Positions 1 to 64,000 of a stretch of DNA of 64,000 nt are shown one piece after another (within the stretch, counting starts at the first letter, position 1; each line of letters opens with the position of its first letter). The stretch comes from an uncultured Lachnospiraceae bacterium (GTDB lineage: Bacteria; Bacillota; Clostridia; Lachnospirales; Lachnospiraceae), in the NCBI GenBank assembly GCA_900317755.1, contig ONHZ01000008.1, positions 14,832 through 78,831 on the forward strand, given 5' to 3'. The notes beneath the pieces were generated by a model that saw nothing but the letters and a program-made list of their open reading frames with translations, was not told where the DNA came from and made no database searches. The position numbers and the translations under genes were made by a program.

Positions 1-364
1 GATCAGAAATAGCATCTTTAAACTCCGTCCCATTTGACTCCTGAAGGAGGGTCTGAATCTCGTCAATCGCATCGGCATTTGCCTGATAAAAAGACTGCCT
101 GCCATTCTCCGTCCTGTATGCCCTGTCAAGAAATTCGTCCCTTGCATGGATGACCTGGCCTATTTCAAGACCAGTGCCGTTTAACTGTGGAGAAACTGCA
201 GCAGAGGAAAATTTGTTATAATTTGTATCTTGAAAAGCGACCTGCTGACGGACATAGCCTGTCGTATCAATATTTGAGAGGTTGTTCGCGACGATATTCA
301 GGGCATTCTGCGCACCTCGAAGTCCTGACGAACCTACATATAAAGATCCAAAACCATTTGCCAT
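1..364 (-). CDS. flgK: flagellar hook-associated protein 1 (FlgK), N-terminal fragment running off the window
   Basis: Not in the ORF track because it is truncated. Hand translation from ATG at 364 downward gives MANGFGSLYVGSSGLRGAQNALNIVANNLSNIDTTGYVRQQV, the conserved flagellar rod/hook N-terminal motif. It follows flgM-flgN as in Bacillus. Confidence 0.65.
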   Translation of the reverse strand, partial: MANGFGSLYVGSSGLRGAQNALNIVANNLSNIDTTGYVRQQVAFQDTNYNKFSSAAVSPQLNGTGLEIGQVIHARDEFLDRAYRTENGRQSFYQANADAIDEIQTLLQESNGTEFKDAISD

Positions 365-417
365 ATCTGTCTCTTTCTCAAAAATTAATCAAGCAATTTA
401 CACTATTAGCAGCATCG

Positions 418-444
418 TACATCGCTCATCGTAATTATGCTTTA
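418..444 (-). promoter_or_regulatory. possible sigma-28 (FliA/SigD)-type promoter for flgK
   Basis: Minus strand reads TAAA-N15-GCGATGTA, a partial match to the TAAA-N15-GCCGATAT consensus. Confidence 0.3.
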
Positions 445-500
445 TAAAAACAAAAAGGAATCATATCCTGTAGACTTTTCTCCAGGATAAAAGATTCCTT
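445..500 (-). terminator. rho-independent terminator after flgN
   Basis: Inverted arms AAGGAATCATATCCTG / CAGGATAAAAGATTCCTT (455-500), followed on the minus strand by TTTTTGTTTTT. Confidence 0.6.
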
Positions 501-516
501 TAAGATTCCATTCTAT

Positions 517-1029
517 TTATTGTTTGAAGTCGAAACCGCTTCGTCCGAGAATGTCCCCGGTATTTTCAGCATCCCTGCCGTAGTTTGCTGTCTCAGGTGC
601 CTGCCGCATGCTCTTGTAAAGAGTGAGATCAAAATCGACCATTTCAATAGCCTGCTCTAATAAGACTTTGTTTTCCTGATTCAGAAACTGCATATTTGTC
701 GCACTCTTTATAAGCTCGTCACGAGCCTCGGTGAGTGCCTGTTTTTCTTCGTCCTGTCCCTTAAGTGAATCGATCACTTCTGTCACTGTAAGGATTTTGT
801 CATCATGACCGAGGACCGACGACATGTCCTTAAGTATCCTCGTCCGCTTCTGCTCTAGAGATTTCAAATGGTCTGACATCTCCTGCTCTTCATCCGTGAC
901 GGCGGTAAGGGTAGCTAAGTCTCTGTCGATGACAGCCTGTCGTTTCTTCTGTCCAAGAGAATAAAGGTCATCATAGCCTTTTTTCTCTTCTTCCATTGTG
1001 CCCTTTAGCTCTTCTGAAAGACTTGCCAA
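517..1029 (-). CDS. flgN: FlgN-like flagellar export chaperone
   Basis: 170-aa helical, acidic protein directly downstream of flgM and upstream of flgK. Its length and composition are typical of Gram-positive FlgN/YvyG. Confidence 0.55.
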   Translation of the reverse strand: MASLSEELKGTMEEEKKGYDDLYSLGQKKRQAVIDRDLATLTAVTDEEQEMSDHLKSLEQKRTRILKDMSSVLGHDDKILTVTEVIDSLKGQDEEKQALTEARDELIKSATNMQFLNQENKVLLEQAIEMVDFDLTLYKSMRQAPETANYGRDAENTGDILGRSGFDFKQ

Positions 1030-1055
1030 TTTAATGCTCCTTATTCAGAAAAACT

Positions 1056-1334
1056 TCAGACAAGCGAATCATATTTCGCAATGAGTACGGAAGCGAAATC
1101 ATCATAGTCCACGTCCGTATTGTTCTTGTACTTGTCCTTCATTGCAGAAACAACGTCTTCCCTGACATCAGGTGCATCTGCAACAGCTTTCTTTGCTGCA
1201 GCGAAGTCCTGGCCGAATGAAGAAATCTGAACCTCATCCTTCCTGCCAGTCTCTGTCTTGTTTACTGACTTTGCTCCGGAAGACCGCTTCGTACCGTAGA
1301 CCTGCGAAATAGCATTGTACGCATCTACTCTCAT
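1056..1334 (-). CDS. flgM: anti-sigma-28 factor FlgM
   Basis: 92 aa with N-terminus MRVDAYNAISQVY and C-terminal VREDVVSAMKDKYKNNTDVDYDDFASVLI, typical of FlgM. It has flgN/flgK context. Confidence 0.7.
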   Translation of the reverse strand: MRVDAYNAISQVYGTKRSSGAKSVNKTETGRKDEVQISSFGQDFAAAKKAVADAPDVREDVVSAMKDKYKNNTDVDYDDFASVLIAKYDSLV

Positions 1335-1382
1335 ACAAAGGCTCTCCTTTCTAAATCAAAAATCTTTATTGTTTCACTAATT

Positions 1383-1408
1383 GTATCGGTCGATTTGTTC
1401 AATACTTA
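1383..1408 (-). promoter_or_regulatory. sigma-28 (SigD/FliA)-type promoter upstream of flgM
   Basis: Minus strand reads TAAG-N15-CCGATAC, close to TAAA-N15-GCCGATAT. It lies about 50 nt upstream of the flgM start. Confidence 0.5.
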
Positions 1409-1605
1409 ACAAGGATTTTGAAATAAAAAAGTAAATTTCCCATGGCAATGCAGGGAAGATAATGTAAAAAATGCACAAAAATGCCCTTAGACAATGCACT
1501 CCATAATTTGCGGCTGATACAAATATTGAGAGTTTTGTCCAAGGACAGATTGCTGCTTATTTAATATGATAAGTATCAATATTCATTTCGACAATATCTA
1601 TTCAT

Positions 1606-2475
1606 TCACACCGGAAGACTTGGGTCAAATACCATGATTCCGATAAGGCCTGGACCGGTATTTATTGCCATCGTAGCTGAAATCTGCTTTGTATAGATAA
1701 GTTCCATGTCAGTAATTCGAGCCTTCAGTTCTTCTACTGAATGAAGCAGCATATCGTGAGCTTTGCCTTCCATGACTGTGACCCAGACATGTTTGTCACC
1801 GGCGTGTTCAACCATATCATCGATCAGAAGCCTGTTTGCCTGCTTCGTACCGCGGGCTTTTCCCGCTACATAATATTCGCCATCTTCATTGCAGGAAATA
1901 AGAGGCTTCAGCTTCAGGATATTGCCAACCATAGAAGAAACCTTGCCGATACGGCCACCCTTCTGCAGATAGGTAAGCGTGTCCATGTAATAAATAAGAT
2001 AAGGATCACGGATTTTTTTCTGCATGCCTTCTGTAACTTCTTTAAATGAAAGACCTTTTTCCTTTATCATACGGGCAGCCCAGTAAGCAAAAATTCCGGA
2101 GCCGCATGAAATATTCTTCGTATCAAATACGAAGAATTCAACTCCTTCTATATAATCTGCAGCAAGCTTCATGGCATTGTAAGTGCCGGAGAATTTTGAG
2201 GAAATCGCTACAGAAATAATATGCGTATAGCCCTCTTCTTTCAGTTTTCCATACAGACACTTGATCTCATCGATAGTCGGTGTCGATGTCTTCGGAATCT
2301 CATCTGGGAATCTGTCATATACCATCATGGGATCGATATCGACATCGTCGAAATATTCCTTTTCAGGATAATATACATGAAGCGGAAGCATCGTAATGCC
2401 GTATTCCTTCGCCAGATCCGCAGGAATATCGCAGCCTGTGTCCGCTACAATCGCTATCTTTTCTTCGCTCATCAT
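1606..2475 (-). CDS. DegV family fatty-acid-binding protein
   Basis: EKIAIVADTGCDIP N-terminus and overall DegV-like sequence. I moved the start from 2532 to the ATG pair at 2475/2472 next to GGAGAG. Confidence 0.85.
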   Translation of the reverse strand: MMSEEKIAIVADTGCDIPADLAKEYGITMLPLHVYYPEKEYFDDVDIDPMMVYDRFPDEIPKTSTPTIDEIKCLYGKLKEEGYTHIISVAISSKFSGTYNAMKLAADYIEGVEFFVFDTKNISCGSGIFAYWAARMIKEKGLSFKEVTEGMQKKIRDPYLIYYMDTLTYLQKGGRIGKVSSMVGNILKLKPLISCNEDGEYYVAGKARGTKQANRLLIDDMVEHAGDKHVWVTVMEGKAHDMLLHSVEELKARITDMELIYTKQISATMAINTGPGLIGIMVFDPSLPV

Positions 2476-2649
2476 TCTCTCCAAAGTCAATTTCGCAAAC
2501 ACTGTTGATGTGCTTGCGGTTCGCCGTTTCACGGCGTTATCTGTTAATTAATAACTTATACCTCAGGATGAAAACATTATGCTAGTTTCCTATTTGAAAA
2601 TCAATAAACTTTCTATTAACTTTTGTTCACAAAATATTCACAAAAATTA

Positions 2650-2676
2650 TTAGCACTCACTCTTGACGAGTGCTAA
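2650..2676. promoter_or_regulatory. CIRCE operator (HrcA binding site)
   Basis: Perfect TTAGCACTC-N9-GAGTGCTAA inverted repeat read directly from the sequence. Confidence 0.9.
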
Positions 2677-2691
2677 TAATCGTGTTATAAC
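2663..2691 (+). promoter_or_regulatory. sigma-A promoter of hsp20 overlapping CIRCE
   Basis: TTGACG (2663-2668), a 17-nt spacer, then TATAAC (2686-2691) preceded by TGT. The -35 box lies inside the CIRCE spacer and right arm. Confidence 0.55.
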
Positions 2692-2789
2692 TATACACGA
2701 TGAAAGGAAGAAAGAAATGAAAAAGAAATCTTCCAGACATCAAAAGTTATTGTTTATTACATATTACATTACTAAAGGAGGTAGTTATT

Positions 2790-3248
2790 ATGTTATTCCC
2801 TAGTGTATTTAATGATGGTTTCTTTAATGACTTTATGGATTTCCCAGTTGCTGGAAGCAAAGATGACGGCTTCGGTCATTTCCTTACACCGAACACCATG
2901 AATGGCTTCATGAACACCGATGTCAAGGATGCTGGCGATCACTATGAGATGGACATTGATCTCCCTGGCTTCAACAAGGAAGATATTACCGCAGAAGTAA
3001 AGGATGGCTATCTCACAGTTTCTGCAAACAAGGCTGAGAACAATGATGAAAAGGACAATGAAGGCCACTACATCAAGAGAGAGCGTTACACAGGCTCAAT
3101 GTCCAGAAGCTTCTATGTTGGCGAGGATGTCACAGAAAAAGATATTTCTGCAAAATTCAACAACGGCACGCTTTCTATCGCCGTTCCAAAGAAGGATGAA
3201 AAGAAGCCGGAAGTTGAAGACAAGCACCTTGTTGCAATCGAAGGATAA
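2790..3248 (+). CDS. Hsp20/alpha-crystallin family small heat-shock protein
   Basis: Alpha-crystallin domain (DVKDAGDHYEMDIDLPGFNKEDI ... GTLSIAVPK). AAAGGAGG RBS at 2774-2781. Confidence 0.9.
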   Translation: MLFPSVFNDGFFNDFMDFPVAGSKDDGFGHFLTPNTMNGFMNTDVKDAGDHYEMDIDLPGFNKEDITAEVKDGYLTVSANKAENNDEKDNEGHYIKRERYTGSMSRSFYVGEDVTEKDISAKFNNGTLSIAVPKKDEKKPEVEDKHLVAIEG

Positions 3249-3276
3249 TTTCACAATTCCACTTTTCTCCTAATCA

Positions 3277-3311
3277 AAAGGCCGTCCGGCGAAAACCGGA
3301 CGGTCTTTTGT
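3277..3311 (+). terminator. rho-independent terminator of hsp20
   Basis: GGCCGTCCGG / CCGGACGGTC stem followed by TTTTG. Confidence 0.75.
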
Positions 3312-3331
3312 ATTCACGCAAAAGAAATAGG

Positions 3332-3368
3332 CATTCAACTGTAAAAAACACAGCTGAATGTCTTTTTT
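3332..3368. terminator. second, probably bidirectional hairpin terminator
   Basis: CATTCAACTG / CAGCTGAATG stem, with a T-run on the plus strand and a U-rich tail on the minus strand downstream of the 3377-3598 gene. Confidence 0.5.
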
Positions 3369-3376
3369 GTTCCGGA

Positions 3377-3598
3377 TCATCTCATATTCTTAAGCATCTC
3401 GATAGCTTCCATGTCATCTGCATTTAGTTTCAGGTTTGCAGTCTTCTTCTCACCGCCAGGTGCAGTCACTGAAATCTCGATGACGCTGCCTTCTTTATAA
3501 TCATCTCTTGTCGCAGCAAAGAATGAAAAAATCTTCGGATGGTTCTCCTGAAATTTCTTCATAGAATTTGTAAGTTTCATCATATCCATAGGATTCAT
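3377..3598 (-). CDS. hypothetical 73-aa protein
   Basis: ORF track entry with non-repetitive sequence. I recognised no family. Confidence 0.5.
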   Translation of the reverse strand: MNPMDMMKLTNSMKKFQENHPKIFSFFAATRDDYKEGSVIEISVTAPGGEKKTANLKLNADDMEAIEMLKNMR

Positions 3599-3608
3599 TG
3601 CCGCCCCC

Positions 3609-3716
3609 TTATTTCTTCTTTGCGGCGTTCTTTCTCTTTAAGGCATCAAGCTGCTGCTTCATTCTCTTCTGCTCAGCTTCCTTGCTGTCCTTATTTTTCT
3701 TTCCCATCTTACTCAT
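3609..3716 (-). CDS. hypothetical 35-aa lysine-rich peptide
   Basis: Hand-read ORF MSKMGKKNKDSKEAEQKRMKQQLDALKRKNAAKKK preceded by a GAGGTGG RBS. It is below the ORF-track size cutoff. Confidence 0.35.
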   Translation of the reverse strand: MSKMGKKNKDSKEAEQKRMKQQLDALKRKNAAKKK

Positions 3717-3903
3717 ATATGCCACCTCATTTCTATTATTAACTTTCGTTTCTTCCTGCCGTCAAAAGCAAAGAATCATCTTATTGATGTCAAGATAATT
3801 TTTCATCAATTACTTATCATAAAATATTGTAACTGAACGACGTCCGACAGCAACTCTATATATTTACCATCAATTCAATATTCTGTCAAGTTCAAGCGAC
3901 TCA

Positions 3904-4743
3904 TCACATACCCTTTAATAATGTGAATGAACAAATGATTACGATAATACCAAGAGCGATTCTGTAGTAGCCAAACACCTTGAAGTCATGCTTCTTTACG
4001 AAGTCCATCAGGAAGCGAATGATGAAAAGCGAGACTACAAATGCAGTGATGCAGCCAACCAGGAGGACGCCAATCTCATGGCCTGAAAATGCTGCACCGA
4101 ATCTTGCAATCTTGAGGACCGATGCGCCAAGCATGACAGGGACTGCAAGGAAAAAGGTGTATTCAGCGGCGCAGGATCTTGAGACACCGATAATCATTGC
4201 ACCGATAATCGTCGCACCGGATCTCGAGGTTCCTGGAAAAATCGCAGCAAAAAGCTGGAAAATACCAATCATAAGAGCTGTCTTCCATGTGAACTGGCTG
4301 ATCTTCGTGATCGTAGGGCTCATGTCTTTTTCTATATTTTCAACGATAATGAAAACAATACCTACGATAATTAGTGCAAGTGCAACCGGAATCGGATGAT
4401 AGAAAAGCCGCTCGATGTCATCATCAAATTTGAAACCGACAATTGCAGCCGGTATGCAGGAGATAATGACCATAAGCCACATTCTCCAGACCTTCTTTTT
4501 GGAAATGACATGTCCCTCTTTCAAACCAAACGGCCATAGCCTTTTCCAGAACAGAAGAACTACTGCAAGAATCGCCCCAAACTGGATGACGACTTCATAC
4601 ATTGAATAAAAGTCTGCTGATGTATCACGAAACTGAAAGAATGGGATATTGTTTAATAAGAGCATGTGCCCGGTCGAGCTTATGGGCAGCCACTCAGTAA
4701 TTCCCTCGACAATTCCATAGATAAACGAAATAAAATAATCCAT
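3904..4743 (-). CDS. uppP: undecaprenyl-diphosphate phosphatase
   Basis: EGITEWLPISSTGH motif and a polytopic membrane profile typical of UppP/BacA. Confidence 0.9.
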   Translation of the reverse strand: MDYFISFIYGIVEGITEWLPISSTGHMLLLNNIPFFQFRDTSADFYSMYEVVIQFGAILAVVLLFWKRLWPFGLKEGHVISKKKVWRMWLMVIISCIPAAIVGFKFDDDIERLFYHPIPVALALIIVGIVFIIVENIEKDMSPTITKISQFTWKTALMIGIFQLFAAIFPGTSRSGATIIGAMIIGVSRSCAAEYTFFLAVPVMLGASVLKIARFGAAFSGHEIGVLLVGCITAFVVSLFIIRFLMDFVKKHDFKVFGYYRIALGIIVIICSFTLLKGM

Positions 4744-4917
4744 ATTGTCCTCACAAAATCAAATATTTACAAAAACAGAAAGTAGTATAACAGATATCAC
4801 CAGATAATATCCTAAATTTTCATAAATTTTCCAAAGAAAAAAGTTAATAAAAATTTAATATGCTTTATGGTTTTAATATTGTATAATTCAATGAGGTTTG
4901 TTTTTAGGAGATTATCA

Positions 4918-5643
4918 ATGTTTCGAGCACTTGTTACAGTATTATTCGTATTTGCCTTCATGATTATGTCGCTGGTCCTGCTGCCGGTCATGTGGGTGGT
5001 TTCAAAGATAAATCCATCTCTTGCGGAGAAGCAGAATTTTGCAATCGTAATGTGGGGCTTCCGCGTTATACGCGCTGTCTCAGGATCAAAGATGCATGTA
5101 AGCGGTCAGGAAAATATTCCTGAAGGCCAGTCTGTGATTTTTGCTGGAAACCACCAGAGCTACTTTGACATTATCTTGGGCTATCCTTATCTTCCAGTCC
5201 CGACTGCAATGCTTGCAAAAATCGAGCTTAAGAAATTCCCTATTGTCTCAAACTGGATGAAGAGAATCCACTGCATCTTCATTGACAGAAAAGATCCCCG
5301 CCAGGCCATCAAGGCGATTTCAGAAGCAAGCGAGGACATAAAGAATAATAAGACATCTGTCATGATTTTCCCTGAAGGCACTCGCTCTAAAGATGGTGAA
5401 GTTCATGAATTTAAGACGGGCTCACTCAAAGTAGCCACAAAGGCAAACTGCCCTATTATTCCTGTTGCCTTCCGCTACAGTGACAGTGTCTGGGAAAAGC
5501 ACTACAAGAAGCTTGTTCCACAGGATGTTTATATTACATTTCTTCCACCAGTCATTCCAGGCGAACTTGACAAGGAAGAAAAGAAACATATCGGGGATGT
5601 CGTACGAGAGAAAATCGTTAGTTATCTCAAATCTACCAATTGA
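4918..5643 (+). CDS. plsC: 1-acyl-sn-glycerol-3-phosphate acyltransferase
   Basis: HX4D block (NHQSYFD) and the FPEGTRS motif. I placed the start at ATG 4918, 8 nt after AGGAG; the ORF is open from 4867. Confidence 0.85.
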   Translation: MFRALVTVLFVFAFMIMSLVLLPVMWVVSKINPSLAEKQNFAIVMWGFRVIRAVSGSKMHVSGQENIPEGQSVIFAGNHQSYFDIILGYPYLPVPTAMLAKIELKKFPIVSNWMKRIHCIFIDRKDPRQAIKAISEASEDIKNNKTSVMIFPEGTRSKDGEVHEFKTGSLKVATKANCPIIPVAFRYSDSVWEKHYKKLVPQDVYITFLPPVIPGELDKEEKKHIGDVVREKIVSYLKSTN

Positions 5644-5737
5644 TTGCAAAAATTCCTGACATTTGCAGTAAAAGCAATGCCAGGAATTTATTCATTTCAT
5701 CATGTAACCGATATGATTCGCTACTTAATAGTATATA

Positions 5738-6397
5738 TTAGGCAAGTGCCCGAATTTCCTTAATCAGTTCTGCATACGATCTGTTTTTTCCGAAAAGCAG
5801 ATTTGTTCCAAGAACAAAGCCCTTCACCCCCATTGGTGCATATTTTTTTACCTTATCGGCTGTACACGAACCATCCCAGTAAACTTCAAATTTCATATCA
5901 TCTTTAAGCGAAAGCAGCCTTTCGTATTTCTCACCGACATAGGGAAGAAACATCTGGCCGGCGTTACCAGGATTTACAGACATTACCAATACTTTATCCA
6001 CAATTCGAAGCATCTCATATACAGTCTCAACAGAAGTGCCTGGATTAATAGCAATGCCAGGTATCATGCCATGGTCTATTACCTTCTGAAGCGTAGTTGA
6101 TGGATTGTACTCGGCCTCAGGATGAATGTATACTGTATCTCCTTCATGAAGTGCATTAAGGAAAAGATGGATATTATTGTTTGGGTGCTCAATCATCAGA
6201 TGCACATCAAGTGGCTTGTCTGTAAGAGAACGAACCGCCTTGAGATCATTTAAGGACATGGCAAAATTCGGAACATACCTGCCGTCCATTATGTCTATAT
6301 GAAAAGAATCGATTCCCGCCTCATCAAGTTCTGTAACCTCCCGCTCGAGATTTCTGAAATCAGCACACATGATGGATGCATTAAGTTCAAAATTCAT
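5738..6397 (-). CDS. ribulose-phosphate 3-epimerase family protein (allulose-6-P epimerase-like)
   Basis: SIMCADF ... HIDIMDGRYVPN ... DVHLM ... VMSVNPG motifs of the Rpe/AlsE family. Confidence 0.8.
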   Translation of the reverse strand: MNFELNASIMCADFRNLEREVTELDEAGIDSFHIDIMDGRYVPNFAMSLNDLKAVRSLTDKPLDVHLMIEHPNNNIHLFLNALHEGDTVYIHPEAEYNPSTTLQKVIDHGMIPGIAINPGTSVETVYEMLRIVDKVLVMSVNPGNAGQMFLPYVGEKYERLLSLKDDMKFEVYWDGSCTADKVKKYAPMGVKGFVLGTNLLFGKNRSYAELIKEIRALA

Positions 6398-6559
6398 ACC
6401 ATATCTCCTTTATAACCCCACTACCTGTTTCTTCAAACAGTAATAATTTAGTATTTTATCTCTTATTGAGAAAATATGCAATTCGTGTTAATATTGCTAA
6501 CTGCAAACACTTACTAAATTTGAAAATCTTCTTAATATTAATTTGAATTGGACAAAGAA

Positions 6560-7351
6560 ATGAGCACACCGAATTATATTTTCATGGACATAGATATGAC
6601 ACTCTGGGATGAATATCTGAATATCCCACAAAGCACCATAGAGGCAATTCACCTCGCACAGAAAAAAGGAAATAAGGTCTTCATAAATACCGGTCGCTCG
6701 AGATCGAACACCCACTACAAGCCGCTTTCCGACATTGGGTTTGATGGTATCATCTGCGCCTGTGGGGCACATATTGAAGAGGATGGGAAGATTCTTTCTG
6801 AAGTCGTGCTTCCATGGGAAGTAGTGGACAAGGCCATGAAGACCTTTAAGAAATACCATATGCCGGTTGTAGTCGAGGGGCGTGATTTTAATTATCTTAA
6901 TAAAGGCGACTTTTCAGATGATCCATATGTCATTGCACTGTGGGACCATCTCGGCGATTATGCGAGACCACTTTCGGCAATCGATGAAAAATCAAAGATA
7001 AATAAATTTTCTGCGGACATCACTGACATTACAGATTTTCCGAAGGTACAGGAAGCGCTTGAAAAAGACATGCACTTCATCTTCCACAACAGCACGATCA
7101 TTGAAATGTGCCCGAACGGAGTCTCTAAAGCCTCGGGTATGAAATGGCTTCTTGAGAAAGATAACATTCCGCTTGAAAATTCCTATGCCTTTGGTGACGG
7201 CATGAATGACTATGAGATGATTCAGGCAGCAGGCCACGGAATTGTCATGGGAAATGGGAATCCGAATCTCAAGAAGGTCGCTGACTACATCACGACAGAT
7301 ATTCATGATGATGGAATATATAATGCATTCAGGGAATTCGGACTGATATAA
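6560..7351 (+). CDS. Cof-type HAD-IIB family hydrolase
   Basis: FMDIDMTLW (DxD nucleophile motif), NTGRS, and the GDGMNDYEM C-terminal motif. The first ATG is at 6560; the track starts at TTG 6548. Confidence 0.85.
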   Translation: MSTPNYIFMDIDMTLWDEYLNIPQSTIEAIHLAQKKGNKVFINTGRSRSNTHYKPLSDIGFDGIICACGAHIEEDGKILSEVVLPWEVVDKAMKTFKKYHMPVVVEGRDFNYLNKGDFSDDPYVIALWDHLGDYARPLSAIDEKSKINKFSADITDITDFPKVQEALEKDMHFIFHNSTIIEMCPNGVSKASGMKWLLEKDNIPLENSYAFGDGMNDYEMIQAAGHGIVMGNGNPNLKKVADYITTDIHDDGIYNAFREFGLI

Positions 7352-7387
7352 AAAAAGTCCTGCAGATTGCTCTGCAGGACTTTTTGT
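7351..7387. terminator. bidirectional terminator between the Cof gene and mscL
   Basis: GTCCTGCAG / CTGCAGGAC stem flanked by an A-run and a T-run. Confidence 0.7.
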
Positions 7388-7410
7388 TCTAAAAATAATT
7401 TTTGATAAAA

Positions 7411-7881
7411 CTATTTCTGATTCTTCATCATATCGCGAATTTCGGTCAGAAGTTCTTCTTCCTTTGAAAGCTTTTCTTCTTCTTCCTCTTCCTTCTCTTC
7501 CTCGTTCTTCTTTGCAAGCTTCTCTGCGTTCTCACGAATCTTGTTCATCGTGCGGATCATGATGAAGAGAATCAGAGCTAAGATAATGAAATTAATCACA
7601 GCGGAAAGGAAGGCACCATAGGTAATCGTGGCGCTGCCAATCTTCACGGAAAGATCTTTGAATGAATTCGTCTTTACAAAGATTCCAATAAATGGCATCA
7701 GAATATCATCGACAAGGCTGTCTACGATTGCCTTGAATGCGGCACCAATGATGACGCCGACTGCCATATCCATGACGTTGCCCTTTGAAATGAATTCACG
7801 GAACTCACCGAAGAAACCCTTTGCAGCTTTCATGCTCTCATCGGCAAGATCCTTGCCGGTCTTCTTTTCTTTCTTTGCCAT
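7411..7881 (-). CDS. mscL: large-conductance mechanosensitive channel
   Basis: GNVMDMAVGVIIGAAF ... ILMPFIG core of MscL, with an E/K-rich C-terminal tail. Confidence 0.9.
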   Translation of the reverse strand: MAKKEKKTGKDLADESMKAAKGFFGEFREFISKGNVMDMAVGVIIGAAFKAIVDSLVDDILMPFIGIFVKTNSFKDLSVKIGSATITYGAFLSAVINFIILALILFIMIRTMNKIRENAEKLAKKNEEEKEEEEEEKLSKEEELLTEIRDMMKNQK

Positions 7882-7930
7882 CTTTTTTCCTCCTTACTAT
7901 TACATTCATACTCACGTCGCAAAGAAATGA

Positions 7931-8040
7931 ACATCTGAAAACCCGCTCCCGCTTATGACTCGACGTAGCGGCACTAAGCTCGCGCTATATCAAACGCTGC
8001 TCGCTAAGTGCCGACGTCCGAGTCATAGTTTTGCAGATGT
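7931..8040. repeat. 110-nt imperfect inverted repeat (long hairpin) downstream of thrS
   Basis: Outer arms are ACATCTGAAAAC / GTTTTGCAGATGT and inner arms are TATGACTCGACGTAGCGGCAC / GTGCCGACGTCCGAGTCATA. It probably acts as the thrS terminator. Confidence 0.6.
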
Positions 8041-8076
8041 CTCATTTTTTTACTCCGCTCGAGTATTATGTCAAAG

Positions 8077-9861
8077 TCATTCAAAATCCCCAAGTGTCAT
8101 GTCGCGGTTCTTGATCTGCGAAAGGATTGATGTCTCAAATTCTTCGTATGAGATCGTTGCGGACTTGCCGGTGTCACGGTTACGGACGGTGATGTTGCCG
8201 GATTCTGCTTCCTTCTCACCAAGGACGAGCATATATGGAACACGGTCAACCTGCTGGGCTTCACGTATCTTGTAGCCAATCTTCTCAGAACGGTCATCAA
8301 GCTTTACGCGGACGCCTGCTGCCTTGAGGCTTTCTGCAATTTCGGTAGCGTAAGCCAGTGTCTTGTCCGATACAGGAAGTACCTTTACCTGGCATGGAGA
8401 AAGCCATACCGGGAACTTGCCTGCGAACTGCTCAATCAGGATGCCCATGAATCTTTCAACGGAACCAAATACAACACGGTGAATCATAACAGGTGTATGC
8501 TCCTTGCCATCCTCACCGATGTAGGTAGCGCCAAAGTTCTTCGGCATCATGAAATCAAGCTGAATGGTTCCGCACTGCCATGTACGACCAATGCAGTCCT
8601 TCAGATGGAAGTCAATCTTCGGTCCATAGAATGCGCCGTCTCCTTCATTGATGACATAAGGCATGTTCATCTTTTCAAGGGCAGCCTTTAATCCGTTCGT
8701 AGCCTTCTCCCAGACTTCAAGAGAACCCATATGGTCTTCAGGCATAGTGGAAAGCTCTACAAAATATTCAAAACCGAACTTATTATAAACTTCATTGATC
8801 GTCTTTGTGATGTGCTCGATTTCTGCCTCAATCTGGTCATCAGTAAGGTATTCATGAGCATCATCCTGGTGGAAGCATCTTACTCTCATGAGTCCGTGAA
8901 GCTCGCCAGATTTCTCATATCTGTGTACAAGGCCAACCTCTGCATAACGAAGAGGAAGTTCCTTATAAGAACGTGGCTTATCCATAAATACCATCATGGA
9001 ACCAGGGCAGTTCATAGGCTTGATGCAGTAAAGTACATCATCAATCGTGGATGTATACATATTATCCTTGTAATGATCCCAGTGGCCTGATGTCTCCCAG
9101 AGTGACTGGTTCAGCATAATCGGTGTCTCAATCTGAAGATAGCCGTTTGCATCATGAATCTCTCTCCAGTACTTCATCAGTTCATTTCTGATAATCATGC
9201 CGTTTGGAAGAATGAATGGGAAGCCCGGTCCTACATCCTTAAATGTAAAGAGCTCCATCTCTTTTCCAATCTTCCTGTGATCACGCTTTAAGGCCTCTTC
9301 CTGCTGCTTTTCGAAAGCCTCAAGATCTTCCTTTGTCTTGAAAGCGATTCCGTTGATACGGGTGAGCATCTTATTATTTGCATCTGCCCTCCAGTATGCA
9401 CCGGACACTGTCGTGAGCTTGAAAGCCTTCAGTGCCTTTGTATATGTAATATGCGGGCCGACGCACATATCAATGTACTCGCCCTGCTGATAGAATGTAA
9501 TCCTTGCATCGTCAGGAAGGTCGCCGATGTGCTCAACCTTGTAGGATTCTCCTCTTTCCTTCATGAGCTTTACAGCCTCATCGCGTGGAAGCTCGAATAC
9601 CTTAAAAGGAAGATTCTCTTTGGTGATCTTTACCATCTCGCTTTCGATAGTTCGAAGATCGTCATCGGTGAGTTTCCGGTCTCCCAAATCAATATCATAG
9701 TAGAAGCCTTTTTCGGTTGCAGGTCCGAATGCAAACTGCGCATCCGGATAAAGCCTCTTTACGGCCTGAGCCATGATGTGTGCTGCGCTGTGTCTTAAGA
9801 CATGAACCTCTTCGTTCTCAGGGCATTCACTGACTGTGCCGTCATTCATAAGAACTTTCAT
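8077..9861 (-). CDS. thrS: threonine--tRNA ligase
   Basis: 594 aa with the HSAAHIMAQAV editing-domain motif, class II catalytic core and a C-terminal anticodon-binding domain. Confidence 0.95.
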   Translation of the reverse strand: MKVLMNDGTVSECPENEEVHVLRHSAAHIMAQAVKRLYPDAQFAFGPATEKGFYYDIDLGDRKLTDDDLRTIESEMVKITKENLPFKVFELPRDEAVKLMKERGESYKVEHIGDLPDDARITFYQQGEYIDMCVGPHITYTKALKAFKLTTVSGAYWRADANNKMLTRINGIAFKTKEDLEAFEKQQEEALKRDHRKIGKEMELFTFKDVGPGFPFILPNGMIIRNELMKYWREIHDANGYLQIETPIMLNQSLWETSGHWDHYKDNMYTSTIDDVLYCIKPMNCPGSMMVFMDKPRSYKELPLRYAEVGLVHRYEKSGELHGLMRVRCFHQDDAHEYLTDDQIEAEIEHITKTINEVYNKFGFEYFVELSTMPEDHMGSLEVWEKATNGLKAALEKMNMPYVINEGDGAFYGPKIDFHLKDCIGRTWQCGTIQLDFMMPKNFGATYIGEDGKEHTPVMIHRVVFGSVERFMGILIEQFAGKFPVWLSPCQVKVLPVSDKTLAYATEIAESLKAAGVRVKLDDRSEKIGYKIREAQQVDRVPYMLVLGEKEAESGNITVRNRDTGKSATISYEEFETSILSQIKNRDMTLGDFE

Positions 9862-10051
9862 TTTTGAATCTCCTTTTCTCTTTTGTCATTAAATGAGAAT
9901 TTTTTCATTACAGAATAATGTCTGAAATCAAATAAACAATTCCCAGATAATGCAAGGTACGATTATAACAGATAAACACATAATAATCAAAACTATTTTT
10001 ATTGATAGCCCACAAAGCATTTAGGCTCAATCTAACATCCCGAATCTTCTT

Positions 10052-11626
10052 TTATTGAGTCACTACCGATATTTTCTCAAAATAATGCATAAGATTTTCT
10101 TCACCGGTCTGCTGCGCAAGAAATGCCGCAAGCATATCTCTCATTTGTTCAGAATGTACAATGATTTCGTCTGCAAAATAAACAGCCGGTGTCTCTGCGA
10201 CATATTGAAAATTCTTCATTTCCTTGAAGTCATCAGGCGTGAAATCCCGAAGCGTAAATGGCGGAACATAAGTGAGCTTCTCCGTATGCTCCACAAGTTT
10301 TTCCGCAAAGAATTTTTCATCTACCGTCCAGGATGAATTCGTGTCATCATACGGAAACTGTATGAAAATCTGATGGGCATTTAAATGTGCTGTATCAAAA
10401 TCGGCTTCTTTATGAAAAATAATATTTTCATTGAGAAATTCTATCGAAAGATGTTCTCCAGCAAAATCGTAAAATTCCTGAAGAAAATCTTCTTTTGTAA
10501 TATTCGTCTGACCTGTACCGATTATATTTTCCCTGAAATCTTTGTAATAAACACTAATAGTAACAATGTGGACAGGATCTCCATCTTCTATAGATTTCAA
10601 AATGAACGGAAACATTTTCCGAAAACCATCTTCTCTATAAGGAAAGAAATATGACCCTTTAGCACTTTCTTTTGATTCATTTACATTATTTACATAGGGT
10701 GCTTTTGGTATTTCATATTCAATTATTCCGTACTTTTCCTTCCACTTCTCGAACCTATTTGAAAATGCAGGGTAATTGTGCTTGCCACCATTCCTGTAAA
10801 TCGTCATATAATCACCATACTCGACCTTCAGGACATTGTCATATCCTCTGGGTACAGGAACAGTTGTAAATTCAAAAGGCACAGAAACAGTCTCATCAAA
10901 CCAGTGCTTATTGTGAACATGGTTGCCATGGCCAACCCAGTATGGAAGCAGCACAACCTCTTCGGATTCTTCCGGAGGCACTACTGTTGCAAGCATCTCT
11001 TCAATAAGAAGAAGCTGGTGTCGGACATTCCCATCTCTGTCAATCTTAGTATTATACTTTGCCTCTATCGCTTTAATATTCTCTTCATTTGCAATAATAC
11101 CTTCTTTATCCTGAACTCTCTCCTCGAGCCAGTTCAGTTCAAAAATAAGGCTCTTCCTCTGCTCCTCAAAATTCCTGTCAGGGCTGATGTAGTCAAGCGG
11201 AAAAATATCGACGCCGGTTCGAACCGGGAAGCCATAGAATTTCTCAAGATTTTCATTATCGTCTGGAGATAAATCTTCCGTACAGACATAGGTCGTAAAT
11301 TCAATATCGTTCTCATCCGTATGAATCGTCACAAGATGAAAAGGCGGCTGTAATTCCTTTTCAGCCACCTCATTAAAAACAGTAAGGTCATCCCGCAGCA
11401 TTGCCGTATCGAAATCATCATCCCATGGAATAAAGCCCTTGTGCCTGATCGCACCGAGGAGTGAGCCGCAGTCTGCAAAAATCCTGAGATGATATTTGTC
11501 ACAGATTCTCTTGATTTCTTCATAAATCAGCATCTGCGCTGCCCAGCCATGCTTTATGAAGGTCGGGATGAAAAATCCGTCTCTTACTTCGTCTTCAAAG
11601 AAACTATAGGGTATGTCCATAATCAC
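10052..11626 (-). CDS. LicD family (phosphocholine/phosphotransferase-like) protein with a long C-terminal extension
   Basis: N-terminal ADCGSLLGAIRHKGFIPWDDDFD block typical of LicD. About 250 further residues belong to no family I recognise. Confidence 0.7.
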   Translation of the reverse strand: MIMDIPYSFFEDEVRDGFFIPTFIKHGWAAQMLIYEEIKRICDKYHLRIFADCGSLLGAIRHKGFIPWDDDFDTAMLRDDLTVFNEVAEKELQPPFHLVTIHTDENDIEFTTYVCTEDLSPDDNENLEKFYGFPVRTGVDIFPLDYISPDRNFEEQRKSLIFELNWLEERVQDKEGIIANEENIKAIEAKYNTKIDRDGNVRHQLLLIEEMLATVVPPEESEEVVLLPYWVGHGNHVHNKHWFDETVSVPFEFTTVPVPRGYDNVLKVEYGDYMTIYRNGGKHNYPAFSNRFEKWKEKYGIIEYEIPKAPYVNNVNESKESAKGSYFFPYREDGFRKMFPFILKSIEDGDPVHIVTISVYYKDFRENIIGTGQTNITKEDFLQEFYDFAGEHLSIEFLNENIIFHKEADFDTAHLNAHQIFIQFPYDDTNSSWTVDEKFFAEKLVEHTEKLTYVPPFTLRDFTPDDFKEMKNFQYVAETPAVYFADEIIVHSEQMRDMLAAFLAQQTGEENLMHYFEKISVVTQ

Positions 11627-13362
11627 TTCAGTATCATCTTATCAATTGCTTCGCCGCCCTTTACCATAGGGAAGACTAATTCGTCAGAACGGATCATGAA
11701 TTCAATCAGGGTGATTTTATCTTTGTTGCCCTTGGCTTTTTCAAGGGCAGGGACGATGTCCTTTTCATCAAATACCCTGATGCCCTCTCCACCGTAGCTT
11801 TCGATGAGCTTTATGAAATCCGGAACATAAGGCGGACATTTGTCAGATGGTCCCTTGCAGTTTTTCGGGCACTCCGGACGCTGCTTCAGGCAGGTAATCT
11901 CGTAACGCTTTCCATAGAAAAGATCCTGGAACTGATGAACCATGCCAAGTGTCTCATTATTCAATAAAACAATAGTAAGATTTACATGGTTGCATACTGC
12001 TGTCGCAAGCTCCTGCATATTCATCTGGAAGCCGCCATCACCGGTTATGGAAATGACATCTGATTCCGGACTTGCAAGCTTTGCGCCAATTGCAGCAGGG
12101 AATCCAAAGCCCATCGTGCCAAGACCGCCTGATGTAAAAATCGGCCTGTCTTTCTTTTCTGGAAGATACTGCTCTGCCCACATTTGATGCTGGCCGACAT
12201 CCGTCGTCACGATGCCGGTTGGGAAAACTTTATCGATTCCTTCCATAATCATCTGCGGTGTCATGCCGTGGTCACGGCGCATGCCAAGTGGATGTGCTTC
12301 ATTCCACTCTTTGATTTTTGAAATCCATTCATCTCTTACAACCTTGTCAGCTGGCTCTTCTGCCCATTCATTAAGCTTACTAAGTGCGACCTTCGCATCG
12401 GCAACGACAGGGATATCGACTATGACATTTCTGGAAATCGAAGATGTATCGATATCAATATGAATAATATGCGCATCGGGTGCAAATTCTGAAAGGTCAC
12501 CTGTAATCCTGTCATTAAACCTCGTGCCGATGGAAAGAAGGACATCGGAATGCGTCATCGCCATGTTTGCAGAATATCTTCCGTGCATGCCGGCATTTCC
12601 GACGAAGACCTTTGAATCTGAAGGAATTACACCATTTCCCATGATGGTCGTGACGACAGGAATATCCATAGTCTCTGCAAAGCACTGAAGCTCATCCTCT
12701 GCACCGGAAATCTTGACGCCGTTTCCTGCTAAGATGAGCGGACGCTTTGCTGTCTCAATCATCCTGAAGGCTTTCTTGAGCTGACCGATGTGAACACCCT
12801 CTGCAGGCTTATAACCTCTTAAGTGAATCTCTGAAGGATAATCCGGGGTTCCCTCCTTAAGCTGAATGTCCTTTGGAATATCGATAAGAACCGGTCCCTT
12901 TTTGCCAGTCATCGAGATATAAAACGCCATCTTGATCTTTGTACCGAGCGTCTCGCGGTCACGGACAGTGTAGCCGTACTTTACGATGCCCCTTGTCATT
13001 CCGACAATATCTACTTCCTGAAAAGCATCATTTCCAATCAGCGGCTGTGAAACCTGACCTGTAAAAATAATAAGCGGTACACTGTCATAATGTGCATCGG
13101 CAATTCCGGTAATCGTATTTGTAGCACCAGGACCTGATGTTACAAGACAGATACCAGGCTTTCCGGTAGCCTTTGCATAACCTTCTGCTTCATGCACAAG
13201 TGCCTGCTCATGACGGGCAAGGACGACACGGATCTTCGAAGTCTTATACAATTCGTCAAGAATATCCGTAATCATGCCACCCGGATATGCAAATACCGTA
13301 TCGACTCCTTCAGCTAAAAGAGCCTTTACAAAAAGTTTTCTGCCTGTTATCTGTAATGCCAT
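11623..13362 (-). CDS. ilvB: acetolactate synthase large subunit-type TPP enzyme
   Basis: ALS-like N-terminus and the TPP motif GDGGFQMN-X-NN. There is no adjacent ilvN. Its stop overlaps the licD start by 4 nt. Confidence 0.8.
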   Translation of the reverse strand: MALQITGRKLFVKALLAEGVDTVFAYPGGMITDILDELYKTSKIRVVLARHEQALVHEAEGYAKATGKPGICLVTSGPGATNTITGIADAHYDSVPLIIFTGQVSQPLIGNDAFQEVDIVGMTRGIVKYGYTVRDRETLGTKIKMAFYISMTGKKGPVLIDIPKDIQLKEGTPDYPSEIHLRGYKPAEGVHIGQLKKAFRMIETAKRPLILAGNGVKISGAEDELQCFAETMDIPVVTTIMGNGVIPSDSKVFVGNAGMHGRYSANMAMTHSDVLLSIGTRFNDRITGDLSEFAPDAHIIHIDIDTSSISRNVIVDIPVVADAKVALSKLNEWAEEPADKVVRDEWISKIKEWNEAHPLGMRRDHGMTPQMIMEGIDKVFPTGIVTTDVGQHQMWAEQYLPEKKDRPIFTSGGLGTMGFGFPAAIGAKLASPESDVISITGDGGFQMNMQELATAVCNHVNLTIVLLNNETLGMVHQFQDLFYGKRYEITCLKQRPECPKNCKGPSDKCPPYVPDFIKLIESYGGEGIRVFDEKDIVPALEKAKGNKDKITLIEFMIRSDELVFPMVKGGEAIDKMILK

Positions 13363-13365
13363 TTT

Positions 13366-13869
13366 TTACAGCCCCTTCACATCATTATTTATATAAGTAT
13401 TGAAAGTAAACACAATATCAAAATATGTGCTCTCGTCACTCTCGTCTGTGAGAACCCAGTTTTCCTTTTCATCGAGGTTCGGGAAATAGGCATCAGCCTG
13501 GTAGCCAAAGTCAATCTTTGTAATGATCGCCTTGCTGCAATATGGCTCAAGCTGCTTATATATGCTCTGCCCGCCGATGATAAAGATGTCATCATCAGGC
13601 GTACCCTCGAGACTCTCCTTCAGACCTTCAAGGTCATGAACCACGATGCCGTTTCGAACGACATAGTCTTTATTTCTTGTGAGAATAATATTCGTCCTGT
13701 TCGGTAGGACGACGGCATTGGGAAAGCTCTCCAAAGTGCGGCGTCCCATCACGACAGTCTTTCCTGTCGTAAGCCTTCTGAAATTTTTCATATCTTCTGG
13801 GATTCTCGTGAGAAGGCGGTTCTCGTATCCGATTGCCCAGTTCTTATCTACTGCTGCGATGAGTGTCAT
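13366..13869 (-). CDS. folA: dihydrofolate reductase
   Basis: 167 aa with MTLIAAVDKNWAIGYENRLL and the RRTLESFP motif. Confidence 0.9.
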   Translation of the reverse strand: MTLIAAVDKNWAIGYENRLLTRIPEDMKNFRRLTTGKTVVMGRRTLESFPNAVVLPNRTNIILTRNKDYVVRNGIVVHDLEGLKESLEGTPDDDIFIIGGQSIYKQLEPYCSKAIITKIDFGYQADAYFPNLDEKENWVLTDESDESTYFDIVFTFNTYINNDVKGL

Positions 13870-13877
13870 ATTTTCTC

Positions 13878-14726
13878 CTAAACTGCTATTGGTATATCCT
13901 TGATCTGCGGGCCGGTGACATAATTTTCAAGGCTCACATCATCTGCGGTGAATTCGTAAAAATCATGGATGTCAGGATTCAGGTGGAAGATTGGTGCAGG
14001 GTATGGCGTGCGGGAAATAAGTTCCTTGATGAGCGGCACATGACGGTCGTAGATGTGTGCATCTGCGATGACATGAACAAGCTCGCCGACTTCCATGTCG
14101 CAAACCTGCGCAATCATATGCATGAGGACTGCATACTGCATGACATTCCATGAATTCGCTGCAAGAACATCATTCGAGCGCTGATTTAAGATTGCATTCA
14201 AAATCAGTTTGTCATGACCTGGTTTTTCCGTGACATTGAAGGTCATCGAATATGCGCATGGATAAAGATGCATCTCCGAGAGGTCGCTCATCACATACAT
14301 ATTCGTCATGATTCTTCTGGAAAACGGATTATGCTTCAAATCATAGAGCACTCTGTCGACCTGGTCCATATCACCTTCAGCGTAGTGATACTTCACGCCC
14401 ATCTGATAGCCGTATGCCTTTCCAATGGAACCTGTCTCATCTGCCCATTCGTCCCAGATGTGCGGCTTCAGATCATGAATATTATTTGACTTTCGCTGCC
14501 AGATCCAGAGAATCTCGTCCGTACAGCTCTTGATGCCGGTCTTTCGAAGCGTCAATGCCGGAAACTCTTTCGAAAGGTCATAACGGTTTACCACGCCGAA
14601 TTTCTTAATGGTATATGCACTTGCTCCATCCGGCCAGTGCGGGCGGACCTTCTGTCCTTCTGTCGATGTGCCATTCTCTAAGATGTCCTTGCACATCGAA
14701 ATAAATATTTCATCTGCTTTACTCAT
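13878..14726 (-). CDS. thyA: thymidylate synthase
   Basis: 282 aa of ThyA type with a catalytic PCA block and SNDV motifs. Confidence 0.95.
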   Translation of the reverse strand: MSKADEIFISMCKDILENGTSTEGQKVRPHWPDGASAYTIKKFGVVNRYDLSKEFPALTLRKTGIKSCTDEILWIWQRKSNNIHDLKPHIWDEWADETGSIGKAYGYQMGVKYHYAEGDMDQVDRVLYDLKHNPFSRRIMTNMYVMSDLSEMHLYPCAYSMTFNVTEKPGHDKLILNAILNQRSNDVLAANSWNVMQYAVLMHMIAQVCDMEVGELVHVIADAHIYDRHVPLIKELISRTPYPAPIFHLNPDIHDFYEFTADDVSLENYVTGPQIKDIPIAV

Positions 14727-14752
14727 TTTTGTTCCTATTAATTTCTTACATT

Positions 14753-14790
14753 AAAAAAGTTCCTGGCAGTAATTTCAGGAACTTATTTTT
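14753..14790. terminator. hairpin terminator between the small ORF and thyA
   Basis: AAGTTCCTG / CAGGAACTT stem flanked by an A-run and a T-run. Confidence 0.65.
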
Positions 14791-14961
14791 TCATAAATTA
14801 ATTTTAACATTACCCAATCCTACTGCAAATGGTTTATCTGGCTTTTCTTTTTTCTGTGCCAATATTCTATTCAGCATTTTTTCTTCTTCAGCCTTACCTT
14901 CAGAGGCAGACATTTGTAAATAACGCTTTGGAATCTGTAGGGTATCATTCTCCATAATCAT
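14791..14961 (-). CDS. hypothetical 56-aa protein
   Basis: Hand-read ORF MIMENDTLQIPKRYLQMSASEGKAEEEKMLNRILAQKKEKPDKPFAVGLGNVKINL. AAAGGAGG lies 7 nt upstream and a terminator lies immediately downstream. It is below the ORF-track cutoff. Confidence 0.45.
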   Translation of the reverse strand: MIMENDTLQIPKRYLQMSASEGKAEEEKMLNRILAQKKEKPDKPFAVGLGNVKINL

Positions 14962-14965
14962 AATA

Positions 14966-15169
14966 TCAAACCTCCTTTACCTTTATTTCAAAATGTTTTG
15001 ATATTTTCTGTAATGCCTCTATCTGCGCATCAAATTCATTATAACCACTTCGAATATTGTTAGCAACAACCAAATTATAATAATCTGGCTCAATTTTTTC
15101 ATGTGAATCATAAAGAAATAGCTTACCATTGTGACAGGCAATTACCCCAAATGTTGTGTTATATTACAT
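14966..15169 (-). pseudogene. 65-codon open frame with no usable start (ATG-TAA then open), coupled to the 56-aa ORF
   Basis: Frame reads ATG TAA then YNTTFGVIACHNGKLFLYDSHEKIEPDYYNLVVANNIRSGYNEFDAQIEALQKISKHFEIKVKEV. Its stop TGA lies 4 nt before the next ATG. Confidence 0.3.
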
Positions 15170-15239
15170 TATGTATCAAAAAAATTTCCAACCTATTCCA
15201 GTTGGAAATATATATGCTATCTTTTTATTCACCAATAAT

Positions 15240-16535
15240 TTATGCTGTCTTCTCCACTCCACTCTGTGGCAGGCTCTCAATATTAATTCCCTTGTGCTCG
15301 ATTTTTTTCCAGCTCTTCTGTGGGAAGAAAAGAGAGACAAGTGAGCAGACAGAATATACAAGCATAAATATCGGGAATGTGAGGAAACCCGATGAAATTT
15401 TCTTCATCGAAATATTTGCCTGCTTCATTGCGTACGCTGTGACAAACCATGTTGCAATTACCTGAAGGCCGATTGTCACAAGCCAGAAAATTAAGGTGAG
15501 AGGGAAGTTCTTTAGAAGCACAAGGTTAATCCAAATTGAGCATACAAATATGATCGAGTTGGCAGGACCGAGCGTTAGAAGATTTAATATATCGATGAGC
15601 CTCTTTGACGGCTTCTCATGGAAAACTTCTGTCCATGACTTGAAATACTTCGGCAGAATCTGATAGGAGCCTGTGCACCAGCGGGAGAGCTGATTTATCA
15701 TCACGCCGAAATTTGAAGGCTGCTCATCGTAGAAGATAGCGGAAAGATTAAAAGAAGCACGCCTTCCCTTCAGGCATTGCTGAATCGTAAATTCGACATC
15801 CTCTGTGATAGTCGTCGTATTCCAGCCTTCCTTAGCAATGATGTCCTTTTTTACGACAAAACCTGTTCCTGTGACAAGCGGAGAAAAACCGAGCTTTTCT
15901 CTTGAGTATTCAAAAAGAAAATTATAAAGCACCCAGTAGATTGCATACCAGGATGTGATCGGTGACTTGAAAGAACCTGCTGCACGGCGATTGCCCTGTA
16001 TGATCTCGTTTCCAGAATTGAGAGACGTATTCATCTGTTCCATAAAATCAGACTTTGGCACATTATCCGCATCAAAGAACATGAAGGCATCAAAATTGTA
16101 AAGCCGCTCATCAATTATTTTCTGAAGTCCCCAGGAAAGCAGCGCACCTTTTCCTTTTTTCTGTGTTTCAAGATTTCTTTCAAGGACTGTGACATTATGA
16201 AATGATTTTGTGACTTCAACAGTCCTGTCTGTGCAGTGATCTGCGAGCACGAAAATGTGAAAATAACCTCTCGGATACTTTTCGGCATTTATTCCCTGAA
16301 GCAGTGCCGGAAGAGACTTCTCTTCATTATGCGCACTGATGATGACAGCAAACTTATTGTATACAGTGATCCCTGCAGGAGCCTTTTTCTTTTGAAGAAG
16401 ACCGAAACAGGCGACCAGTCCGGACCATGCCAGCACGATATATGGCAGCAGCTGTACTGAGAACAGCGTCACTAAAATCGGCTTGTGAAAAAAATATACA
16501 AGAAAATCTTTTATCATCATTTTTACTTTCTCCAA
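15240..16535 (-). CDS. membrane-embedded processive family-2 glycosyltransferase
   Basis: IISAHNEE, the FFDADN (DxD) and QLSRW (QxxRW) motifs, and N- and C-terminal TM segments. Confidence 0.85.
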   Translation of the reverse strand: MEKVKMMIKDFLVYFFHKPILVTLFSVQLLPYIVLAWSGLVACFGLLQKKKAPAGITVYNKFAVIISAHNEEKSLPALLQGINAEKYPRGYFHIFVLADHCTDRTVEVTKSFHNVTVLERNLETQKKGKGALLSWGLQKIIDERLYNFDAFMFFDADNVPKSDFMEQMNTSLNSGNEIIQGNRRAAGSFKSPITSWYAIYWVLYNFLFEYSREKLGFSPLVTGTGFVVKKDIIAKEGWNTTTITEDVEFTIQQCLKGRRASFNLSAIFYDEQPSNFGVMINQLSRWCTGSYQILPKYFKSWTEVFHEKPSKRLIDILNLLTLGPANSIIFVCSIWINLVLLKNFPLTLIFWLVTIGLQVIATWFVTAYAMKQANISMKKISSGFLTFPIFMLVYSVCSLVSLFFPQKSWKKIEHKGINIESLPQSGVEKTA

Positions 16536-16577
16536 AGCAAATTTATTTTACTATGTAACGATATGATGCTTAGGTTA

Positions 16578-16627
16578 CTGCATAGTTACATTTGGAATGA
16601 GACTTATCCCATAAATTAACTATGCAG
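16578..16627. repeat. perfect 11-bp inverted repeat in the GT2 / FliD-like divergent intergenic region
   Basis: CTGCATAGTTA (16578-16588) and TAACTATGCAG (16617-16627). Its function is unknown. Confidence 0.6.
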
Positions 16628-16891
16628 ACATTATAAATGAAATATTGTGTAGCAATTGTAAAGATTTCTTAAGATTTTTGTAATTTTATTTTCGTTCCAC
16701 TTTTCGCAAATTCTGATAGACATTTTTAGTTTTAGGTGTTATTATGGACTATGTATAAATAGATATTTTATCTTGGGCGAAAAGCGTTTTCCCAGGACAG
16801 TATTTTTGCATATTACTTCTCTGCAGAGAATGTCAAAGGATTGACTGAATTACGTCTGCACTAGATTTCACGGAAGAAAGGAGGGGAGCAT

Positions 16892-18184
16892 ATGGCAAAG
16901 ATTGATAATTCTGCATACAATTATTTTCTTCAGGCCTACGGTGACAAGCTTTCGGGCACACGCTTTGATTCTCACAAGCGCGAAGACCTCGAAAAAATCT
17001 ACAACCGCATCGTTCGAAAGAACCGCTCCACTCCTGTCTACAAGATTACCTTTGACGGCGATGTAAAAAATTTCGCAATTGACTTAAAGGAGCAGTCGCG
17101 CTCTACTCTTAATCTCGTCTCTTCCATTACAGAAGATTCCGATGACATCGAGTCTGTCTTCTACAAGAAGATTGCGACCTCTTCAAATGAAGATGCCGTG
17201 AAGATCAATTATATTGGTTCTGATGATGCGGACGGGCGTACCGCTTTCACGGTCGGCGTGGATTCGCTTGCCCTTCCGCAGGTCAATACCGGAAACTACC
17301 TTCCGATCAAAGGCAATGATTTCGAGGAAGGCACGTATTCTTTCGACCTATCGACACCGTTCAAGTCCTATGAATTTGAATTCAATGTCTCATACGGTGA
17401 CACGAACAGGGAAGTCCAGTCAAAGATTGCCAGACTTGTGAATTCTTCAAATGTAGGGCTTTCAGCAAAGGTAGTCCGTGACGGAAATGGAAATTCTGCC
17501 CTTCAGCTCACCTCAAAGCAGACGGGCCTTTCAGAAGATGAGAAGAATCTTTTCTCAATCAGCTCCGATTCTTCATGGAATGAGATCAACAAGCTTGGCA
17601 TTGCAAACATCACGCAGCCTGCTTCAAATTCCAGATTTAGTCTCAACGGAAAAGACCACAGTTCTCTTTCAAATACCTTCACGATCAATCAGGAATTTGA
17701 AATCACGCTTTCAAATACGACGCCGAAGGACGAGCCTGCGGTCATCGGTTTCAAGGCAAACACCGATGCCATTGCTGACAGCGTCAGTGATCTTCTTACG
17801 AGCTACAATGGCTTTATCGCTGTCGGTGAAAAATATTCGACGAGCCACAGCAACAACCAGCTCCTGAATGAAGTCCACGGCATCAGCATGCAGCTTTCTG
17901 ATGACCTTAAGAATATCGGTGTAAATGAAAATCCTGATGATGGCACGCTCTCACTCGACCGAGAAAAGCTCGCCGACTCTGTCACGAGTGCAAACGCAAA
18001 GCACACGTTTAAGGTGCTGAATAAGTTTAAAGACATGCTGACAAAGGAAGCCGGAAAGACATCGATCGATCCTCTGAACTACGTTGACAAGATTACCGTT
18101 GAATACAAGAATCCGAAGAATGTTCTGACCGCGCCTTATGCATCATCGATTTATGCAGGGCTGCTGCTGGATTATTCGCTGTGA
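16892..18184 (+). CDS. hypothetical protein with FliD (filament cap)-like central and C-terminal region
   Basis: RFSLNGKDHSSLSNTFTINQEFEITL ... NTDAIADSVSDLLTSYNGFI ... DGTLSLDREKLADSV resembles the FliD core. AGGAGGGG RBS. The functional assignment is tentative. Confidence 0.45.
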   Translation: MAKIDNSAYNYFLQAYGDKLSGTRFDSHKREDLEKIYNRIVRKNRSTPVYKITFDGDVKNFAIDLKEQSRSTLNLVSSITEDSDDIESVFYKKIATSSNEDAVKINYIGSDDADGRTAFTVGVDSLALPQVNTGNYLPIKGNDFEEGTYSFDLSTPFKSYEFEFNVSYGDTNREVQSKIARLVNSSNVGLSAKVVRDGNGNSALQLTSKQTGLSEDEKNLFSISSDSSWNEINKLGIANITQPASNSRFSLNGKDHSSLSNTFTINQEFEITLSNTTPKDEPAVIGFKANTDAIADSVSDLLTSYNGFIAVGEKYSTSHSNNQLLNEVHGISMQLSDDLKNIGVNENPDDGTLSLDREKLADSVTSANAKHTFKVLNKFKDMLTKEAGKTSIDPLNYVDKITVEYKNPKNVLTAPYASSIYAGLLLDYSL

Positions 18185-18187
18185 TTT

Positions 18188-19381
18188 TCAGTCTGCCGGA
18201 TGCAGATACCCATCTTTATCCACCGTATAATATCCTGTATCGACCAGGACTTTCTGCATATTCTCCTTTGTAACTGCCGTAGGCATAAGAAGATATGATG
18301 GTATCGCACCTGTTCCATTGTCATAAGAAAGCGTATCATATGTGCATTTGAACCCCCAGTTGGAATTTCTGATCAGGCTTTCGCCAGGGGTGAGCCCCTT
18401 TAATATTTCATCTGCAAGATCTACTGTCACTATGACTTCATTTGAAAGCGCTTTGAAAACGGTCATACTCTGTTTTCCATCAACGATATTTTTAAGATTT
18501 TCTTCGTCGCCATCCTGGCCGGTTATGATGACATTGTTTCGTCCCTGATATTCCTCATCAATCGCACGGGTCACGCCGAGAGCTGTGGAATCATTCGCAC
18601 ATACGACGGCATCAAGCCTCTGCCTGTCAGCATAAAATGATTTCAAAATATTCTTCATGCGCTTTTCAGCGTTCGCAGTGCTCCATCCATCTGTAGTTAC
18701 TTTGTCATAATCAGTCTGTCCGGAAACAACTCTTATATTTCCATTATCAATATATGGTTTCAGCACATCATATTCGCCATTATAATACAATGCAGCATTA
18801 CTATCTGAGGCATCACCCTCTGCAAATTCAATATTGCGCGTGACATCGTAGTTGGTAAGTCCAAGCGCTTTTACAATGTACTGTCCCTGCAGCTTCCCAA
18901 CAACGTAATTGTTAAAAGAAACATTATAAGAAATGGCATCTGTATTCATGATCAGTCTGTCATACGAAATAATAGGAATACCAGCCTCTTTGGCTTTATC
19001 CAAGGTCTTCGTGGGTGTGCTTGCATCAACTGCCGCGATGACAAGAAGATTCACATGATCGTTCATTAGCTTTTGAATATCCTTATTCTGCTTTTCATAA
19101 CTGTCATCAGCATAAATAAGTTCGACCTGATAGCCACGATCTTCAAACTGCTTCTTTAATAAGGCGCCATCCCTGTTCCATCTTTCAAGCTTTCTGGACG
19201 GCATGGATATTCCAATAGTTGTATTGTACGGATTAAATGAAGCAGATGTTTCGGTATCTGATTTATCTGAATCTGTGTCTTCGTGATCAGCTTTATTTTC
19301 CGTAATTGAAGCACCCACAAGAAGAAATACAAGGAAAGCTGCTGTAATAATTACAGATATGATTCTATTAAAATTTTTCAT
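18188..19381 (-). CDS. periplasmic-binding-protein type I sugar-binding protein, membrane-anchored and orphan
   Basis: IGISMP ... LLVIAAVD ... IPIISYDRLI pattern of ribose/xylose-type binding proteins, with an N-terminal TM anchor. No ABC permease or ATPase is nearby. Confidence 0.8.
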   Translation of the reverse strand: MKNFNRIISVIITAAFLVFLLVGASITENKADHEDTDSDKSDTETSASFNPYNTTIGISMPSRKLERWNRDGALLKKQFEDRGYQVELIYADDSYEKQNKDIQKLMNDHVNLLVIAAVDASTPTKTLDKAKEAGIPIISYDRLIMNTDAISYNVSFNNYVVGKLQGQYIVKALGLTNYDVTRNIEFAEGDASDSNAALYYNGEYDVLKPYIDNGNIRVVSGQTDYDKVTTDGWSTANAEKRMKNILKSFYADRQRLDAVVCANDSTALGVTRAIDEEYQGRNNVIITGQDGDEENLKNIVDGKQSMTVFKALSNEVIVTVDLADEILKGLTPGESLIRNSNWGFKCTYDTLSYDNGTGAIPSYLLMPTAVTKENMQKVLVDTGYYTVDKDGYLHPAD

Positions 19382-19403
19382 CTTTGAAAAATCTCCTCAA
19401 TAC

Positions 19404-21155
19404 TTATCGGGCTGAACCCTTCATGGCAATCTTATTCTTGTACATTAAATTGTCTGCCATCTTCAGTGCCTCTTCAGGTGTGCTTATATCTGAAGCTTTA
19501 TGTATTACTTTTCCTATTGCTACGCTGACTGGAAACGGAAGAGAAGCCTCATCATTTGCCTCTGAAATAATCTCATAAAATCTCTTCTCTACACGATCTG
19601 CTGCTGAAATATCATAGAGACACGCTACAAATTCATCGCCGCCATATCGCCCATAGAAGCCTGCCTGTCCATCTGACGCTTCTTTCAACGCACGTCCTAC
19701 AAGCTTCAGCAGCTTATCACCGCATTCATGGCCATACTCATCGTTTGCTTTCTTCAGATTGTTTGCATCCATAAAAAAGATTGCATATTCATTAATATTA
19801 TTTTTTTCAATCTCATGAATTGCCTGCGTAATATAAAGGCGGTTTGGAATTCCGGTAAGCGCATCATATTTTGCCAGATTCTGCAGGGTCGCGTTTTCCT
19901 GTTCAAGCTGTCTTGCCCTCATAAAACGCGACATATAGCTGATCATCAGGGTACTTACAAACACTATGCAAATCGGCATGATAAGATTTATTTCTGCAAT
20001 AAAATGCGCTTTGTATATTCCTTCACCGGCACTGCTGACAGCTGCATTTCTGATTATTTCCAGAATGACTAATATAAAAATAATAATAAAGCCTATCACC
20101 TGAACTCTTCCGGATGCATCCCTTTTATTTTTCATATTGATGAGGACGGCAGCGCAGCTAATCAAAACAATGATGAGTAATATTCTAAATACTGGCACTG
20201 AAGAGATTACATTGAAAGGGGATTTTATTATTTCGCCAGTGTATACCGCAGCGGCAAAGGCTACAAGTACGGCAGTAAAAATTCGAAGAAACAGCTTGGT
20301 TCTTGGTTTTACATGCTGGAGGCAGAAATAGCCGGTTAATACTGGCATGATTAGGTATGAAACATAATATTCGCCAAATGCGCAAAGCCTGCTGTTGCCA
20401 GAGCACATGTACATAAGGCCAGTATAACAAAGTGCCCAGATGGAACCACCAATGCTGAAAAGCATAAGCATAATACCATCGCCGACCTTATTTCCCTTTA
20501 ATTGCAATACTATAAGAAGGCTTAATAACAAAAGACTGGTTAAAAAGAAAAAAAGCACCAGGACCAATGTAAATTGTCCATTTAAAAGCACAGGGTACCA
20601 AGCTGACTGACTTGAATTTACAACATATACACCATTTATCGTAGATATTGTTTTGTCTTCCAAAGGATCGATTCTGATGTTTACGAAATTCCCCCAGCAA
20701 TAATTAGGAATCGAAGCTTTTATCATCATGTGTCCTGTAAGATTTGTCGCCAGCCGCTCTGCAGAATTACTACTGTATATGAGCTTATTGTCCGATGCAA
20801 AAACCTGGATATTGGCATTGTAATAGCTAAAACAGAGCATGGCAGAAGAAACCCTGCGGCTCTTAGGCAGAGGTACATGCACATAGACATTATCTGTTTC
20901 AAGCGGAGGCGAAAAAATATTGCCTGAATAGCTCGTAGTCGTCTGATCTTCATGAATGATGTCAACAGTAAGAAGATCGTCTAGCTTTTCAGCCTCAATG
21001 TATTTTTTGCTGGTTCCAAAAAACTGCAGAATTACAGCCAGAATAATATAAAGTAAAATAACAGCAAGCGTCAGTGTGATGGCTGTCCCACGACCATCGT
21101 CATGCTCTGACAAATCACCCGGGCGCGCTGAGTTCCTTTTCTTCCCCTTAAACAA
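19404..21155 (-). CDS. 7TM-receptor diguanylate cyclase (extracellular domain, 7TM, GGDEF)
   Basis: C-terminal GGDEF domain with an intact RYGGDEF motif, about 7 predicted TM helices, and an N-terminal extracytoplasmic domain of about 150 aa. Confidence 0.85.
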   Translation of the reverse strand: MFKGKKRNSARPGDLSEHDDGRGTAITLTLAVILLYIILAVILQFFGTSKKYIEAEKLDDLLTVDIIHEDQTTTSYSGNIFSPPLETDNVYVHVPLPKSRRVSSAMLCFSYYNANIQVFASDNKLIYSSNSAERLATNLTGHMMIKASIPNYCWGNFVNIRIDPLEDKTISTINGVYVVNSSQSAWYPVLLNGQFTLVLVLFFFLTSLLLLSLLIVLQLKGNKVGDGIMLMLFSIGGSIWALCYTGLMYMCSGNSRLCAFGEYYVSYLIMPVLTGYFCLQHVKPRTKLFLRIFTAVLVAFAAAVYTGEIIKSPFNVISSVPVFRILLIIVLISCAAVLINMKNKRDASGRVQVIGFIIIFILVILEIIRNAAVSSAGEGIYKAHFIAEINLIMPICIVFVSTLMISYMSRFMRARQLEQENATLQNLAKYDALTGIPNRLYITQAIHEIEKNNINEYAIFFMDANNLKKANDEYGHECGDKLLKLVGRALKEASDGQAGFYGRYGGDEFVACLYDISAADRVEKRFYEIISEANDEASLPFPVSVAIGKVIHKASDISTPEEALKMADNLMYKNKIAMKGSAR

Positions 21156-21383
21156 AAATCTTCTCTCTCCTGCTTATCTAATGCTTTCTAAATGATGATG
21201 TTTACACCCAGGTCACATAATCATCAAGTCATCATAATATTCAGAAAGTCCAACAAGCATTTAAATAATTAAAAGAACCCACACCATTGCGAATTCATGA
21301 GACTATCTACGAAAATCAAGTTTATTCTTTTATTGATTTTGTGTCAAGATTTGCTTGAAAATATTATTTGCTTAAATACATTT

Positions 21384-23408
21384 TTATGTACCAATAATTT
21401 TCTTTATTACTTTCGCCTTGACATCCTCATTTATTGTTTTTGCTTCTTCAAGACTCCTTCCTTCAGAATAAAAGTAAAACTTAATCTTCGGCTCGGTTCC
21501 GGATGGACGGACGAAGAAGGTCGTGCCGTTGCTTAATACATACTTGAGCACATTCGATGGCGGGATGGCCGGTCCTGTCAGTGTTCTATCGTCTGCTTCT
21601 GATGCTTTTGTAAGTGCCACAGGAATTTCTGCCGTACAGCTTGCTGGAAGCTTGATTTCCTGCTGCACACCATCGGAATAGTCGGTGACTGACACTACGT
21701 CATAACCTGCAACGTTCTTGAATGGATTTTTGCGAAGGTTCGCCATCATATCAGAAATTTCTTTTTTGCCTTCAAGTCCTTCGCGGATAATGAAAGGCTC
21801 ATCTTCAGCAAAATATCCGTATCTTGCATAAATTTCCATCAGGACATCATAGAGGGTCTTCCCCTGTTTTTTATAATAGGCTGCCATCTCAGCAACGAGC
21901 ATGCCAGCGCAGATACCGTCCTTGTCCCTGATGTCCGGGCACGGTGCATAGCCTACGGATTCCTCCCAGCCGAAACGATACTCAAAACCATTTGCATTGA
22001 GCCACGGAATCGTGCCGCAGATATTTTTGAAGCCAGTCAGACTTTCTATGAGAACTGCGCCATGGGCCGCTGCAATCCTGTTTGAAAGAGGGGATGTCAC
22101 GATGGAGCGAACGACAGCGGGGATTTTGTTTTCATCTATTTCAGCATCGTTAGTGTTTGCATTTAATTGTACATTCTTTTTTATATTTTCTGCATTAAGT
22201 TTCGAAGTACTATTTAACGCTGCATGTTCGGTTGAAGATGCAGTATCATCTGCTCGTTTATTGTCCTCTGCACTCAAAATATAGTCGAGCAGCAGATACC
22301 CGGTCTGATTTCCATTCAACGGAATATATTCAGGCGTCTCATCCTTCACAGTAGGCGTTAAATACATGCCATCTTCTGAAAAAATTCCATTTTCATCTGA
22401 AACAGCCGGAGCACTTTTCTTTAGTTCAATTGCAAACCTGTCACTGTCTGGATCCGTCGCAAGCAGCACATCTGCACCGACTTTTGCGCCAAGCATTTCA
22501 GAAAGCTTGAATGCCTTTGGATCCTCCGGATTTGGATAGCCGACAGTTGTAAAATCCGGATCCGGGTCCTTCTGTTCTTCAACAATGTGAAAATTTGTAA
22601 AGCCACGGTCTGCCATCATCGTCCTAAATGGAATACTGCCAGCACCATTTAAAGGTGTATAGACAATTGGAATATTTTTATCAAGCGCGCCTCCATCGTG
22701 GAGTGCCATTGCCTCTATTCTGTCAAGATAGGCTCTGTCCTCCTTCTCTCCAAGCAGGGTAAAAAGCCCCTGTTCTTCTGCAATTTTAGGAGGCAGGCGA
22801 AGAACAATATCAGACTCTGTCGGATTTTCAAGGTGCGTAATTGAAACCACCTCTGAACCAAAATAAGAAACTTTTTCGATTTCTGCAGCAATGCCATCTG
22901 ATACTTCTCCCGAAATCTGGCAGCCGTCTGAATAATAAACCTTATAACCATTGTAATCCCTGGGATTGTGAGAGGCTGTGATGTTGAGTCCGGCAGTGGT
23001 TTTCAAGTATCTGATCAAGAAAGCGAGCTCTGGTGTCGGACGGATGGAATCAAAGGAATAAACCCTTATACCGTTCGCTGCAAAAATCTCTGCTGAAAGC
23101 TCTGCAAATTCCTTTGACTTGTGTCTCGGGTCAAAGGCGATCGCAACTGAAAGTTCCTCCCCTGCCCTCTTATTCTTCAGAAGATAATTTGAAAAGCCCT
23201 GTGTCGCACGGCCGATCGTGAGTCTGTTCATACAGTTTGTTCCTGCTTTAAGCTTTCCCCGTAAACCCGCCGTTCCAAAATGAAGTTCTGTAGAAAATCT
23301 CTCCTCGATTTCTTTTTCATCACCCTTAATTGACAAAAGTTCCAGACGAAGCAGATTGTCATCTCTCATGTTTTCAATCCACTCATCATATCTTTCCTGT
23401 GCTGTCAT
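21384..23408 (-). CDS. phosphoglucomutase/phosphomannomutase family protein
   Basis: TASHNPRDYNGYK phosphoserine loop and a DPDSDR metal loop. At 674 aa it is longer than usual because of insertions. Confidence 0.9.
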   Translation of the reverse strand: MTAQERYDEWIENMRDDNLLRLELLSIKGDEKEIEERFSTELHFGTAGLRGKLKAGTNCMNRLTIGRATQGFSNYLLKNKRAGEELSVAIAFDPRHKSKEFAELSAEIFAANGIRVYSFDSIRPTPELAFLIRYLKTTAGLNITASHNPRDYNGYKVYYSDGCQISGEVSDGIAAEIEKVSYFGSEVVSITHLENPTESDIVLRLPPKIAEEQGLFTLLGEKEDRAYLDRIEAMALHDGGALDKNIPIVYTPLNGAGSIPFRTMMADRGFTNFHIVEEQKDPDPDFTTVGYPNPEDPKAFKLSEMLGAKVGADVLLATDPDSDRFAIELKKSAPAVSDENGIFSEDGMYLTPTVKDETPEYIPLNGNQTGYLLLDYILSAEDNKRADDTASSTEHAALNSTSKLNAENIKKNVQLNANTNDAEIDENKIPAVVRSIVTSPLSNRIAAAHGAVLIESLTGFKNICGTIPWLNANGFEYRFGWEESVGYAPCPDIRDKDGICAGMLVAEMAAYYKKQGKTLYDVLMEIYARYGYFAEDEPFIIREGLEGKKEISDMMANLRKNPFKNVAGYDVVSVTDYSDGVQQEIKLPASCTAEIPVALTKASEADDRTLTGPAIPPSNVLKYVLSNGTTFFVRPSGTEPKIKFYFYSEGRSLEEAKTINEDVKAKVIKKIIGT

Positions 23409-23507
23409 TATTTTCCCCCTTATATTCTCAAAATATACTACTAATCTTATTTTATATTGCTGAAAATATAAGTCAATTATATATTTTGCCCACTCATCGG
23501 AAGCTCA

Positions 23508-23825
23508 TCATATCTCAATATCATATATATCGGCATACCCAATCTCTGTACTGTCTTCCGCATTTTCAAACAGCACTTTCAGACATCCGTCAGCTTTTAC
23601 CTCTATAACTGTCCCGTCACCACTAATATATTTATCTCCATCATAGTAAGTAATCTCTACATACATGCCTGGATGAAGACGTGAATATGCAAAATTCAGA
23701 TATTCAAGCTGGTCATCGGAGAGATCTTTTTTCTCCTCATGATAAATCTCCTGCTTTTCAAGAGTCTCATAGAGTCCCTTCAAAGCATTAAACGAAGCAT
23801 ATATTTTCGCATTTCCCGGTTTCAT
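23508..23825 (-). CDS. YolD-like small protein (tentative)
   Basis: 105 aa. LSDDQLEYLNFAYSRL ... VEITYYDGDKYISGDGTVIEV follows the YolD-like pattern. I placed the start at ATG 23825, 5 nt after AGGAGG. Confidence 0.4.
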   Translation of the reverse strand: MKPGNAKIYASFNALKGLYETLEKQEIYHEEKKDLSDDQLEYLNFAYSRLHPGMYVEITYYDGDKYISGDGTVIEVKADGCLKVLFENAEDSTEIGYADIYDIEI

Positions 23826-23899
23826 CCTGTCCTCCTGGTATGCAAAATATTCGCACACAAATAAATCTTTTGAGGCATCCTTCAGCCATTTTCCACTCC

Positions 23900-23946
23900 A
23901 AAAATAGAGAAAAAATCACCGCCTACCATAAAAAGATAAGCGGTGT
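23900..23946 (-). terminator. rho-independent terminator after the 24018-24320 gene
   Basis: CACCGC / GCGGTG stem followed by a T-run on the minus strand. Confidence 0.55.
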
Positions 23947-24017
23947 TGAAAAGAGGTCTACAAATGTGACGGTCGCACAGTGATCACGTCAACGATAACA
24001 AATCCACCTATATGACA

Positions 24018-24320
24018 TCACGCAACATCGTCAAATGCCTGATCTGCCCTCGAAACAAGTGCCCTTCTCCTATCAGCCTGCCTGGTCTCTTCCGCCTTTT
24101 GAATCCTGACTCTTTCTGCACGTCTCTTTGCCCTGAGCGCTTTTTCATGCTGGAAAACACTATCGGTAATAGCATAGGATATCCAGAGGGATGCAACTCC
24201 GCCCACCATAAAAAGTCCTGAATGAAGTCCAATATTGTCAATGACCATGACTGCAATGATGCTTGCTACAACTGCTGCACCTAATAAAAATTTCCTGAAA
24301 CCTTTAACAAATCTATACAT
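24018..24320 (-). CDS. hypothetical small membrane protein with an R/K-rich tail
   Basis: 100 aa with two hydrophobic helices followed by KALRAKRRAERVRIQKAEETRQADRRR. Confidence 0.55.
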   Translation of the reverse strand: MYRFVKGFRKFLLGAAVVASIIAVMVIDNIGLHSGLFMVGGVASLWISYAITDSVFQHEKALRAKRRAERVRIQKAEETRQADRRRALVSRADQAFDDVA

Positions 24321-24466
24321 AACGGCCTCCTTCTAAAGAAGTAATCTAAAACATAATCTGTATTTCTTCAGCTGATGCCCGTATCATATATCTTAATATC
24401 TAAGATGTCAATACTAAATTTTGCGATTTTCGTGCATTTAATTGTCTTAAATTCAAAGATTTTTGC

Positions 24467-24495
24467 TTGCATTATTTTTATTAACCTGTTATACT
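24467..24495 (+). promoter_or_regulatory. sigma-A promoter of the LexA-like repressor gene
   Basis: TTGCAT, a 17-nt spacer, then TATACT. Confidence 0.5.
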
Positions 24496-24539
24496 GTCAG
24501 TGGATTTTTAGATGAACTCCTAGAAAGTCAGGATACAGT

Positions 24540-25409
24540 ATGAACGAGATTGGGATGCTCCTTAAACGTGACCGTACAGCGGCGAAGATGAGCCAGGGCG
24601 CACTTTCAAAGGCGCTGGAAGATTATGGCATCAATCTTTCACCAAAGACTATTTCTGGTTATGAAAATGGTGTCAGCGAGCCGAATGCTTCATTATTTCT
24701 TATCATGTGCGAGGTTCTTAAGATTGCAGACCCGGTGGATGAATATGCTGGTCTTAGAAATAAAGACACAGCCTGTCTTAATTCTGAAGGCATGGCAAGG
24801 GTGCGTGAATACATGAATCTTCTCATGAATGATCCGAAATATCGAACAGATTTTGATGAGGCTGCTGCACCATCTAAATCAAAGCAGCCTGTTGTTTCAA
24901 TGAAAACTACACGCAAAACCGCTTCAAAGAGCAAATCAGAAAAGATTGTCAGCCTTGAAACACCTGTTGCAGCAAAGAAGAATTCAGACAAGGTCGTCAG
25001 CATCGAAAAAGCCGCATCCCTCGCAAAGAAATCTTCTGCAAGGCGCGCCGCTGTCATCCGTATCTTTGACAATGCTGTTTCCGCTGGTACTGGAGATTTC
25101 CTCGATTCTGAGAATTATGAGCTGAAGGATGTCGATGAGACTGTTCCATTCGGTGCCGATTTCGGTGTCAGGGTTTCCGGCGACAGTATGATGCCTCGCA
25201 TTCATGATGGTGACATTATTTACATTAGGAAGCAGGACACTCTCGAGAACGGCGACATTGGAATCTTCTCTCTTGATGGGAATGCCTACGTGAAGAAATT
25301 AAAGAGCAGCTCAGATGGTCTCTTCCTTATCTCTCTAAACAAAAAATATTCCCCCATCCCTGTGGGAGAATATTCAGACTTCAAAATATTCGGTAAAGCG
25401 CTTATTTAA
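24540..25409 (+). CDS. XRE-HTH / S24 peptidase (LexA/CI-like) repressor with a long K/S-rich linker
   Basis: N-terminal HTH (MSQGALSKALEDYGINLSPKTISGYENG). The C-terminal S24 domain has the catalytic SGDSM serine and the VKKL lysine. Confidence 0.85.
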   Translation: MNEIGMLLKRDRTAAKMSQGALSKALEDYGINLSPKTISGYENGVSEPNASLFLIMCEVLKIADPVDEYAGLRNKDTACLNSEGMARVREYMNLLMNDPKYRTDFDEAAAPSKSKQPVVSMKTTRKTASKSKSEKIVSLETPVAAKKNSDKVVSIEKAASLAKKSSARRAAVIRIFDNAVSAGTGDFLDSENYELKDVDETVPFGADFGVRVSGDSMMPRIHDGDIIYIRKQDTLENGDIGIFSLDGNAYVKKLKSSSDGLFLISLNKKYSPIPVGEYSDFKIFGKALI

Positions 25410-25440
25410 ATATCTTAAATATTATATTTCAATTAATATT

Positions 25441-25473
25441 AGTCCTGGATCAAAACATTCCAGGACTTTTTTC
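25441..25473 (+). terminator. rho-independent terminator
   Basis: AGTCCTGGA / TCCAGGACT stem followed by TTTTTT. Confidence 0.75.
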
Positions 25474-25481
25474 GCATTAAA

Positions 25482-26897
25482 TCATGCCGTTTCAACAGCT
25501 TCGGCCTTTTCATGCTTTGCTTCGATCTTTTTTATTAGATAATGATACGCAAAAAATACAAATGTACCGGCACAGATCCATGCGCATGGATCACAGAATA
25601 CCGCAAGATTATAGGAATGCAGCTTTATAGATACTAATGCACAGACGACTCTTGCGCAGAATTCTACTACGCCTCCAAGCATAGGCAAAAGACCATAGCC
25701 GCAGCCCTGCATTACGTTTCTGTATATGAAAATCATACCAAGCGGCACATAGAAGATCGATGCATAGATAATATAAGGTCTTGCCCATTTTATCATCACA
25801 TCCATATCCGTATCAGCTGTAAAGAAAAGATACATAGTCGGTCTGAGTAACACATTCGTTAATATTATTGCAATCACTGTGTATATGATCATGACAATAA
25901 AGGTGCTCTTCACGCCCGCCTTTACTCTGCCAATATCTCCCTTGCCGTAATTCTGTGCTGAGAAAGTTGCCTCGGCCTGACCGAACGTCATATACCCCTG
26001 CATCAGAAGATTTACCAGTTTTCCAGCTGCCGTAAATGAAGAAATAGCAACAGAACCGAACGCATTTATCGCTGTCTGCATTACCATTGCGCCGCTTGCA
26101 GTAATGGAAAACTGAAGTGCCATAGGAAGACCAACGCCAAGCTGTTTCTTTGTGTCTGGAATATTGATAAAGAAATCCTTCCTCCTTGGCCTTAGAATCG
26201 GAAACTTGACCCAGATATATATGCCACAGAAAACTGCAGAAATACCCTGTGCCGCATCCGTTGCAAGGGCCGCACCCATAGTTCCCATCTTAAATACTGC
26301 AATAAATAAAAGGTCTAAGAAAATATTTAATGCAGCTGAAAATATGAGGAAAAACAGCGGTGCCGTTGAATTACCAACAGATCTCAGAAGTGACGAAAAC
26401 AAATTATAAAACACAATCGTCACTGTTCCCCAGGCAATCCAGATAATATAGTTATAGGCATAATCATATATATTATCCGGCGTATTCATAAGGTGAAGCA
26501 GTGGCTTCATAACTGAAACTCCGACGACGGTTACCACAATTGATGTAATAATTGAAAGTACAATAGAGTTTGCTACGCTCTTCTTCACACCTTCCGTATC
26601 GCCTGCGCCAAATCTCTGCGAAGGCAGCACAGCATAGCCCTGGGTAAGTCCTGTGCCAAAGCCTAAAAGAAGAAACATAATAGTACCAGTAGAGCCTACT
26701 GCGCCAAGAGCATCAGCATTTACAAAATGCCCAACTATAATGGAATCAGCCATATTGTAAAACTGCTGGAATACATTTCCAATAAATAATGGCAGGGCAA
26801 AACGCAGTATCAGGGACATGGGGTTCCCCTCTGTCATGTTTGTCTCACGTGACTTCTGCGTTTTAACCTCTTTTTCTTTTGTCACCACTTCTGACAT
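25482..26897 (-). CDS. MATE family efflux transporter
   Basis: 12-TM profile and the LILRFALPLFIGNVFQQFYNMADS N-terminus typical of MATE. I placed the start at ATG 26897 behind GAGG. Confidence 0.85.
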   Translation of the reverse strand: MSEVVTKEKEVKTQKSRETNMTEGNPMSLILRFALPLFIGNVFQQFYNMADSIIVGHFVNADALGAVGSTGTIMFLLLGFGTGLTQGYAVLPSQRFGAGDTEGVKKSVANSIVLSIITSIVVTVVGVSVMKPLLHLMNTPDNIYDYAYNYIIWIAWGTVTIVFYNLFSSLLRSVGNSTAPLFFLIFSAALNIFLDLLFIAVFKMGTMGAALATDAAQGISAVFCGIYIWVKFPILRPRRKDFFINIPDTKKQLGVGLPMALQFSITASGAMVMQTAINAFGSVAISSFTAAGKLVNLLMQGYMTFGQAEATFSAQNYGKGDIGRVKAGVKSTFIVMIIYTVIAIILTNVLLRPTMYLFFTADTDMDVMIKWARPYIIYASIFYVPLGMIFIYRNVMQGCGYGLLPMLGGVVEFCARVVCALVSIKLHSYNLAVFCDPCAWICAGTFVFFAYHYLIKKIEAKHEKAEAVETA

Positions 26898-27084
26898 AGA
26901 AATACCTCGTAAATAACTATGTAGTGTAATCGGCGTCATTGCCGTGTAATTGTGCAATATATATTAAACTGATAATAAAGTCAATATGAATTTTAATCTT
27001 TTTTCAGGCATAAAGAATTACCATGCATGTTCACTTACTATGCCTATAATACTTGCATAAATACAAATAAGCCTATTGAAAGCT

Positions 27085-27119
27085 GTAAAAAAATAACCGG
27101 CGCAGTTTCCTGCACCGGT
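27085..27119 (-). terminator. terminator of the alpha operon (after rplQ)
   Basis: ACCGGTGCAG / CTGCGCCGGT stem followed by a T-run on the minus strand. Confidence 0.7.
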
Positions 27120-27146
27120 CTCATAATACATCAGTATCGGAGAAAT

Positions 27147-27671
27147 TTATACAAGCTCGAGAAGAACTTCAAGGGCTCCATCACCCTTTCTCTGACCAAG
27201 CTTTACGATTCTTGTGTATCCACCCTGACGATCTGCGTACTTTGGTGCATACTCATCGAAAATCTTGTCTGGAAGGCTGATTTCCTTTGTATCTCTCTTG
27301 TGCTCACCCTTCTCAGTAACAGGGTAAAGAACCTTCAGCATCTGACGACGTGCATGAAGTCTTGATGGCTGATCCTTCTTGATCTTCTTGTCAACTGTAT
27401 CGTATACAGTAACCTTCTTGCCATCTTTTTCTTCCTTGACACGATGTCCGTCCTTGTCCTTCCTCGGAACCTTTGCCTGAACGGTAACTTCATCGAAATT
27501 GTCTTTTTCTTTGATTCCAAGAGCAATAAGCTTCTCAGCAATCTTTCTTACTTCCTTGGCCTTTGCCTCTGTAGTAACGATGCGGCCATGATAAATAAGA
27601 TTTGTTGTCTCGGCACGAAGAAGTGCCTTTCTCTGGTCTGTAGGTCTACTTAACTTTCTGTAACCTGGCAT
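27147..27671 (-). CDS. rplQ: 50S ribosomal protein L17 (with internal insertion)
   Basis: [19 protein letters not shown] ... [19 protein letters not shown]. It is last in the alpha operon. Confidence 0.9.
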
Positions 27672-27685
27672 GATAACCTCTCTTT

Positions 27686-27780
27686 ACAAACGCCGCTGTC
27701 CGCTCATCGGTCTTATGACAGCAGATTAATGAGTAACACGCCTGCCCGCTCGTCGGACTTATGGCAGCCGCTAATGCTAA
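27686..27780 (-). repeat. two tandem ~45-nt units, each a stem-loop, in the rpoA-rplQ spacer
   Basis: Unit 1 spans 27686-27735 and unit 2 spans 27736-27779. The stems are GCTGTC/GACAGC and CTGCC/GGCAG, with a compensatory T-A to C-G change, and each has a conserved 16-nt loop. Confidence 0.7.
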
Positions 27781-27832
27781 CAAACTTTCATTTGCTCGCT
27801 ATAAAACCGCCGTTTTACGGCTGATTCTATAT

Positions 27833-28795
27833 TTACTGAATTTCATCAGAATCTTTGAATGAAAGACCAAGCTCGTGAAGCTTTGCTTCAACTTCATCAA
27901 GTGACTTTCTGCCAAGATTTCTGACCTTCATCATATCTTCCTGAGACTTCTCTGTAAGTTCTCTTACAGTGCTGATGCCAGCACGCTTCAGGCAGTTGTA
28001 TGAACGAACTGAAAGTTCAAGTTCCTCAATAGGTGTATCGCCAAGAACTGGCTGAGCCTCCTGAGTATTGTCTGTCATAACCTTGACTTCCTTGGCAGCA
28101 TCTGAAAGATTGATGAAAAGATTGAGATGCTCTGCAAGTACCTTTGCTGCAAGTGAAACTGCATCATCAGGTCCAAGTGTGCCATTTGTGATGACATCAA
28201 GTGTAAGCTTGTCGAAATCTGTCTGCTGGCCTACACGAGTGTTCTCAACCTTCATATTTACACGCTCAATTGGTGTGTAAATAGAATCAACAGCAATCAC
28301 ACCGATTGGTGTATCATCTCTCTTATTCTTGTCAGAAGAAACATATCCACGGCCATTTGTAATGGTAAGCTCCATATAGAGCTTTGCCTCTGGTCCGTTT
28401 AAGTGAGCAATCTCAAGGTCAGGATTGATGACTTCAATATCTGAATCAAACTTGATGTCTCCTGCCTTTACGACACCCTCACCTTCATATTCAAGGTAAG
28501 CTGTCTTTGGCTCATCTGTCTTTGAATTGTTCTTCAGAGCAAGCTTCTTTATATTCAGAATAATCTCTGTAACATCTTCCTTTACGCCAGGAAGTGTAGA
28601 GAATTCATGCTGTACACCATCGATTTTGACCTGGCTTACTGCTGTACCAGGAAGGGACGAAAGCATTATTCTACGAAGAGAATTTCCAAGTGTAATACCA
28701 TAACCTCTCTCAAGAGGCTCTACAACGAAACGGCCTGTCTTTCCGTCGTCTGAAATATCGGCAACTTCAATATTCGGCTTTTCAAAGTCCAGCAT
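27833..28795 (-). CDS. rpoA: DNA-directed RNA polymerase subunit alpha
   Basis: 320 aa with [11 protein letters not shown] ... [14 protein letters not shown] and a C-terminal domain. Confidence 0.95.
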
Positions 28796-28832
28796 TTACA
28801 CGCTCCTTCTTATTAATGTTTATGAAGCAAAC

Positions 28833-28982
28833 GGATTGCTCCATTGCTGAGTAATTTAGCAATCCTACGAACAACTCGAATCTCGACGATTTTCTTCAAA
28901 AATCGTCTTCTTCTCGTTGTTCTTACGGGGCTCAAAGTGGAATTATTCTTTATACGTAAACGTAACAGAATAATTCCACTTT
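28833..28982 (-). other. three strong hairpins in the rpsD-rpoA spacer
   Basis: Stems are GGATTGCT/AGCAATCC (28833-28865), GAACAAC..GACGATTTT/AAAATCGTC..GTTGTTC (28869-28922), and a perfect 16-bp stem AAAGTGGAATTATTCT/AGAATAATTCCACTTT (28934-28982). Confidence 0.7.
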
Positions 28983-29001
28983 TATCCCCTTTTGCTTAAG
29001 G

Positions 29002-29595
29002 TTATTTAGAATATAACTCGACAATCATCATCTCATCAACAGGTACATCAATCTGTGCACGCTTAGGAAGAGATGTAATCGTTCCCTTTAAGTTCTCGTG
29101 GTCAACATCCATCCACTCAGGAGTCATTCTTCCGCCTGTAACTTCCTGAATGTCCTTGAATCTCTGAAGTGACTTCTTGCCTTCCTTAACTTCGATCACA
29201 TCGCCAGCCTTAACCTGATATGAAGGAAGGTTGATAGCCTTGCCGTTTACTGTAATGAACTTGTGATCAACGATCTGACGTGCTTCACGTCTTGTACGTG
29301 CAAAGCCCATACGGAAAACAACGCTGTCAAGACGGCACTCAAGCATAGTCATCAGGTTCTCACCAGTCATGCCCTTCATACGATCAGCCTTCTCATAGTA
29401 ATTTCTGAAAGGCTTCTCAAGTACGCCGTAGATGAACTTTGCTTTCTGCTTTTCACGGAGCTGCTGTCCGTATTCTGAAACCTTATGAGCCTGGTGAAGA
29501 GGTTTTCTCTTTGACTTCTTGTCTACACCAAGAAACTGAGGCTCAAGGCCAAGTGATCTGCATCTTTTTAATACAGGTGTCTTATCTATTGCCAT
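29002..29595 (-). CDS. rpsD: 30S ribosomal protein S4
   Basis: 197 aa with an S4 N-terminus and an S4 RNA-binding domain, in alpha-operon position. Confidence 0.95.
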   Translation of the reverse strand: MAIDKTPVLKRCRSLGLEPQFLGVDKKSKRKPLHQAHKVSEYGQQLREKQKAKFIYGVLEKPFRNYYEKADRMKGMTGENLMTMLECRLDSVVFRMGFARTRREARQIVDHKFITVNGKAINLPSYQVKAGDVIEVKEGKKSLQRFKDIQEVTGGRMTPEWMDVDHENLKGTITSLPKRAQIDVPVDEMMIVELYSK

Positions 29596-29643
29596 GATTT
29601 AATATCCTCCAAATGTGATTGGCATAAAAAAACATATAACTAC

Positions 29644-30048
29644 TCAGACTCTTCTCCTCTTTGGAGGACGGCAGCCGTTATGAGGTACCGGAGTAGTATC
29701 AGTAATAGTAGTAACGTGAATGCCATTTGCTTCAATCGCACGGATAGCTGCTTCTCTGCCTGAACCAGGTCCCTTTACAAGGACATCAACAGTCTTGATG
29801 CCTGTAGGAAGGGCAGCCTTTGCTGCTGTCTCTGCTGCTACCTGAGCTGCATATGGAGTAGACTTTCTTGAACCACGGAATCCAAGTCCGCCTGCAGATG
29901 CCCAGCTGATTGCGTTGCCCTGTGCATCTGTGATTGTAACTATAGTATTGTTGAAGGATGCCTGAATATGGACCTGACCATGATCAACACTCTTCCTTAC
30001 TTTCTTCTTACCAGACTTTTTAGCCTGTGAATTTGCTTGTCTAGGCAT
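29644..30048 (-). CDS. rpsK: 30S ribosomal protein S11
   Basis: [20 protein letters not shown] motif. Confidence 0.95.
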
Positions 30049-30070
30049 TATTTTCTCCTTTTAATGAACA

Positions 30071-30442
30071 TTACTTCTTCTTGTTAGCAATGGTCTTCTT
30101 CGGACCTTTTCTTGTCCTTGCGTTGGTCTTTGTCTTCTGTCCACGTACAGGAAGTCCTTTTCTGTGACGGATTCCTCTGTAGCAGCCGATTTCCTGAAGA
30201 GTCTTGATATTCATAGCAACATCACGGCGAAGGTCACCTTCAACCATGATACCCTCAGCATCGATTGCTTCAGTAATACGCTTTACTTCGTCATCTGTAA
30301 GATCCTTGACACGTGTGTCAGGATTTACTTCTGCTCTTTTTAATAATTTATTGCTGGTAGCTACGCCAATACCATAGATATAGGTAAGGCCGATTTCTAC
30401 TCTTTTGTCTCTTGGTAAATCCACACCGGCGATACGAGCCAT
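30071..30442 (-). CDS. rpsM: 30S ribosomal protein S13
   Basis: [26 protein letters not shown]. Confidence 0.95.
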
Positions 30443-30506
30443 ATTGCAGTACCTCTTTCTTTCCTGAGTAAATTAAAATTTATAAAACATAAAAAGAATT
30501 CCTAAA

Positions 30507-30620
30507 TCAGCCCTGTACTTGCTTGTGCTTAGGATTCTCGCAAATGATACGTATTTTGCCTTTTCTCTTAATAACCTTGCACTTTTCACACATAGGCTTT
30601 ACTGAAGAACGTACCTTCAT
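30507..30620 (-). CDS. rpmJ: 50S ribosomal protein L36
   Basis: Hand-read 37-aa [40 protein letters not shown]. It is below the ORF-track cutoff. Confidence 0.9.
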
Positions 30621-30728
30621 CTCGAATTCTCCTTTCCGAACCGTATAAAATTACCCCTAATTAAAAGGGGCACGAAATCAGTGTCCGAAATATTATAATT
30701 CGGTGCAACTAAGTTGTCAAGCAAAATT

Positions 30729-30947
30729 TTATTTATCTCTCCAGACAATTCTGCCCTTTGTAAGATCGTATGGAGACATCTCAACAGTAACTGTATCACC
30801 CTGTAAAATTCTGATGTAATTCATACGAAGCTTGCCAGAAAGATGCGCTAAAATTTCATGTCCGTTTTCAAGTTCAACCTTAAACATTGCATTGGGGAGT
30901 TTATCAACTACCTTACCCTCAACTTCGATTGAATCAACCTTTGCCAA
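30729..30947 (-). CDS. infA: translation initiation factor IF-1
   Basis: 72 aa, [35 protein letters not shown]. Confidence 0.95.
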
Positions 30948-30975
30948 CTTCTCTTCTCCTTAGTGCCTGACTAAA

Positions 30976-31617
30976 TCAACCTAAAACTTTACTTATCTCA
31001 GCCGTTACATTCTCAAGACCGATTGTTCCGTTTATCTTCTTCAGAACACCTTTCTTTTCAAAATAATCAACGAGCGGCTGTGTCTGCTCATGGTAAACTG
31101 AAAGTCTGTGCTTTACTGTTTCCGGCTTATCATCATCTCGGAGAATGAGTTCCGTACCGCATTTATCACAGATGCCTTCTACCTTTGGCTTAAGAGACTC
31201 GATATGATAGGTAGCTCCGCATTTCGGGCAGAACCTTCTGCCCTGCATACGATGAACGATTTCTTCATCTGGAACTTCGATATCGATAGCGAAATCTATT
31301 GACTCGCCTCTCTTTTCAAGAGCCTTGTCAAGTGCCTCAGCCTGAGCAATTGTTCTTGGAAAACCGTCTAAGATATATCCATCCTTGCAGTCATCCTTTG
31401 AAATCCTGTCTGTTACAAGGTCACAAGTGAGTTCATCCGGAACAAGCTCGCCTTTGTCCATGTAGGACTTTGCCTTTTTACCAAGAGGCGTATTGTCCCT
31501 GATATTTGCACGGAAGATATCTCCAGTTGAAATATGCGGGATGTTGTACTTTGCGGTAATTCTCTCAGCCTGAGTTCCTTTTCCTGCACCAGGTGCACCA
31601 AGCATTATGATTTTCAT
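30976..31617 (-). CDS. adk: adenylate kinase
   Basis: GAPGAGKGTQ P-loop and a zinc lid CPKC...CDKC. Confidence 0.95.
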   Translation of the reverse strand: MKIIMLGAPGAGKGTQAERITAKYNIPHISTGDIFRANIRDNTPLGKKAKSYMDKGELVPDELTCDLVTDRISKDDCKDGYILDGFPRTIAQAEALDKALEKRGESIDFAIDIEVPDEEIVHRMQGRRFCPKCGATYHIESLKPKVEGICDKCGTELILRDDDKPETVKHRLSVYHEQTQPLVDYFEKKGVLKKINGTIGLENVTAEISKVLG

Positions 31618-31644
31618 AATATCTTCCTTTCACAAAAATCAGCA

Positions 31645-32967
31645 TTATTTGTCACTTAAGAAACCTTTATAGTTTCGAACCATCATCTGAGATTCAATCT
31701 GTGTGAGCGTTTCAATGACAACGCCTACAACGATGATGATTGATGTGCCTCCGAAGGAGACATTTGCTTTGAACAGGCCATTCAGCATAATCGGAACGAT
31801 AGCAACGATTGAGAGTCCGATTGCACCGATGAAAATGATCCTGTTCGCGACCGTCGTAAGATAGTCGCTTGTTGGCTTTCCTGGTCTGATACCTGGAATA
31901 AAACCGCCCTGCTTCTTAAGATTGTCTGCGATCTCTAACGGATTAAAAGTAATCTCTGTGTAGAAGTACGCAAACGCGATATTCAGCAGAACAAAAACAG
32001 CCGCACCAATTGTATAAATCCAATTGTCTGTATTAAACCAGTTTGACTGGGAAAGTCCTTTAAGTACGCCGTACCAGAATCCTGTACCGTTATTCTTTCC
32101 AAGAAGAGCCATGATGATGACCGGAGTCTCCATAATAGACTCAGAAAAGATGACCGGGATAACACCGGCGGTATTCACTTTTAACGGTATGTATGTGCTC
32201 TGTCCGCCAACCATCTGGCGACCAACAAGCTTCTTTGAATACTGTACCGGAATACGTCTCTCGGCTGCGTTTAAGATAACTACCATGACAACAACGCCGA
32301 TGATAATAAGGAAAATAATTGCAGCGGAAAGTACCATTCTTGGAACTGTCTTGCCTTTTACATTGACAAATTCATTCCAAAGAGAAGTCATATCCTGAGG
32401 CATACGAGAAATGATATTGATAATAAGTACAATTGAAATACCATTTCCTACACCCTGGAGTGTAATTCTCTCACCAATCCACATAAGGATTGCTGAACCA
32501 GCAGTAAGTCCTGCTGTAAGGCTTAAAACACCAAAGAAACTAAAATCATCAAGATATCCGCTTCTTCCGAAGCCGATGCCCATTGCTACAGATTCCAAAA
32601 TGGAAAGTGCAATCGTAAGATATCTTGTAAGCTGAACCAGTTTCTTTCGTCCTGATTCGCCCTCACGCTGCATCTCCTCAAGCTTTGGAAATGCAACAGT
32701 AAGAAGCTCTATGATAATAGAAGCAGTAATGTAAGGTGTAATGTTCAGGGCGAAAAGAGACATCTGCTCAAAAGAACCACCTGTAATTGCATCAAAGAAG
32801 TTCATTGACGAACCGGCTCTTTCGAAAAGGTTCTTGAATACATCCGGATCAACTCCGGGAAGAGGCATCTGGCAGCCTAACCTTATGACAATAAGCATAA
32901 GGAAGGTAAAAAGAAGCCTCATTCTGAGTTCCTTGATCTTGAAAGCGTCTCTAATGCTATTGAACAT
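31645..32967 (-). CDS. secY: preprotein translocase subunit SecY
   Basis: 440 aa with a 10-TM SecY profile, in spc operon position. Confidence 0.95.
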   Translation of the reverse strand: MFNSIRDAFKIKELRMRLLFTFLMLIVIRLGCQMPLPGVDPDVFKNLFERAGSSMNFFDAITGGSFEQMSLFALNITPYITASIIIELLTVAFPKLEEMQREGESGRKKLVQLTRYLTIALSILESVAMGIGFGRSGYLDDFSFFGVLSLTAGLTAGSAILMWIGERITLQGVGNGISIVLIINIISRMPQDMTSLWNEFVNVKGKTVPRMVLSAAIIFLIIIGVVVMVVILNAAERRIPVQYSKKLVGRQMVGGQSTYIPLKVNTAGVIPVIFSESIMETPVIIMALLGKNNGTGFWYGVLKGLSQSNWFNTDNWIYTIGAAVFVLLNIAFAYFYTEITFNPLEIADNLKKQGGFIPGIRPGKPTSDYLTTVANRIIFIGAIGLSIVAIVPIMLNGLFKANVSFGGTSIIIVVGVVIETLTQIESQMMVRNYKGFLSDK

Positions 32968-33410
32968 CAGATCACCTCTGCTTTTCCACCTGCTGCCTCA
33001 ATCTTCTCTTTTGCGGAAGCTGAATAAGCGTTAACCTTGACATTGAGCTTCTTTGTAAGCTCACCCTTGCCTAAAATCTTTACGCCGTCTCTCTCGTTCT
33101 TTAATACGCCAGCGTCCTTAAGAGCCTGAATATCAACATCAGCGCCGTCTTCAAATCTCTTGTCGAGTTCTGAAACATTTACTGAAACGATGTATTTTGT
33201 ATTTCTGTTGTGGAAGCCCTTCTTAGGAACACGTCTGTAGAGAGGCATCTGACCACCTTCGAAACCAGGTCTTGGTGCACCAGTACGAGCCTTCTGACCC
33301 TTGGTACCCTTACCTGCAGTCTTACCATTTCCTGAACCCTGACCGCGGCCTTTTCTGAAATTGTTTGAATGCTTTGCGCCCTCGGCAGGCTTTAAATTGG
33401 AAAGATCCAT
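32967..33410 (-). CDS. rplO: 50S ribosomal protein L15
   Basis: [24 protein letters not shown] motif. Confidence 0.95.
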
Positions 33411-33429
33411 TATGTACCTCCAAGTATAT

Positions 33430-33618
33430 TTATACTTCTTCTACCTTTACAAGATGAGCGACACGGCGAACCATTCCGCGTGTAGTGTCGTTATCAGGTA
33501 AAATATTTGATGAGTTTATCTTATGAAGTCCAAGTGCCTCGACAGTCTTCTTGTTCTTCGGAACTGCGCCGATTGTTGACTTAACGAGTGTGACTTTAAC
33601 CTTCTTTTCTTCTGCCAT
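33430..33618 (-). CDS. rpmD: 50S ribosomal protein L30
   Basis: 62 aa with [11 protein letters not shown] ... TVEALGL. Confidence 0.9.
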
Positions 33619-33620
33619 AA

Positions 33621-34136
33621 TTACATGCCTCCCTTGATTTCATCAACGGACTTGCCTCTTAAACGGGCAACGTCTTCGGGATTCTTAAGCTGTGAAAGTG
33701 CATCAATTGTAGCAAGTACAACATTCTGCTTATTTGAAGAACCAAGTGACTTTGTACGGATATTTCTGATGCCGGCAAGTTCGCAGACGGAACGAGCTGG
33801 ACCACCAGCGATAATACCAGTACCTTCTGGAGCCTTCTTAAGAAGAACTGTTGCACCTGTGTGCTTTCCAATTATGTCATGATTGATTGAACCTGCTTCA
33901 TTGATAGAAACATTTACGAGATGCTTCTCTGCAGCTTCCTTGCCTTTTCTGATAGCGTCAGGAATTTCAGCAGCCTTGCCAAGACCAGCACCAACACGGC
34001 CATTTCCATCACCAACAACGACAAGAGCTGAGAAACGCATATTTCTACCACCCTTAACAACCTTGGTGACTCTCTTTATAGCAACGACATTGTCCTGGAA
34101 TTCGCTCTCTGTGTTTTCGCGATTATTCTTTTTCAT
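33621..34136 (-). CDS. rpsE: 30S ribosomal protein S5
   Basis: [27 protein letters not shown]. Confidence 0.95.
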
Positions 34137-34154
34137 TCGTATCCTCCAGAATAA

Positions 34155-34523
34155 TTAAAACTTAAGTCCAGCTTCTCTCGCTGAATCAGCAAATGCCTGG
34201 ACCTTGCCGGCATAAAGATGACCACCACGATCGAATACTACAGCTTCAATACCCTTTGCTTTAGCTCTTTCACCAAGGACAGTGCCAAGCTTCTGGGCAG
34301 CTTCCATATTGTCTGTATATGTAAGTCCTTCCTTGACTTCCTTGTCGAGAGTTGAAGCGGAGCACAGAGTAACGCCCTTTGTATCGTCAATTACCTGAGC
34401 ATACATATGCTTGTTGCTTCTGAATACAGCGAGTCTCGGTCTTTCTGAAGTACCAGAAAGAGTGTGACGAAGTCTGTAATGTTTTTTCTGTCTGAGTTCA
34501 GTTCTATTCTTCTTCGAAACCAT
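34155..34523 (-). CDS. rplR: 50S ribosomal protein L18
   Basis: [21 protein letters not shown] placed the start at ATG 34523; the track starts at GTG 34532, which directly abuts the RBS. Confidence 0.9.
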
Positions 34524-34541
34524 TTTTTGCACTCCTTTCTA

Positions 34542-35081
34542 TTACTTCTTACCAGCCTTACCAGCCTTACGGCGGATGACTTCATCTGCATACTTGATAC
34601 CCTTGCCCTTGTAAGGTTCAGGTCTCTTCTTATCACGGATATTAGCGGCATACTGGCCAACTAATTCTTTATCAATACCCTTTACTGTGATGATATTGTC
34701 CTGTACCTCAGCAGTAACGCCTTCTGGATCTGTCATCTCAACCGGGTGTGAAAATCCAAGATTTAATGTAAGCTTATTTCCAGACTTAGCTACACGGTAA
34801 CCTACACCGTTAAGCTCAAGCTTCTTCTCGAAACCGTCTGTAACACCGATTACCATATTGTTTAATAAGCTTCTTGTGAGACCATGAAGAGATTTCATTT
34901 TCTTAAGATCGTTTGGTCTCTCAACTAATACTTCCTTGCCATCTGAAGTAATTTTCATCTCGTGGGGAAGCTCTTTAGAAATTGTTCCCTTCGGTCCCTT
35001 AACCGTCACAAGATTATTTTCTGCAATATCAACAGTAACACCTGCTGGGATTGCGATTGGCATTCTTCCTATACGTGACAT
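34542..35081 (-). CDS. rplF: 50S ribosomal protein L6
   Basis: [17 protein letters not shown]. Confidence 0.95.
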
Positions 35082-35102
35082 GCCCGTACTTTCCTTTCTT
35101 TA

Positions 35103-35504
35103 TTACCATACATAAGCTAAAACTTCGCCGCCAACTTTCTTCTCTCTAGCTTCCTTGTCAGAGATAACTCCCTGATTTGTAGAGATGATGGCTGTGCCAA
35201 GTCCGCCAAGTACCTTTGGAATATCATCCTTGCCTGCGTAAATACGAAGACCAGGCTTTGAAATTCTCTTAATTCCTGTAATGACCTGATTCTTTCTTAA
35301 GCCTTCATACTTAAGGAAGATTCTGATGTCCTTGAAGGCACCATTGTCTACAAGTTCATATTTTGCGATGTAACCCTCATCAAGAAGGATTCCAGCTATT
35401 GAAAGCTTCATCTTTGAAGAAGGAACATCAACATAGTCATGCTTTGCTGTATTTGCATTACGGATTCTTGTAAGCATATCAGCGATGGGATCGTTTGTTG
35501 TCAT
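35103..35504 (-). CDS. rpsH: 30S ribosomal protein S8
   Basis: [17 protein letters not shown]. Start at 35504 behind GGAGGA. Confidence 0.95.
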
Positions 35505-35519
35505 TTTATCTTCCTCCAA

Positions 35520-35705
35520 TTACCATGATGCTTTTCTAATGCCAGGAATCTCGCCCTTGTATGCAAGCTCTCTAAAGCAGATTCTGCAGATTCCATATTT
35601 CTTGATTACAGCGTGAGGTCTTCCGCAGATCCTGCAGCGTGTATAAGCACGTGTAGAATACTTAGGAGTCTTCTGCTGCTTTAATTTCATAGATTTCTTT
35701 GCCAT
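35520..35705 (-). CDS. rpsZ: 30S ribosomal protein S14 type Z (zinc-binding)
   Basis: 61 aa, [11 protein letters not shown] ... [14 protein letters not shown]. Start at 35705 behind AAGGAG. Confidence 0.9.
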
Positions 35706-35721
35706 CGTATTTCTCCTTATG

Positions 35722-36261
35722 TCACTGTGCAAATGGCATACCGAAGAGCCTTAAAAGTTCTCTGGCTTCTTCATCTGTCTTTGCTGTTGTAACGAATGCA
35801 ATATCCATACCGCGGATTGCATCTACCTGATCATATTCAATCTCAGGGAAGATAATCTGTTCCTTGAGGCCAAGTGAATAATTTCCTCTGCCATCGAAAG
35901 AATCAGGATTAACACCATGGAAATCACGTACTCGTGGAAGAGCAAGATTAACAAGTCTGTCAAGGAAATCATACATCTTATCGCCACGAAGTGTGGTCTT
36001 AACACCGATTCCCATACCTTCACGAATCTTGAAGTTTGCAATTGAATTCTTTGCCTTTGTAACTACTGCGTGCTGGCCTGTGATTGTCTCAACATCAGCT
36101 GCTGCAGACTCAAGAACCTTCTTGTTCTCCTTTGCTTCGCCAAGACCGATGTTTACGACGATCTTCTCAAGCTTAGGAATTTCCATAACATTCTTATAGC
36201 CGAACTTCTTCTGCATCTCGGAGGCTATAGTGTTCTGATATTCATCTTTTAATCTAGACAT
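35722..36261 (-). CDS. rplE: 50S ribosomal protein L5
   Basis: [12 protein letters not shown] ... [16 protein letters not shown]. Confidence 0.95.
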
Positions 36262-36273
36262 TTAATCCTCCAA

Positions 36274-36588
36274 TCAATCGATTACGCTGCCGTCAACCTT
36301 GGCGTAGCGAACCTTCTTACCATTCTCGTCAAACTTGAAACCAACTCTTGTGGTCTTGCCATCTTTAAGAAGCATGACATTTGAAATGTCGATTGGTGCT
36401 TCATGTTCAACAATTCCACCATTCTGGTTCTGCATTGAAGGCTTCTCATGCTTCTTGATCATATGAACGCCTTCAACTGTAACTCTATGGTTCTTTCTGT
36501 CAATATCGATGACCTTTCCCTCATTACCGAGGTCAGCACCGGAGATGACGCGGACCATATCGCCCTTCTTTATCTTTAATGTAGCCAT
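36274..36588 (-). CDS. rplX: 50S ribosomal protein L24
   Basis: KIKKGDMVRVISGADLGNEGKV KOW motif. Confidence 0.95.
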   Translation of the reverse strand: MATLKIKKGDMVRVISGADLGNEGKVIDIDRKNHRVTVEGVHMIKKHEKPSMQNQNGGIVEHEAPIDISNVMLLKDGKTTRVGFKFDENGKKVRYAKVDGSVID

Positions 36589-36600
36589 GATGCCCTCCTA

Positions 36601-36969
36601 TTATAATACCTCGGGAGCAAGTGAGATAATCTTCATGAACTGCTTATCACGAAGCTCTCTTGCAACCGGTCCGAAAATACGGGTTCCAACAGGAGTCTTA
36701 TCATCTTTAATGATGACTGCTGCATTCTCATCAAAACGGATATATGAACCGTCTTTTCTTCTTGTCTTGTTTACAGTACGAACGACAACTGCCTTGACAA
36801 CGTCACCCTTCTTTACTGTACCGCCAGGGATTGCATCCTTGACTGTAGCTGTGATGACATCGCCGATCCTTGCATAACGCCTTGTAGAACCACCAACGAC
36901 TCTGATCGTAAGGAGTTCTCTGGCGCCGGTATTGTCAGCAACTTTTAATCTACTTTCCTGCTGTACCAT
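36601..36969 (-). CDS. rplN: 50S ribosomal protein L14
   Basis: [18 protein letters not shown]. Confidence 0.95.
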
Positions 36970-36983
36970 GATAACTCCTTTCT

Positions 36984-37241
36984 TTACTGTGCCTTCTCAA
37001 GTACTTCAACAAGTCTCCATCTCTTGTCCTTTGAAAGAGGTCTTGTCTCCATAACTCTTACCTTATCGCCCTCATGAGCTTCATTGTTCTCATCATGAGC
37101 TTTAAGCTTGTATGTCTTCTTAACAATCTTGTTGTAGAGTGGGTGACGAACGTTGTCACGAACTGCTACGACGATTGTCTTGTCCATCTTATCAGAAACA
37201 ACAACGCCGACACGTGTTTTTCTGAGATTTCTTTCTTCCAT
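36984..37241 (-). CDS. rpsQ: 30S ribosomal protein S17
   Basis: [19 protein letters not shown]. Confidence 0.95.
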
Positions 37242-37265
37242 TTAATCTTCCTTTCCGTGCCAGTC

Positions 37266-37472
37266 TTATGCTTCCTTAGCCTTTAAGGTAATAACTGTCT
37301 GAATCCTTGCAATGTTCTTTCTGACTTCGCGGATTCTTGCTGTATTATCAAGCTGATTTGTAGCATTCTGGAATCTTAAGTTAAAAAGTTCTTTCTTTGC
37401 ATCTACAAGATCATTCTGTAAATCTTCAGATGATTTACCTTTAAGATCCTCAAGATAATCTTTAGTCTTCAT
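37266..37472 (-). CDS. rpmC: 50S ribosomal protein L29
   Basis: [29 protein letters not shown]. Confidence 0.9.
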
Positions 37473-37899
37473 TTACTGCACCGCCTTCCATCTGTTCCTT
37501 GGAAACGATCTTGCAACGGCATGGAAGCTTATGTGTAGCAAGTCTTAATGCTTCCTTTGCATTAGCTTCATCAATTCCGGAAATCTCGAACATTACTCTG
37601 CCGGGCTTTACTACTGCTACCCAGTATGCAGGTGAGCCTTTACCTTTACCCATTCGGGTTTCAGCAGGCTGTGCTGTAACCGGCTTGTCAGGGAAAATCC
37701 TGATCCATACCCTGCCGCCACGCTTTGTATATCTTGTCATGGCGATACGGGCTGCTTCTATCTGATTTGACTTAATCCAGCAAGGCTCAGTAGCAACGAT
37801 TGCATACTCACCGAACTGAATTGTATTTCCTCTGGTTGCCTTACCATGCATCGAACCACGGAACTGCTTACGATGCTTAACTCTCTTAGGCATTAACAT
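37462..37899 (-). CDS. rplP: 50S ribosomal protein L16
   Basis: [16 protein letters not shown] placed the start at 37899 behind AGGAGG; the track ORF extends to 38013 into rpsC. Confidence 0.95.
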
Positions 37900-38593
37900 T
37901 TTGGGTGGCCTCCTTCTTTGTGTTCTGAGGCTTCTTCTTCTGAGGAAGAACCTCGCCCTTGTAAATCCAGACCTTAACACCAATCTTGCCGTAGGTAGTG
38001 TCTGCTTCTGCAAAACCGTAATCTATGTCTGCACGAAGAGTCTGAAGAGGAATTGTACCTTCATTATAGCTCTCTGTACGAGCCATATCAGCTCCGCCGA
38101 GACGACCTGAGCATGATGTCTTGATACCAAGAATGCCTGTCTTTAAGCTTCTTGTCATTGCTGACTTCATGGCACGTCTGAATGATACACGGTTCTCAAG
38201 CTGCTCTGCGATGTTCTCAGCAACAAGCTGTGCATCCTTATCAGGCTTCTTTACTTCTTTGATGTCAAGAGAAATCTTCTTCTTGGCATCCTTAGCCTTG
38301 CCCTTATTTACAAGAGTCTCAAGTTCAGCCTTAACCTTATCAATTTCTGTGCCGCCCTTGCCGATTACAGCACCGGGCTTTGCTGTATAAACGATGACTC
38401 TGAGTCTGTCAGAAGCACGCTCGATCTCAATCTTTGAGATACCAGCCTTGTAAAGCTTCTTCTTAAGGAATTCACGGATCTTGTGATCTTCAATAAGATT
38501 GTCTGCGAATTCATCACCTTCAGCGTACCATTTGCTGTCCCAGTCATCGATAACGCCTACTCTTAAACCATGAGGATTGACTTTCTGTCCCAT
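37886..38593 (-). CDS. rpsC: 30S ribosomal protein S3
   Basis: [13 protein letters not shown]. Start at 38593 behind AGGAGG. Confidence 0.95.
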
Positions 38594-38603
38594 TCTTTCC
38601 TCC

Positions 38604-38993
38604 TTAATTCTTTTCATCCAGAACAATAGTAATGTGGCTCATGCGCTTCTCGATCCTGTAAGCCCTGCCCTGTGCACGAGGCTGAATTCTCTTCATAATA
38701 GGACCACGATTTGCGTAGCACTCTGCTACATAAAGGTTCTCTCTAGAAAGACCCTGATTGTTCTCTGCGTTTGCAACTGCTGACCTAAGAAGCTTAAGAA
38801 CTACTGCTGAAGCATATCTAGGATTGTACATAAGAATTGCTTCTGCTTCGTCAACGCTCTTGCCTCTTATTGCATCAAGTACGAAACAAGCCTTCGAAAC
38901 GGATACTCTTGCGTAAGATAACTTTGCGGAAGGTCTTGTATCTTTAACTGCATTTCTTTCACGCTTTATTTGCGTTCTATGTCCTTTTGCCAT
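38604..38993 (-). CDS. rplV: 50S ribosomal protein L22
   Basis: [28 protein letters not shown]. Confidence 0.95.
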
Positions 38994-39013
38994 TTTAACA
39001 TTCCTTCCTTATA

Positions 39014-39304
39014 TTACCTGACACCTGACTTGCCTGCGTCCTTATTGTTTCCATTATGACCATGGAATGTTCTAGTAAGAACGAACTCGCCAAGCTTATG
39101 TCCAACCATGTCCTCTGTAATGTATACAGGTACATGCTTTCTTCCGTCGTGAACGGCAATCGTAAGACCTACAAAGTTAGGGAAGATTGTGGAACTTCTT
39201 GACCAGGTCTTGATGACTGTCTTATCACCGGACTCATTTGCCTTCTTTACTTTTTTCATAAGGCTCTCTTCGCAATAAGGGCCTTTCTTAAGTGATCTTG
39301 ACAC
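39014..39304 (-). CDS. rpsS: 30S ribosomal protein S19
   Basis: [10 protein letters not shown] ... [10 protein letters not shown] ... HNGRKH-like core. Confidence 0.95.
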
Positions 39305-39322
39305 TTTTTCATCCTCCTTTTA

Positions 39323-40165
39323 TTACTTGATAGCCTTACCATTACGACGACGAACAATAAGTTTATTTGACTGCTTCTTATGATCTCTCGTCTTAAGACC
39401 AAGTGCAGGCTTGCCCCAAGGAGTAACAGGACCTGGACGTCCGATCGGAGCCTTACCTTCACCACCACCATGTGGATGGTCGTTAGGGTTCATGACTGAA
39501 CCTCTGACTGTAGGTCTCCAGCCCATGTGTCTCTTTCTTCCGGCCTTACCAATCTTAACAAGATTGTGATCGCCGTTTCCGAGGATACCGATGGTTGCGC
39601 GGCACTCAATAGGAACCATTCTCATTTCGCCAGAAGGAAGACGAAGTGTTGCGTACTTTCCTTCCTTAGCCATGAGCTGTGCTCCTGAACCTGCTGAACG
39701 AACCATCTGTCCACCCTTGCCAGGCTTGAGCTCAACATTGTGCACCATCGTACCTACAGGGATGGATGTGAATGGAAGTGTATTTCCAACTCTGATCTCT
39801 GCGTTCTCACCGCTCATGACCTTCATGCCATCTGTAAGTCCCTGAGGAGCTAAGATGTATGCCTTTGTGCCATCCTCATACTGGATGAGGGCGATGTTTA
39901 CGGTACGGTTTGGATCATACTCGATGCCGATGACTGTAGCAGCCATATCGTCCTTCTGACGCTTGAAATCGATAATCCTGTATTTCTGTCTGTTTCCGCC
40001 GCCTCTGTGACGTGTAGTGATTTTGCCTTGGTTGTTTCTTCCAGAATGCTTCTTCTTAGGAGCAACGAGTGACTTTTCAGGAGTCTTCTTTGTGATCTCT
40101 GAAAAATCAGAACCTGTCATATTTCTTCTGGAAGGAGTATAGGGTTTATATGTTTTGATGCCCAT
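39323..40165 (-). CDS. rplB: 50S ribosomal protein L2
   Basis: [14 protein letters not shown] ... [16 protein letters not shown]. Start at 40165. Confidence 0.95.
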
Positions 40166-40239
40166 TTCTTTTCCTTTCTTCATTCACCATTTATCGTCTG
40201 GTGAGCAACATATTTCTTGGCGCTTACTGCGCCTTCAAC

Positions 40240-40551
40240 TTATAGTCCTGAGAATAACTCGATATCCTTTGAGTCCTCTGTAAGCTTTACGATGGCCTTC
40301 TTTGTCTTAGCAGTAGTACCAACTGTAATGCCGCCCTTGGAATTTCTTCTCTTTGTCTTTGTAGGGCAGTTCATTGTGCTTACCTTCTCGACCTTGACGC
40401 CGTCGAACATCTTCTCAACAGCTTCCTTGATCTGGGACTTGTTTGCTTCTGGGTGAACAAAAAATGTGTATTTCTTTTCTGCCATCTCACCCATACTCTT
40501 CTCTGTGACTACGGGACGGATGATAACGTCATAATATCCAAGTGCTGCCAT
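40240..40551 (-). CDS. rplW: 50S ribosomal protein L23
   Basis: [13 protein letters not shown]. Confidence 0.9.
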
Positions 40552-41177
40552 TATGCGTATACCTCCTCTACCTTCTTTATGGCATCCTGTGTAAATACGA
40601 CTTTGTCATACTTAAGGATGTCATATGTGCTAAGTGAATTTGAATATGTAAGTCTGACTGTAGGAATGTTCCTTGCTGAAAGAGCTACATTCTCATTTCC
40701 ATCTTTGTCTGTAAGTACTACGAGAGCCTTCTCAGCCTTTAAGTTTGAAAGAACCTTTACCATGTCCTTTGTCTTTGGCGCATCAAATGAAAGTTCATCA
40801 ACAACAACGAGCTTTTCATTGTTTACCTTGTCTGTAAGTGCTGAGAAAAGAGCCTTCTGTCTCTCTTTTCTATTCATCTTGAATGAATAATCTCTAGGAA
40901 CTGGTGCGAATACCATTCCGCCGCCTGTCCACTGAGGTGCTCTTGTTGAACCCTGTCTTGCATGACCGGTTCCCTTCTGTCTCCAAGGCTTTCTACCGCC
41001 TCCGGAAACTTCGCTTCTTGTCTTGGCCTTCTGTGTTCCCTGACGCTTGTCTGCAAGCTGGTGAACAACTGCCATATGAAGAAGGTGCTCATTAATCTCT
41101 GTACCAAAAACCTTGTCAGAAAGATCGATTGTGCTTACCTTCTCGCCTTCTTTATTTAATACATCTACGCTAGGCAT
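40551..41177 (-). CDS. rplD: 50S ribosomal protein L4
   Basis: [33 protein letters not shown]. Confidence 0.95.
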
Positions 41178-41196
41178 TTCTTATCTCCTTTCCGAT

Positions 41197-41874
41197 TCAG
41201 GCTTTAACAGAATCCTTAACGATGATTAAGGCCTTCTTTGGTCCTGGAACTGCGCCCTTGATGAGAAGAAGATTCTTCTCAGGATCAACCTTAACTACCT
41301 GAAGATTCTGAACAGTAACTCTTACATGTCCCATATGTCCAGGCATTCCCTTGCCCTTGAATACACGGCTAGGTGTTGAGCAGGAACCATTTGAACCCTG
41401 ATGACGATGGAACTTTGAACCGTGTGCCATAGGTCCTCTGTGCTGGTTGAATCTCTTGATGGCACTCTCGAAGCCCTTGCCCTTTGAAATACCTGTGCAA
41501 TCTACATGATCGCCTTCAGCAAATGAGTCAACCTTGATCTCACTTCCTACTTCATAAGAAGAAATATCATCAAAGCGGAACTCTCTTAAATACTTCTTTG
41601 GAGAAATTCCAGTCTTATCGAAAAGACCTTTCTGCGCTTTGTTTACGGCATGTCTGTGGGCAACGGTCTTTACGCCGTTCTTGTCCTTTGATACAGTCTT
41701 GACCTTTGAATCCTCAAAGCCTACCTGAACTGCGTTGTAGCCGTCATTGTCCTCAGTCTTGATCTGAGTAACAACATTAGGCTCAGCACGAAGTACAGTA
41801 ACAGGAATGAGTTCGCCGTCTTCTGCGAAGATCTGTGTCATGCCGACCTTCTTTGCTAAGATACCTTTGTTCAT
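41197..41874 (-). CDS. rplC: 50S ribosomal protein L3
   Basis: [13 protein letters not shown] ... [12 protein letters not shown]. Confidence 0.95.
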
Positions 41875-42026
41875 ACTTTTTCCTTTCTACAGCGGAATGT
41901 TCATATCATCTTTGAAAGCGGAACATTCATACTAGAGCATTGCGGCGGTGCGTATATCGCGCACATGCAAGCTATTAATATTTAGAACGGGGTGATTCCC
42001 GATTCTATCGAATGGATTGTTTTGAC

Positions 42027-42341
42027 TTATTTCTCTAACATCTTAATCTTGATGTCAACACCAGCAGGCATTTCAAGTCTTGAAAGTGTCTCTACTGTCT
42101 TCTGTGAAGGAGAGAGAATATCGATAAGTCTCTTGTGTGTTCTCTGCTCGAACTGCTCACGGCTGTCCTTGTACTTATGTACTGCACGAAGGATTGTGAC
42201 AACTTCCTTCTTTGTAGGAAGCGGTACAGGTCCGGAAACTGCGTCTCCGTTCTTCTTTACCGTATCAATAATCTTCTGTGCGGACTGGTCTACAAGCTCA
42301 TGATCATAGGCCTTTAATGTGATACGCATTGTTGCTGCCAT
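42027..42341 (-). CDS. rpsJ: 30S ribosomal protein S10
   Basis: [21 protein letters not shown] ... [12 protein letters not shown]. Start at 42341; the track ORF starts at 42362. Confidence 0.95.
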
Positions 42342-42418
42342 TTTAATGTAACTTCCTTTCAAAAATATGTTATGACTTCTGCCTTTATACGCTTCCGGGT
42401 GTGTCCTGATTTCTCAGT

Positions 42419-42458
42419 AAAAAATAACATCTCTATGGTCAAGCCCTAGAAGATGTCC
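42419..42458 (-). terminator. intrinsic-terminator-like hairpin inside the S10 operon leader (candidate attenuator)
   Basis: Minus-strand RNA forms ACAUCUUCUAGGG-CUUGA-CCAUAGAGAUGU, a stem of about 12-13 bp with one mismatch. It is followed by UAUUUUUU and lies about 75 nt upstream of the rpsJ ATG. Confidence 0.55.
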
Positions 42459-42639
42459 ACGCGGTGTTTCTATTGCGCGGGTAGACTTACGCATACGGCC
42501 TGTCGTCAGGTTCAACTTGACATTTGCTCAGCGTAAAAACCCGATCCGCCATATCTCACACATGCCCGTACATGCCTTTTAAGAAATACGGTTTGCGGCA
42601 ACCTCACGCTTCATAGCTATCAGTGTCACAGCAAGTGCT

Positions 42640-42668
42640 ACTATACAACGGATTTATGTAATTCGCAA
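42640..42668 (-). promoter_or_regulatory. sigma-A promoter of the S10-spc-alpha super-operon
   Basis: Minus strand reads TTGCGA, a 17-nt spacer, then TATAGT. This gives a leader of about 290 nt. Confidence 0.55.
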
Positions 42669-42754
42669 GTAAAATTTATTTTATTTTGTACTTTTTTCGA
42701 TACAAAAATATTTTTTCATTTTAGCAACCAATTTCTATAATGTGGTAGCTGTTT

Positions 42755-43660
42755 TTATAAAAAGGTAACCCGTCCAGATGCTCCACATGGTAAAACAAGC
42801 CCTGATGCGCTGACAGGCAGCCCGACTTCATCAGAATCTACATTAAAATCCTTGTAGCCAGCTTCGGAAATTGCCGTTGAAAGCATATAGGTGAGTACGC
42901 CTGGCTGGAGGCCAGTGGTATAGGAATTTACAAGGAAGAATAACGGCTTTTCAGAAAGAAGCGATGCGCACTTCTGAATCAGTGGAAAGATCGCATCCTC
43001 AATCTTCCAGATTTCACCCTTCGGCCCGCGGCCGTATGAAGGCGGATCCATGATAATTCCATCGTATTTATTGCCTCGGCGGATTTCCCTCTCGACGAAC
43101 TTTGTACAGTCGTCAACGAGCCAGCGGATCTTTGCATCGGCCAGGCTGGAAGAGTTTGCATTCTCATGTGCCCAGGTCACCATGCCCTTTGAGGCATCGA
43201 CATGTGTAACGGATGCTCCGGCAAGGGCAGATGCTATCGTGGCGCCTCCTGTATAAGCAAAGAGATTTAAGACCTTTATTTCACGCTCTGGATTTTTTTC
43301 TGCTGCACCATTTATAATAATAGAAGAAAACCATTCCCAGTTCACTGCCTGTTCAGGAAAAACACCGGTGTGTTTGAACTTGAAAGGCTTCAGATGAAAG
43401 GTCATCTCTTTATTAATAGAAGAAAGTGGATAATGTATCGTCCATTCCTCCGGAAGATCAAATATCTCCCACTCACCGCCGCCCTTGTCAGACCTGTGGT
43501 AATGGCCATTTAAGTGCTTCCACTGCGGGATGCTTTTCTTCGTGTTCCAGATGACCTGCGGATCCGGACGGAGCAGTATATATTTTCCCCAGCGCTCAAG
43601 CTTCTCGCCATCCGAGCAGTCGAGCACTTCAAAATCTTTCCAATTCTCTGCAATTCTCAT
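42755..43660 (-). CDS. class I SAM-dependent methyltransferase (RlmI/RlmK-like catalytic domain, no PUA)
   Basis: VLNLFAYTGGATIASALAG (SAM motif I) and IIMDPPSYGRG (motif IV). Confidence 0.75.
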   Translation of the reverse strand: MRIAENWKDFEVLDCSDGEKLERWGKYILLRPDPQVIWNTKKSIPQWKHLNGHYHRSDKGGGEWEIFDLPEEWTIHYPLSSINKEMTFHLKPFKFKHTGVFPEQAVNWEWFSSIIINGAAEKNPEREIKVLNLFAYTGGATIASALAGASVTHVDASKGMVTWAHENANSSSLADAKIRWLVDDCTKFVEREIRRGNKYDGIIMDPPSYGRGPKGEIWKIEDAIFPLIQKCASLLSEKPLFFLVNSYTTGLQPGVLTYMLSTAISEAGYKDFNVDSDEVGLPVSASGLVLPCGASGRVTFL

Positions 43661-43671
43661 GATATTTCCTG

Positions 43672-44349
43672 TCAGCTCTTATTCTTTTCCTTAAGCAGCG
43701 GCTTTAATTTCTTATATACTGCGCTGGATTTCTTCGTGTCCTTGTAAAGCTTTGAAAGTCCATTTGCGATTGATGACTTCGTCTTGTACTGATTAATAAT
43801 AGAAAGAACTTCTGATGGGTTCTCTTCTTCAGAAACTAATGCGCTGATTTCAGAAAGCGTTGCCAGATCCTTTGAAGCAACCTTGCTCTTCTTGGCGGCT
43901 TTCTTTTTGCCAGTGCTCTCAGCCTGATCATTATTTATTTTGACAGAAGACTTTTGAGGGGACTGTACAACCTTCGCCTTCTTCTTCGCATCCGCTCCGG
44001 AGAATGAAGCCCTGCGCACCTTGATATCCATATTTTTCCAGAAAGACCGGAGGCAGTCATAACCCGTGTCATGTGAAACAATAATATATTCAGAATCGCC
44101 CTGGTATTTTCCAATCAGATATCCTAAATATGAGGTGAGCTGAAAATCAAGTGCATTTTTCGTCCCGGCACTTACCTTCATCGTTTTAAAATTCGCACCC
44201 TTCTTCAATACCTCCTCAATAAAGTCGAGCGAAATGTTTTTTCTGTTTTCAGAGAAAAACATGACAATCGTGTCGCCCGTTGAGACGCCATCGAGATTCT
44301 TCATGTCATCTGTGCTGATATTTTCAAAATCAACAAGAAAGTAATTCAT
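43672..44349 (-). CDS. NYN/PIN-like (LabA/DUF88-like fold) protein with a Lys-rich linker and helical tail
   Basis: N-terminal FLVDFENI and IIVSHDTGYD match the NYN pattern (xDxxN ... SxDxD), followed by a KKKAKV...KKKAAKKSK linker. The assignment is by motif only. Confidence 0.55.
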   Translation of the reverse strand: MNYFLVDFENISTDDMKNLDGVSTGDTIVMFFSENRKNISLDFIEEVLKKGANFKTMKVSAGTKNALDFQLTSYLGYLIGKYQGDSEYIIVSHDTGYDCLRSFWKNMDIKVRRASFSGADAKKKAKVVQSPQKSSVKINNDQAESTGKKKAAKKSKVASKDLATLSEISALVSEEENPSEVLSIINQYKTKSSIANGLSKLYKDTKKSSAVYKKLKPLLKEKNKS

Positions 44350-44415
44350 TTTTTCTCCTTACAAAACGATGTCGAAAATGGTTCCTTTCAAAGAAATCCA
44401 AACCTTCATATATAA

Positions 44416-45882
44416 TTAGAAGATACTGTCATACAGATCTCTTCCGTACGCTGTCTCCTCCGGAAGCCCCGGGACAATCTTAAACGTGCGCTGTCCTCCT
44501 GACATTCTCTCTGCCTTCAGGAATACTGACTCGTCCTTCATATGCTCAAGGACATTCTCTGCAAAGGTAAAGAAATGTGTTACGAAGAAAACTTCAATAC
44601 CGTCTTCGACAAGTGCATTCACAATTTCACGGCAGATTTCAGAACCTTCCCTTTCATTTGTAGACTGGAAAGATTCGTTAAACAAAATCAGCGCATTGCT
44701 TCTGATCCTGTCTGCAATCCCACTCATGCGGAGCAGCTCTTCATCAAGCTTGCCGCTCTTCATCGTCCTGTCCTCAAGCTTTGAAAAGTGAGTGAAGATT
44801 CCACTTACCACATGGCTCTCGAAGCTTTGTGCCATGACAATACATCCAGACTGAGCCATCATCTGGGCCTGTCCGATACTTCGAAGAAATGTGGATTTTC
44901 CGCCCTGATTTGCACCGGTAATAATATATAGTGATTTTCCTTCAGAATCAATATCATTATGTACTGCATTTTCACCCGAAAGCACAACGGTCGCTTCGCT
45001 AAGCCCTGCTATATGGCGTTTTTTCATAGTTGAATCAGAAATCAACGGCATACAGTATGATACATTCTTCTCTTTCAAAGTATCTGTGAGGTTTAAGACA
45101 CCAATGTAAAATCCAATTTCTGTCTGAAGCCTGAAAAGAAAATCCTTCACATTTCCAGCCGCCTCTGTCAGTGTGTCAACGCTCTGGCTCAGTGCAAGGT
45201 TCGTCCTGTCAGAAATATCTTCCATTCCTGATTCATCATTTACAGCCAGCGTCACCTTCGGTGCCATCTTCCATTTTATTTTGTTGTCCTCAGAAGTCTT
45301 TCGGAGGAGCTGATAACCTGCAAGCGATGCATCATTATCGAAGGTAAGACCAAGCAGCATTCCATCCTTGAATTCGAGCTCGGACACAAGGTCTTTTGCC
45401 TTTCTTATGAAATCGTCATCGATTTCCTCCTTGATTTCTGAAAGCAGTCTGTTCATTCCATAAGAAGAAAATGCATTTTTATTCTGGTCTGCAAATTTGC
45501 GAAGCTCCTGTAAAAATGGTATGAAGCCTTCAAGGACAGAAACTGCACTCTGAAATCTCGTCGTAAGAATCTGCGAATTCAGCCAGTAGTCCTGCTTTTT
45601 CGTAGCATCAAGAGCTTCGGATGCAATTTCATAAAGCTTCTTAAATTCCTTCGGTTTTGCAAATGCATCATTTAGGATTTCCTGACGATATGTGATTTCC
45701 GAGCTATCAGTAAGATACCGAAACATTACTTTGCGTACTGCGCCATAAATCACGTCATCGCCCTTTGCCATTGCCTTGAAAATAATGTCCAGTGAAAGAT
45801 CAGAATTCAGGGGCTCGATTTCTTCTTCAGTCAAATCATCAAGATTGAAATCGCTGTTTTTTAATAAAAGATAGACGTTCAT
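44416..45882 (-). CDS. MutS-family ABC ATPase lacking mismatch-binding and nuclease domains (paralog B)
   Basis: Walker A is GANQGGKSTF, the MutS-like region is SGKLDEELLRM, Walker B is ALILFNE, and a VTH motif is present. Its start overlaps the stop of paralog A (ATGA at 45879-45882). Confidence 0.8.
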   Translation of the reverse strand: MNVYLLLKNSDFNLDDLTEEEIEPLNSDLSLDIIFKAMAKGDDVIYGAVRKVMFRYLTDSSEITYRQEILNDAFAKPKEFKKLYEIASEALDATKKQDYWLNSQILTTRFQSAVSVLEGFIPFLQELRKFADQNKNAFSSYGMNRLLSEIKEEIDDDFIRKAKDLVSELEFKDGMLLGLTFDNDASLAGYQLLRKTSEDNKIKWKMAPKVTLAVNDESGMEDISDRTNLALSQSVDTLTEAAGNVKDFLFRLQTEIGFYIGVLNLTDTLKEKNVSYCMPLISDSTMKKRHIAGLSEATVVLSGENAVHNDIDSEGKSLYIITGANQGGKSTFLRSIGQAQMMAQSGCIVMAQSFESHVVSGIFTHFSKLEDRTMKSGKLDEELLRMSGIADRIRSNALILFNESFQSTNEREGSEICREIVNALVEDGIEVFFVTHFFTFAENVLEHMKDESVFLKAERMSGGQRTFKIVPGLPEETAYGRDLYDSIF

Positions 45883-47441
45883 TTTGCAAGCCTTTCTTTT
45901 AAATCACTATAGGTAAGATGGTATTTCCTTGCAATATCCTCGGCATAGGCAATGCCATCCGAAGCCCTGCGTGAAATATGATAGCTCCGCTCACCCGGAA
46001 TATCCTTATTTATCCCGGCAACATAGCTTACCGTATGCTCATCAAATGTCGAAAGTTCATCAAGGAAGGTGACTGAAAGTGCAAGGCATCCTTTTTCAGA
46101 AAGATCCTTCATCATAATTCTTCCAAGCTCAAGTGCATCCTTCAGTGTCGTAGAAGAAAATATTTCATTAATAATAAGTACGCTTCGATTTGTGGTCTTT
46201 TCAAGAATGGATTTTAACCTTATGAGTTCATCCTTTAATTTACCATCGTGAGCCACTGCATTTTCTTCCATATTAAAATGCGTGAAGATGTGATCGGGAA
46301 GGAACATCTTTGCTGCGCTCCCTGGTACTGAAAGCCCCAGCGATGCAAGATAGAAAAACTGGCCAAAGCTTCTTGCAAATGTAGTCTTGCCTCCCTGGTT
46401 CGGACCGGTAAGGACGATGATCTTTTCAGGAGAATGAAGTTCAAAGCTGTTTGTCACAGGATGATTTTCTTCGAATACGAGATTTCTCGCAAGCACTAGG
46501 TCAAAACAATCTTGGCAGAAAACATCCGTCGTATCGTTTGAAATTTCCGGATAACAGAAAGAAAGTCCTGTCCTTTTTACAGATGAAATATAAGTCTGCC
46601 AGGAAAGATAAAAATGAACTTCACGTGAAAAACGGCTGACAGTCTTGTCATTAAAATAAAGATGCTTTGTAATAAATTCATCTAATTCCTTGAATACATC
46701 CTTATTCCACTGGGCAATCATGGAATATAAGTCACGGCTCACATTCGGGGAAATCCTGCTCTCACTCATATGCTCGCTCGTATATCTTTTTTCACCATTG
46801 ATATTGAATCGCGAAAAGAGGCTCTCAATCTCAGTATTCATATTCCGCTGGTCATCAAATGGTCGGATATTGACTGTCCTGTCGCTCACGCGCATGACGA
46901 CGTTAATATTCTGAAATTTTCCAATGAGATCCTTCGTATCACGGTAAAAATCCTGGAAATCAGGTGATGAAGCATAGTCTGCCAGGTATTCATTAAAAGC
47001 CCGAAGGCCCCTCGAAAGAATCCGCTTGCCTCTCACGAAATTTGCCATATTCAAGATAATACGGCAGTACCTGTTCGCAAGCCCGAGTGCACCTGCCTTC
47101 AGGTAGTAATCATTCTCAAATCCATGAAGCTTGGAGAGCTTCGTCTGAATCTCTGCCATCTTCTCTTCCGTCTCGTTTATGTTCTCGGCGAAAGAATGAT
47201 AAAGCTCAAAAAAATCCGCATTGTCAAAATCCCTGCAGATTTCCTGGCGATACCTTACCGCCTCAATATCCGTAAGCGGCTGATAATAGACATCGGAAAA
47301 GCCATAGGCTTCATTTGACTTTATGAGCTTATCAAATACCTGGTCAAGATTCAGATTCAAGAATTTTCTCTCACCAGAATCTTCTTTTTCACTACCTTCA
47401 ACCTGTGGAGATTCATAGAGAATACTGTAAAATTCCTTCAT
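45879..47441 (-). CDS. MutS-family ABC ATPase lacking mismatch-binding and nuclease domains (paralog A)
   Basis: Walker A is GPNQGGKTTF, the MutS-like region is DGKLKDELIRL, and Walker B is VLIINE. The N-terminal ~330 aa is helical and carries no domain I motif. Confidence 0.8.
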   Translation of the reverse strand: MKEFYSILYESPQVEGSEKEDSGERKFLNLNLDQVFDKLIKSNEAYGFSDVYYQPLTDIEAVRYRQEICRDFDNADFFELYHSFAENINETEEKMAEIQTKLSKLHGFENDYYLKAGALGLANRYCRIILNMANFVRGKRILSRGLRAFNEYLADYASSPDFQDFYRDTKDLIGKFQNINVVMRVSDRTVNIRPFDDQRNMNTEIESLFSRFNINGEKRYTSEHMSESRISPNVSRDLYSMIAQWNKDVFKELDEFITKHLYFNDKTVSRFSREVHFYLSWQTYISSVKRTGLSFCYPEISNDTTDVFCQDCFDLVLARNLVFEENHPVTNSFELHSPEKIIVLTGPNQGGKTTFARSFGQFFYLASLGLSVPGSAAKMFLPDHIFTHFNMEENAVAHDGKLKDELIRLKSILEKTTNRSVLIINEIFSSTTLKDALELGRIMMKDLSEKGCLALSVTFLDELSTFDEHTVSYVAGINKDIPGERSYHISRRASDGIAYAEDIARKYHLTYSDLKERLAK

Positions 47442-47495
47442 TTAGTCCCCTTTTATCACAATATTTTCTTTATAAACAATGGTAATATATCCCAA

Positions 47496-47535
47496 AACAT
47501 ATTGCCATTTTCATTGAAAAAAAAGCAATATTGTT
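47496..47535 (-). terminator. imperfect inverted repeat between the kinase operon and the MutS-like operon (weak terminator or operator)
   Basis: AACATATTGC / GCAATATTGTT arms with a 19-nt loop. On the minus strand they are followed by TTTGGG. Confidence 0.3.
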
Positions 47536-47595
47536 TTCATAAAACTTATGATAATACGAGAACAAAAAATAAACAAGTTAAAAAAACTGAATTAT

Positions 47596-49101
47596 TTAAT
47601 ATTTTCTATTTACACTTGATAACCGTTCAAAAGCCGAAAATATAAGGAAGACGGCAAATGCCATCACAATAAAAAATATGGCAAAATTCTGATTTACTGT
47701 AACCGAAAAAAGTCCTGGATTTGCAATTTCTGACGAAAGATAGGTCACTGTAATAAGCATCGTAAGAAAAAACGGAACCGCCTTGATCATCCATTCAGAT
47801 GAGAACAGCAAAAGTAAAAATATTAATTTCCAGATAGAAAACCCAGTCGAAAAAATCAGAAATGCATCAAAAATATAAATAAACAGACTGATAAAAGTAT
47901 CTGCATTTTTTTGAATAATTGAGATAAAGAAATCTACAATGAAAATCACAAGCAATATCTTTATTATTGTACTTTGACAGACGGTCTCAAAAAGCTGAAC
48001 CCATACTGGCTCGACTGAAATATCCTTTGGAGCAGAATAACATAGGAAAACTGCCGCTACGGTAAGCATAATAAAACCTGCGAATGCAAAATAACTTCTA
48101 TTATTTATGGCAGCACCCATGGGCTTATGAAAGATCAGTTTTCGAAGTTCATGAATGACTTCATCCATTGACTGGTACCGGTCATCAGGATCATAAGCTG
48201 TCATTTTTAAGATTATTTTTGAAAAAGCTTCAGAAGCTTTTGACGGAGCAGGAAATTCTGTATCTCGCGAATACTGTTTCTCGATACATGGACTGCTTTC
48301 GTCAGAAAATGGAAATCGCATTTTATTCATCAGGACATAGAGTACCATGCCAAGCGAATATTCATCAATAAGTGAGTCATATTCTTCCTCACCATTTATT
48401 TTTAATACCTCAGGCGCAGCATAACCATTTGTATATATTGTCGTCTCAGCAAGTCCGGTCTCTGTCACCTTTGACATACCAAAATCGCCAAGACAGTATT
48501 TCTTCATGCTCTCATGATAAAAAATATTTTCAGGCTTGATGTCCCTGTGAATCATGCCTTTCTTATGAATGTCCCTGAGTGCTAATGCAATATCAAATGC
48601 AAGCGAAAGCACTTCCTTCTCGTTGCCATTATTTAATGCATCCGGCACAAAAAAACTTCTGCCATTTTTCCGGTACTGTTTTATCGGAACAAGTTTCTCC
48701 ATCAGGATGAATTGAAGGCGAAGAGACTTGGTCTCTGTATTATTACTTACATTCCCGGCCTTTATGGAAGTAATCTGATCTGAATCATCGAAGCCAATAT
48801 TTAGCTCGATAAATTTGTAAATATGAATAATATGAAAGGTCACGAAACCCTTGACATGATTTATATTCTCTCCAAAGCCATTTTTATCATAGTTCTGCCC
48901 GTTGAAACCAATCACCTTCAACGCATATTCAGTATCCGGCTTTCCTTTCTTCTGAACAGCATAAATAAAAGCAGATGAACCCTTTCCTATTTCTATAGGA
49001 AATCCGTTTTCTCTTTTCAGAGAATAATCAGAAAAAGGGTATCCCTGCTTTTCAAGTTCATTAAGAATTGAATTTCTTTCAGCTCTATTCCAAATTTCCA
49101 T
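47596..49101 (-). CDS. Hanks-type Ser/Thr protein kinase with a C-terminal polytopic membrane domain
   Basis: GKGSSAFIY (Gly loop), YALKVI (Lys), HRDIKPENIF, GDFGMSK, and GYAAPE. These are followed by about 6 hydrophobic helices with no PASTA repeats. Confidence 0.85.
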   Translation of the reverse strand: MEIWNRAERNSILNELEKQGYPFSDYSLKRENGFPIEIGKGSSAFIYAVQKKGKPDTEYALKVIGFNGQNYDKNGFGENINHVKGFVTFHIIHIYKFIELNIGFDDSDQITSIKAGNVSNNTETKSLRLQFILMEKLVPIKQYRKNGRSFFVPDALNNGNEKEVLSLAFDIALALRDIHKKGMIHRDIKPENIFYHESMKKYCLGDFGMSKVTETGLAETTIYTNGYAAPEVLKINGEEEYDSLIDEYSLGMVLYVLMNKMRFPFSDESSPCIEKQYSRDTEFPAPSKASEAFSKIILKMTAYDPDDRYQSMDEVIHELRKLIFHKPMGAAINNRSYFAFAGFIMLTVAAVFLCYSAPKDISVEPVWVQLFETVCQSTIIKILLVIFIVDFFISIIQKNADTFISLFIYIFDAFLIFSTGFSIWKLIFLLLLFSSEWMIKAVPFFLTMLITVTYLSSEIANPGLFSVTVNQNFAIFFIVMAFAVFLIFSAFERLSSVNRKY

Positions 49102-49104
49102 AAA

Positions 49105-49659
49105 TCATTTTTTCTGAAAGAGATTCAGATTGCCTTTAAGAAAGAGAATATTATTAGAAACCAGGAACATACCATCTAATGTTCTTTTGAATGCATATAA
49201 TCCCAGATCCTTAAGTTCAAAATTTATATTGCCATCATTTACTACGAAATCGTTTCTGTTCGTAATATCATATATACGCCAGTCCTCGTCATAGTCCTTC
49301 TTCAGGAATACAGCAAAAATCAGAAATCCTGACAGATAAAAGCTGTCGCCACTGCCGAAGACAAGTGTAAATGAATCATCCATAATCTTTGGTGAACGCC
49401 GTCCATCGAAGCCGGCATTTATCTTTTTTCCATTTAAATAAGTACCATTCAGACTATTTAAATCAGTGTAAAACCAGATGCCGTCCTTCATCTCAAATAC
49501 GCCCTGCTCACGGCTGACTGTCTTCAGGCTGACAGAAATATCCGGATGATTGTCCTCAGTCTGCCTGCCGACAGTCCATCTAGGCTTCTCATCGAGATTG
49601 TACTCTTTGATTCTTCCACTCTCCAATACAAGTAATTTGTTGCATGAGATTTCACTCAT
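49105..49659 (-). CDS. FHA domain protein
   Basis: WTVGRQ ... SREQGVF ... SLNGTYLNGKKI carries the FHA GR / SxxH-like / NG signature. The C-terminal ~80 aa is unassigned. Confidence 0.8.
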   Translation of the reverse strand: MSEISCNKLLVLESGRIKEYNLDEKPRWTVGRQTEDNHPDISVSLKTVSREQGVFEMKDGIWFYTDLNSLNGTYLNGKKINAGFDGRRSPKIMDDSFTLVFGSGDSFYLSGFLIFAVFLKKDYDEDWRIYDITNRNDFVVNDGNINFELKDLGLYAFKRTLDGMFLVSNNILFLKGNLNLFQKK

Positions 49660-50680
49660 CGTTTATGCCCTCCAATTCTTTCAAAAAATCCTTGACTTCC
49701 GGATCATCAAATTCACGGAAAATATCAAGCGTATATCGCAATAAATCATCTGGATCAAAATAGTTTTCTGAACTGTTCTGGTTCGTTTCAAAATGACTGT
49801 CCGGACGAAGCCTGCCCTCCATCTCTGCACTGTCAAGTGCAAACATAATCAGCCCTTCAAATGTATTTTTTGAATAAAGCGGCTCCATATGTGCAAGCTG
49901 TAAAAGCTCGTCAACCTCCTCATGCGTCATGCTGAGATGAATGCCAAGAGAAATGATCTTGTTCCTGTTTGGATGCCAGGTGCCATTCTTTATTTCATAA
50001 ACTGTATGCTTTAGTGATGATGACCATCCCTGTCCCAAAGAAAGTTTCTCAACATTTTCAGTATAATTTGCTGCAATAAACATATTTACCGCTGCAAAGA
50101 GCTTTGAATATGCTTTTGAAAAAACGTTGCTATTTTCAATGATAAACCGCTGCAATGCATCCTCATTCCTGACTTCGTACAGCTTTTGATTAACGATTTC
50201 TGTACTGATATCCGGAGAATCGCTTCCTTCTATATTTAACGTCTCGGCATTTATTTTTTCAAGAATCTCATCGTATTTTTCAGACCTGGTTTCAGGCGGC
50301 TCGTTCTTTATTACATAAATCGCCACACAATCACCCAGCGTCTTTGAATAAAGTTCCGAATACCGTCCATATCTCGTAAGGAGCTTATTTGTCTCTGGCA
50401 GATCATATCCTGCCACAAGCGCAACTTCAATAAATTTCTCCCTGTCTCTAGGTATAGACCCTTTCAGCCATTTGTCAAGCATTACACGGCTCACATGGCA
50501 TTTCTCTGCAAATACCTTCTTTGAAAGTGGACTTTCACTTACGATTTCATTAATCTTTTTCTGCCATAGATTTTTCTGATCCTGAATCATGGGTAGCACG
50601 ACCTCCTTCAGTTCATCGATGTCTTCACATCTGGAAATCTGATCCTTCACAAAAATTGTTTCATTTGAGATATTTATCAT
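49652..50680 (-). CDS. HTH-containing protein with two internally repeated modules
   Basis: LSKKVFAEKCHVSRVMLDKWLKG resembles an XRE-type HTH. A second related module lies around residues 215-285. Its stop overlaps the FHA gene start by 8 nt. Confidence 0.6.
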   Translation of the reverse strand: MINISNETIFVKDQISRCEDIDELKEVVLPMIQDQKNLWQKKINEIVSESPLSKKVFAEKCHVSRVMLDKWLKGSIPRDREKFIEVALVAGYDLPETNKLLTRYGRYSELYSKTLGDCVAIYVIKNEPPETRSEKYDEILEKINAETLNIEGSDSPDISTEIVNQKLYEVRNEDALQRFIIENSNVFSKAYSKLFAAVNMFIAANYTENVEKLSLGQGWSSSLKHTVYEIKNGTWHPNRNKIISLGIHLSMTHEEVDELLQLAHMEPLYSKNTFEGLIMFALDSAEMEGRLRPDSHFETNQNSSENYFDPDDLLRYTLDIFREFDDPEVKDFLKELEGINDE

Positions 50681-50709
50681 CTCGTGCTCCCATGTTATCA
50701 GAAAAAAGC

Positions 50710-51510
50710 TTATTTATTTTGCAGTTCAAGTTTACTAAGTACTTCGAGCCTGTTATAGTAGCTTGCTATCACAAAAACAAATAATGCAGCAAATATGATG
50801 CCTATATGATAATCGTATATTTTGTGAAGAAATGCAAGATGTCTTGTAATATTTTGAAGATCAAAAAATAAAAGTCCTATACCAAGAGTGGCAAATGCAA
50901 GTGATGCTGTTTTGAATTTTTTATGGATGAAAACCGCTGCAGAAATAAGTATGAGTACAAGCATAATAATATTCCAGAAAGGCAGAGGCTTTGAATGAGG
51001 AATAAAGCCTTCGAAGGATAAAAAAGACAAGATCACTGCAGCAATAAAGTCTTCAATATACTGGACCTGATAGTCTTTTTTAATAATGTCCATTTCCAGA
51101 AGACGCTCTGCTCTCGTAGATGAGTCATTGCAGGACGCTTTCGCTTTTCCGTCACCACCTGCTTGTGCTGTTATGTCACCACTGGCACGTACTGTTTTAT
51201 CACCAATGGCCTGTACTGTTCCGTTGCCAATTACCTGTGCTGTTTCATTACCATCATTAATTTCCTGCGCCAATCCAACAGCATCGGTTTCAAAGCTCCT
51301 CTGTTTTTTATAGAACTCAAAATTAGAAAAAATCTCATGAATCTGATATATGTCCGAGAACCGATACTTCTGTTCAAAAGCACACATTTGGCGCACAAGA
51401 TCATTCAATGAATTTGAAAAACTGCTGCACTGTGGAAAAACATAACCTTTAAAAAATAAACTGCTATACTTCCTACAAATGATTTGGAACTTTTTATTTT
51501 TGTTCCTCAT
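50710..51510 (-). CDS. membrane protein resembling the C-terminal tail of the neighbouring kinase (N-terminally truncated paralog, possibly a remnant)
   Basis: SLNDLVRQMCAFEQKYRFSDIYQIHEI resembles the kinase C-lobe end (compare SKIILKMTAYDPDDRYQSMDEVIHEL in 47596-49101). An 8-aa repeat tract and TM helices follow. There is no catalytic core and no clear RBS. Confidence 0.5.
   Translation of the reverse strand: MRNKNKKFQIICRKYSSLFFKGYVFPQCSSFSNSLNDLVRQMCAFEQKYRFSDIYQIHEIFSNFEFYKKQRSFETDAVGLAQEINDGNETAQVIGNGTVQAIGDKTVRASGDITAQAGGDGKAKASCNDSSTRAERLLEMDIIKKDYQVQYIEDFIAAVILSFLSFEGFIPHSKPLPFWNIIMLVLILISAAVFIHKKFKTASLAFATLGIGLLFFDLQNITRHLAFLHKIYDYHIGIIFAALFVFVIASYYNRLEVLSKLELQNK
51133..51252 (-). 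repeat. five tandem 24-nt (8-aa) repeats inside the 50710-51510 ORF
   Basis: The protein reads GNETAQVI GNGTVQAI GDKTVRAS GDITAQAG GDGKAKAS. Confidence 0.75.
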
Positions 51511-51579
51511 TCATTTGATAGTTGAAGTATAGCAGTAATTTTTTAAGGGTTTTTCAGCTGAAGTTTACACTAGAAGCAT

Positions 51580-51771
51580 TCAGTGCACGTATCTTGCCCT
51601 GTATTCCATATTGATGTCTTTGATTTCCTTCTCACCATTGATGTAGGCTTCATACATGTCTGCCTGACCGCAGGCACCACAGCCATCACATGAACCACAG
51701 CCACCAAGGGCTTCAGAAACTATTTTTGCCCGCTCTTCTCGAGTAGTATCCTTTATCAATATACTCTGCAT
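51580..51771 (-). CDS. hypothetical 63-aa protein with a CGSCDGCGACG cluster
   Basis: MQSILIKDTTREERAKIVSEALGGCGSCDGCGACGQADMYEAYINGEKEIKDINMEYRARYVH. There is a GGAGG RBS, and the start was moved from 51879. Confidence 0.55.
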   Translation of the reverse strand: MQSILIKDTTREERAKIVSEALGGCGSCDGCGACGQADMYEAYINGEKEIKDINMEYRARYVH

Positions 51772-51799
51772 TATTCTGCCTCCAAAACACACGCCCAAA

Positions 51800-53143
51800 T
51801 TATCTCTTATTCGACTTCCTCCAGATATGTGCCTTCTCAGCATCAGCGATGAGCTCGTCACGAAGATCTGGATGTGCAATGCCGATGAGGGCTTCTGCTC
51901 TCTGCCATGTGGTCATGCCCTTTAAGTTTACCATGCCGTACTCTGTTACGATGTACATGGTATTTGCTCTTGTGTCTGTGACAACTGTTCCGTTGTCAAG
52001 TGTAGGAAGGATACGGCTCTTCAATTCACCTGTATGCTTATCCTTGAAGGTAGATGAAAGGCAGATGAATGACTTGCCGCCCTTTGAAAGATAAGCACCG
52101 ATGACGAAATCAAGCTGTCCGCCTGCACCGGAAATCTGACGCATACCTGCCGTCTCTGCACCGACCTGACCATAGAGATCGATATTGATTGCATTATTAA
52201 TAGAAATGAAATTATCAATCTTTGCGATATTGTACATATCGTTTGTGTAATTTACAGGAGCAGCCATACATGATGGGTTGTCATCAAGGAAATCATAGAG
52301 TTTCTGTGAGCCTGATGCGAATGCGTAGGTCTGACGGTAGCGGTCGATATTCTTGTGCGCGCCTGTAATCTTGCCAGCCTCTGTAAGGTCAACGAAGGCA
52401 TCTACATACATCTCAGTATGAACGCCGAGGTCCTTCAGGTCAGACTCTGCAATCATCTTTCCGACTGCATTTGGCATACCGCCGATACCAAGCTGGAGGC
52501 AGGCACCATTAGGGATTTCATTTACAATCATCTCAGCAACCTTCTTGTCGACGTCAGAAGGCTCGCCTGCTGCAGGGATGACATCAAGCGCATCGTCACT
52601 TTCGATAATGTAATCAACATCCTTGATATTTACATCTGTCTCAAAACCGCCAAGACAGCGGGGCATGTTCTTGTTTACTTCTACGATGACTACATCTGAA
52701 ATCTCGATTGCAGCCATAAGGTGTGAAGCGGAAATTCCAAAATTGAAATAGCCGTGCTTGTCCATAGGTGTAGTCATGAGAACGCAGACGTTCATGTGAC
52801 CGATGTTCTCACGGTAATAACGTGGAAGCTCTGAATACTTGATCGGCATATAGAAAGCTGTATCTGTAGCGCAGAGCCTTCTCTCAATACCTGACATATG
52901 AACGGAATTCCATGTGAAGTGCTCTTTCGCATCCTCTCTCTTTAAGACCTCAGGAAGATGCCCTAAAATGCCGCCGTAAAGGTTTACATCATGAAGCTCG
53001 TCAGTCCTCTTTGCAAGAGCCCTGTCAAATGCGAATGGAGTATTCTCCGTAAATCCCATCTGTACGAGGTCGCCGCTCTTTACAATCTTTGCAGCTTCAT
53101 CTGCTGAAATAAGCTTCTTTTTGTATTCCTGTTCAAAATCCAT
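51800..53143 (-). CDS. but: butyryl-CoA:acetate CoA-transferase (acetyl-CoA hydrolase/transferase family)
   Basis: 447 aa starting [25 protein letters not shown]. It resembles my recollection of Roseburia/Eubacterium But enzymes along its length (from memory, no alignment or search run). Start at 53143 behind GGAGG. Confidence 0.85.
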
Positions 53144-53338
53144 TTTCACTGCCTCCAAAAAATAATACTCTGGAACCTGGCGATTCAGAAAATAAAAAAA
53201 TAATCCGAATGCTACAAACAACTCACTAAATTTAGCATTATTTCTAATTAATTTCAATGTTTATAATACATTAAAAAACTGTCAGCTTTACCTGCAGATG
53301 GAAAATCATTCCTGATTTGAATAACAGCTTAATTATTT

Positions 53339-53367
53339 TTGTGCAATCTGGCAAAAAGTGATATAAT
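53339..53367 (+). promoter_or_regulatory. sigma-A promoter of the PucR-family regulator gene
   Basis: TTGTGC, a 17-nt spacer, then TATAAT with an upstream TG. Confidence 0.55.
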
Positions 53368-53540
53368 GCTAAAGCGTTAAAGCATTAAACTCTAATAAAC
53401 ATAATTTTATAATGCTTTGCAAAATAAAGGTTTTGTATTATTTTGGCAACGAAGTCATAAGCTATGATTTCGCTGCCTTTTTTATTGCAACCGCAATACA
53501 GGATTTGTTCGCGGAATGCTTGATAGAAAAGGTGATTGCT

Positions 53541-54716
53541 ATGGCTGTTGAATTACAAAGTCTGATTGAAAAAGTGTCTGATAAAGACCTGGAACTCGTT
53601 GCCGGAAAAGAAGGCATGAATCATCTTGTGACCTGGGTGCATATGGTCGAGACGGTTGATGCAACAACCTTTCTCGAGGGAAATGAGGTCGCAGTTTCGA
53701 CTGGAATAGGGCTTACCAAAGATGAGGATTTCCTGATGCTGATAAAAGCTTTGGTCGAGCATAATGCGGCAGCAATTATCATTAATATCGGTCCCTATGT
53801 AAGCCAGATTCCGCAATCCGTAATAGACTGTTGCAACGAAAATCACCTGCCAATGTTCACAGTTCCATGGAGAGTGCACCTCGCTGAAATCATACGAATT
53901 TTTACTTATGCGATAACAATAAGCGATCAGGAACAACTGGAACTTTCGAATGCCTTTAAGAATGCGATTTTCTTCCCGAATCAGGAAGACCTTTATATTA
54001 TTCCGCTCTCGCACCAGAATTATTCATCATCGTGGGCATATTCTGTCATCTGTGTGCGCGTGATTTCAGCTGCTGCCGCCGCTGAGCGTGCCGAGAAGCT
54101 GGCTCATGCAGCCATCTCCCATATGAAGACAGGCTTTCATAAATTCTGCATTTTCGCATATCAGGATGACATCATCGCCGTAGTCGGCGATTACGACACC
54201 GCCTCCCTCCACGCTTTTGCCGATGAATTCATTTCATTTCTAAAAGACATGCTGTCTGAGAAAGAGGAAATTTATTATGGCGTTGGTAAGATCACAAAGT
54301 CAGCCCGCTGCTTTTACAAGAGCTACAGTCAGGCGCGCGCCATCATGAAGATGCACGAAAAAGGAATCTTCTCTGATGACAAAACCTTCTACGATGAGCT
54401 CGGCGTCTACAAGCTCCTCATGAACATTCACGATTCAGAAATTCTCTATGAATATTACAAAAAAGAACTCGGCGCCCTCGAAAACTATGATACAAATAAC
54501 GGCACCGACTTCTGCAAAAAGTTAAAGGACTTCCTGCTCAAATATAATGGCAGCATCATGGAAATGTCCGATGCTACTTTTATGCCCCAGAACATCATAA
54601 TCGACAATCTAAACAAAATCGGAGAAATCCTGAACCTGGATTTGTACCGGCTTGACGCCCGCACAAGGCTTTCCGTTGCGTTCATGGTAAAGGAAATCCT
54701 GAGCCCGGATGGGTGA
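53541..54716 (+). CDS. PucR family transcriptional regulator
   Basis: N-terminal LVAGKEGMNHLVTWVHMVE purine-catabolism-regulator-like domain, plus a C-terminal PucR-type HTH region. First ATG at 53541. Confidence 0.75.
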   Translation: MAVELQSLIEKVSDKDLELVAGKEGMNHLVTWVHMVETVDATTFLEGNEVAVSTGIGLTKDEDFLMLIKALVEHNAAAIIINIGPYVSQIPQSVIDCCNENHLPMFTVPWRVHLAEIIRIFTYAITISDQEQLELSNAFKNAIFFPNQEDLYIIPLSHQNYSSSWAYSVICVRVISAAAAAERAEKLAHAAISHMKTGFHKFCIFAYQDDIIAVVGDYDTASLHAFADEFISFLKDMLSEKEEIYYGVGKITKSARCFYKSYSQARAIMKMHEKGIFSDDKTFYDELGVYKLLMNIHDSEILYEYYKKELGALENYDTNNGTDFCKKLKDFLLKYNGSIMEMSDATFMPQNIIIDNLNKIGEILNLDLYRLDARTRLSVAFMVKEILSPDG

Positions 54717-54818
54717 TGACACATCATTTTCTGATGAAAAATTGTGTGATTTTTAGTATAATGATGTCTATGGTGCGGATGCACTGTGGGCATTATTTTT
54801 TATTAAGGGGGAAATATC

Positions 54819-55127
54819 ATGAGCAGCGTAGATTTATCCAAAGTTTCAGATGATGATCTGATTGCTGAACTTCATAGACGAGGAAAATTTGTAACAATAT
54901 TGTCAATGGCAACAGATGACAGATTTATTGCATATAAGACATGGGATAAAGCCGATTTTATTGACATGGCTATTGAAGAAAATGTTCCTGATGATATTTT
55001 TAACGATGTAGTAAATAATGCCTTAAAATATGGTAAAGCTTTGCATGAATGCAATGATTATGACTGGGACTGTATAAGAAATGCAATCCAAATGTCACAG
55101 GATGAAATATGTGCAAATAAAAGTTAA
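54819..55127 (+). CDS. hypothetical acidic 102-aa protein, first gene of the RM island
   Basis: About 21 D/E against about 11 K/R by my count. GGGGGA RBS. I recognised no HTH. Confidence 0.6.
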   Translation: MSSVDLSKVSDDDLIAELHRRGKFVTILSMATDDRFIAYKTWDKADFIDMAIEENVPDDIFNDVVNNALKYGKALHECNDYDWDCIRNAIQMSQDEICANKS

Positions 55128-55139
55128 TTAACCTTCAAT

Positions 55140-55577
55140 ATGGATGTTCTTACAAAAGCCCAACGCCGCAAAGCCATGCAGCATATCCGCGGCAAGGATA
55201 CAAGCATTGAAGTAAAACTGAGAAAAGCCTTGTGGCATAAAGGTTATAGATATAGAAAAAATTATAAAAAGCTGCCTGGCTCACCTGATATTGCAATCAC
55301 AAAATATAAGATTGCCATATTCTGCGACAGTGAATTTTTTCATGGCAAAGATTTTAGCGAAAAGAAGGAAAAAATACAAAACGGAACCCATGGTGATTAT
55401 TGGGTAAATAAAATCGATGCAAATATTGAACGTGATTTGCGAACAGATAAAGATTTGGCTTCTTTAGGCTGGACAGTCCTTCACTTCTGGGGAGGAGAAA
55501 TAAACAAAAACCTGGATGAATGCGTAAAGACTGTAGAGGAAGAAATATTTAAGAAAAAAATTGAGGGAGACAAATAA
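55140..55577 (+). CDS. vsr: very short patch repair endonuclease
   Basis: RRKAMQHIRGKDTSIEVKLRKALWHKGYRYRKN ... PDIAI ... IFCDSEFFHG is a typical Vsr sequence. Confidence 0.9.
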   Translation: MDVLTKAQRRKAMQHIRGKDTSIEVKLRKALWHKGYRYRKNYKKLPGSPDIAITKYKIAIFCDSEFFHGKDFSEKKEKIQNGTHGDYWVNKIDANIERDLRTDKDLASLGWTVLHFWGGEINKNLDECVKTVEEEIFKKKIEGDK

Positions 55578-55578
55578 T

Positions 55579-56634
55579 ATGGATAAATACAACGCCATAG
55601 ACTTATTTTGCGGATGCGGTGGGCTATCATATGGTTTCCAACAAGCCGGATTTAATATATTGCTTGGTATAGATAATGATGCTAAAGCATTAGAAACATT
55701 TGAGTTAAATCATAAAGGTGCAAAATCTATTTGTGGGGATATTACCCAAATAACCTATAACGAAAATATCAAACCATTAATAGGTAATAAGACCATTGAT
55801 ATTATTATCGGAGGTCCACCATGTCAGGGCATGTCATTATCAGGATTTCGAAAACTGGATGATCCACGTAATAAACTTTATTTATCCTATATTAGGCTTG
55901 TGAAAGAAATTCAGCCCAAAGCTTTTGTTATTGAAAATGTACCTGGTCTAGTAGAACTATTTGGAGGGCAAATAAAGGACAGCATTATTGAAAAACTTCA
56001 ACAACTTGGATATGATGTCCAATATAAAATATTATTAGCATCAGATTATGGCGTACCACAAAATAGACGTAGGGTTGTTTTTGTAGGTGTAAAAAAAGGT
56101 GTATTTAGTTATCCTAATACCTCAAAAAAAATTGTGACCTGTAAAATGGCATTGTCCGATCTTCCACCATTAACTGATGAATTAGGGACCGAAGAACAAG
56201 ATTATTATACTGCCCCTACAAATGCATATCAAAAGCTAATGAGAATCAACTCTAAGAAGGTTTATAATCATATTGCAGCAAACCATTCCGAAAGAGTAAA
56301 GAAAATCATTTCTATGGTACCTGCTGGTGGAAATTATAAAGATCTACCTGAAGAATATCGTCACACAAGAAACTTTCATGTAGCTTGGACTAGATTTCCT
56401 GATGACAAGCCTGCCCCAACTATAGATACTGGTCACAGACATCATTTTCATTATGAATATAATCGTGTTCCAACTGTAAGAGAATGTGCAAGAATCCAGT
56501 CTTTCCCAGATGATTTTATCTTTCAAGGAAATAAAACCCAGCAGTTCAGACAAGTAGGAAATGCGGTTCCACCGATTATGGCAAAAGCAATTGCAGATTC
56601 AGTAAAGGATTGTTTGGATAAAAATTATGAGTGA
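55579..56634 (+). CDS. dcm: DNA (cytosine-5)-methyltransferase 1
   Basis: Motif I is DLFCGCGG, motif IV is GGPPCQGMS, motif VI is ENV, motif VIII is QNRRR, and motifs IX-X are RECARIQSFPDDF..GNAVPP. The ATG lies 1 nt after the vsr stop. Confidence 0.9.
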   Translation: MDKYNAIDLFCGCGGLSYGFQQAGFNILLGIDNDAKALETFELNHKGAKSICGDITQITYNENIKPLIGNKTIDIIIGGPPCQGMSLSGFRKLDDPRNKLYLSYIRLVKEIQPKAFVIENVPGLVELFGGQIKDSIIEKLQQLGYDVQYKILLASDYGVPQNRRRVVFVGVKKGVFSYPNTSKKIVTCKMALSDLPPLTDELGTEEQDYYTAPTNAYQKLMRINSKKVYNHIAANHSERVKKIISMVPAGGNYKDLPEEYRHTRNFHVAWTRFPDDKPAPTIDTGHRHHFHYEYNRVPTVRECARIQSFPDDFIFQGNKTQQFRQVGNAVPPIMAKAIADSVKDCLDKNYE

Positions 56635-58090
56635 ATACAAAATTCCAGAAGAATATTATTTCAGAATACATCATGTCAGACCACGTTTTAAAGGTGATAT
56701 TGAGAATGTACTTATTTTTGTTGCTGAAGAGATCTCAAGAATAGGTAAACTACCAAGGGACCAATTTGTTGAAGCAGTAGATAATGCTATATATAAATAT
56801 CCTGGAAATGCTCATAGGGAAATAAAGACAATAAATAACTGGCGTACTGAAATTTCTGCATTATTTGGTTTTATCGAACATGATGATGATAATGACAAAC
56901 CTGGGAAACGAGCTCTTGAACTAGCTGAGCATCAAGATTTGGTGCAGTTTTTTAAAATCTTTTTATATAATTTTCAATATCCCGGTGCGCATATTAAACC
57001 TTCAAGTGTTATTGAACAAATTAATGCAGGAATACATTTTAAACCCGCACAATATATACTAAAAGTATTACGATATGCAAATAAAAACGGTGGAAATGCA
57101 ATAGGCATTACTAAATTTGAAGCATGCCATTGTATTTTTAATGATCTTAGGGTAACTAGAGATAATGAAGGCGTAGAAAAAACCTGGGAACGAATATCGA
57201 AAAACAGAAAAAATCGTTATACATATGATCAAACAGGTGATGTAATCAGGTATGCCGGAGACATCATTGATTATATGGAAATTGCGAATCTATTAAAAAC
57301 TTATGATGGACGAACCTATTACCTAAATACCCTCGAAGAAGAAACTATTATCAAATTCTGTGAATCCAATGAATGGTTTGACGGATATGATACAATGATA
57401 AAGAATCGTTATGCTGACATTGATAGCGTAAAAAAATGTACTAATCCTTGGTTTACTTATGTAAATCGAAATATGGATAATACAGATTTCTCAACAGATA
57501 TTCTAGCATTTATTGCTGCAGATGAAGACGAATTAAATACTCTAAAATCAGCTACGGAACATACTGTTAATGCAAAATTAACAGATTTTATTAATCGAGA
57601 GGATGAATTCTCTAGAAGAATTGCATCTTATCAAGATGAATTTACAACTAAAGATATTGGGGATATAGGAGAAGGCCTTGTACATGGGCATGAATGTATG
57701 AGAGTAAAATTAGGCGGTAGAGAAGATCTAATACATCTAATAAAACGTATCCCAACACAATTTGCAGTAGGATATGATATTGGCTCTGTTGAACTTGATG
57801 GGCGCAAGCGTTTTATTGAAGTAAAGACAACGATTAGTTCAAAGCCTTTACACTTTAATAAAGTTCATCTTACTTCAAATGAATGGAATACTGCAAGCAG
57901 TACACATGACCGATATTTTATTTATAGATTAATGATAAGCAAAAATGAGAGAAAACTATTTCTCTTACAGGACCCAGTCGGTCTTTATAAACAAGACAAA
58001 ATAGAAATGGTTCCACAAGATGGAGCTGATATTACATTTGATCCAAACAAAGTCGGAACTTTTGAGGAGCTATTAACATGGAAAAATTGA
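56627..58090 (+). CDS. putative restriction endonuclease with a C-terminal PD-(D/E)xK (DUF3883/NOV_C-like) domain
   Basis: VGYDIGSVELDGRKRFIEVKTT fits D...ExK, and DRYFIYRL is typical of DUF3883-like domains. It overlaps both flanking MTase genes. Confidence 0.6.
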   Translation: MSEYKIPEEYYFRIHHVRPRFKGDIENVLIFVAEEISRIGKLPRDQFVEAVDNAIYKYPGNAHREIKTINNWRTEISALFGFIEHDDDNDKPGKRALELAEHQDLVQFFKIFLYNFQYPGAHIKPSSVIEQINAGIHFKPAQYILKVLRYANKNGGNAIGITKFEACHCIFNDLRVTRDNEGVEKTWERISKNRKNRYTYDQTGDVIRYAGDIIDYMEIANLLKTYDGRTYYLNTLEEETIIKFCESNEWFDGYDTMIKNRYADIDSVKKCTNPWFTYVNRNMDNTDFSTDILAFIAADEDELNTLKSATEHTVNAKLTDFINREDEFSRRIASYQDEFTTKDIGDIGEGLVHGHECMRVKLGGREDLIHLIKRIPTQFAVGYDIGSVELDGRKRFIEVKTTISSKPLHFNKVHLTSNEWNTASSTHDRYFIYRLMISKNERKLFLLQDPVGLYKQDKIEMVPQDGADITFDPNKVGTFEELLTWKN

Positions 58091-59037
58091 AAGTAGCATC
58101 TTTATTCTGTGGCTGCGGAGGCACAGATGTAGGTCTCCTTGGAGATTTCAATTTTCTAAATAAATACTATGAATCTAATCAGGTAGAAATCGTTTATGCA
58201 AACGACATTGATGATAATGCATGCAAAATCTTTCAAAAGAACTTTGACATTACTCCTGATAACAGAGATATTCGAGAAGTTAAGTCTTCTGAATTGCCAG
58301 AATTTGATATTTTGACTGGTGGCTTTCCATGTCAATCATTTTCGATCGTTGCACAAAATCCCAAAAGATTGGGAATAAAAGATGATAGGGGAAAACTTTT
58401 TTTCGAAATGTGCAGAATTCTTCGTGACAGGCAGCCAAAATGTTTTATAGCTGAAAACGTCAAAGGAATTTTAACGGCGAATAATAAAGAAGCTTTTCCA
58501 TTGATAATAAAGGAATTTGAAGATAGCGGATACGATGTAAAATATTCGATATTAAATTCTGCAAACTTCGGAGTACCTCAAAAGAGAGAACGTGTTATTA
58601 TTGTCGGTTTTAGAAAAGACCTTAACATTGACTTTAAATTTCCAGAGGTACCTATTGAAAACGAAGATGATTATGTTCCTTTGCAGGAAGTAATCGATTC
58701 TGTTGTTGATGATAAATACTATTTTAGCGACAAGGCTGTTGCAGGTATGATGCGAAACAGAGACAGTATGAATAAGGGTAGAGCTCAAGATATTACAAAA
58801 CCATGCAATACTGTCGGAGCACATCTTGCAAAAGTATCACTAAACAGCACTGATCCAGTATTAAAAATTGGTGATAGATATAGAAGATTTACGCCTAGAG
58901 AAGTCGCACGCATCCAATCATTTCCTGAAAAATTTAGCCTGATTGGATCGGAAGGTGCACAATATCGTGCATTAGGTAATGCTATTCCACCTGTAATGCT
59001 CTGGTATGTTGCAAGAGCTGTGATATCAATAATATAA
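58078..59037 (+). CDS. DNA (cytosine-5)-methyltransferase 2
   Basis: SLFCGCGG, GGFPCQSFS, ENVKG, QKRERV, and REVARIQSFPEKF..GNAIPP. Confidence 0.9.
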   Translation: MEKLKVASLFCGCGGTDVGLLGDFNFLNKYYESNQVEIVYANDIDDNACKIFQKNFDITPDNRDIREVKSSELPEFDILTGGFPCQSFSIVAQNPKRLGIKDDRGKLFFEMCRILRDRQPKCFIAENVKGILTANNKEAFPLIIKEFEDSGYDVKYSILNSANFGVPQKRERVIIVGFRKDLNIDFKFPEVPIENEDDYVPLQEVIDSVVDDKYYFSDKAVAGMMRNRDSMNKGRAQDITKPCNTVGAHLAKVSLNSTDPVLKIGDRYRRFTPREVARIQSFPEKFSLIGSEGAQYRALGNAIPPVMLWYVARAVISII

Positions 59038-59048
59038 AGGAGAAATAA

Positions 59049-59966
59049 TTGGGTAGTCCGAAGGCAAAAACTGTAAAAATACTATTAGACGATGGGTCTC
59101 TTAATGGCATTATTAACATCGTTGATTCTAATTGGAATACTGGAGAAATGTATATCGCTCCAAGAATTTCAATTGATAAATTATTATCCTCGGAAGCATG
59201 TAATAAATTCGGAGTATATTTACTATTGTCTGAAGATAAAGTTTATGTTGGTCAATCTTCCGATCTAGCAAAAAGAGTCAAACAACACATAGCCGGTAAA
59301 AGCTGGTGGGAAAGAGTTCTAATATTAACAACTTCTGACGATAGTTTAACGCGCTCCGATATCGACTATCTTGAATATTATTTAATCCGAAAGGCAAAAA
59401 ATAGTAATAAACTTGACAACGAAAATAAAAACAAAGGTAATACTCCAAAAGTTGACAAGTTCAGAAAACCAGAATTGGAACAATATCTTGAGGAAGCCTT
59501 ATTTCTTATGGAGCTTATTGGCATTTCTGTATTTGCTGACAAAAACAAATCCAATAAATTGCCAAAGAAACCTACAAGCAAAAAACAACAAACAACAGAT
59601 TCAAATATCATAATAGAAAAAAAGAAACAGGCAGTTACTTTTCTCCAAGAAAAGGGATATTGCATTGGAAAAAATGTCAATTATGCTAAACTTCTGGAAA
59701 ATAATGACGTGTTTTGGATAAATTCTAGAATAGAAGTATTAACTAATGAATGGAACATTATCTTAAATGATCAGCCCTCTCACACAATAACTTATCTCAA
59801 AGTGCCGCCAAATACATTTCATATTACAAACAATGTCGAAGAATATGGATTATTTTTGAGAAACGACAAACCATCACTTGACATAAATATTCAAAATAAA
59901 TCCTATATCGAACGAAGAAGCAAATGTGACTTCTCTAAATATATTATTGCAACCATAAAATATTGA
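59049..59966 (+). CDS. GIY-YIG nuclease family protein with a C-terminal extension (DUF4357-like architecture)
   Basis: GVYLLLSEDKVYVGQSSDLAKRVKQH ... DIDYLEYYLIRKA gives the GIY-YIG core. It uses a TTG start 6 nt after AAGGAG. Confidence 0.7.
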   Translation: MGSPKAKTVKILLDDGSLNGIINIVDSNWNTGEMYIAPRISIDKLLSSEACNKFGVYLLLSEDKVYVGQSSDLAKRVKQHIAGKSWWERVLILTTSDDSLTRSDIDYLEYYLIRKAKNSNKLDNENKNKGNTPKVDKFRKPELEQYLEEALFLMELIGISVFADKNKSNKLPKKPTSKKQQTTDSNIIIEKKKQAVTFLQEKGYCIGKNVNYAKLLENNDVFWINSRIEVLTNEWNIILNDQPSHTITYLKVPPNTFHITNNVEEYGLFLRNDKPSLDINIQNKSYIERRSKCDFSKYIIATIKY

Positions 59967-59988
59967 TAACACTACTATAAAATAATAG

Positions 59989-60381
59989 ATGAAAATCGTT
60001 CACGTCGTTGCCGCCATCATCATAAAAGACAACAAAATATTTGCAACCCAGCGGGGTTATGGAGAATTCAAGGATGGATGGGAATTTCCTGGTGGAAAAA
60101 TCGAAGCGGGTGAAACACCTGAGGAAGCACTGAAGCGTGAAATCCGTGAGGAACTAAATACCGAAATTTCCGTTGATGAATTCTTTATAAATATTGAATA
60201 TGACTATCCGGCATTTCATCTATCAATGAAGTGCTATCTCTGCCATGTGCTTTCCGGAAAGCTCGAATTACTCGAGCATGAAAATGCAAAGTGGCTTTCA
60301 AAGAATGAGCTTGACTCTGTCGACTGGCTGCCTGCGGATGCGGAAATCATTGAGAAGCTGAAGATTTCTGAAATTAACTGA
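59989..60381 (+). CDS. NUDIX hydrolase (MutT/NudG-like (d)NTP pyrophosphohydrolase)
   Basis: Nudix box GGKIEAGETPEEALKREIREELN. Confidence 0.85.
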   Translation: MKIVHVVAAIIIKDNKIFATQRGYGEFKDGWEFPGGKIEAGETPEEALKREIREELNTEISVDEFFINIEYDYPAFHLSMKCYLCHVLSGKLELLEHENAKWLSKNELDSVDWLPADAEIIEKLKISEIN

Positions 60382-60410
60382 CAGCGTGGATTTCATATTG
60401 ACCACAACAA

Positions 60411-60470
60411 AAATAATTAAGAATAATAAAGAATGATAAAGAATAATAAAAGAAAATAAAAATGATAAAA
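60411..60470. repeat. six tandem 10-bp A-tract units
   Basis: AAATAATTAA GAATAATAAA GAATGATAAA GAATAATAAA AGAAAATAAA AATGATAAAA, read directly from the sequence. Confidence 0.85.
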
Positions 60471-60473
60471 ATA

Positions 60474-60795
60474 TTATTCTCCCTCGAATACCCTGTATTC
60501 CTTCTTTTCTCCATCTTTTTCAACTACCAGAACCAGGTCGCCGTAGGTCGCAGTGCCAAAATTCACCCTGTCGGTGCCATTGTCGTCCAGAACATAATAT
60601 AGATATGACTTCCTGAGCTTCAGCTTTCAATTTCTTTTCATGTTCTTCATTTTTTATCGCAAAAATTCCTATTACCGCTGCCGCTGCCAGGACTACAATA
60701 ATAATTATAATCCACCATTTATTATTTGATTTTTCCTGTACAGACTGAGATATATATGCTGATTCAACATTCCCGATGACTACTTTGTCTTCCAT
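60474..60795 (-). pseudogene. small membrane-anchored protein interrupted by a frameshift
   Basis: Frame 1 gives MEDKVVIGNVESAYISQSVQEKSNNKWWIIIIIVVLAAAAVIGIFAIKNEEHEKKLKAEAQEV and then junk. A second frame continues YYVLDDNGTDRVNFGTATYGDLVLVVEKDGEKKEYRVFEGE to TAA at 60474. The switch lies near 60590-60610. Confidence 0.5.
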
Positions 60796-60981
60796 AGCAA
60801 TCCCCTTAATAAATCCCAAGTAAAAGATTTTCCCTCATGCCGCAACAAAGCCGGTCAATTATTAATATAAAGAGCAAAAAATATACTGTCAAGAAAATGT
60901 AAAAATTATTTTTTCATATTTTCAAATCTGTAAGAAAAGTGTAGAATAAATAATAGTGTTATTTTCCGAAGGAGGAAATTT

Positions 60982-61671
60982 ATGATATGTCCAAATTGTC
61001 ACAGTGAGATTTCTGATACGAGCCTTTTCTGCCCGGTCTGCAATTTCCAGATTGTGAGTGCTACAGGTATACCGAATACGCCGAATAATTCTTACAGCCA
61101 GCCTTTTGTACAGAATATGTCTGGTCAGCCACAGAATGGAAACTTCCAAAATATGTCAGGTCAGCCGCAGAATCCAAATCCGCAGAATTTTTCAAATAAT
61201 CCACAGGCAGATATGATGAACGATCAGATTCTGTCAGATGAGGCACCATATCAGAACGCACCTCAAAGCAATATGTATGGTACTCCGCAGGGAAATCCAT
61301 ATGGTCCGCAGTATTCTGGTGCTCCTCAGGGAAATCCATATGGTACCGCTCCACAGTATTCGAACATACCGCCACAGGGCAATATGTATGGTGCACAGAT
61401 TCCATATTATTCCCAGAATAATACAGGTGAGGGAAAAGCCACGGCCGCACTGGTAATTGGAATTATCTCCCTTTCAACGTGCTGGGTACCATTTGTTGGT
61501 CTCATATTCTCAATTATCGGCCTCATCCTTTCAGCAACAAGCAAGAATTCCGATGGAACCAAACCTACCCCGGCAATTGTCGGATTAGTGCTTTCTATTC
61601 TGTCAATTATCGTTGCTGCAATAATAACTATTATTGTAATTTGTTTTATCGTCGGACTTGCATCGTGGTGA
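60982..61671 (+). CDS. zinc-ribbon protein with a Q/P/N/G-rich repeat region and a C-terminal DUF4190-like membrane domain
   Basis: CPNCHSEI...CPVC zinc ribbon, QNMSGQPQN and PQGNPYG repeats, and two C-terminal TM helices. Confidence 0.75.
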   Translation: MICPNCHSEISDTSLFCPVCNFQIVSATGIPNTPNNSYSQPFVQNMSGQPQNGNFQNMSGQPQNPNPQNFSNNPQADMMNDQILSDEAPYQNAPQSNMYGTPQGNPYGPQYSGAPQGNPYGTAPQYSNIPPQGNMYGAQIPYYSQNNTGEGKATAALVIGIISLSTCWVPFVGLIFSIIGLILSATSKNSDGTKPTPAIVGLVLSILSIIVAAIITIIVICFIVGLASW

Positions 61672-61678
61672 TATTTGG

Positions 61679-62218
61679 TCAGGAATAGTCAAACCTGCTA
61701 AATTTCCCATGATTCGGCAGAACATCTCGGATTGCGCAGATCGTGTCAGCAAGATCAAGAATCCAGCCTTCTCTCGACGTTGGGGTAAGCGGCGTTGCCG
61801 GCCACATGTGGCGTGAAATCATCCTGCTCAGATGCTTTGACATATCTGGGTACAGCATCTTTGCAATCTTCACTGAATCATGCGGATGCGCTAACCAGCA
61901 GACGAAATTGTTCGGATATTTTTCATGCCGACCTATGATGCCGAGATCATGACAAAGAGAACCTTTGATGAGTTCTTCACGGTCAATCTTTATTCCATGA
62001 CTTTCAAGAACATCAGAAATATGGAGTGCCTCTTCCGTAACTTCCAGCGTATGTCTTCCGACTGTAGATGTCCCATGATGAACCTGACCACAGCCTTCCT
62101 TAAAAATCTCTGAATCAAGGACTACTCGTCCAACCTCTTTTATCTCAAGAAGGTTTCGATAATCCTCTGAAAACATGGAAGAATCCCCTTCAAATGTATT
62201 ATTTTCAAAATCTTCCAT
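61679..62218 (-). CDS. HD domain phosphohydrolase
   Basis: HHGTSTVGRHTLEV ... LCHDLG gives the H...HD signature. Confidence 0.75.
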   Translation of the reverse strand: MEDFENNTFEGDSSMFSEDYRNLLEIKEVGRVVLDSEIFKEGCGQVHHGTSTVGRHTLEVTEEALHISDVLESHGIKIDREELIKGSLCHDLGIIGRHEKYPNNFVCWLAHPHDSVKIAKMLYPDMSKHLSRMISRHMWPATPLTPTSREGWILDLADTICAIRDVLPNHGKFSRFDYS

Positions 62219-62499
62219 CAGCCAATCTCCATAAGGAACATTTCATAATAATCATCCTGTCCGTCGAGTACCGGTGCATTCTCACCACCGCCATTCGTGG
62301 ATCTCTTCATCGTAGAATACATTTCCTCGCCGACTTCTACGACATCCATCGGATAAAGCTCTATTCCATGCTCCGTAGCAATCTTACAGAAAGCATCGAG
62401 TGGGCTCTTCTCATTCTTTGTATCAAGCAGTTCCTTGCGAACTGTTTCATCCTTCATCGCAAGCTTTTTTAGTTCATCTAATTTCTCAAGTGTATCCAT
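62218..62499 (-). CDS. Nif11-like domain protein
   Basis: LKKLAMKDETVRKELLDTKNEKSPLDAFCKIATEHGIEL resembles the Nif11 N-terminal domain. Start at 62499 behind GAGGTG, and the stop overlaps the HD gene start (TGATG). Confidence 0.5.
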   Translation of the reverse strand: MDTLEKLDELKKLAMKDETVRKELLDTKNEKSPLDAFCKIATEHGIELYPMDVVEVGEEMYSTMKRSTNGGGENAPVLDGQDDYYEMFLMEIG

Positions 62500-62711
62500 A
62501 TTTTCACCTCTGTTCACAGATTCGGTGACGGTCACTTAAAAATTTTTCAATGAAGCAGGTATAGCTCATTGCCTGTCCGGTTCATTTGAACAAAATGACG
62601 CCACCAGATCTGACGTCATTGTCAAATACAAATATTTTTTTTACTGACAGCTTTCAAAACAGACTGCCACATAAAACTTTCTATATTTTATATCTGAAAA
62701 CAGAAAAGTTC

Positions 62712-62749
62712 AACATCAAAAGAGCTATGTAAATTGTATTTACATAGCT
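62712..62749 (-). terminator. rho-independent terminator downstream of rlmD
   Basis: Perfect 11-bp stem AGCTATGTAAA / TTTACATAGCT followed by CTTTTGATG on the minus strand. Confidence 0.6.
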
Positions 62750-62921
62750 TAAAAACATAATTGGATCCCGTGGCATATTTTCTCCTTTAAAATTAGATAC
62801 CTCTGATATTTCTTTTCCTTCTTGAAATACACTTCACGGAACTGCTCAGGATTTCCTTCATAGGAAAGTTTCTTTGCCTCTTCACCAAACTGCTCGCTCG
62901 TAAGGTCAAAAATAATTCCAT
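62749..62921 (-). pseudogene. start-less gene remnant
   Basis: The open frame NGIIFDLTSEQFGEEAKKLSYEGNPEQFREVYFKKEKKYQRYLILKEKICHGIQLCF has no ATG/GTG/TTG start. The frame opens after a TAG inside the rlmD 3' end. Confidence 0.25.
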
Positions 62922-64000
62922 TTAGTCTTTGACTAGCGACAGACTAACAACCGTCTCGACATGAAAGCTGCCGGAAAACATGTCGACAGGCCGGACCTTT
63001 TCAAGCTTGTATGCCTTATTTTCACAGAGAATTTTTAGGTCACGTGCCAGCGTAGCCGGGTCACAGGAGACATAGACTATTTTTTCAGGCAGGTATTTTA
63101 GAATCGTCTCGAGAAGCTTCTCGTCACAGCCCTTTCTCGGGGGATCAACTACGATGACATCCGGTTTTGGAAGTTTTGGTGCAATGTCCTCTGCTGCGCC
63201 AACCTGAAACTTAACATTTGAAATATCATTTAATGCAGCATTTTCTTTTGCATTTTCGATGGCTTCCGGAACGATTTCAACGCCATAGACCCTCTTCGCA
63301 TTTCTTGCAAGGAAGAGGCTGATTGTGCCGATTCCGCAGTATAGATCCCAGACGGTTTCTTTGCCTGATAATTTAGCAAATTCAAGTGCCTTGCCATAGA
63401 GCGACTGAACACCTGTATGATTTACCTGGTAGAAAGACAGTGGTGAAATATGAAATTTAATGCCATTTATTTCATCCGTGATATAGTCATTTCCATAGAG
63501 CGTAATCAGCTTCCGCCCCATGATGACATTGGTTTTTTCTTTGTTTATGTTCAGGGTGAGGCTTGTGAGACGGAGCTTGCCAGCGGCTCTTTCTGTATTG
63601 TCTTGCTTACTTTCACCAGCTTCACTTTGTCCATTTATTTGCGCTGCATTTTCCTGATTCGAAAAATTTTCAATAGTCTCTCTGATCAGTGCAATCAGTT
63701 CACCCTCTGCCGGCACTGAATTTCCATTGATGACAAGACAGATTCCGACTTCTCCAGTTGCAAATCCGATTCTCACCATCACATGGCGAACCAGACCTTT
63801 CCCCGAAACTTCATCATAGGCTGTCACATGATTCTTCTTCATGTATGCTTTCACACATCGGAGAATATCTCCTGTCACCTCATGCTGGGTCTGACAGTTT
63901 TCAACAGGAATAATTCGGTGGCTTCTCCCAGCATAAAATCCTGTCACAATATTCCCATCAGAATCTTTTCCAACAGGAAACTGCGCCTTGTTCCGATAAT
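62922..64000 (-). CDS. rlmD: 23S rRNA (uracil-C5)-methyltransferase RlmD/RumA family, C-terminal part (continues beyond the window)
   Basis: FYQVN, DLYCGIGTISL (SAM motif I), VVDPPRKG, and VYVSCDPATLARD. The frame stays open to position 64000. Confidence 0.85.
   Translation of the reverse strand, partial: YRNKAQFPVGKDSDGNIVTGFYAGRSHRIIPVENCQTQHEVTGDILRCVKAYMKKNHVTAYDEVSGKGLVRHVMVRIGFATGEVGICLVINGNSVPAEGELIALIRETIENFSNQENAAQINGQSEAGESKQDNTERAAGKLRLTSLTLNINKEKTNVIMGRKLITLYGNDYITDEINGIKFHISPLSFYQVNHTGVQSLYGKALEFAKLSGKETVWDLYCGIGTISLFLARNAKRVYGVEIVPEAIENAKENAALNDISNVKFQVGAAEDIAPKLPKPDVIVVDPPRKGCDEKLLETILKYLPEKIVYVSCDPATLARDLKILCENKAYKLEKVRPVDMFSGSFHVETVVSLSLVKD

Follow-up and report, generated by a model that had tools for sequence, protein, structure and literature searches.

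Two adjacent genes for MutS-type ATPases, here termed A and B, lie within the window (the whole 64,000-nucleotide stretch of DNA that was analyzed), directly upstream of genes for a PIN7/NYN-like protein and a methyltransferase. This arrangement raises the question whether the block is an undescribed module for nucleic acid surveillance or defence, as proposed in the first-pass annotation, or the local copy of a system that is already known. The ORF coordinates (Table 1) bear out the described layout, including both reading frames and their lengths, the ATGA overlap between them, the gaps of 66 nt between B and PIN7 and of 11 nt between PIN7 and the methyltransferase gene, and the orientation on the minus strand. 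They likewise place an FHA/kinase cluster and a restriction-modification (RM) island nearby, the latter about 8 kb from the block. Directly downstream of the four genes, we found the S10 operon with its leader, which was absent from the earlier description. Judged from the sequence, the ATGA overlap suggests that translation of A and B is coupled. The methyltransferase resembles the methyltransferase domains of RlmI and RlmK, and is named 23S rRNA (cytosine1962-C5)-methyltransferase by one source.

Table 1. Features of the A-B locus and its surroundings, in window coordinates.
Feature	Position	Strand	Description
Gene A, MutS4A-type subunit	47441..45879	-	520 aa ORF; MutS core, clamp, ATPase
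Gene B, MutS4B-type subunit, paralogue of A	45882..44416	-	488 aa ORF
ATGA stop/start overlap, A/B	45879-45882	-	ORF coordinates
PIN7/NYN-like protein	44349..43672	-	225 aa ORF; Pfam PF18475
Class I SAM-dependent methyltransferase	43660..42755	-	301 aa ORF; Pfam Methyltrans_SAM
S10-Clostridia ribosomal protein leader RF03136	42500-42622	-	Start of S10 operon
AT-rich intergenic region 5' of A	47442..47595	-	Without fluoride riboswitch
Divergent tract vs contig L091	43780..45900	.	Nucleotide identity in 150-nt windows
FHA/Ser-Thr kinase cluster	47596-50680
RM island	55561-59966		Two C5 methylases, BpuJI-like endonuclease, GIY-YIG protein

A and B are paralogous nearly end to end (22% identity over residues 29-452, E 2e-24), and MutS_V is the sole Pfam domain in either protein (1.3e-16 in A, 1.9e-19 in B), which upholds the earlier assignment of a MutS domain-V-type ATPase to both; neither gave a Pfam match to MutS_I or MutS_II. 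In the AlphaFold2 model of A (pLDDT 85.6, pTM 0.83), helices make up most of the chain as far as about residue 290, in line with the helical N-terminal part noted before, the exception being a single β-hairpin at residues 181-194. Foldseek aligned this model over about 550 columns with MSH2, MSH3, MutS and MutS2 (E 1e-16 to 1e-18), and the aligned portion of the model corresponds to the core, clamp and ATPase domains of MutS; domains I and II have no counterpart in it, nor does Smr. The Pfam results for both proteins and the model of A thus agree with the claim that domain I and a nuclease domain are missing. Each subunit is made up of a MutS core (lever), a small clamp, an ABC ATPase and, at the C terminus, a pair of helices; the mismatch-binding domain is missing, as is the connector domain. 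Aligning the sequences to MutS2, MSH3 and MutS revealed several substitutions in the catalytic motifs. A carries the Walker A motif GPNQGGKTT, N425-E426 instead of D-E at the Walker B position, and GKL in place of the STF signature; B carries GANQGGKST, likewise N-E, and the signature SGKLDEEL. The TH-like motif that had been ascribed to both proteins is kept in B, whereas A has TF (F459) instead.

Such a pair was described in 2007 as MutS4A/MutS4B, two adjacent genes with a MutSac domain whose stop and start codons overlap where one gene ends and the next begins (Lin, Nei and Ma 2007, Nucleic Acids Res 35:7591; PMC2190696). The subfamily then counted five bacterial and two archaeal species, was reported from Thermoanaerobacter tengcongensis, the Chloroflexus group and Thermoplasma/Ferroplasma, and had no known function (Lin, Nei and Ma 2007, PMC2190696). 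Like MutS4A/MutS4B, the window proteins are encoded by adjacent paralogues on one strand with overlapping stop and start codons, and possess the MutS ATPase domain without MutS-I, MutS-II or Smr, as seen with Pfam, AlphaFold2 and Foldseek; the window copy differs in adjoining a lineage-specific PIN7 gene and the S10 operon. The related loci include one from Thermoanaerobacter sp. (L018), many from Chloroflexota and several from bins labelled archaeal, the 2007 members being matched by description. Because both arrangement and domains fit MutS4A/MutS4B (PMC2190696), the pair is not undescribed, contrary to what had been suggested. It is the genome's copy of this ancient bicistronic unit, and an ordinary member of a known family with uncharacterised biochemistry.

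Other MutS classes did not account for the two proteins. The NCBIfam model of the mismatch repair protein MutS1 reached 70.7 and 62.9 bits (cut-off 480), with only the C-terminal part matching, and the MutS2 model TIGR01069 reached 45.3 and 53.6 bits (cut-off 400), the Smr domain being absent. MutS2, which in bacteria suppresses recombination and senses collided ribosomes, resembles A and B in having core, clamp and ATPase without domains I and II. MutS2, however, forms a homodimer, carries an Smr nuclease at its C terminus and has the canonical D-E at Walker B, whereas A and B form a two-gene pair with N-E at this position and no Smr. MSH4-MSH5, a eukaryotic heterodimer of MutS paralogues thought to clamp branched DNA, lacks the mismatch-binding domain I and retains domains II-V. 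A and B are far shorter proteins from a prokaryotic subfamily of their own, and their likeness to MSH4 and MSH5, which were placed inside the MutS1 lineage (Lin et al. 2007, PMC2190696), is one of analogy only.

Homologues of the two ATPases fell into 773 clusters (50% identity, E<=1e-30). In all 80 related loci, which represent many phyla, an A-type and a B-type ORF were both present; B followed A directly in 76, most of which show a 4-nt ATGA or GTGA overlap, and one protein of 1026 aa is an A-B fusion. These data establish the A-B pair as an ancient two-gene unit of many bacterial phyla and some archaeal genome bins, and MutS4 is in fact very widespread, well beyond the species list of 2007. 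The homologues are adjacent to each other, as the first-pass annotation had anticipated, and the adjacency, the overlap and the fusion are consistent with a putative A:B heterodimer.

In most other lineages, the conserved partner of the family is the fluoride riboswitch (crcB motif, RF01734), whose regulon was reportedly set out by Baker et al. in 2012, and not a defence island. Of 11 non-relative loci that we scanned at the Rfam gathering score, 8 carried RF01734 a short way upstream of gene A. Scanning all 80 loci (1.44 Mb) with our own covariance model yielded 134 matches, with at least one fluoride riboswitch in 63 loci; the element lay on the same strand within 300 nt upstream of A in 37 loci, and 0.3-2.5 kb upstream in 17 further ones. 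Matches just under the gathering score were confirmed with Rfam at 29-34 bits. Homologues from other phyla thus reside directly behind the riboswitch and among fluoride genes: of the 80 loci, 30 have enolase near the pair, 27-32 have a dynamin-family GTPase, and MFS, DUF190 and CrcB proteins are each seen in 17-19, alongside phosphoglycerate mutase-type phosphatase, Usp and formate-hydrogenlyase-type genes. A connection of this kind has been noted in the literature, as the crcB motif was found in 5' UTRs of genes "involved in DNA repair (mutS)" (Weinberg et al. 2010, PMC2864571), a link repeated by Sherlock and Breaker (2020).

The window, in contrast, has neither the riboswitch nor fluoride genes near the pair, and the same holds for the loci L081, L084 and L091. 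No fluoride riboswitch was detected in the window at the gathering score or with our own model, nor over positions 47300-51700 at E<=10, and phmmer searches with representative sequences found no crcB, eriC-F, enolase, DUF190, dynamin or similar gene in the 64 kb. The window copy has lost both fluoride control and its fluoride neighbours. Given that no riboswitch, crcB, enolase or dynamin gene is present within 64 kb, this copy may now serve a role other than that of copies under riboswitch control. In sum, we consider it likely that the block is a MutS4A/B pair which is linked to fluoride elsewhere and has lost this control here, with PIN7 as an accessory gene and without an anti-phage function.

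How such a pair may work can be sketched from its motifs and surroundings. Through the ATGA overlap, A and B should be made in roughly equal amounts and would come together as a heterodimer, an asymmetric clamp whose two nucleotide sites are composite. Each site would present Asn where MutS proteins carry the Mg2+-coordinating Walker B Asp, and only B would contribute the His of the TH motif. Given these substitutions, the A:B dimer probably hydrolyses nucleotide slowly and acts as a switch, gated by nucleotide, that closes on nucleic acid or a nucleoprotein, rather than as a mismatch sensor. Because the riboswitch and fluoride-response genes accompany the pair in relatives, the conserved job of the family is most likely to limit some consequence of fluoride poisoning of Mg2+-dependent phosphoryl transfer. 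Since the searchable literature yielded no biochemistry or genetics of MutS4 proteins, context alone is the basis on which we infer both the substrate and a connection to fluoride physiology. The copy in the window sits in a lineage-specific arrangement, upstream of the PIN7/NYN gene, the rRNA-type methyltransferase gene and the S10 operon.

The third protein of the block contains a PIN7 domain (PF18475, residues 5-107, 4.7e-25, 88.7 bits against a gathering cut-off of 34), which substantiates the NYN/PIN-like pattern recognized earlier. The alpha/beta domain (residues 1-117) is followed by a disordered Lys-rich linker (118-152) and a conserved helical tail (160-221), both of which had been noted and are additions relative to PIN7/NYN families. 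Five acidic residues, D7, E9, D26, D68 and D94, are invariant in 41 PIN7-family sequences, as is S92, and 23 of the 41 also match Pfam NYN (PF01936); the acidic active-site residues are therefore present in this candidate nuclease. Foldseek matches were weak and split between the NYN domain of MARF1 (E 8.4e-3) and the CARF domain of Csm6 (E 2.9e-3), and we know of no characterised member of PIN7 (PF18475). In the 80 loci from other lineages, no PIN7 gene was found within 10 kb on either side of the pair (phmmer and family HMM, E<=1), and PIN7 followed A-B only in close relatives of the window lineage. PIN7 homologues of about 50% identity reside instead in mobile or accessory regions without a MutS pair, next to relaxase, resolvase and type I RM genes, next to Bro-N, RelB-ParE and Fic genes, or on conjugative plasmids. 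The proposed co-occurrence of the pair with an NYN/PIN gene thus fails in these 80 loci, and the notion of a three-gene module in which a nuclease is supplied in trans to a sensor is not supported. PIN7 is a lineage-specific neighbour, the kind of accessory gene that mobile elements carry, rather than a built-in effector.

Three allelic forms from the window's own lineage all preserve the order A-B-PIN7-methyltransferase, with short spacers of 9-66 nt, and the same-strand order and tight spacing recur in L081 and L091. Compared with the conspecific contig L091, B and most of PIN7 lie in a sharply bounded tract of 70-86% nucleotide identity; outside it, identity in 150-nt windows is mostly 99-100%, with 96% in one flanking window. 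B and PIN7 have thus been swapped together in one recombination tract. The dN/dS values against L091 are 0.05 for B and 0.10 for PIN7, without a sign of diversifying selection on the B-PIN7 allele, and we read the tract as a presumably imported allele still under purifying selection; for A, dN/dS is about 0.19 against L081, a comparison in which dS is saturated. Between close relatives, A is 49% and B 61% identical, as opposed to 95-100% for ribosomal proteins. With ribosomal proteins this similar, common descent explains the synteny of the relatives, yet the joint exchange of B and PIN7 and the kept gene order leave room for a local functional link.

One form of such a link would be that the pair was re-purposed in this Clostridia lineage for RNA or ribosome quality control in the manner of MutS2, with PIN7 as RNase and the methyltransferase and S10 operon as functional neighbours. 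The MutS2 core is the best sequence match of A among solved structures (7vuf, E 5.8e-16), and the MutS2-collided disome of Bacillus subtilis (7qv3) is among its sequence and fold matches. RNases are common among NYN domains, the rRNA-type methyltransferase gene and S10 operon come immediately after the genes in this lineage, and in L095 the pair is followed by genes for ribosomal protein S21, RecJ and RelA. However, the Smr and KOW domains are missing, adjacency to the S10 operon is limited to very close relatives, and the contexts of the pair in other Clostridia (L084, L093) are unrelated to translation, making this reading unlikely. Equally doubtful is a broader variant, in which this gut Clostridia lineage has, at the head of the S10 operon, a fluoride-uncoupled MutS4A/B clamp that is co-operonic with an NYN-type nuclease and an rRNA methyltransferase, with B and PIN7 exchanged between strains as one cassette. 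The trio would then survey RNA and ribosomes, or foreign nucleic acid, with PIN7 as effector. If true, a MutS paralogue would here have been put to a new use, one that resembles the action of MutS2 on collided ribosomes.

The proposal that A:B senses foreign or branched nucleic acid, with the PIN7/NYN protein as trans nuclease and perhaps the methyltransferase as a further part of an undescribed defence or surveillance module, can draw on the order, strand and spacing kept in L081 and L091, the complete acidic set and NYN relationship of PIN7, the joint replacement of B and PIN7 by a divergent allele within the species, the divergence of A and B, which is much faster than that of their neighbours, and the nearby RM island. 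We nevertheless regard it as very unlikely, since PIN7 is absent within 10 kb of the pair in all 80 loci from other lineages and occurs alone in mobile elements, the kept order follows from common descent, and the B-PIN7 allele is under strong purifying selection. Moreover, the block is wedged against the S10 operon, and the conserved neighbours of the family are fluoride genes under riboswitch control rather than defence islands. PADLOC-DB v2 returned no matches for A and the PIN protein, and for B only weak P-loop matches to NsnB, mad8 and PtuA (E 2.6e-5 to 1.3e-3), so that the absence of any named defence system, as stated before, stands. Because the pair has already been described and its PIN/NYN neighbour is limited to one lineage, the block is not a new defence module. 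Nor, on the reading that we favour, is it an anti-phage system.

A role outside nucleic-acid metabolism is more improbable still. B's best NCBIfam match, ahead of MutS, is KamC (74.6 bits, E 6.9e-21), the ATPase of a lysine 5,6-aminomutase reactivase, showing that MutS-type ATPases can have non-DNA roles; the pair might accordingly repair inactivated enzymes, and repair of fluoride-poisoned ones such as enolase would fit the frequent enolase adjacency. Yet the KamC model (NF052383) scored only 53.1 bits for A and 74.6 bits for B, far under its cut-off of 300 and in the ATPase region only, and both proteins keep the lever and clamp that characterise MutS proteins which bind nucleic acids; no aminomutase gene was noted among Pfam-annotated genes near the pair. 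Least probable of all is that the window copy is a non-functional, decaying remnant under relaxed constraint, as the missing riboswitch and fluoride neighbours and the low identity of A between close genomes might suggest, given that both ORFs are intact, the dN/dS values of B and A are low, A and B carry every family-invariant residue, and identical proteins are encoded on more than 100 public contigs.

The window carries the genes of the two MutS-type ATPases, A and B, on its minus strand, followed by those of a PIN7/NYN-like protein and a methyltransferase and by the S10 ribosomal protein operon. Because the ORF coordinates, the overlap, the Pfam domains and the neighbourhood all agreed, the gene and domain description of the first-pass annotation, spacings included, proved correct. 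MutS_V was the sole Pfam domain in A and likewise in B, and the two proteins are paralogues along almost all of their sequence (22% identity, residues 29-452, E 2e-24). The 225-aa protein matched Pfam PIN7 (PF18475; E 4.7e-25, residues 5-107) and the 301-aa protein Methyltrans_SAM, while the S10 leader is succeeded by rpsJ, rplC, rplD, rplW, rplB and the remaining operon. Upstream of A lies a kinase/FHA cluster, in which the 342-aa and 266-aa proteins had no Pfam match. A restriction-modification (RM) island of low GC content (about 0.33) is located ~8 kb from the A-B pair, with genes for an acetyl-CoA hydrolase/transferase and a PucR-type regulator in between. Promoter and terminator scans of 42300-47700 were uninformative, the number of sites being no higher than in shuffled sequence.

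Features of the A-B block and its surroundings in the window
Feature	Position	Strand	Details
S10-Clostridia ribosomal leader	42500-42622	-	Rfam 54.7 bits; ~130 nt after methyltransferase ORF
Methyltransferase ORF	43660..42755	-	301 aa; begins 11 nt after PIN7 ORF
PIN7 ORF	44349..43672	-	225 aa; begins 66 nt 3' of B
Gene B	45882..44416	-	488 aa
ATGA stop/start overlap of A and B	45879-45882	-	
Gene A	47441..45879	-	520 aa
Kinase/FHA cluster	47596-51510	-	TM-anchored Ser/Thr kinase, FHA protein, 342-aa and 266-aa proteins; upstream of A
RM island	55561-59966	+	C5 cytosine methylase, BpuJI-N/NOV_C endonuclease, second C5 methylase, GIY-YIG protein
Clostridiales-1 RNA (RF01699)	28825-28997	-	87.5 bits; sRNA motif of unknown function

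Using A-specific peptide patterns, we surveyed one genome per GTDB species, obtained at least 595 confirmed stretches and analysed the best 80 loci. These best 80 of at least 595 were distributed over Bacillota, Chloroflexota, Acidobacteriota, Verrucomicrobiota, Actinomycetota, Proteobacteria and Spirochaetes, together with a few bins carrying an archaeal label. All 80 possessed ORFs of both types, A and B, which were clearly separable by score (A, 340-424 bits vs 70-100 bits for the other type). B directly followed A in 76 of the best 80 loci, overwhelmingly with an ATGA or GTGA overlap, and of the four remaining loci three seemingly end at a contig edge just past A. Two paralogues with MutS core, clamp and ATPase, joined by a 4-nt overlap, are thus conserved across phyla. 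The gene directly 3' of B varies among the same 80 loci; the conserved unit is the A-B pair, not a larger operon. An exhaustive search (E≤1e-30) returned 773 clusters at 50% identity, and one metagenomic protein of 1026 aa, P0335, is an end-to-end A-B fusion whose B part shares 34% identity with the window's B over the full length; it represents either a true fusion or a frameshift or assembly artefact at the 4-nt overlap. Lin, Nei and Ma (2007; PMC2190696) named MutS4A and MutS4B, of unknown function, from Thermoanaerobacter tengcongensis, the Chloroflexus group, Thermoplasma and Ferroplasma. The surveyed pairs agree with this description in their taxa, their architecture and their gene organisation; the A-B pair thus appears to be MutS4A/MutS4B, with the window locus a regular member of the described family. 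The heterodimer suggested by the first-pass annotation is a reasonable idea, but not a new one, as it is already implicit in the 2007 description.

To characterize the fold, we built an AlphaFold2 model of A from a 68-sequence alignment (pLDDT 85.6, pTM 0.83). The model consists of long helices to about residue 290, broken by a beta-hairpin at 181-194, and beyond that an alpha/beta ATPase domain and two terminal helices. Foldseek aligned it over ~550 columns with MSH2, MSH3, E. coli and Taq MutS, and MutS2 (E 1e-16 to 1e-18). Based on the model and these alignments, A is built from the MutS core (lever) plus a small clamp and domain V, and lacks domains I and II as well as Smr. Membership in MutS1, MutS2 or the KamC-type reactivases was rejected, as the NCBIfam scores of A and B were far below the cut-offs; the MutS, MutS2 and KamC matches span the C-terminal ATPase region only. 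ATPase motifs were compared within the family (alignments from 74-81 loci) and, with HMMER, against solved MutS2, MSH3 and MutS structures. Family-wide, Walker B reads Asn-Glu in both A (N425-E426) and B, as compared to Asp-Glu in canonical MutS, and the canonical STF signature is replaced by GKL in both proteins. The motifs are asymmetric between the paralogues: the His of the TH motif is retained in B, whereas A has a Phe that is invariant across the family. Given these departures in Walker B, signature and TH motif, we infer that an A:B dimer would have two dissimilar nucleotide sites, both of them unusual in Mg2+ coordination. No family-invariant residue is missing from the window proteins, and these recur unchanged on more than 100 public contigs; the genes are thus intact and come from a common organism.

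The genomic context of the family was addressed by clustering all ORFs of the best 80 of at least 595 loci. Recurrent neighbours of the MutS4 pair were enolase (30/80), a dynamin-family GTPase of ~560-590 aa (27-32/80), an MFS transporter and DUF190 (17-19/80 each) and CrcB (17/80), and further neighbours comprised Usp, formate-hydrogenlyase-type subunits and a His_Phos_1 phosphoglycerate-mutase-type protein. This recurrent set suggested a fluoride regulon. Indeed, the fluoride riboswitch (RF01734) was found at gathering score just upstream of A, on the same strand, in 8 of 11 more distant loci. A covariance model of our own, derived from ten RF01734 matches and run over all loci at E≤1e-3, gave 134 fluoride-riboswitch matches in the 1.44 Mb of loci surveyed. 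Among the best 80 of at least 595 loci, 37 had a match within 300 nt upstream of A, a further 17 carried a same-strand match 0.3-2.5 kb upstream, and at least one match was present in 63. Matches below Rfam reporting were again fluoride riboswitches when rechecked in E-value mode (28.9-33.8 bits vs a gathering score of 34). According to these sequence associations, fluoride riboswitches precede the homologues in other lineages, and the conserved context of MutS4 pairs is fluoride, not defence. MutS-related genes were reportedly among those placed under fluoride riboswitch control by Baker et al. in 2012. In the full-text literature linking fluoride, riboswitch and MutS, we found only Weinberg et al. 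2010 (PMC2864571) and reviews; the former located the crcB motif in 5' UTRs of genes 'involved in DNA repair (mutS)', and Sherlock and Breaker 2020 repeated the association. The riboswitch-mutS link is hence already in print.

Several related loci of ~21 kb each, among them L022, L041, L020, L036 and L078, form dense 'fluoride islands' around the MutS4 pair, with eight aptamers each in the 21 kb of L022 and L041. The island aptamers are found on both strands, each apparently at the head of a different gene. The dynamin-family GTPase (Pfam Dynamin_N, 5e-33) often immediately follows B or lies a short way upstream of A, as in the related loci L002:13047-14816, L016:13391-15133, L037:13039-14817 and L031:13068-14717. 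To our knowledge, no connection of bacterial dynamin-like proteins to the fluoride response has been described.

How might a MutS4 pair act in such a setting? Translational coupling would provide equal amounts of A and B, which could assemble into a MutS-like heterodimeric clamp. Because Asn at Walker B should weaken Mg2+ coordination, we propose that the clamp would work as a slow, nucleotide-gated switch. The dimer may recognise a nucleic-acid or nucleoprotein structure that builds up when fluoride poisons Mg2+-dependent phosphoryl transfer and, speculatively, the Asn substitution could render its sites less prone to metal-fluoride trapping. Equally speculative are two other substrates drawn from analogy, namely stalled ribosomes, as for MutS2, and a fluoride-inactivated enzyme, as for KamC. 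The MutS4A/B family, among the most widespread MutS paralogue types without a known function, is a good, under-studied target for fluoride biology, and the riboswitch tie (63 of the best 80 of at least 595 loci) together with the Walker B Asn in both subunits offers a testable handle on which intracellular targets fluoride damages beyond enolase and pyrophosphatase.

The window locus itself is of little importance. It contained no fluoride riboswitch, neither at gathering score nor with our own covariance model, and at E≤10 none was detected at 47300-51700, and upstream of A no other Rfam family either. At 47338-47473, a match to the 'ylbH leader' was taken as chance (23.5 bits vs a gathering score of 50). 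Likewise, homologues of crcB, enolase, DUF190, MFS, Usp and dynamin were missing from the 64-kb window, and its nearest relatives, L091 (A identity to the window 99.8%), L081 (49%) and L084 (43%), had neither a fluoride riboswitch nor fluoride-type neighbour genes. In this genome, the pair would be expressed without fluoride control, and such riboswitch-free copies in gut Clostridia, the window's included, are natural controls for fluoride work. Contexts among Clostridia relatives range from A-B alone (L084) to riboswitch, A-B and enolase (L093) and to HIT protein, A-B, ribosomal protein S21, RecJ and RelA (L095). Directly upstream of the MutS4A gene of L095, a fluoride-aptamer match of only 12.8 bits (E 0.35; 2536-2606, + strand) includes GCCGATGACCCCTGC; a terminator-like hairpin comes after the match, which may represent a degenerate or divergent riboswitch.

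The first-pass annotation had further proposed that the PIN7 protein is a nuclease supplied in trans, completing an undescribed defence module. The description of this protein as NYN/PIN-like with an acidic site was fair, as judged from conserved residues, NYN matches, the AF2 model and Foldseek, and it is a candidate nuclease. Its family comprises 458 proteins at E≤1e-3 and is strongly conserved; 41 sequences showed no variation at D7, E9, D26, K64, N65, D68, S92, D94 and G96, and 23 of the 41 also match Pfam NYN. In the AF2 model (pLDDT 82), an alpha/beta domain (1-117) is joined through a disordered Lys-rich linker (118-152) to a confidently modelled helical tail; Foldseek matches were weak and split between the MARF1 NYN domain (E 8e-3) and CARF domains, e.g. 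of Csm6 (E 3e-3). The proposed module itself does not hold, failing the co-occurrence test that the first-pass annotation had set for it: PIN7 was found near the MutS4 pair in none of the best 80 of at least 595 loci, either by phmmer with the window protein or with an HMM from 120 PIN7 homologues at E≤1, and PADLOC gave no informative match at the window locus and PHROGs none. The pair has no family-wide nuclease partner. The methyltransferase, kinase, FHA protein and 342-aa protein were also rejected as conserved partners (0/80 each, best 80 of at least 595). Among PIN7 homologues of ~50% identity, that of L085 sits between a relaxase and a resolvase adjoining a type I RM system, that of L087 is surrounded by Bro-N, HTH, RelB/ParE and Fic genes, and that of L088 has an unrelated context; more distant homologues are carried by conjugative plasmids of enterobacteria and by a plasmid of Selenomonas. 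From these occurrences, the PIN7 distribution does not track the MutS4 pair.

The order A-B-PIN7-methyltransferase is kept only in the close relative L081, where the S10 operon again comes next, and in the conspecific contig L091. As L081 and the window share 95-100% identity in their ribosomal proteins, this synteny reflects a recent common ancestor and provides no evidence that linkage was selected for. Next to the pair, the kinase/FHA genes occur only in L091 (198-4811), with a second kinase in place of the window's 266-aa protein; they are missing from L081. Identity between window and L081 declines from S10 (100%) and L2/L3/L4 (~98%) over the methyltransferase (85%), PIN7 (74%) and B (61%) to A (49%), and synteny stops just upstream of A. 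Compared to L091, most 150-nt windows are 99-100% identical outside a divergent tract (~45900 to 43780), in which identity drops to 70-86% over B and the greater part of the PIN7 gene. Its edges are sharp, located at the A/B junction and near the PIN7 3' end, where the 150-nt window just beyond the downstream edge is 96% identical. Synonymous divergence reached 1.44 in B and 0.85 in PIN7, as compared to 0.003 in A, with dN/dS of 0.05 (B) and 0.10 (PIN7) within the tract. With such dN/dS values and a dS of 0.85-1.4, diversifying selection was rejected; the low dN/dS and high dS point instead to an allele that was acquired through homologous recombination and has been maintained by purifying selection. 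Only this B-PIN7 tract, among all observations, leaves some room for a lineage-specific relationship between B and PIN7.
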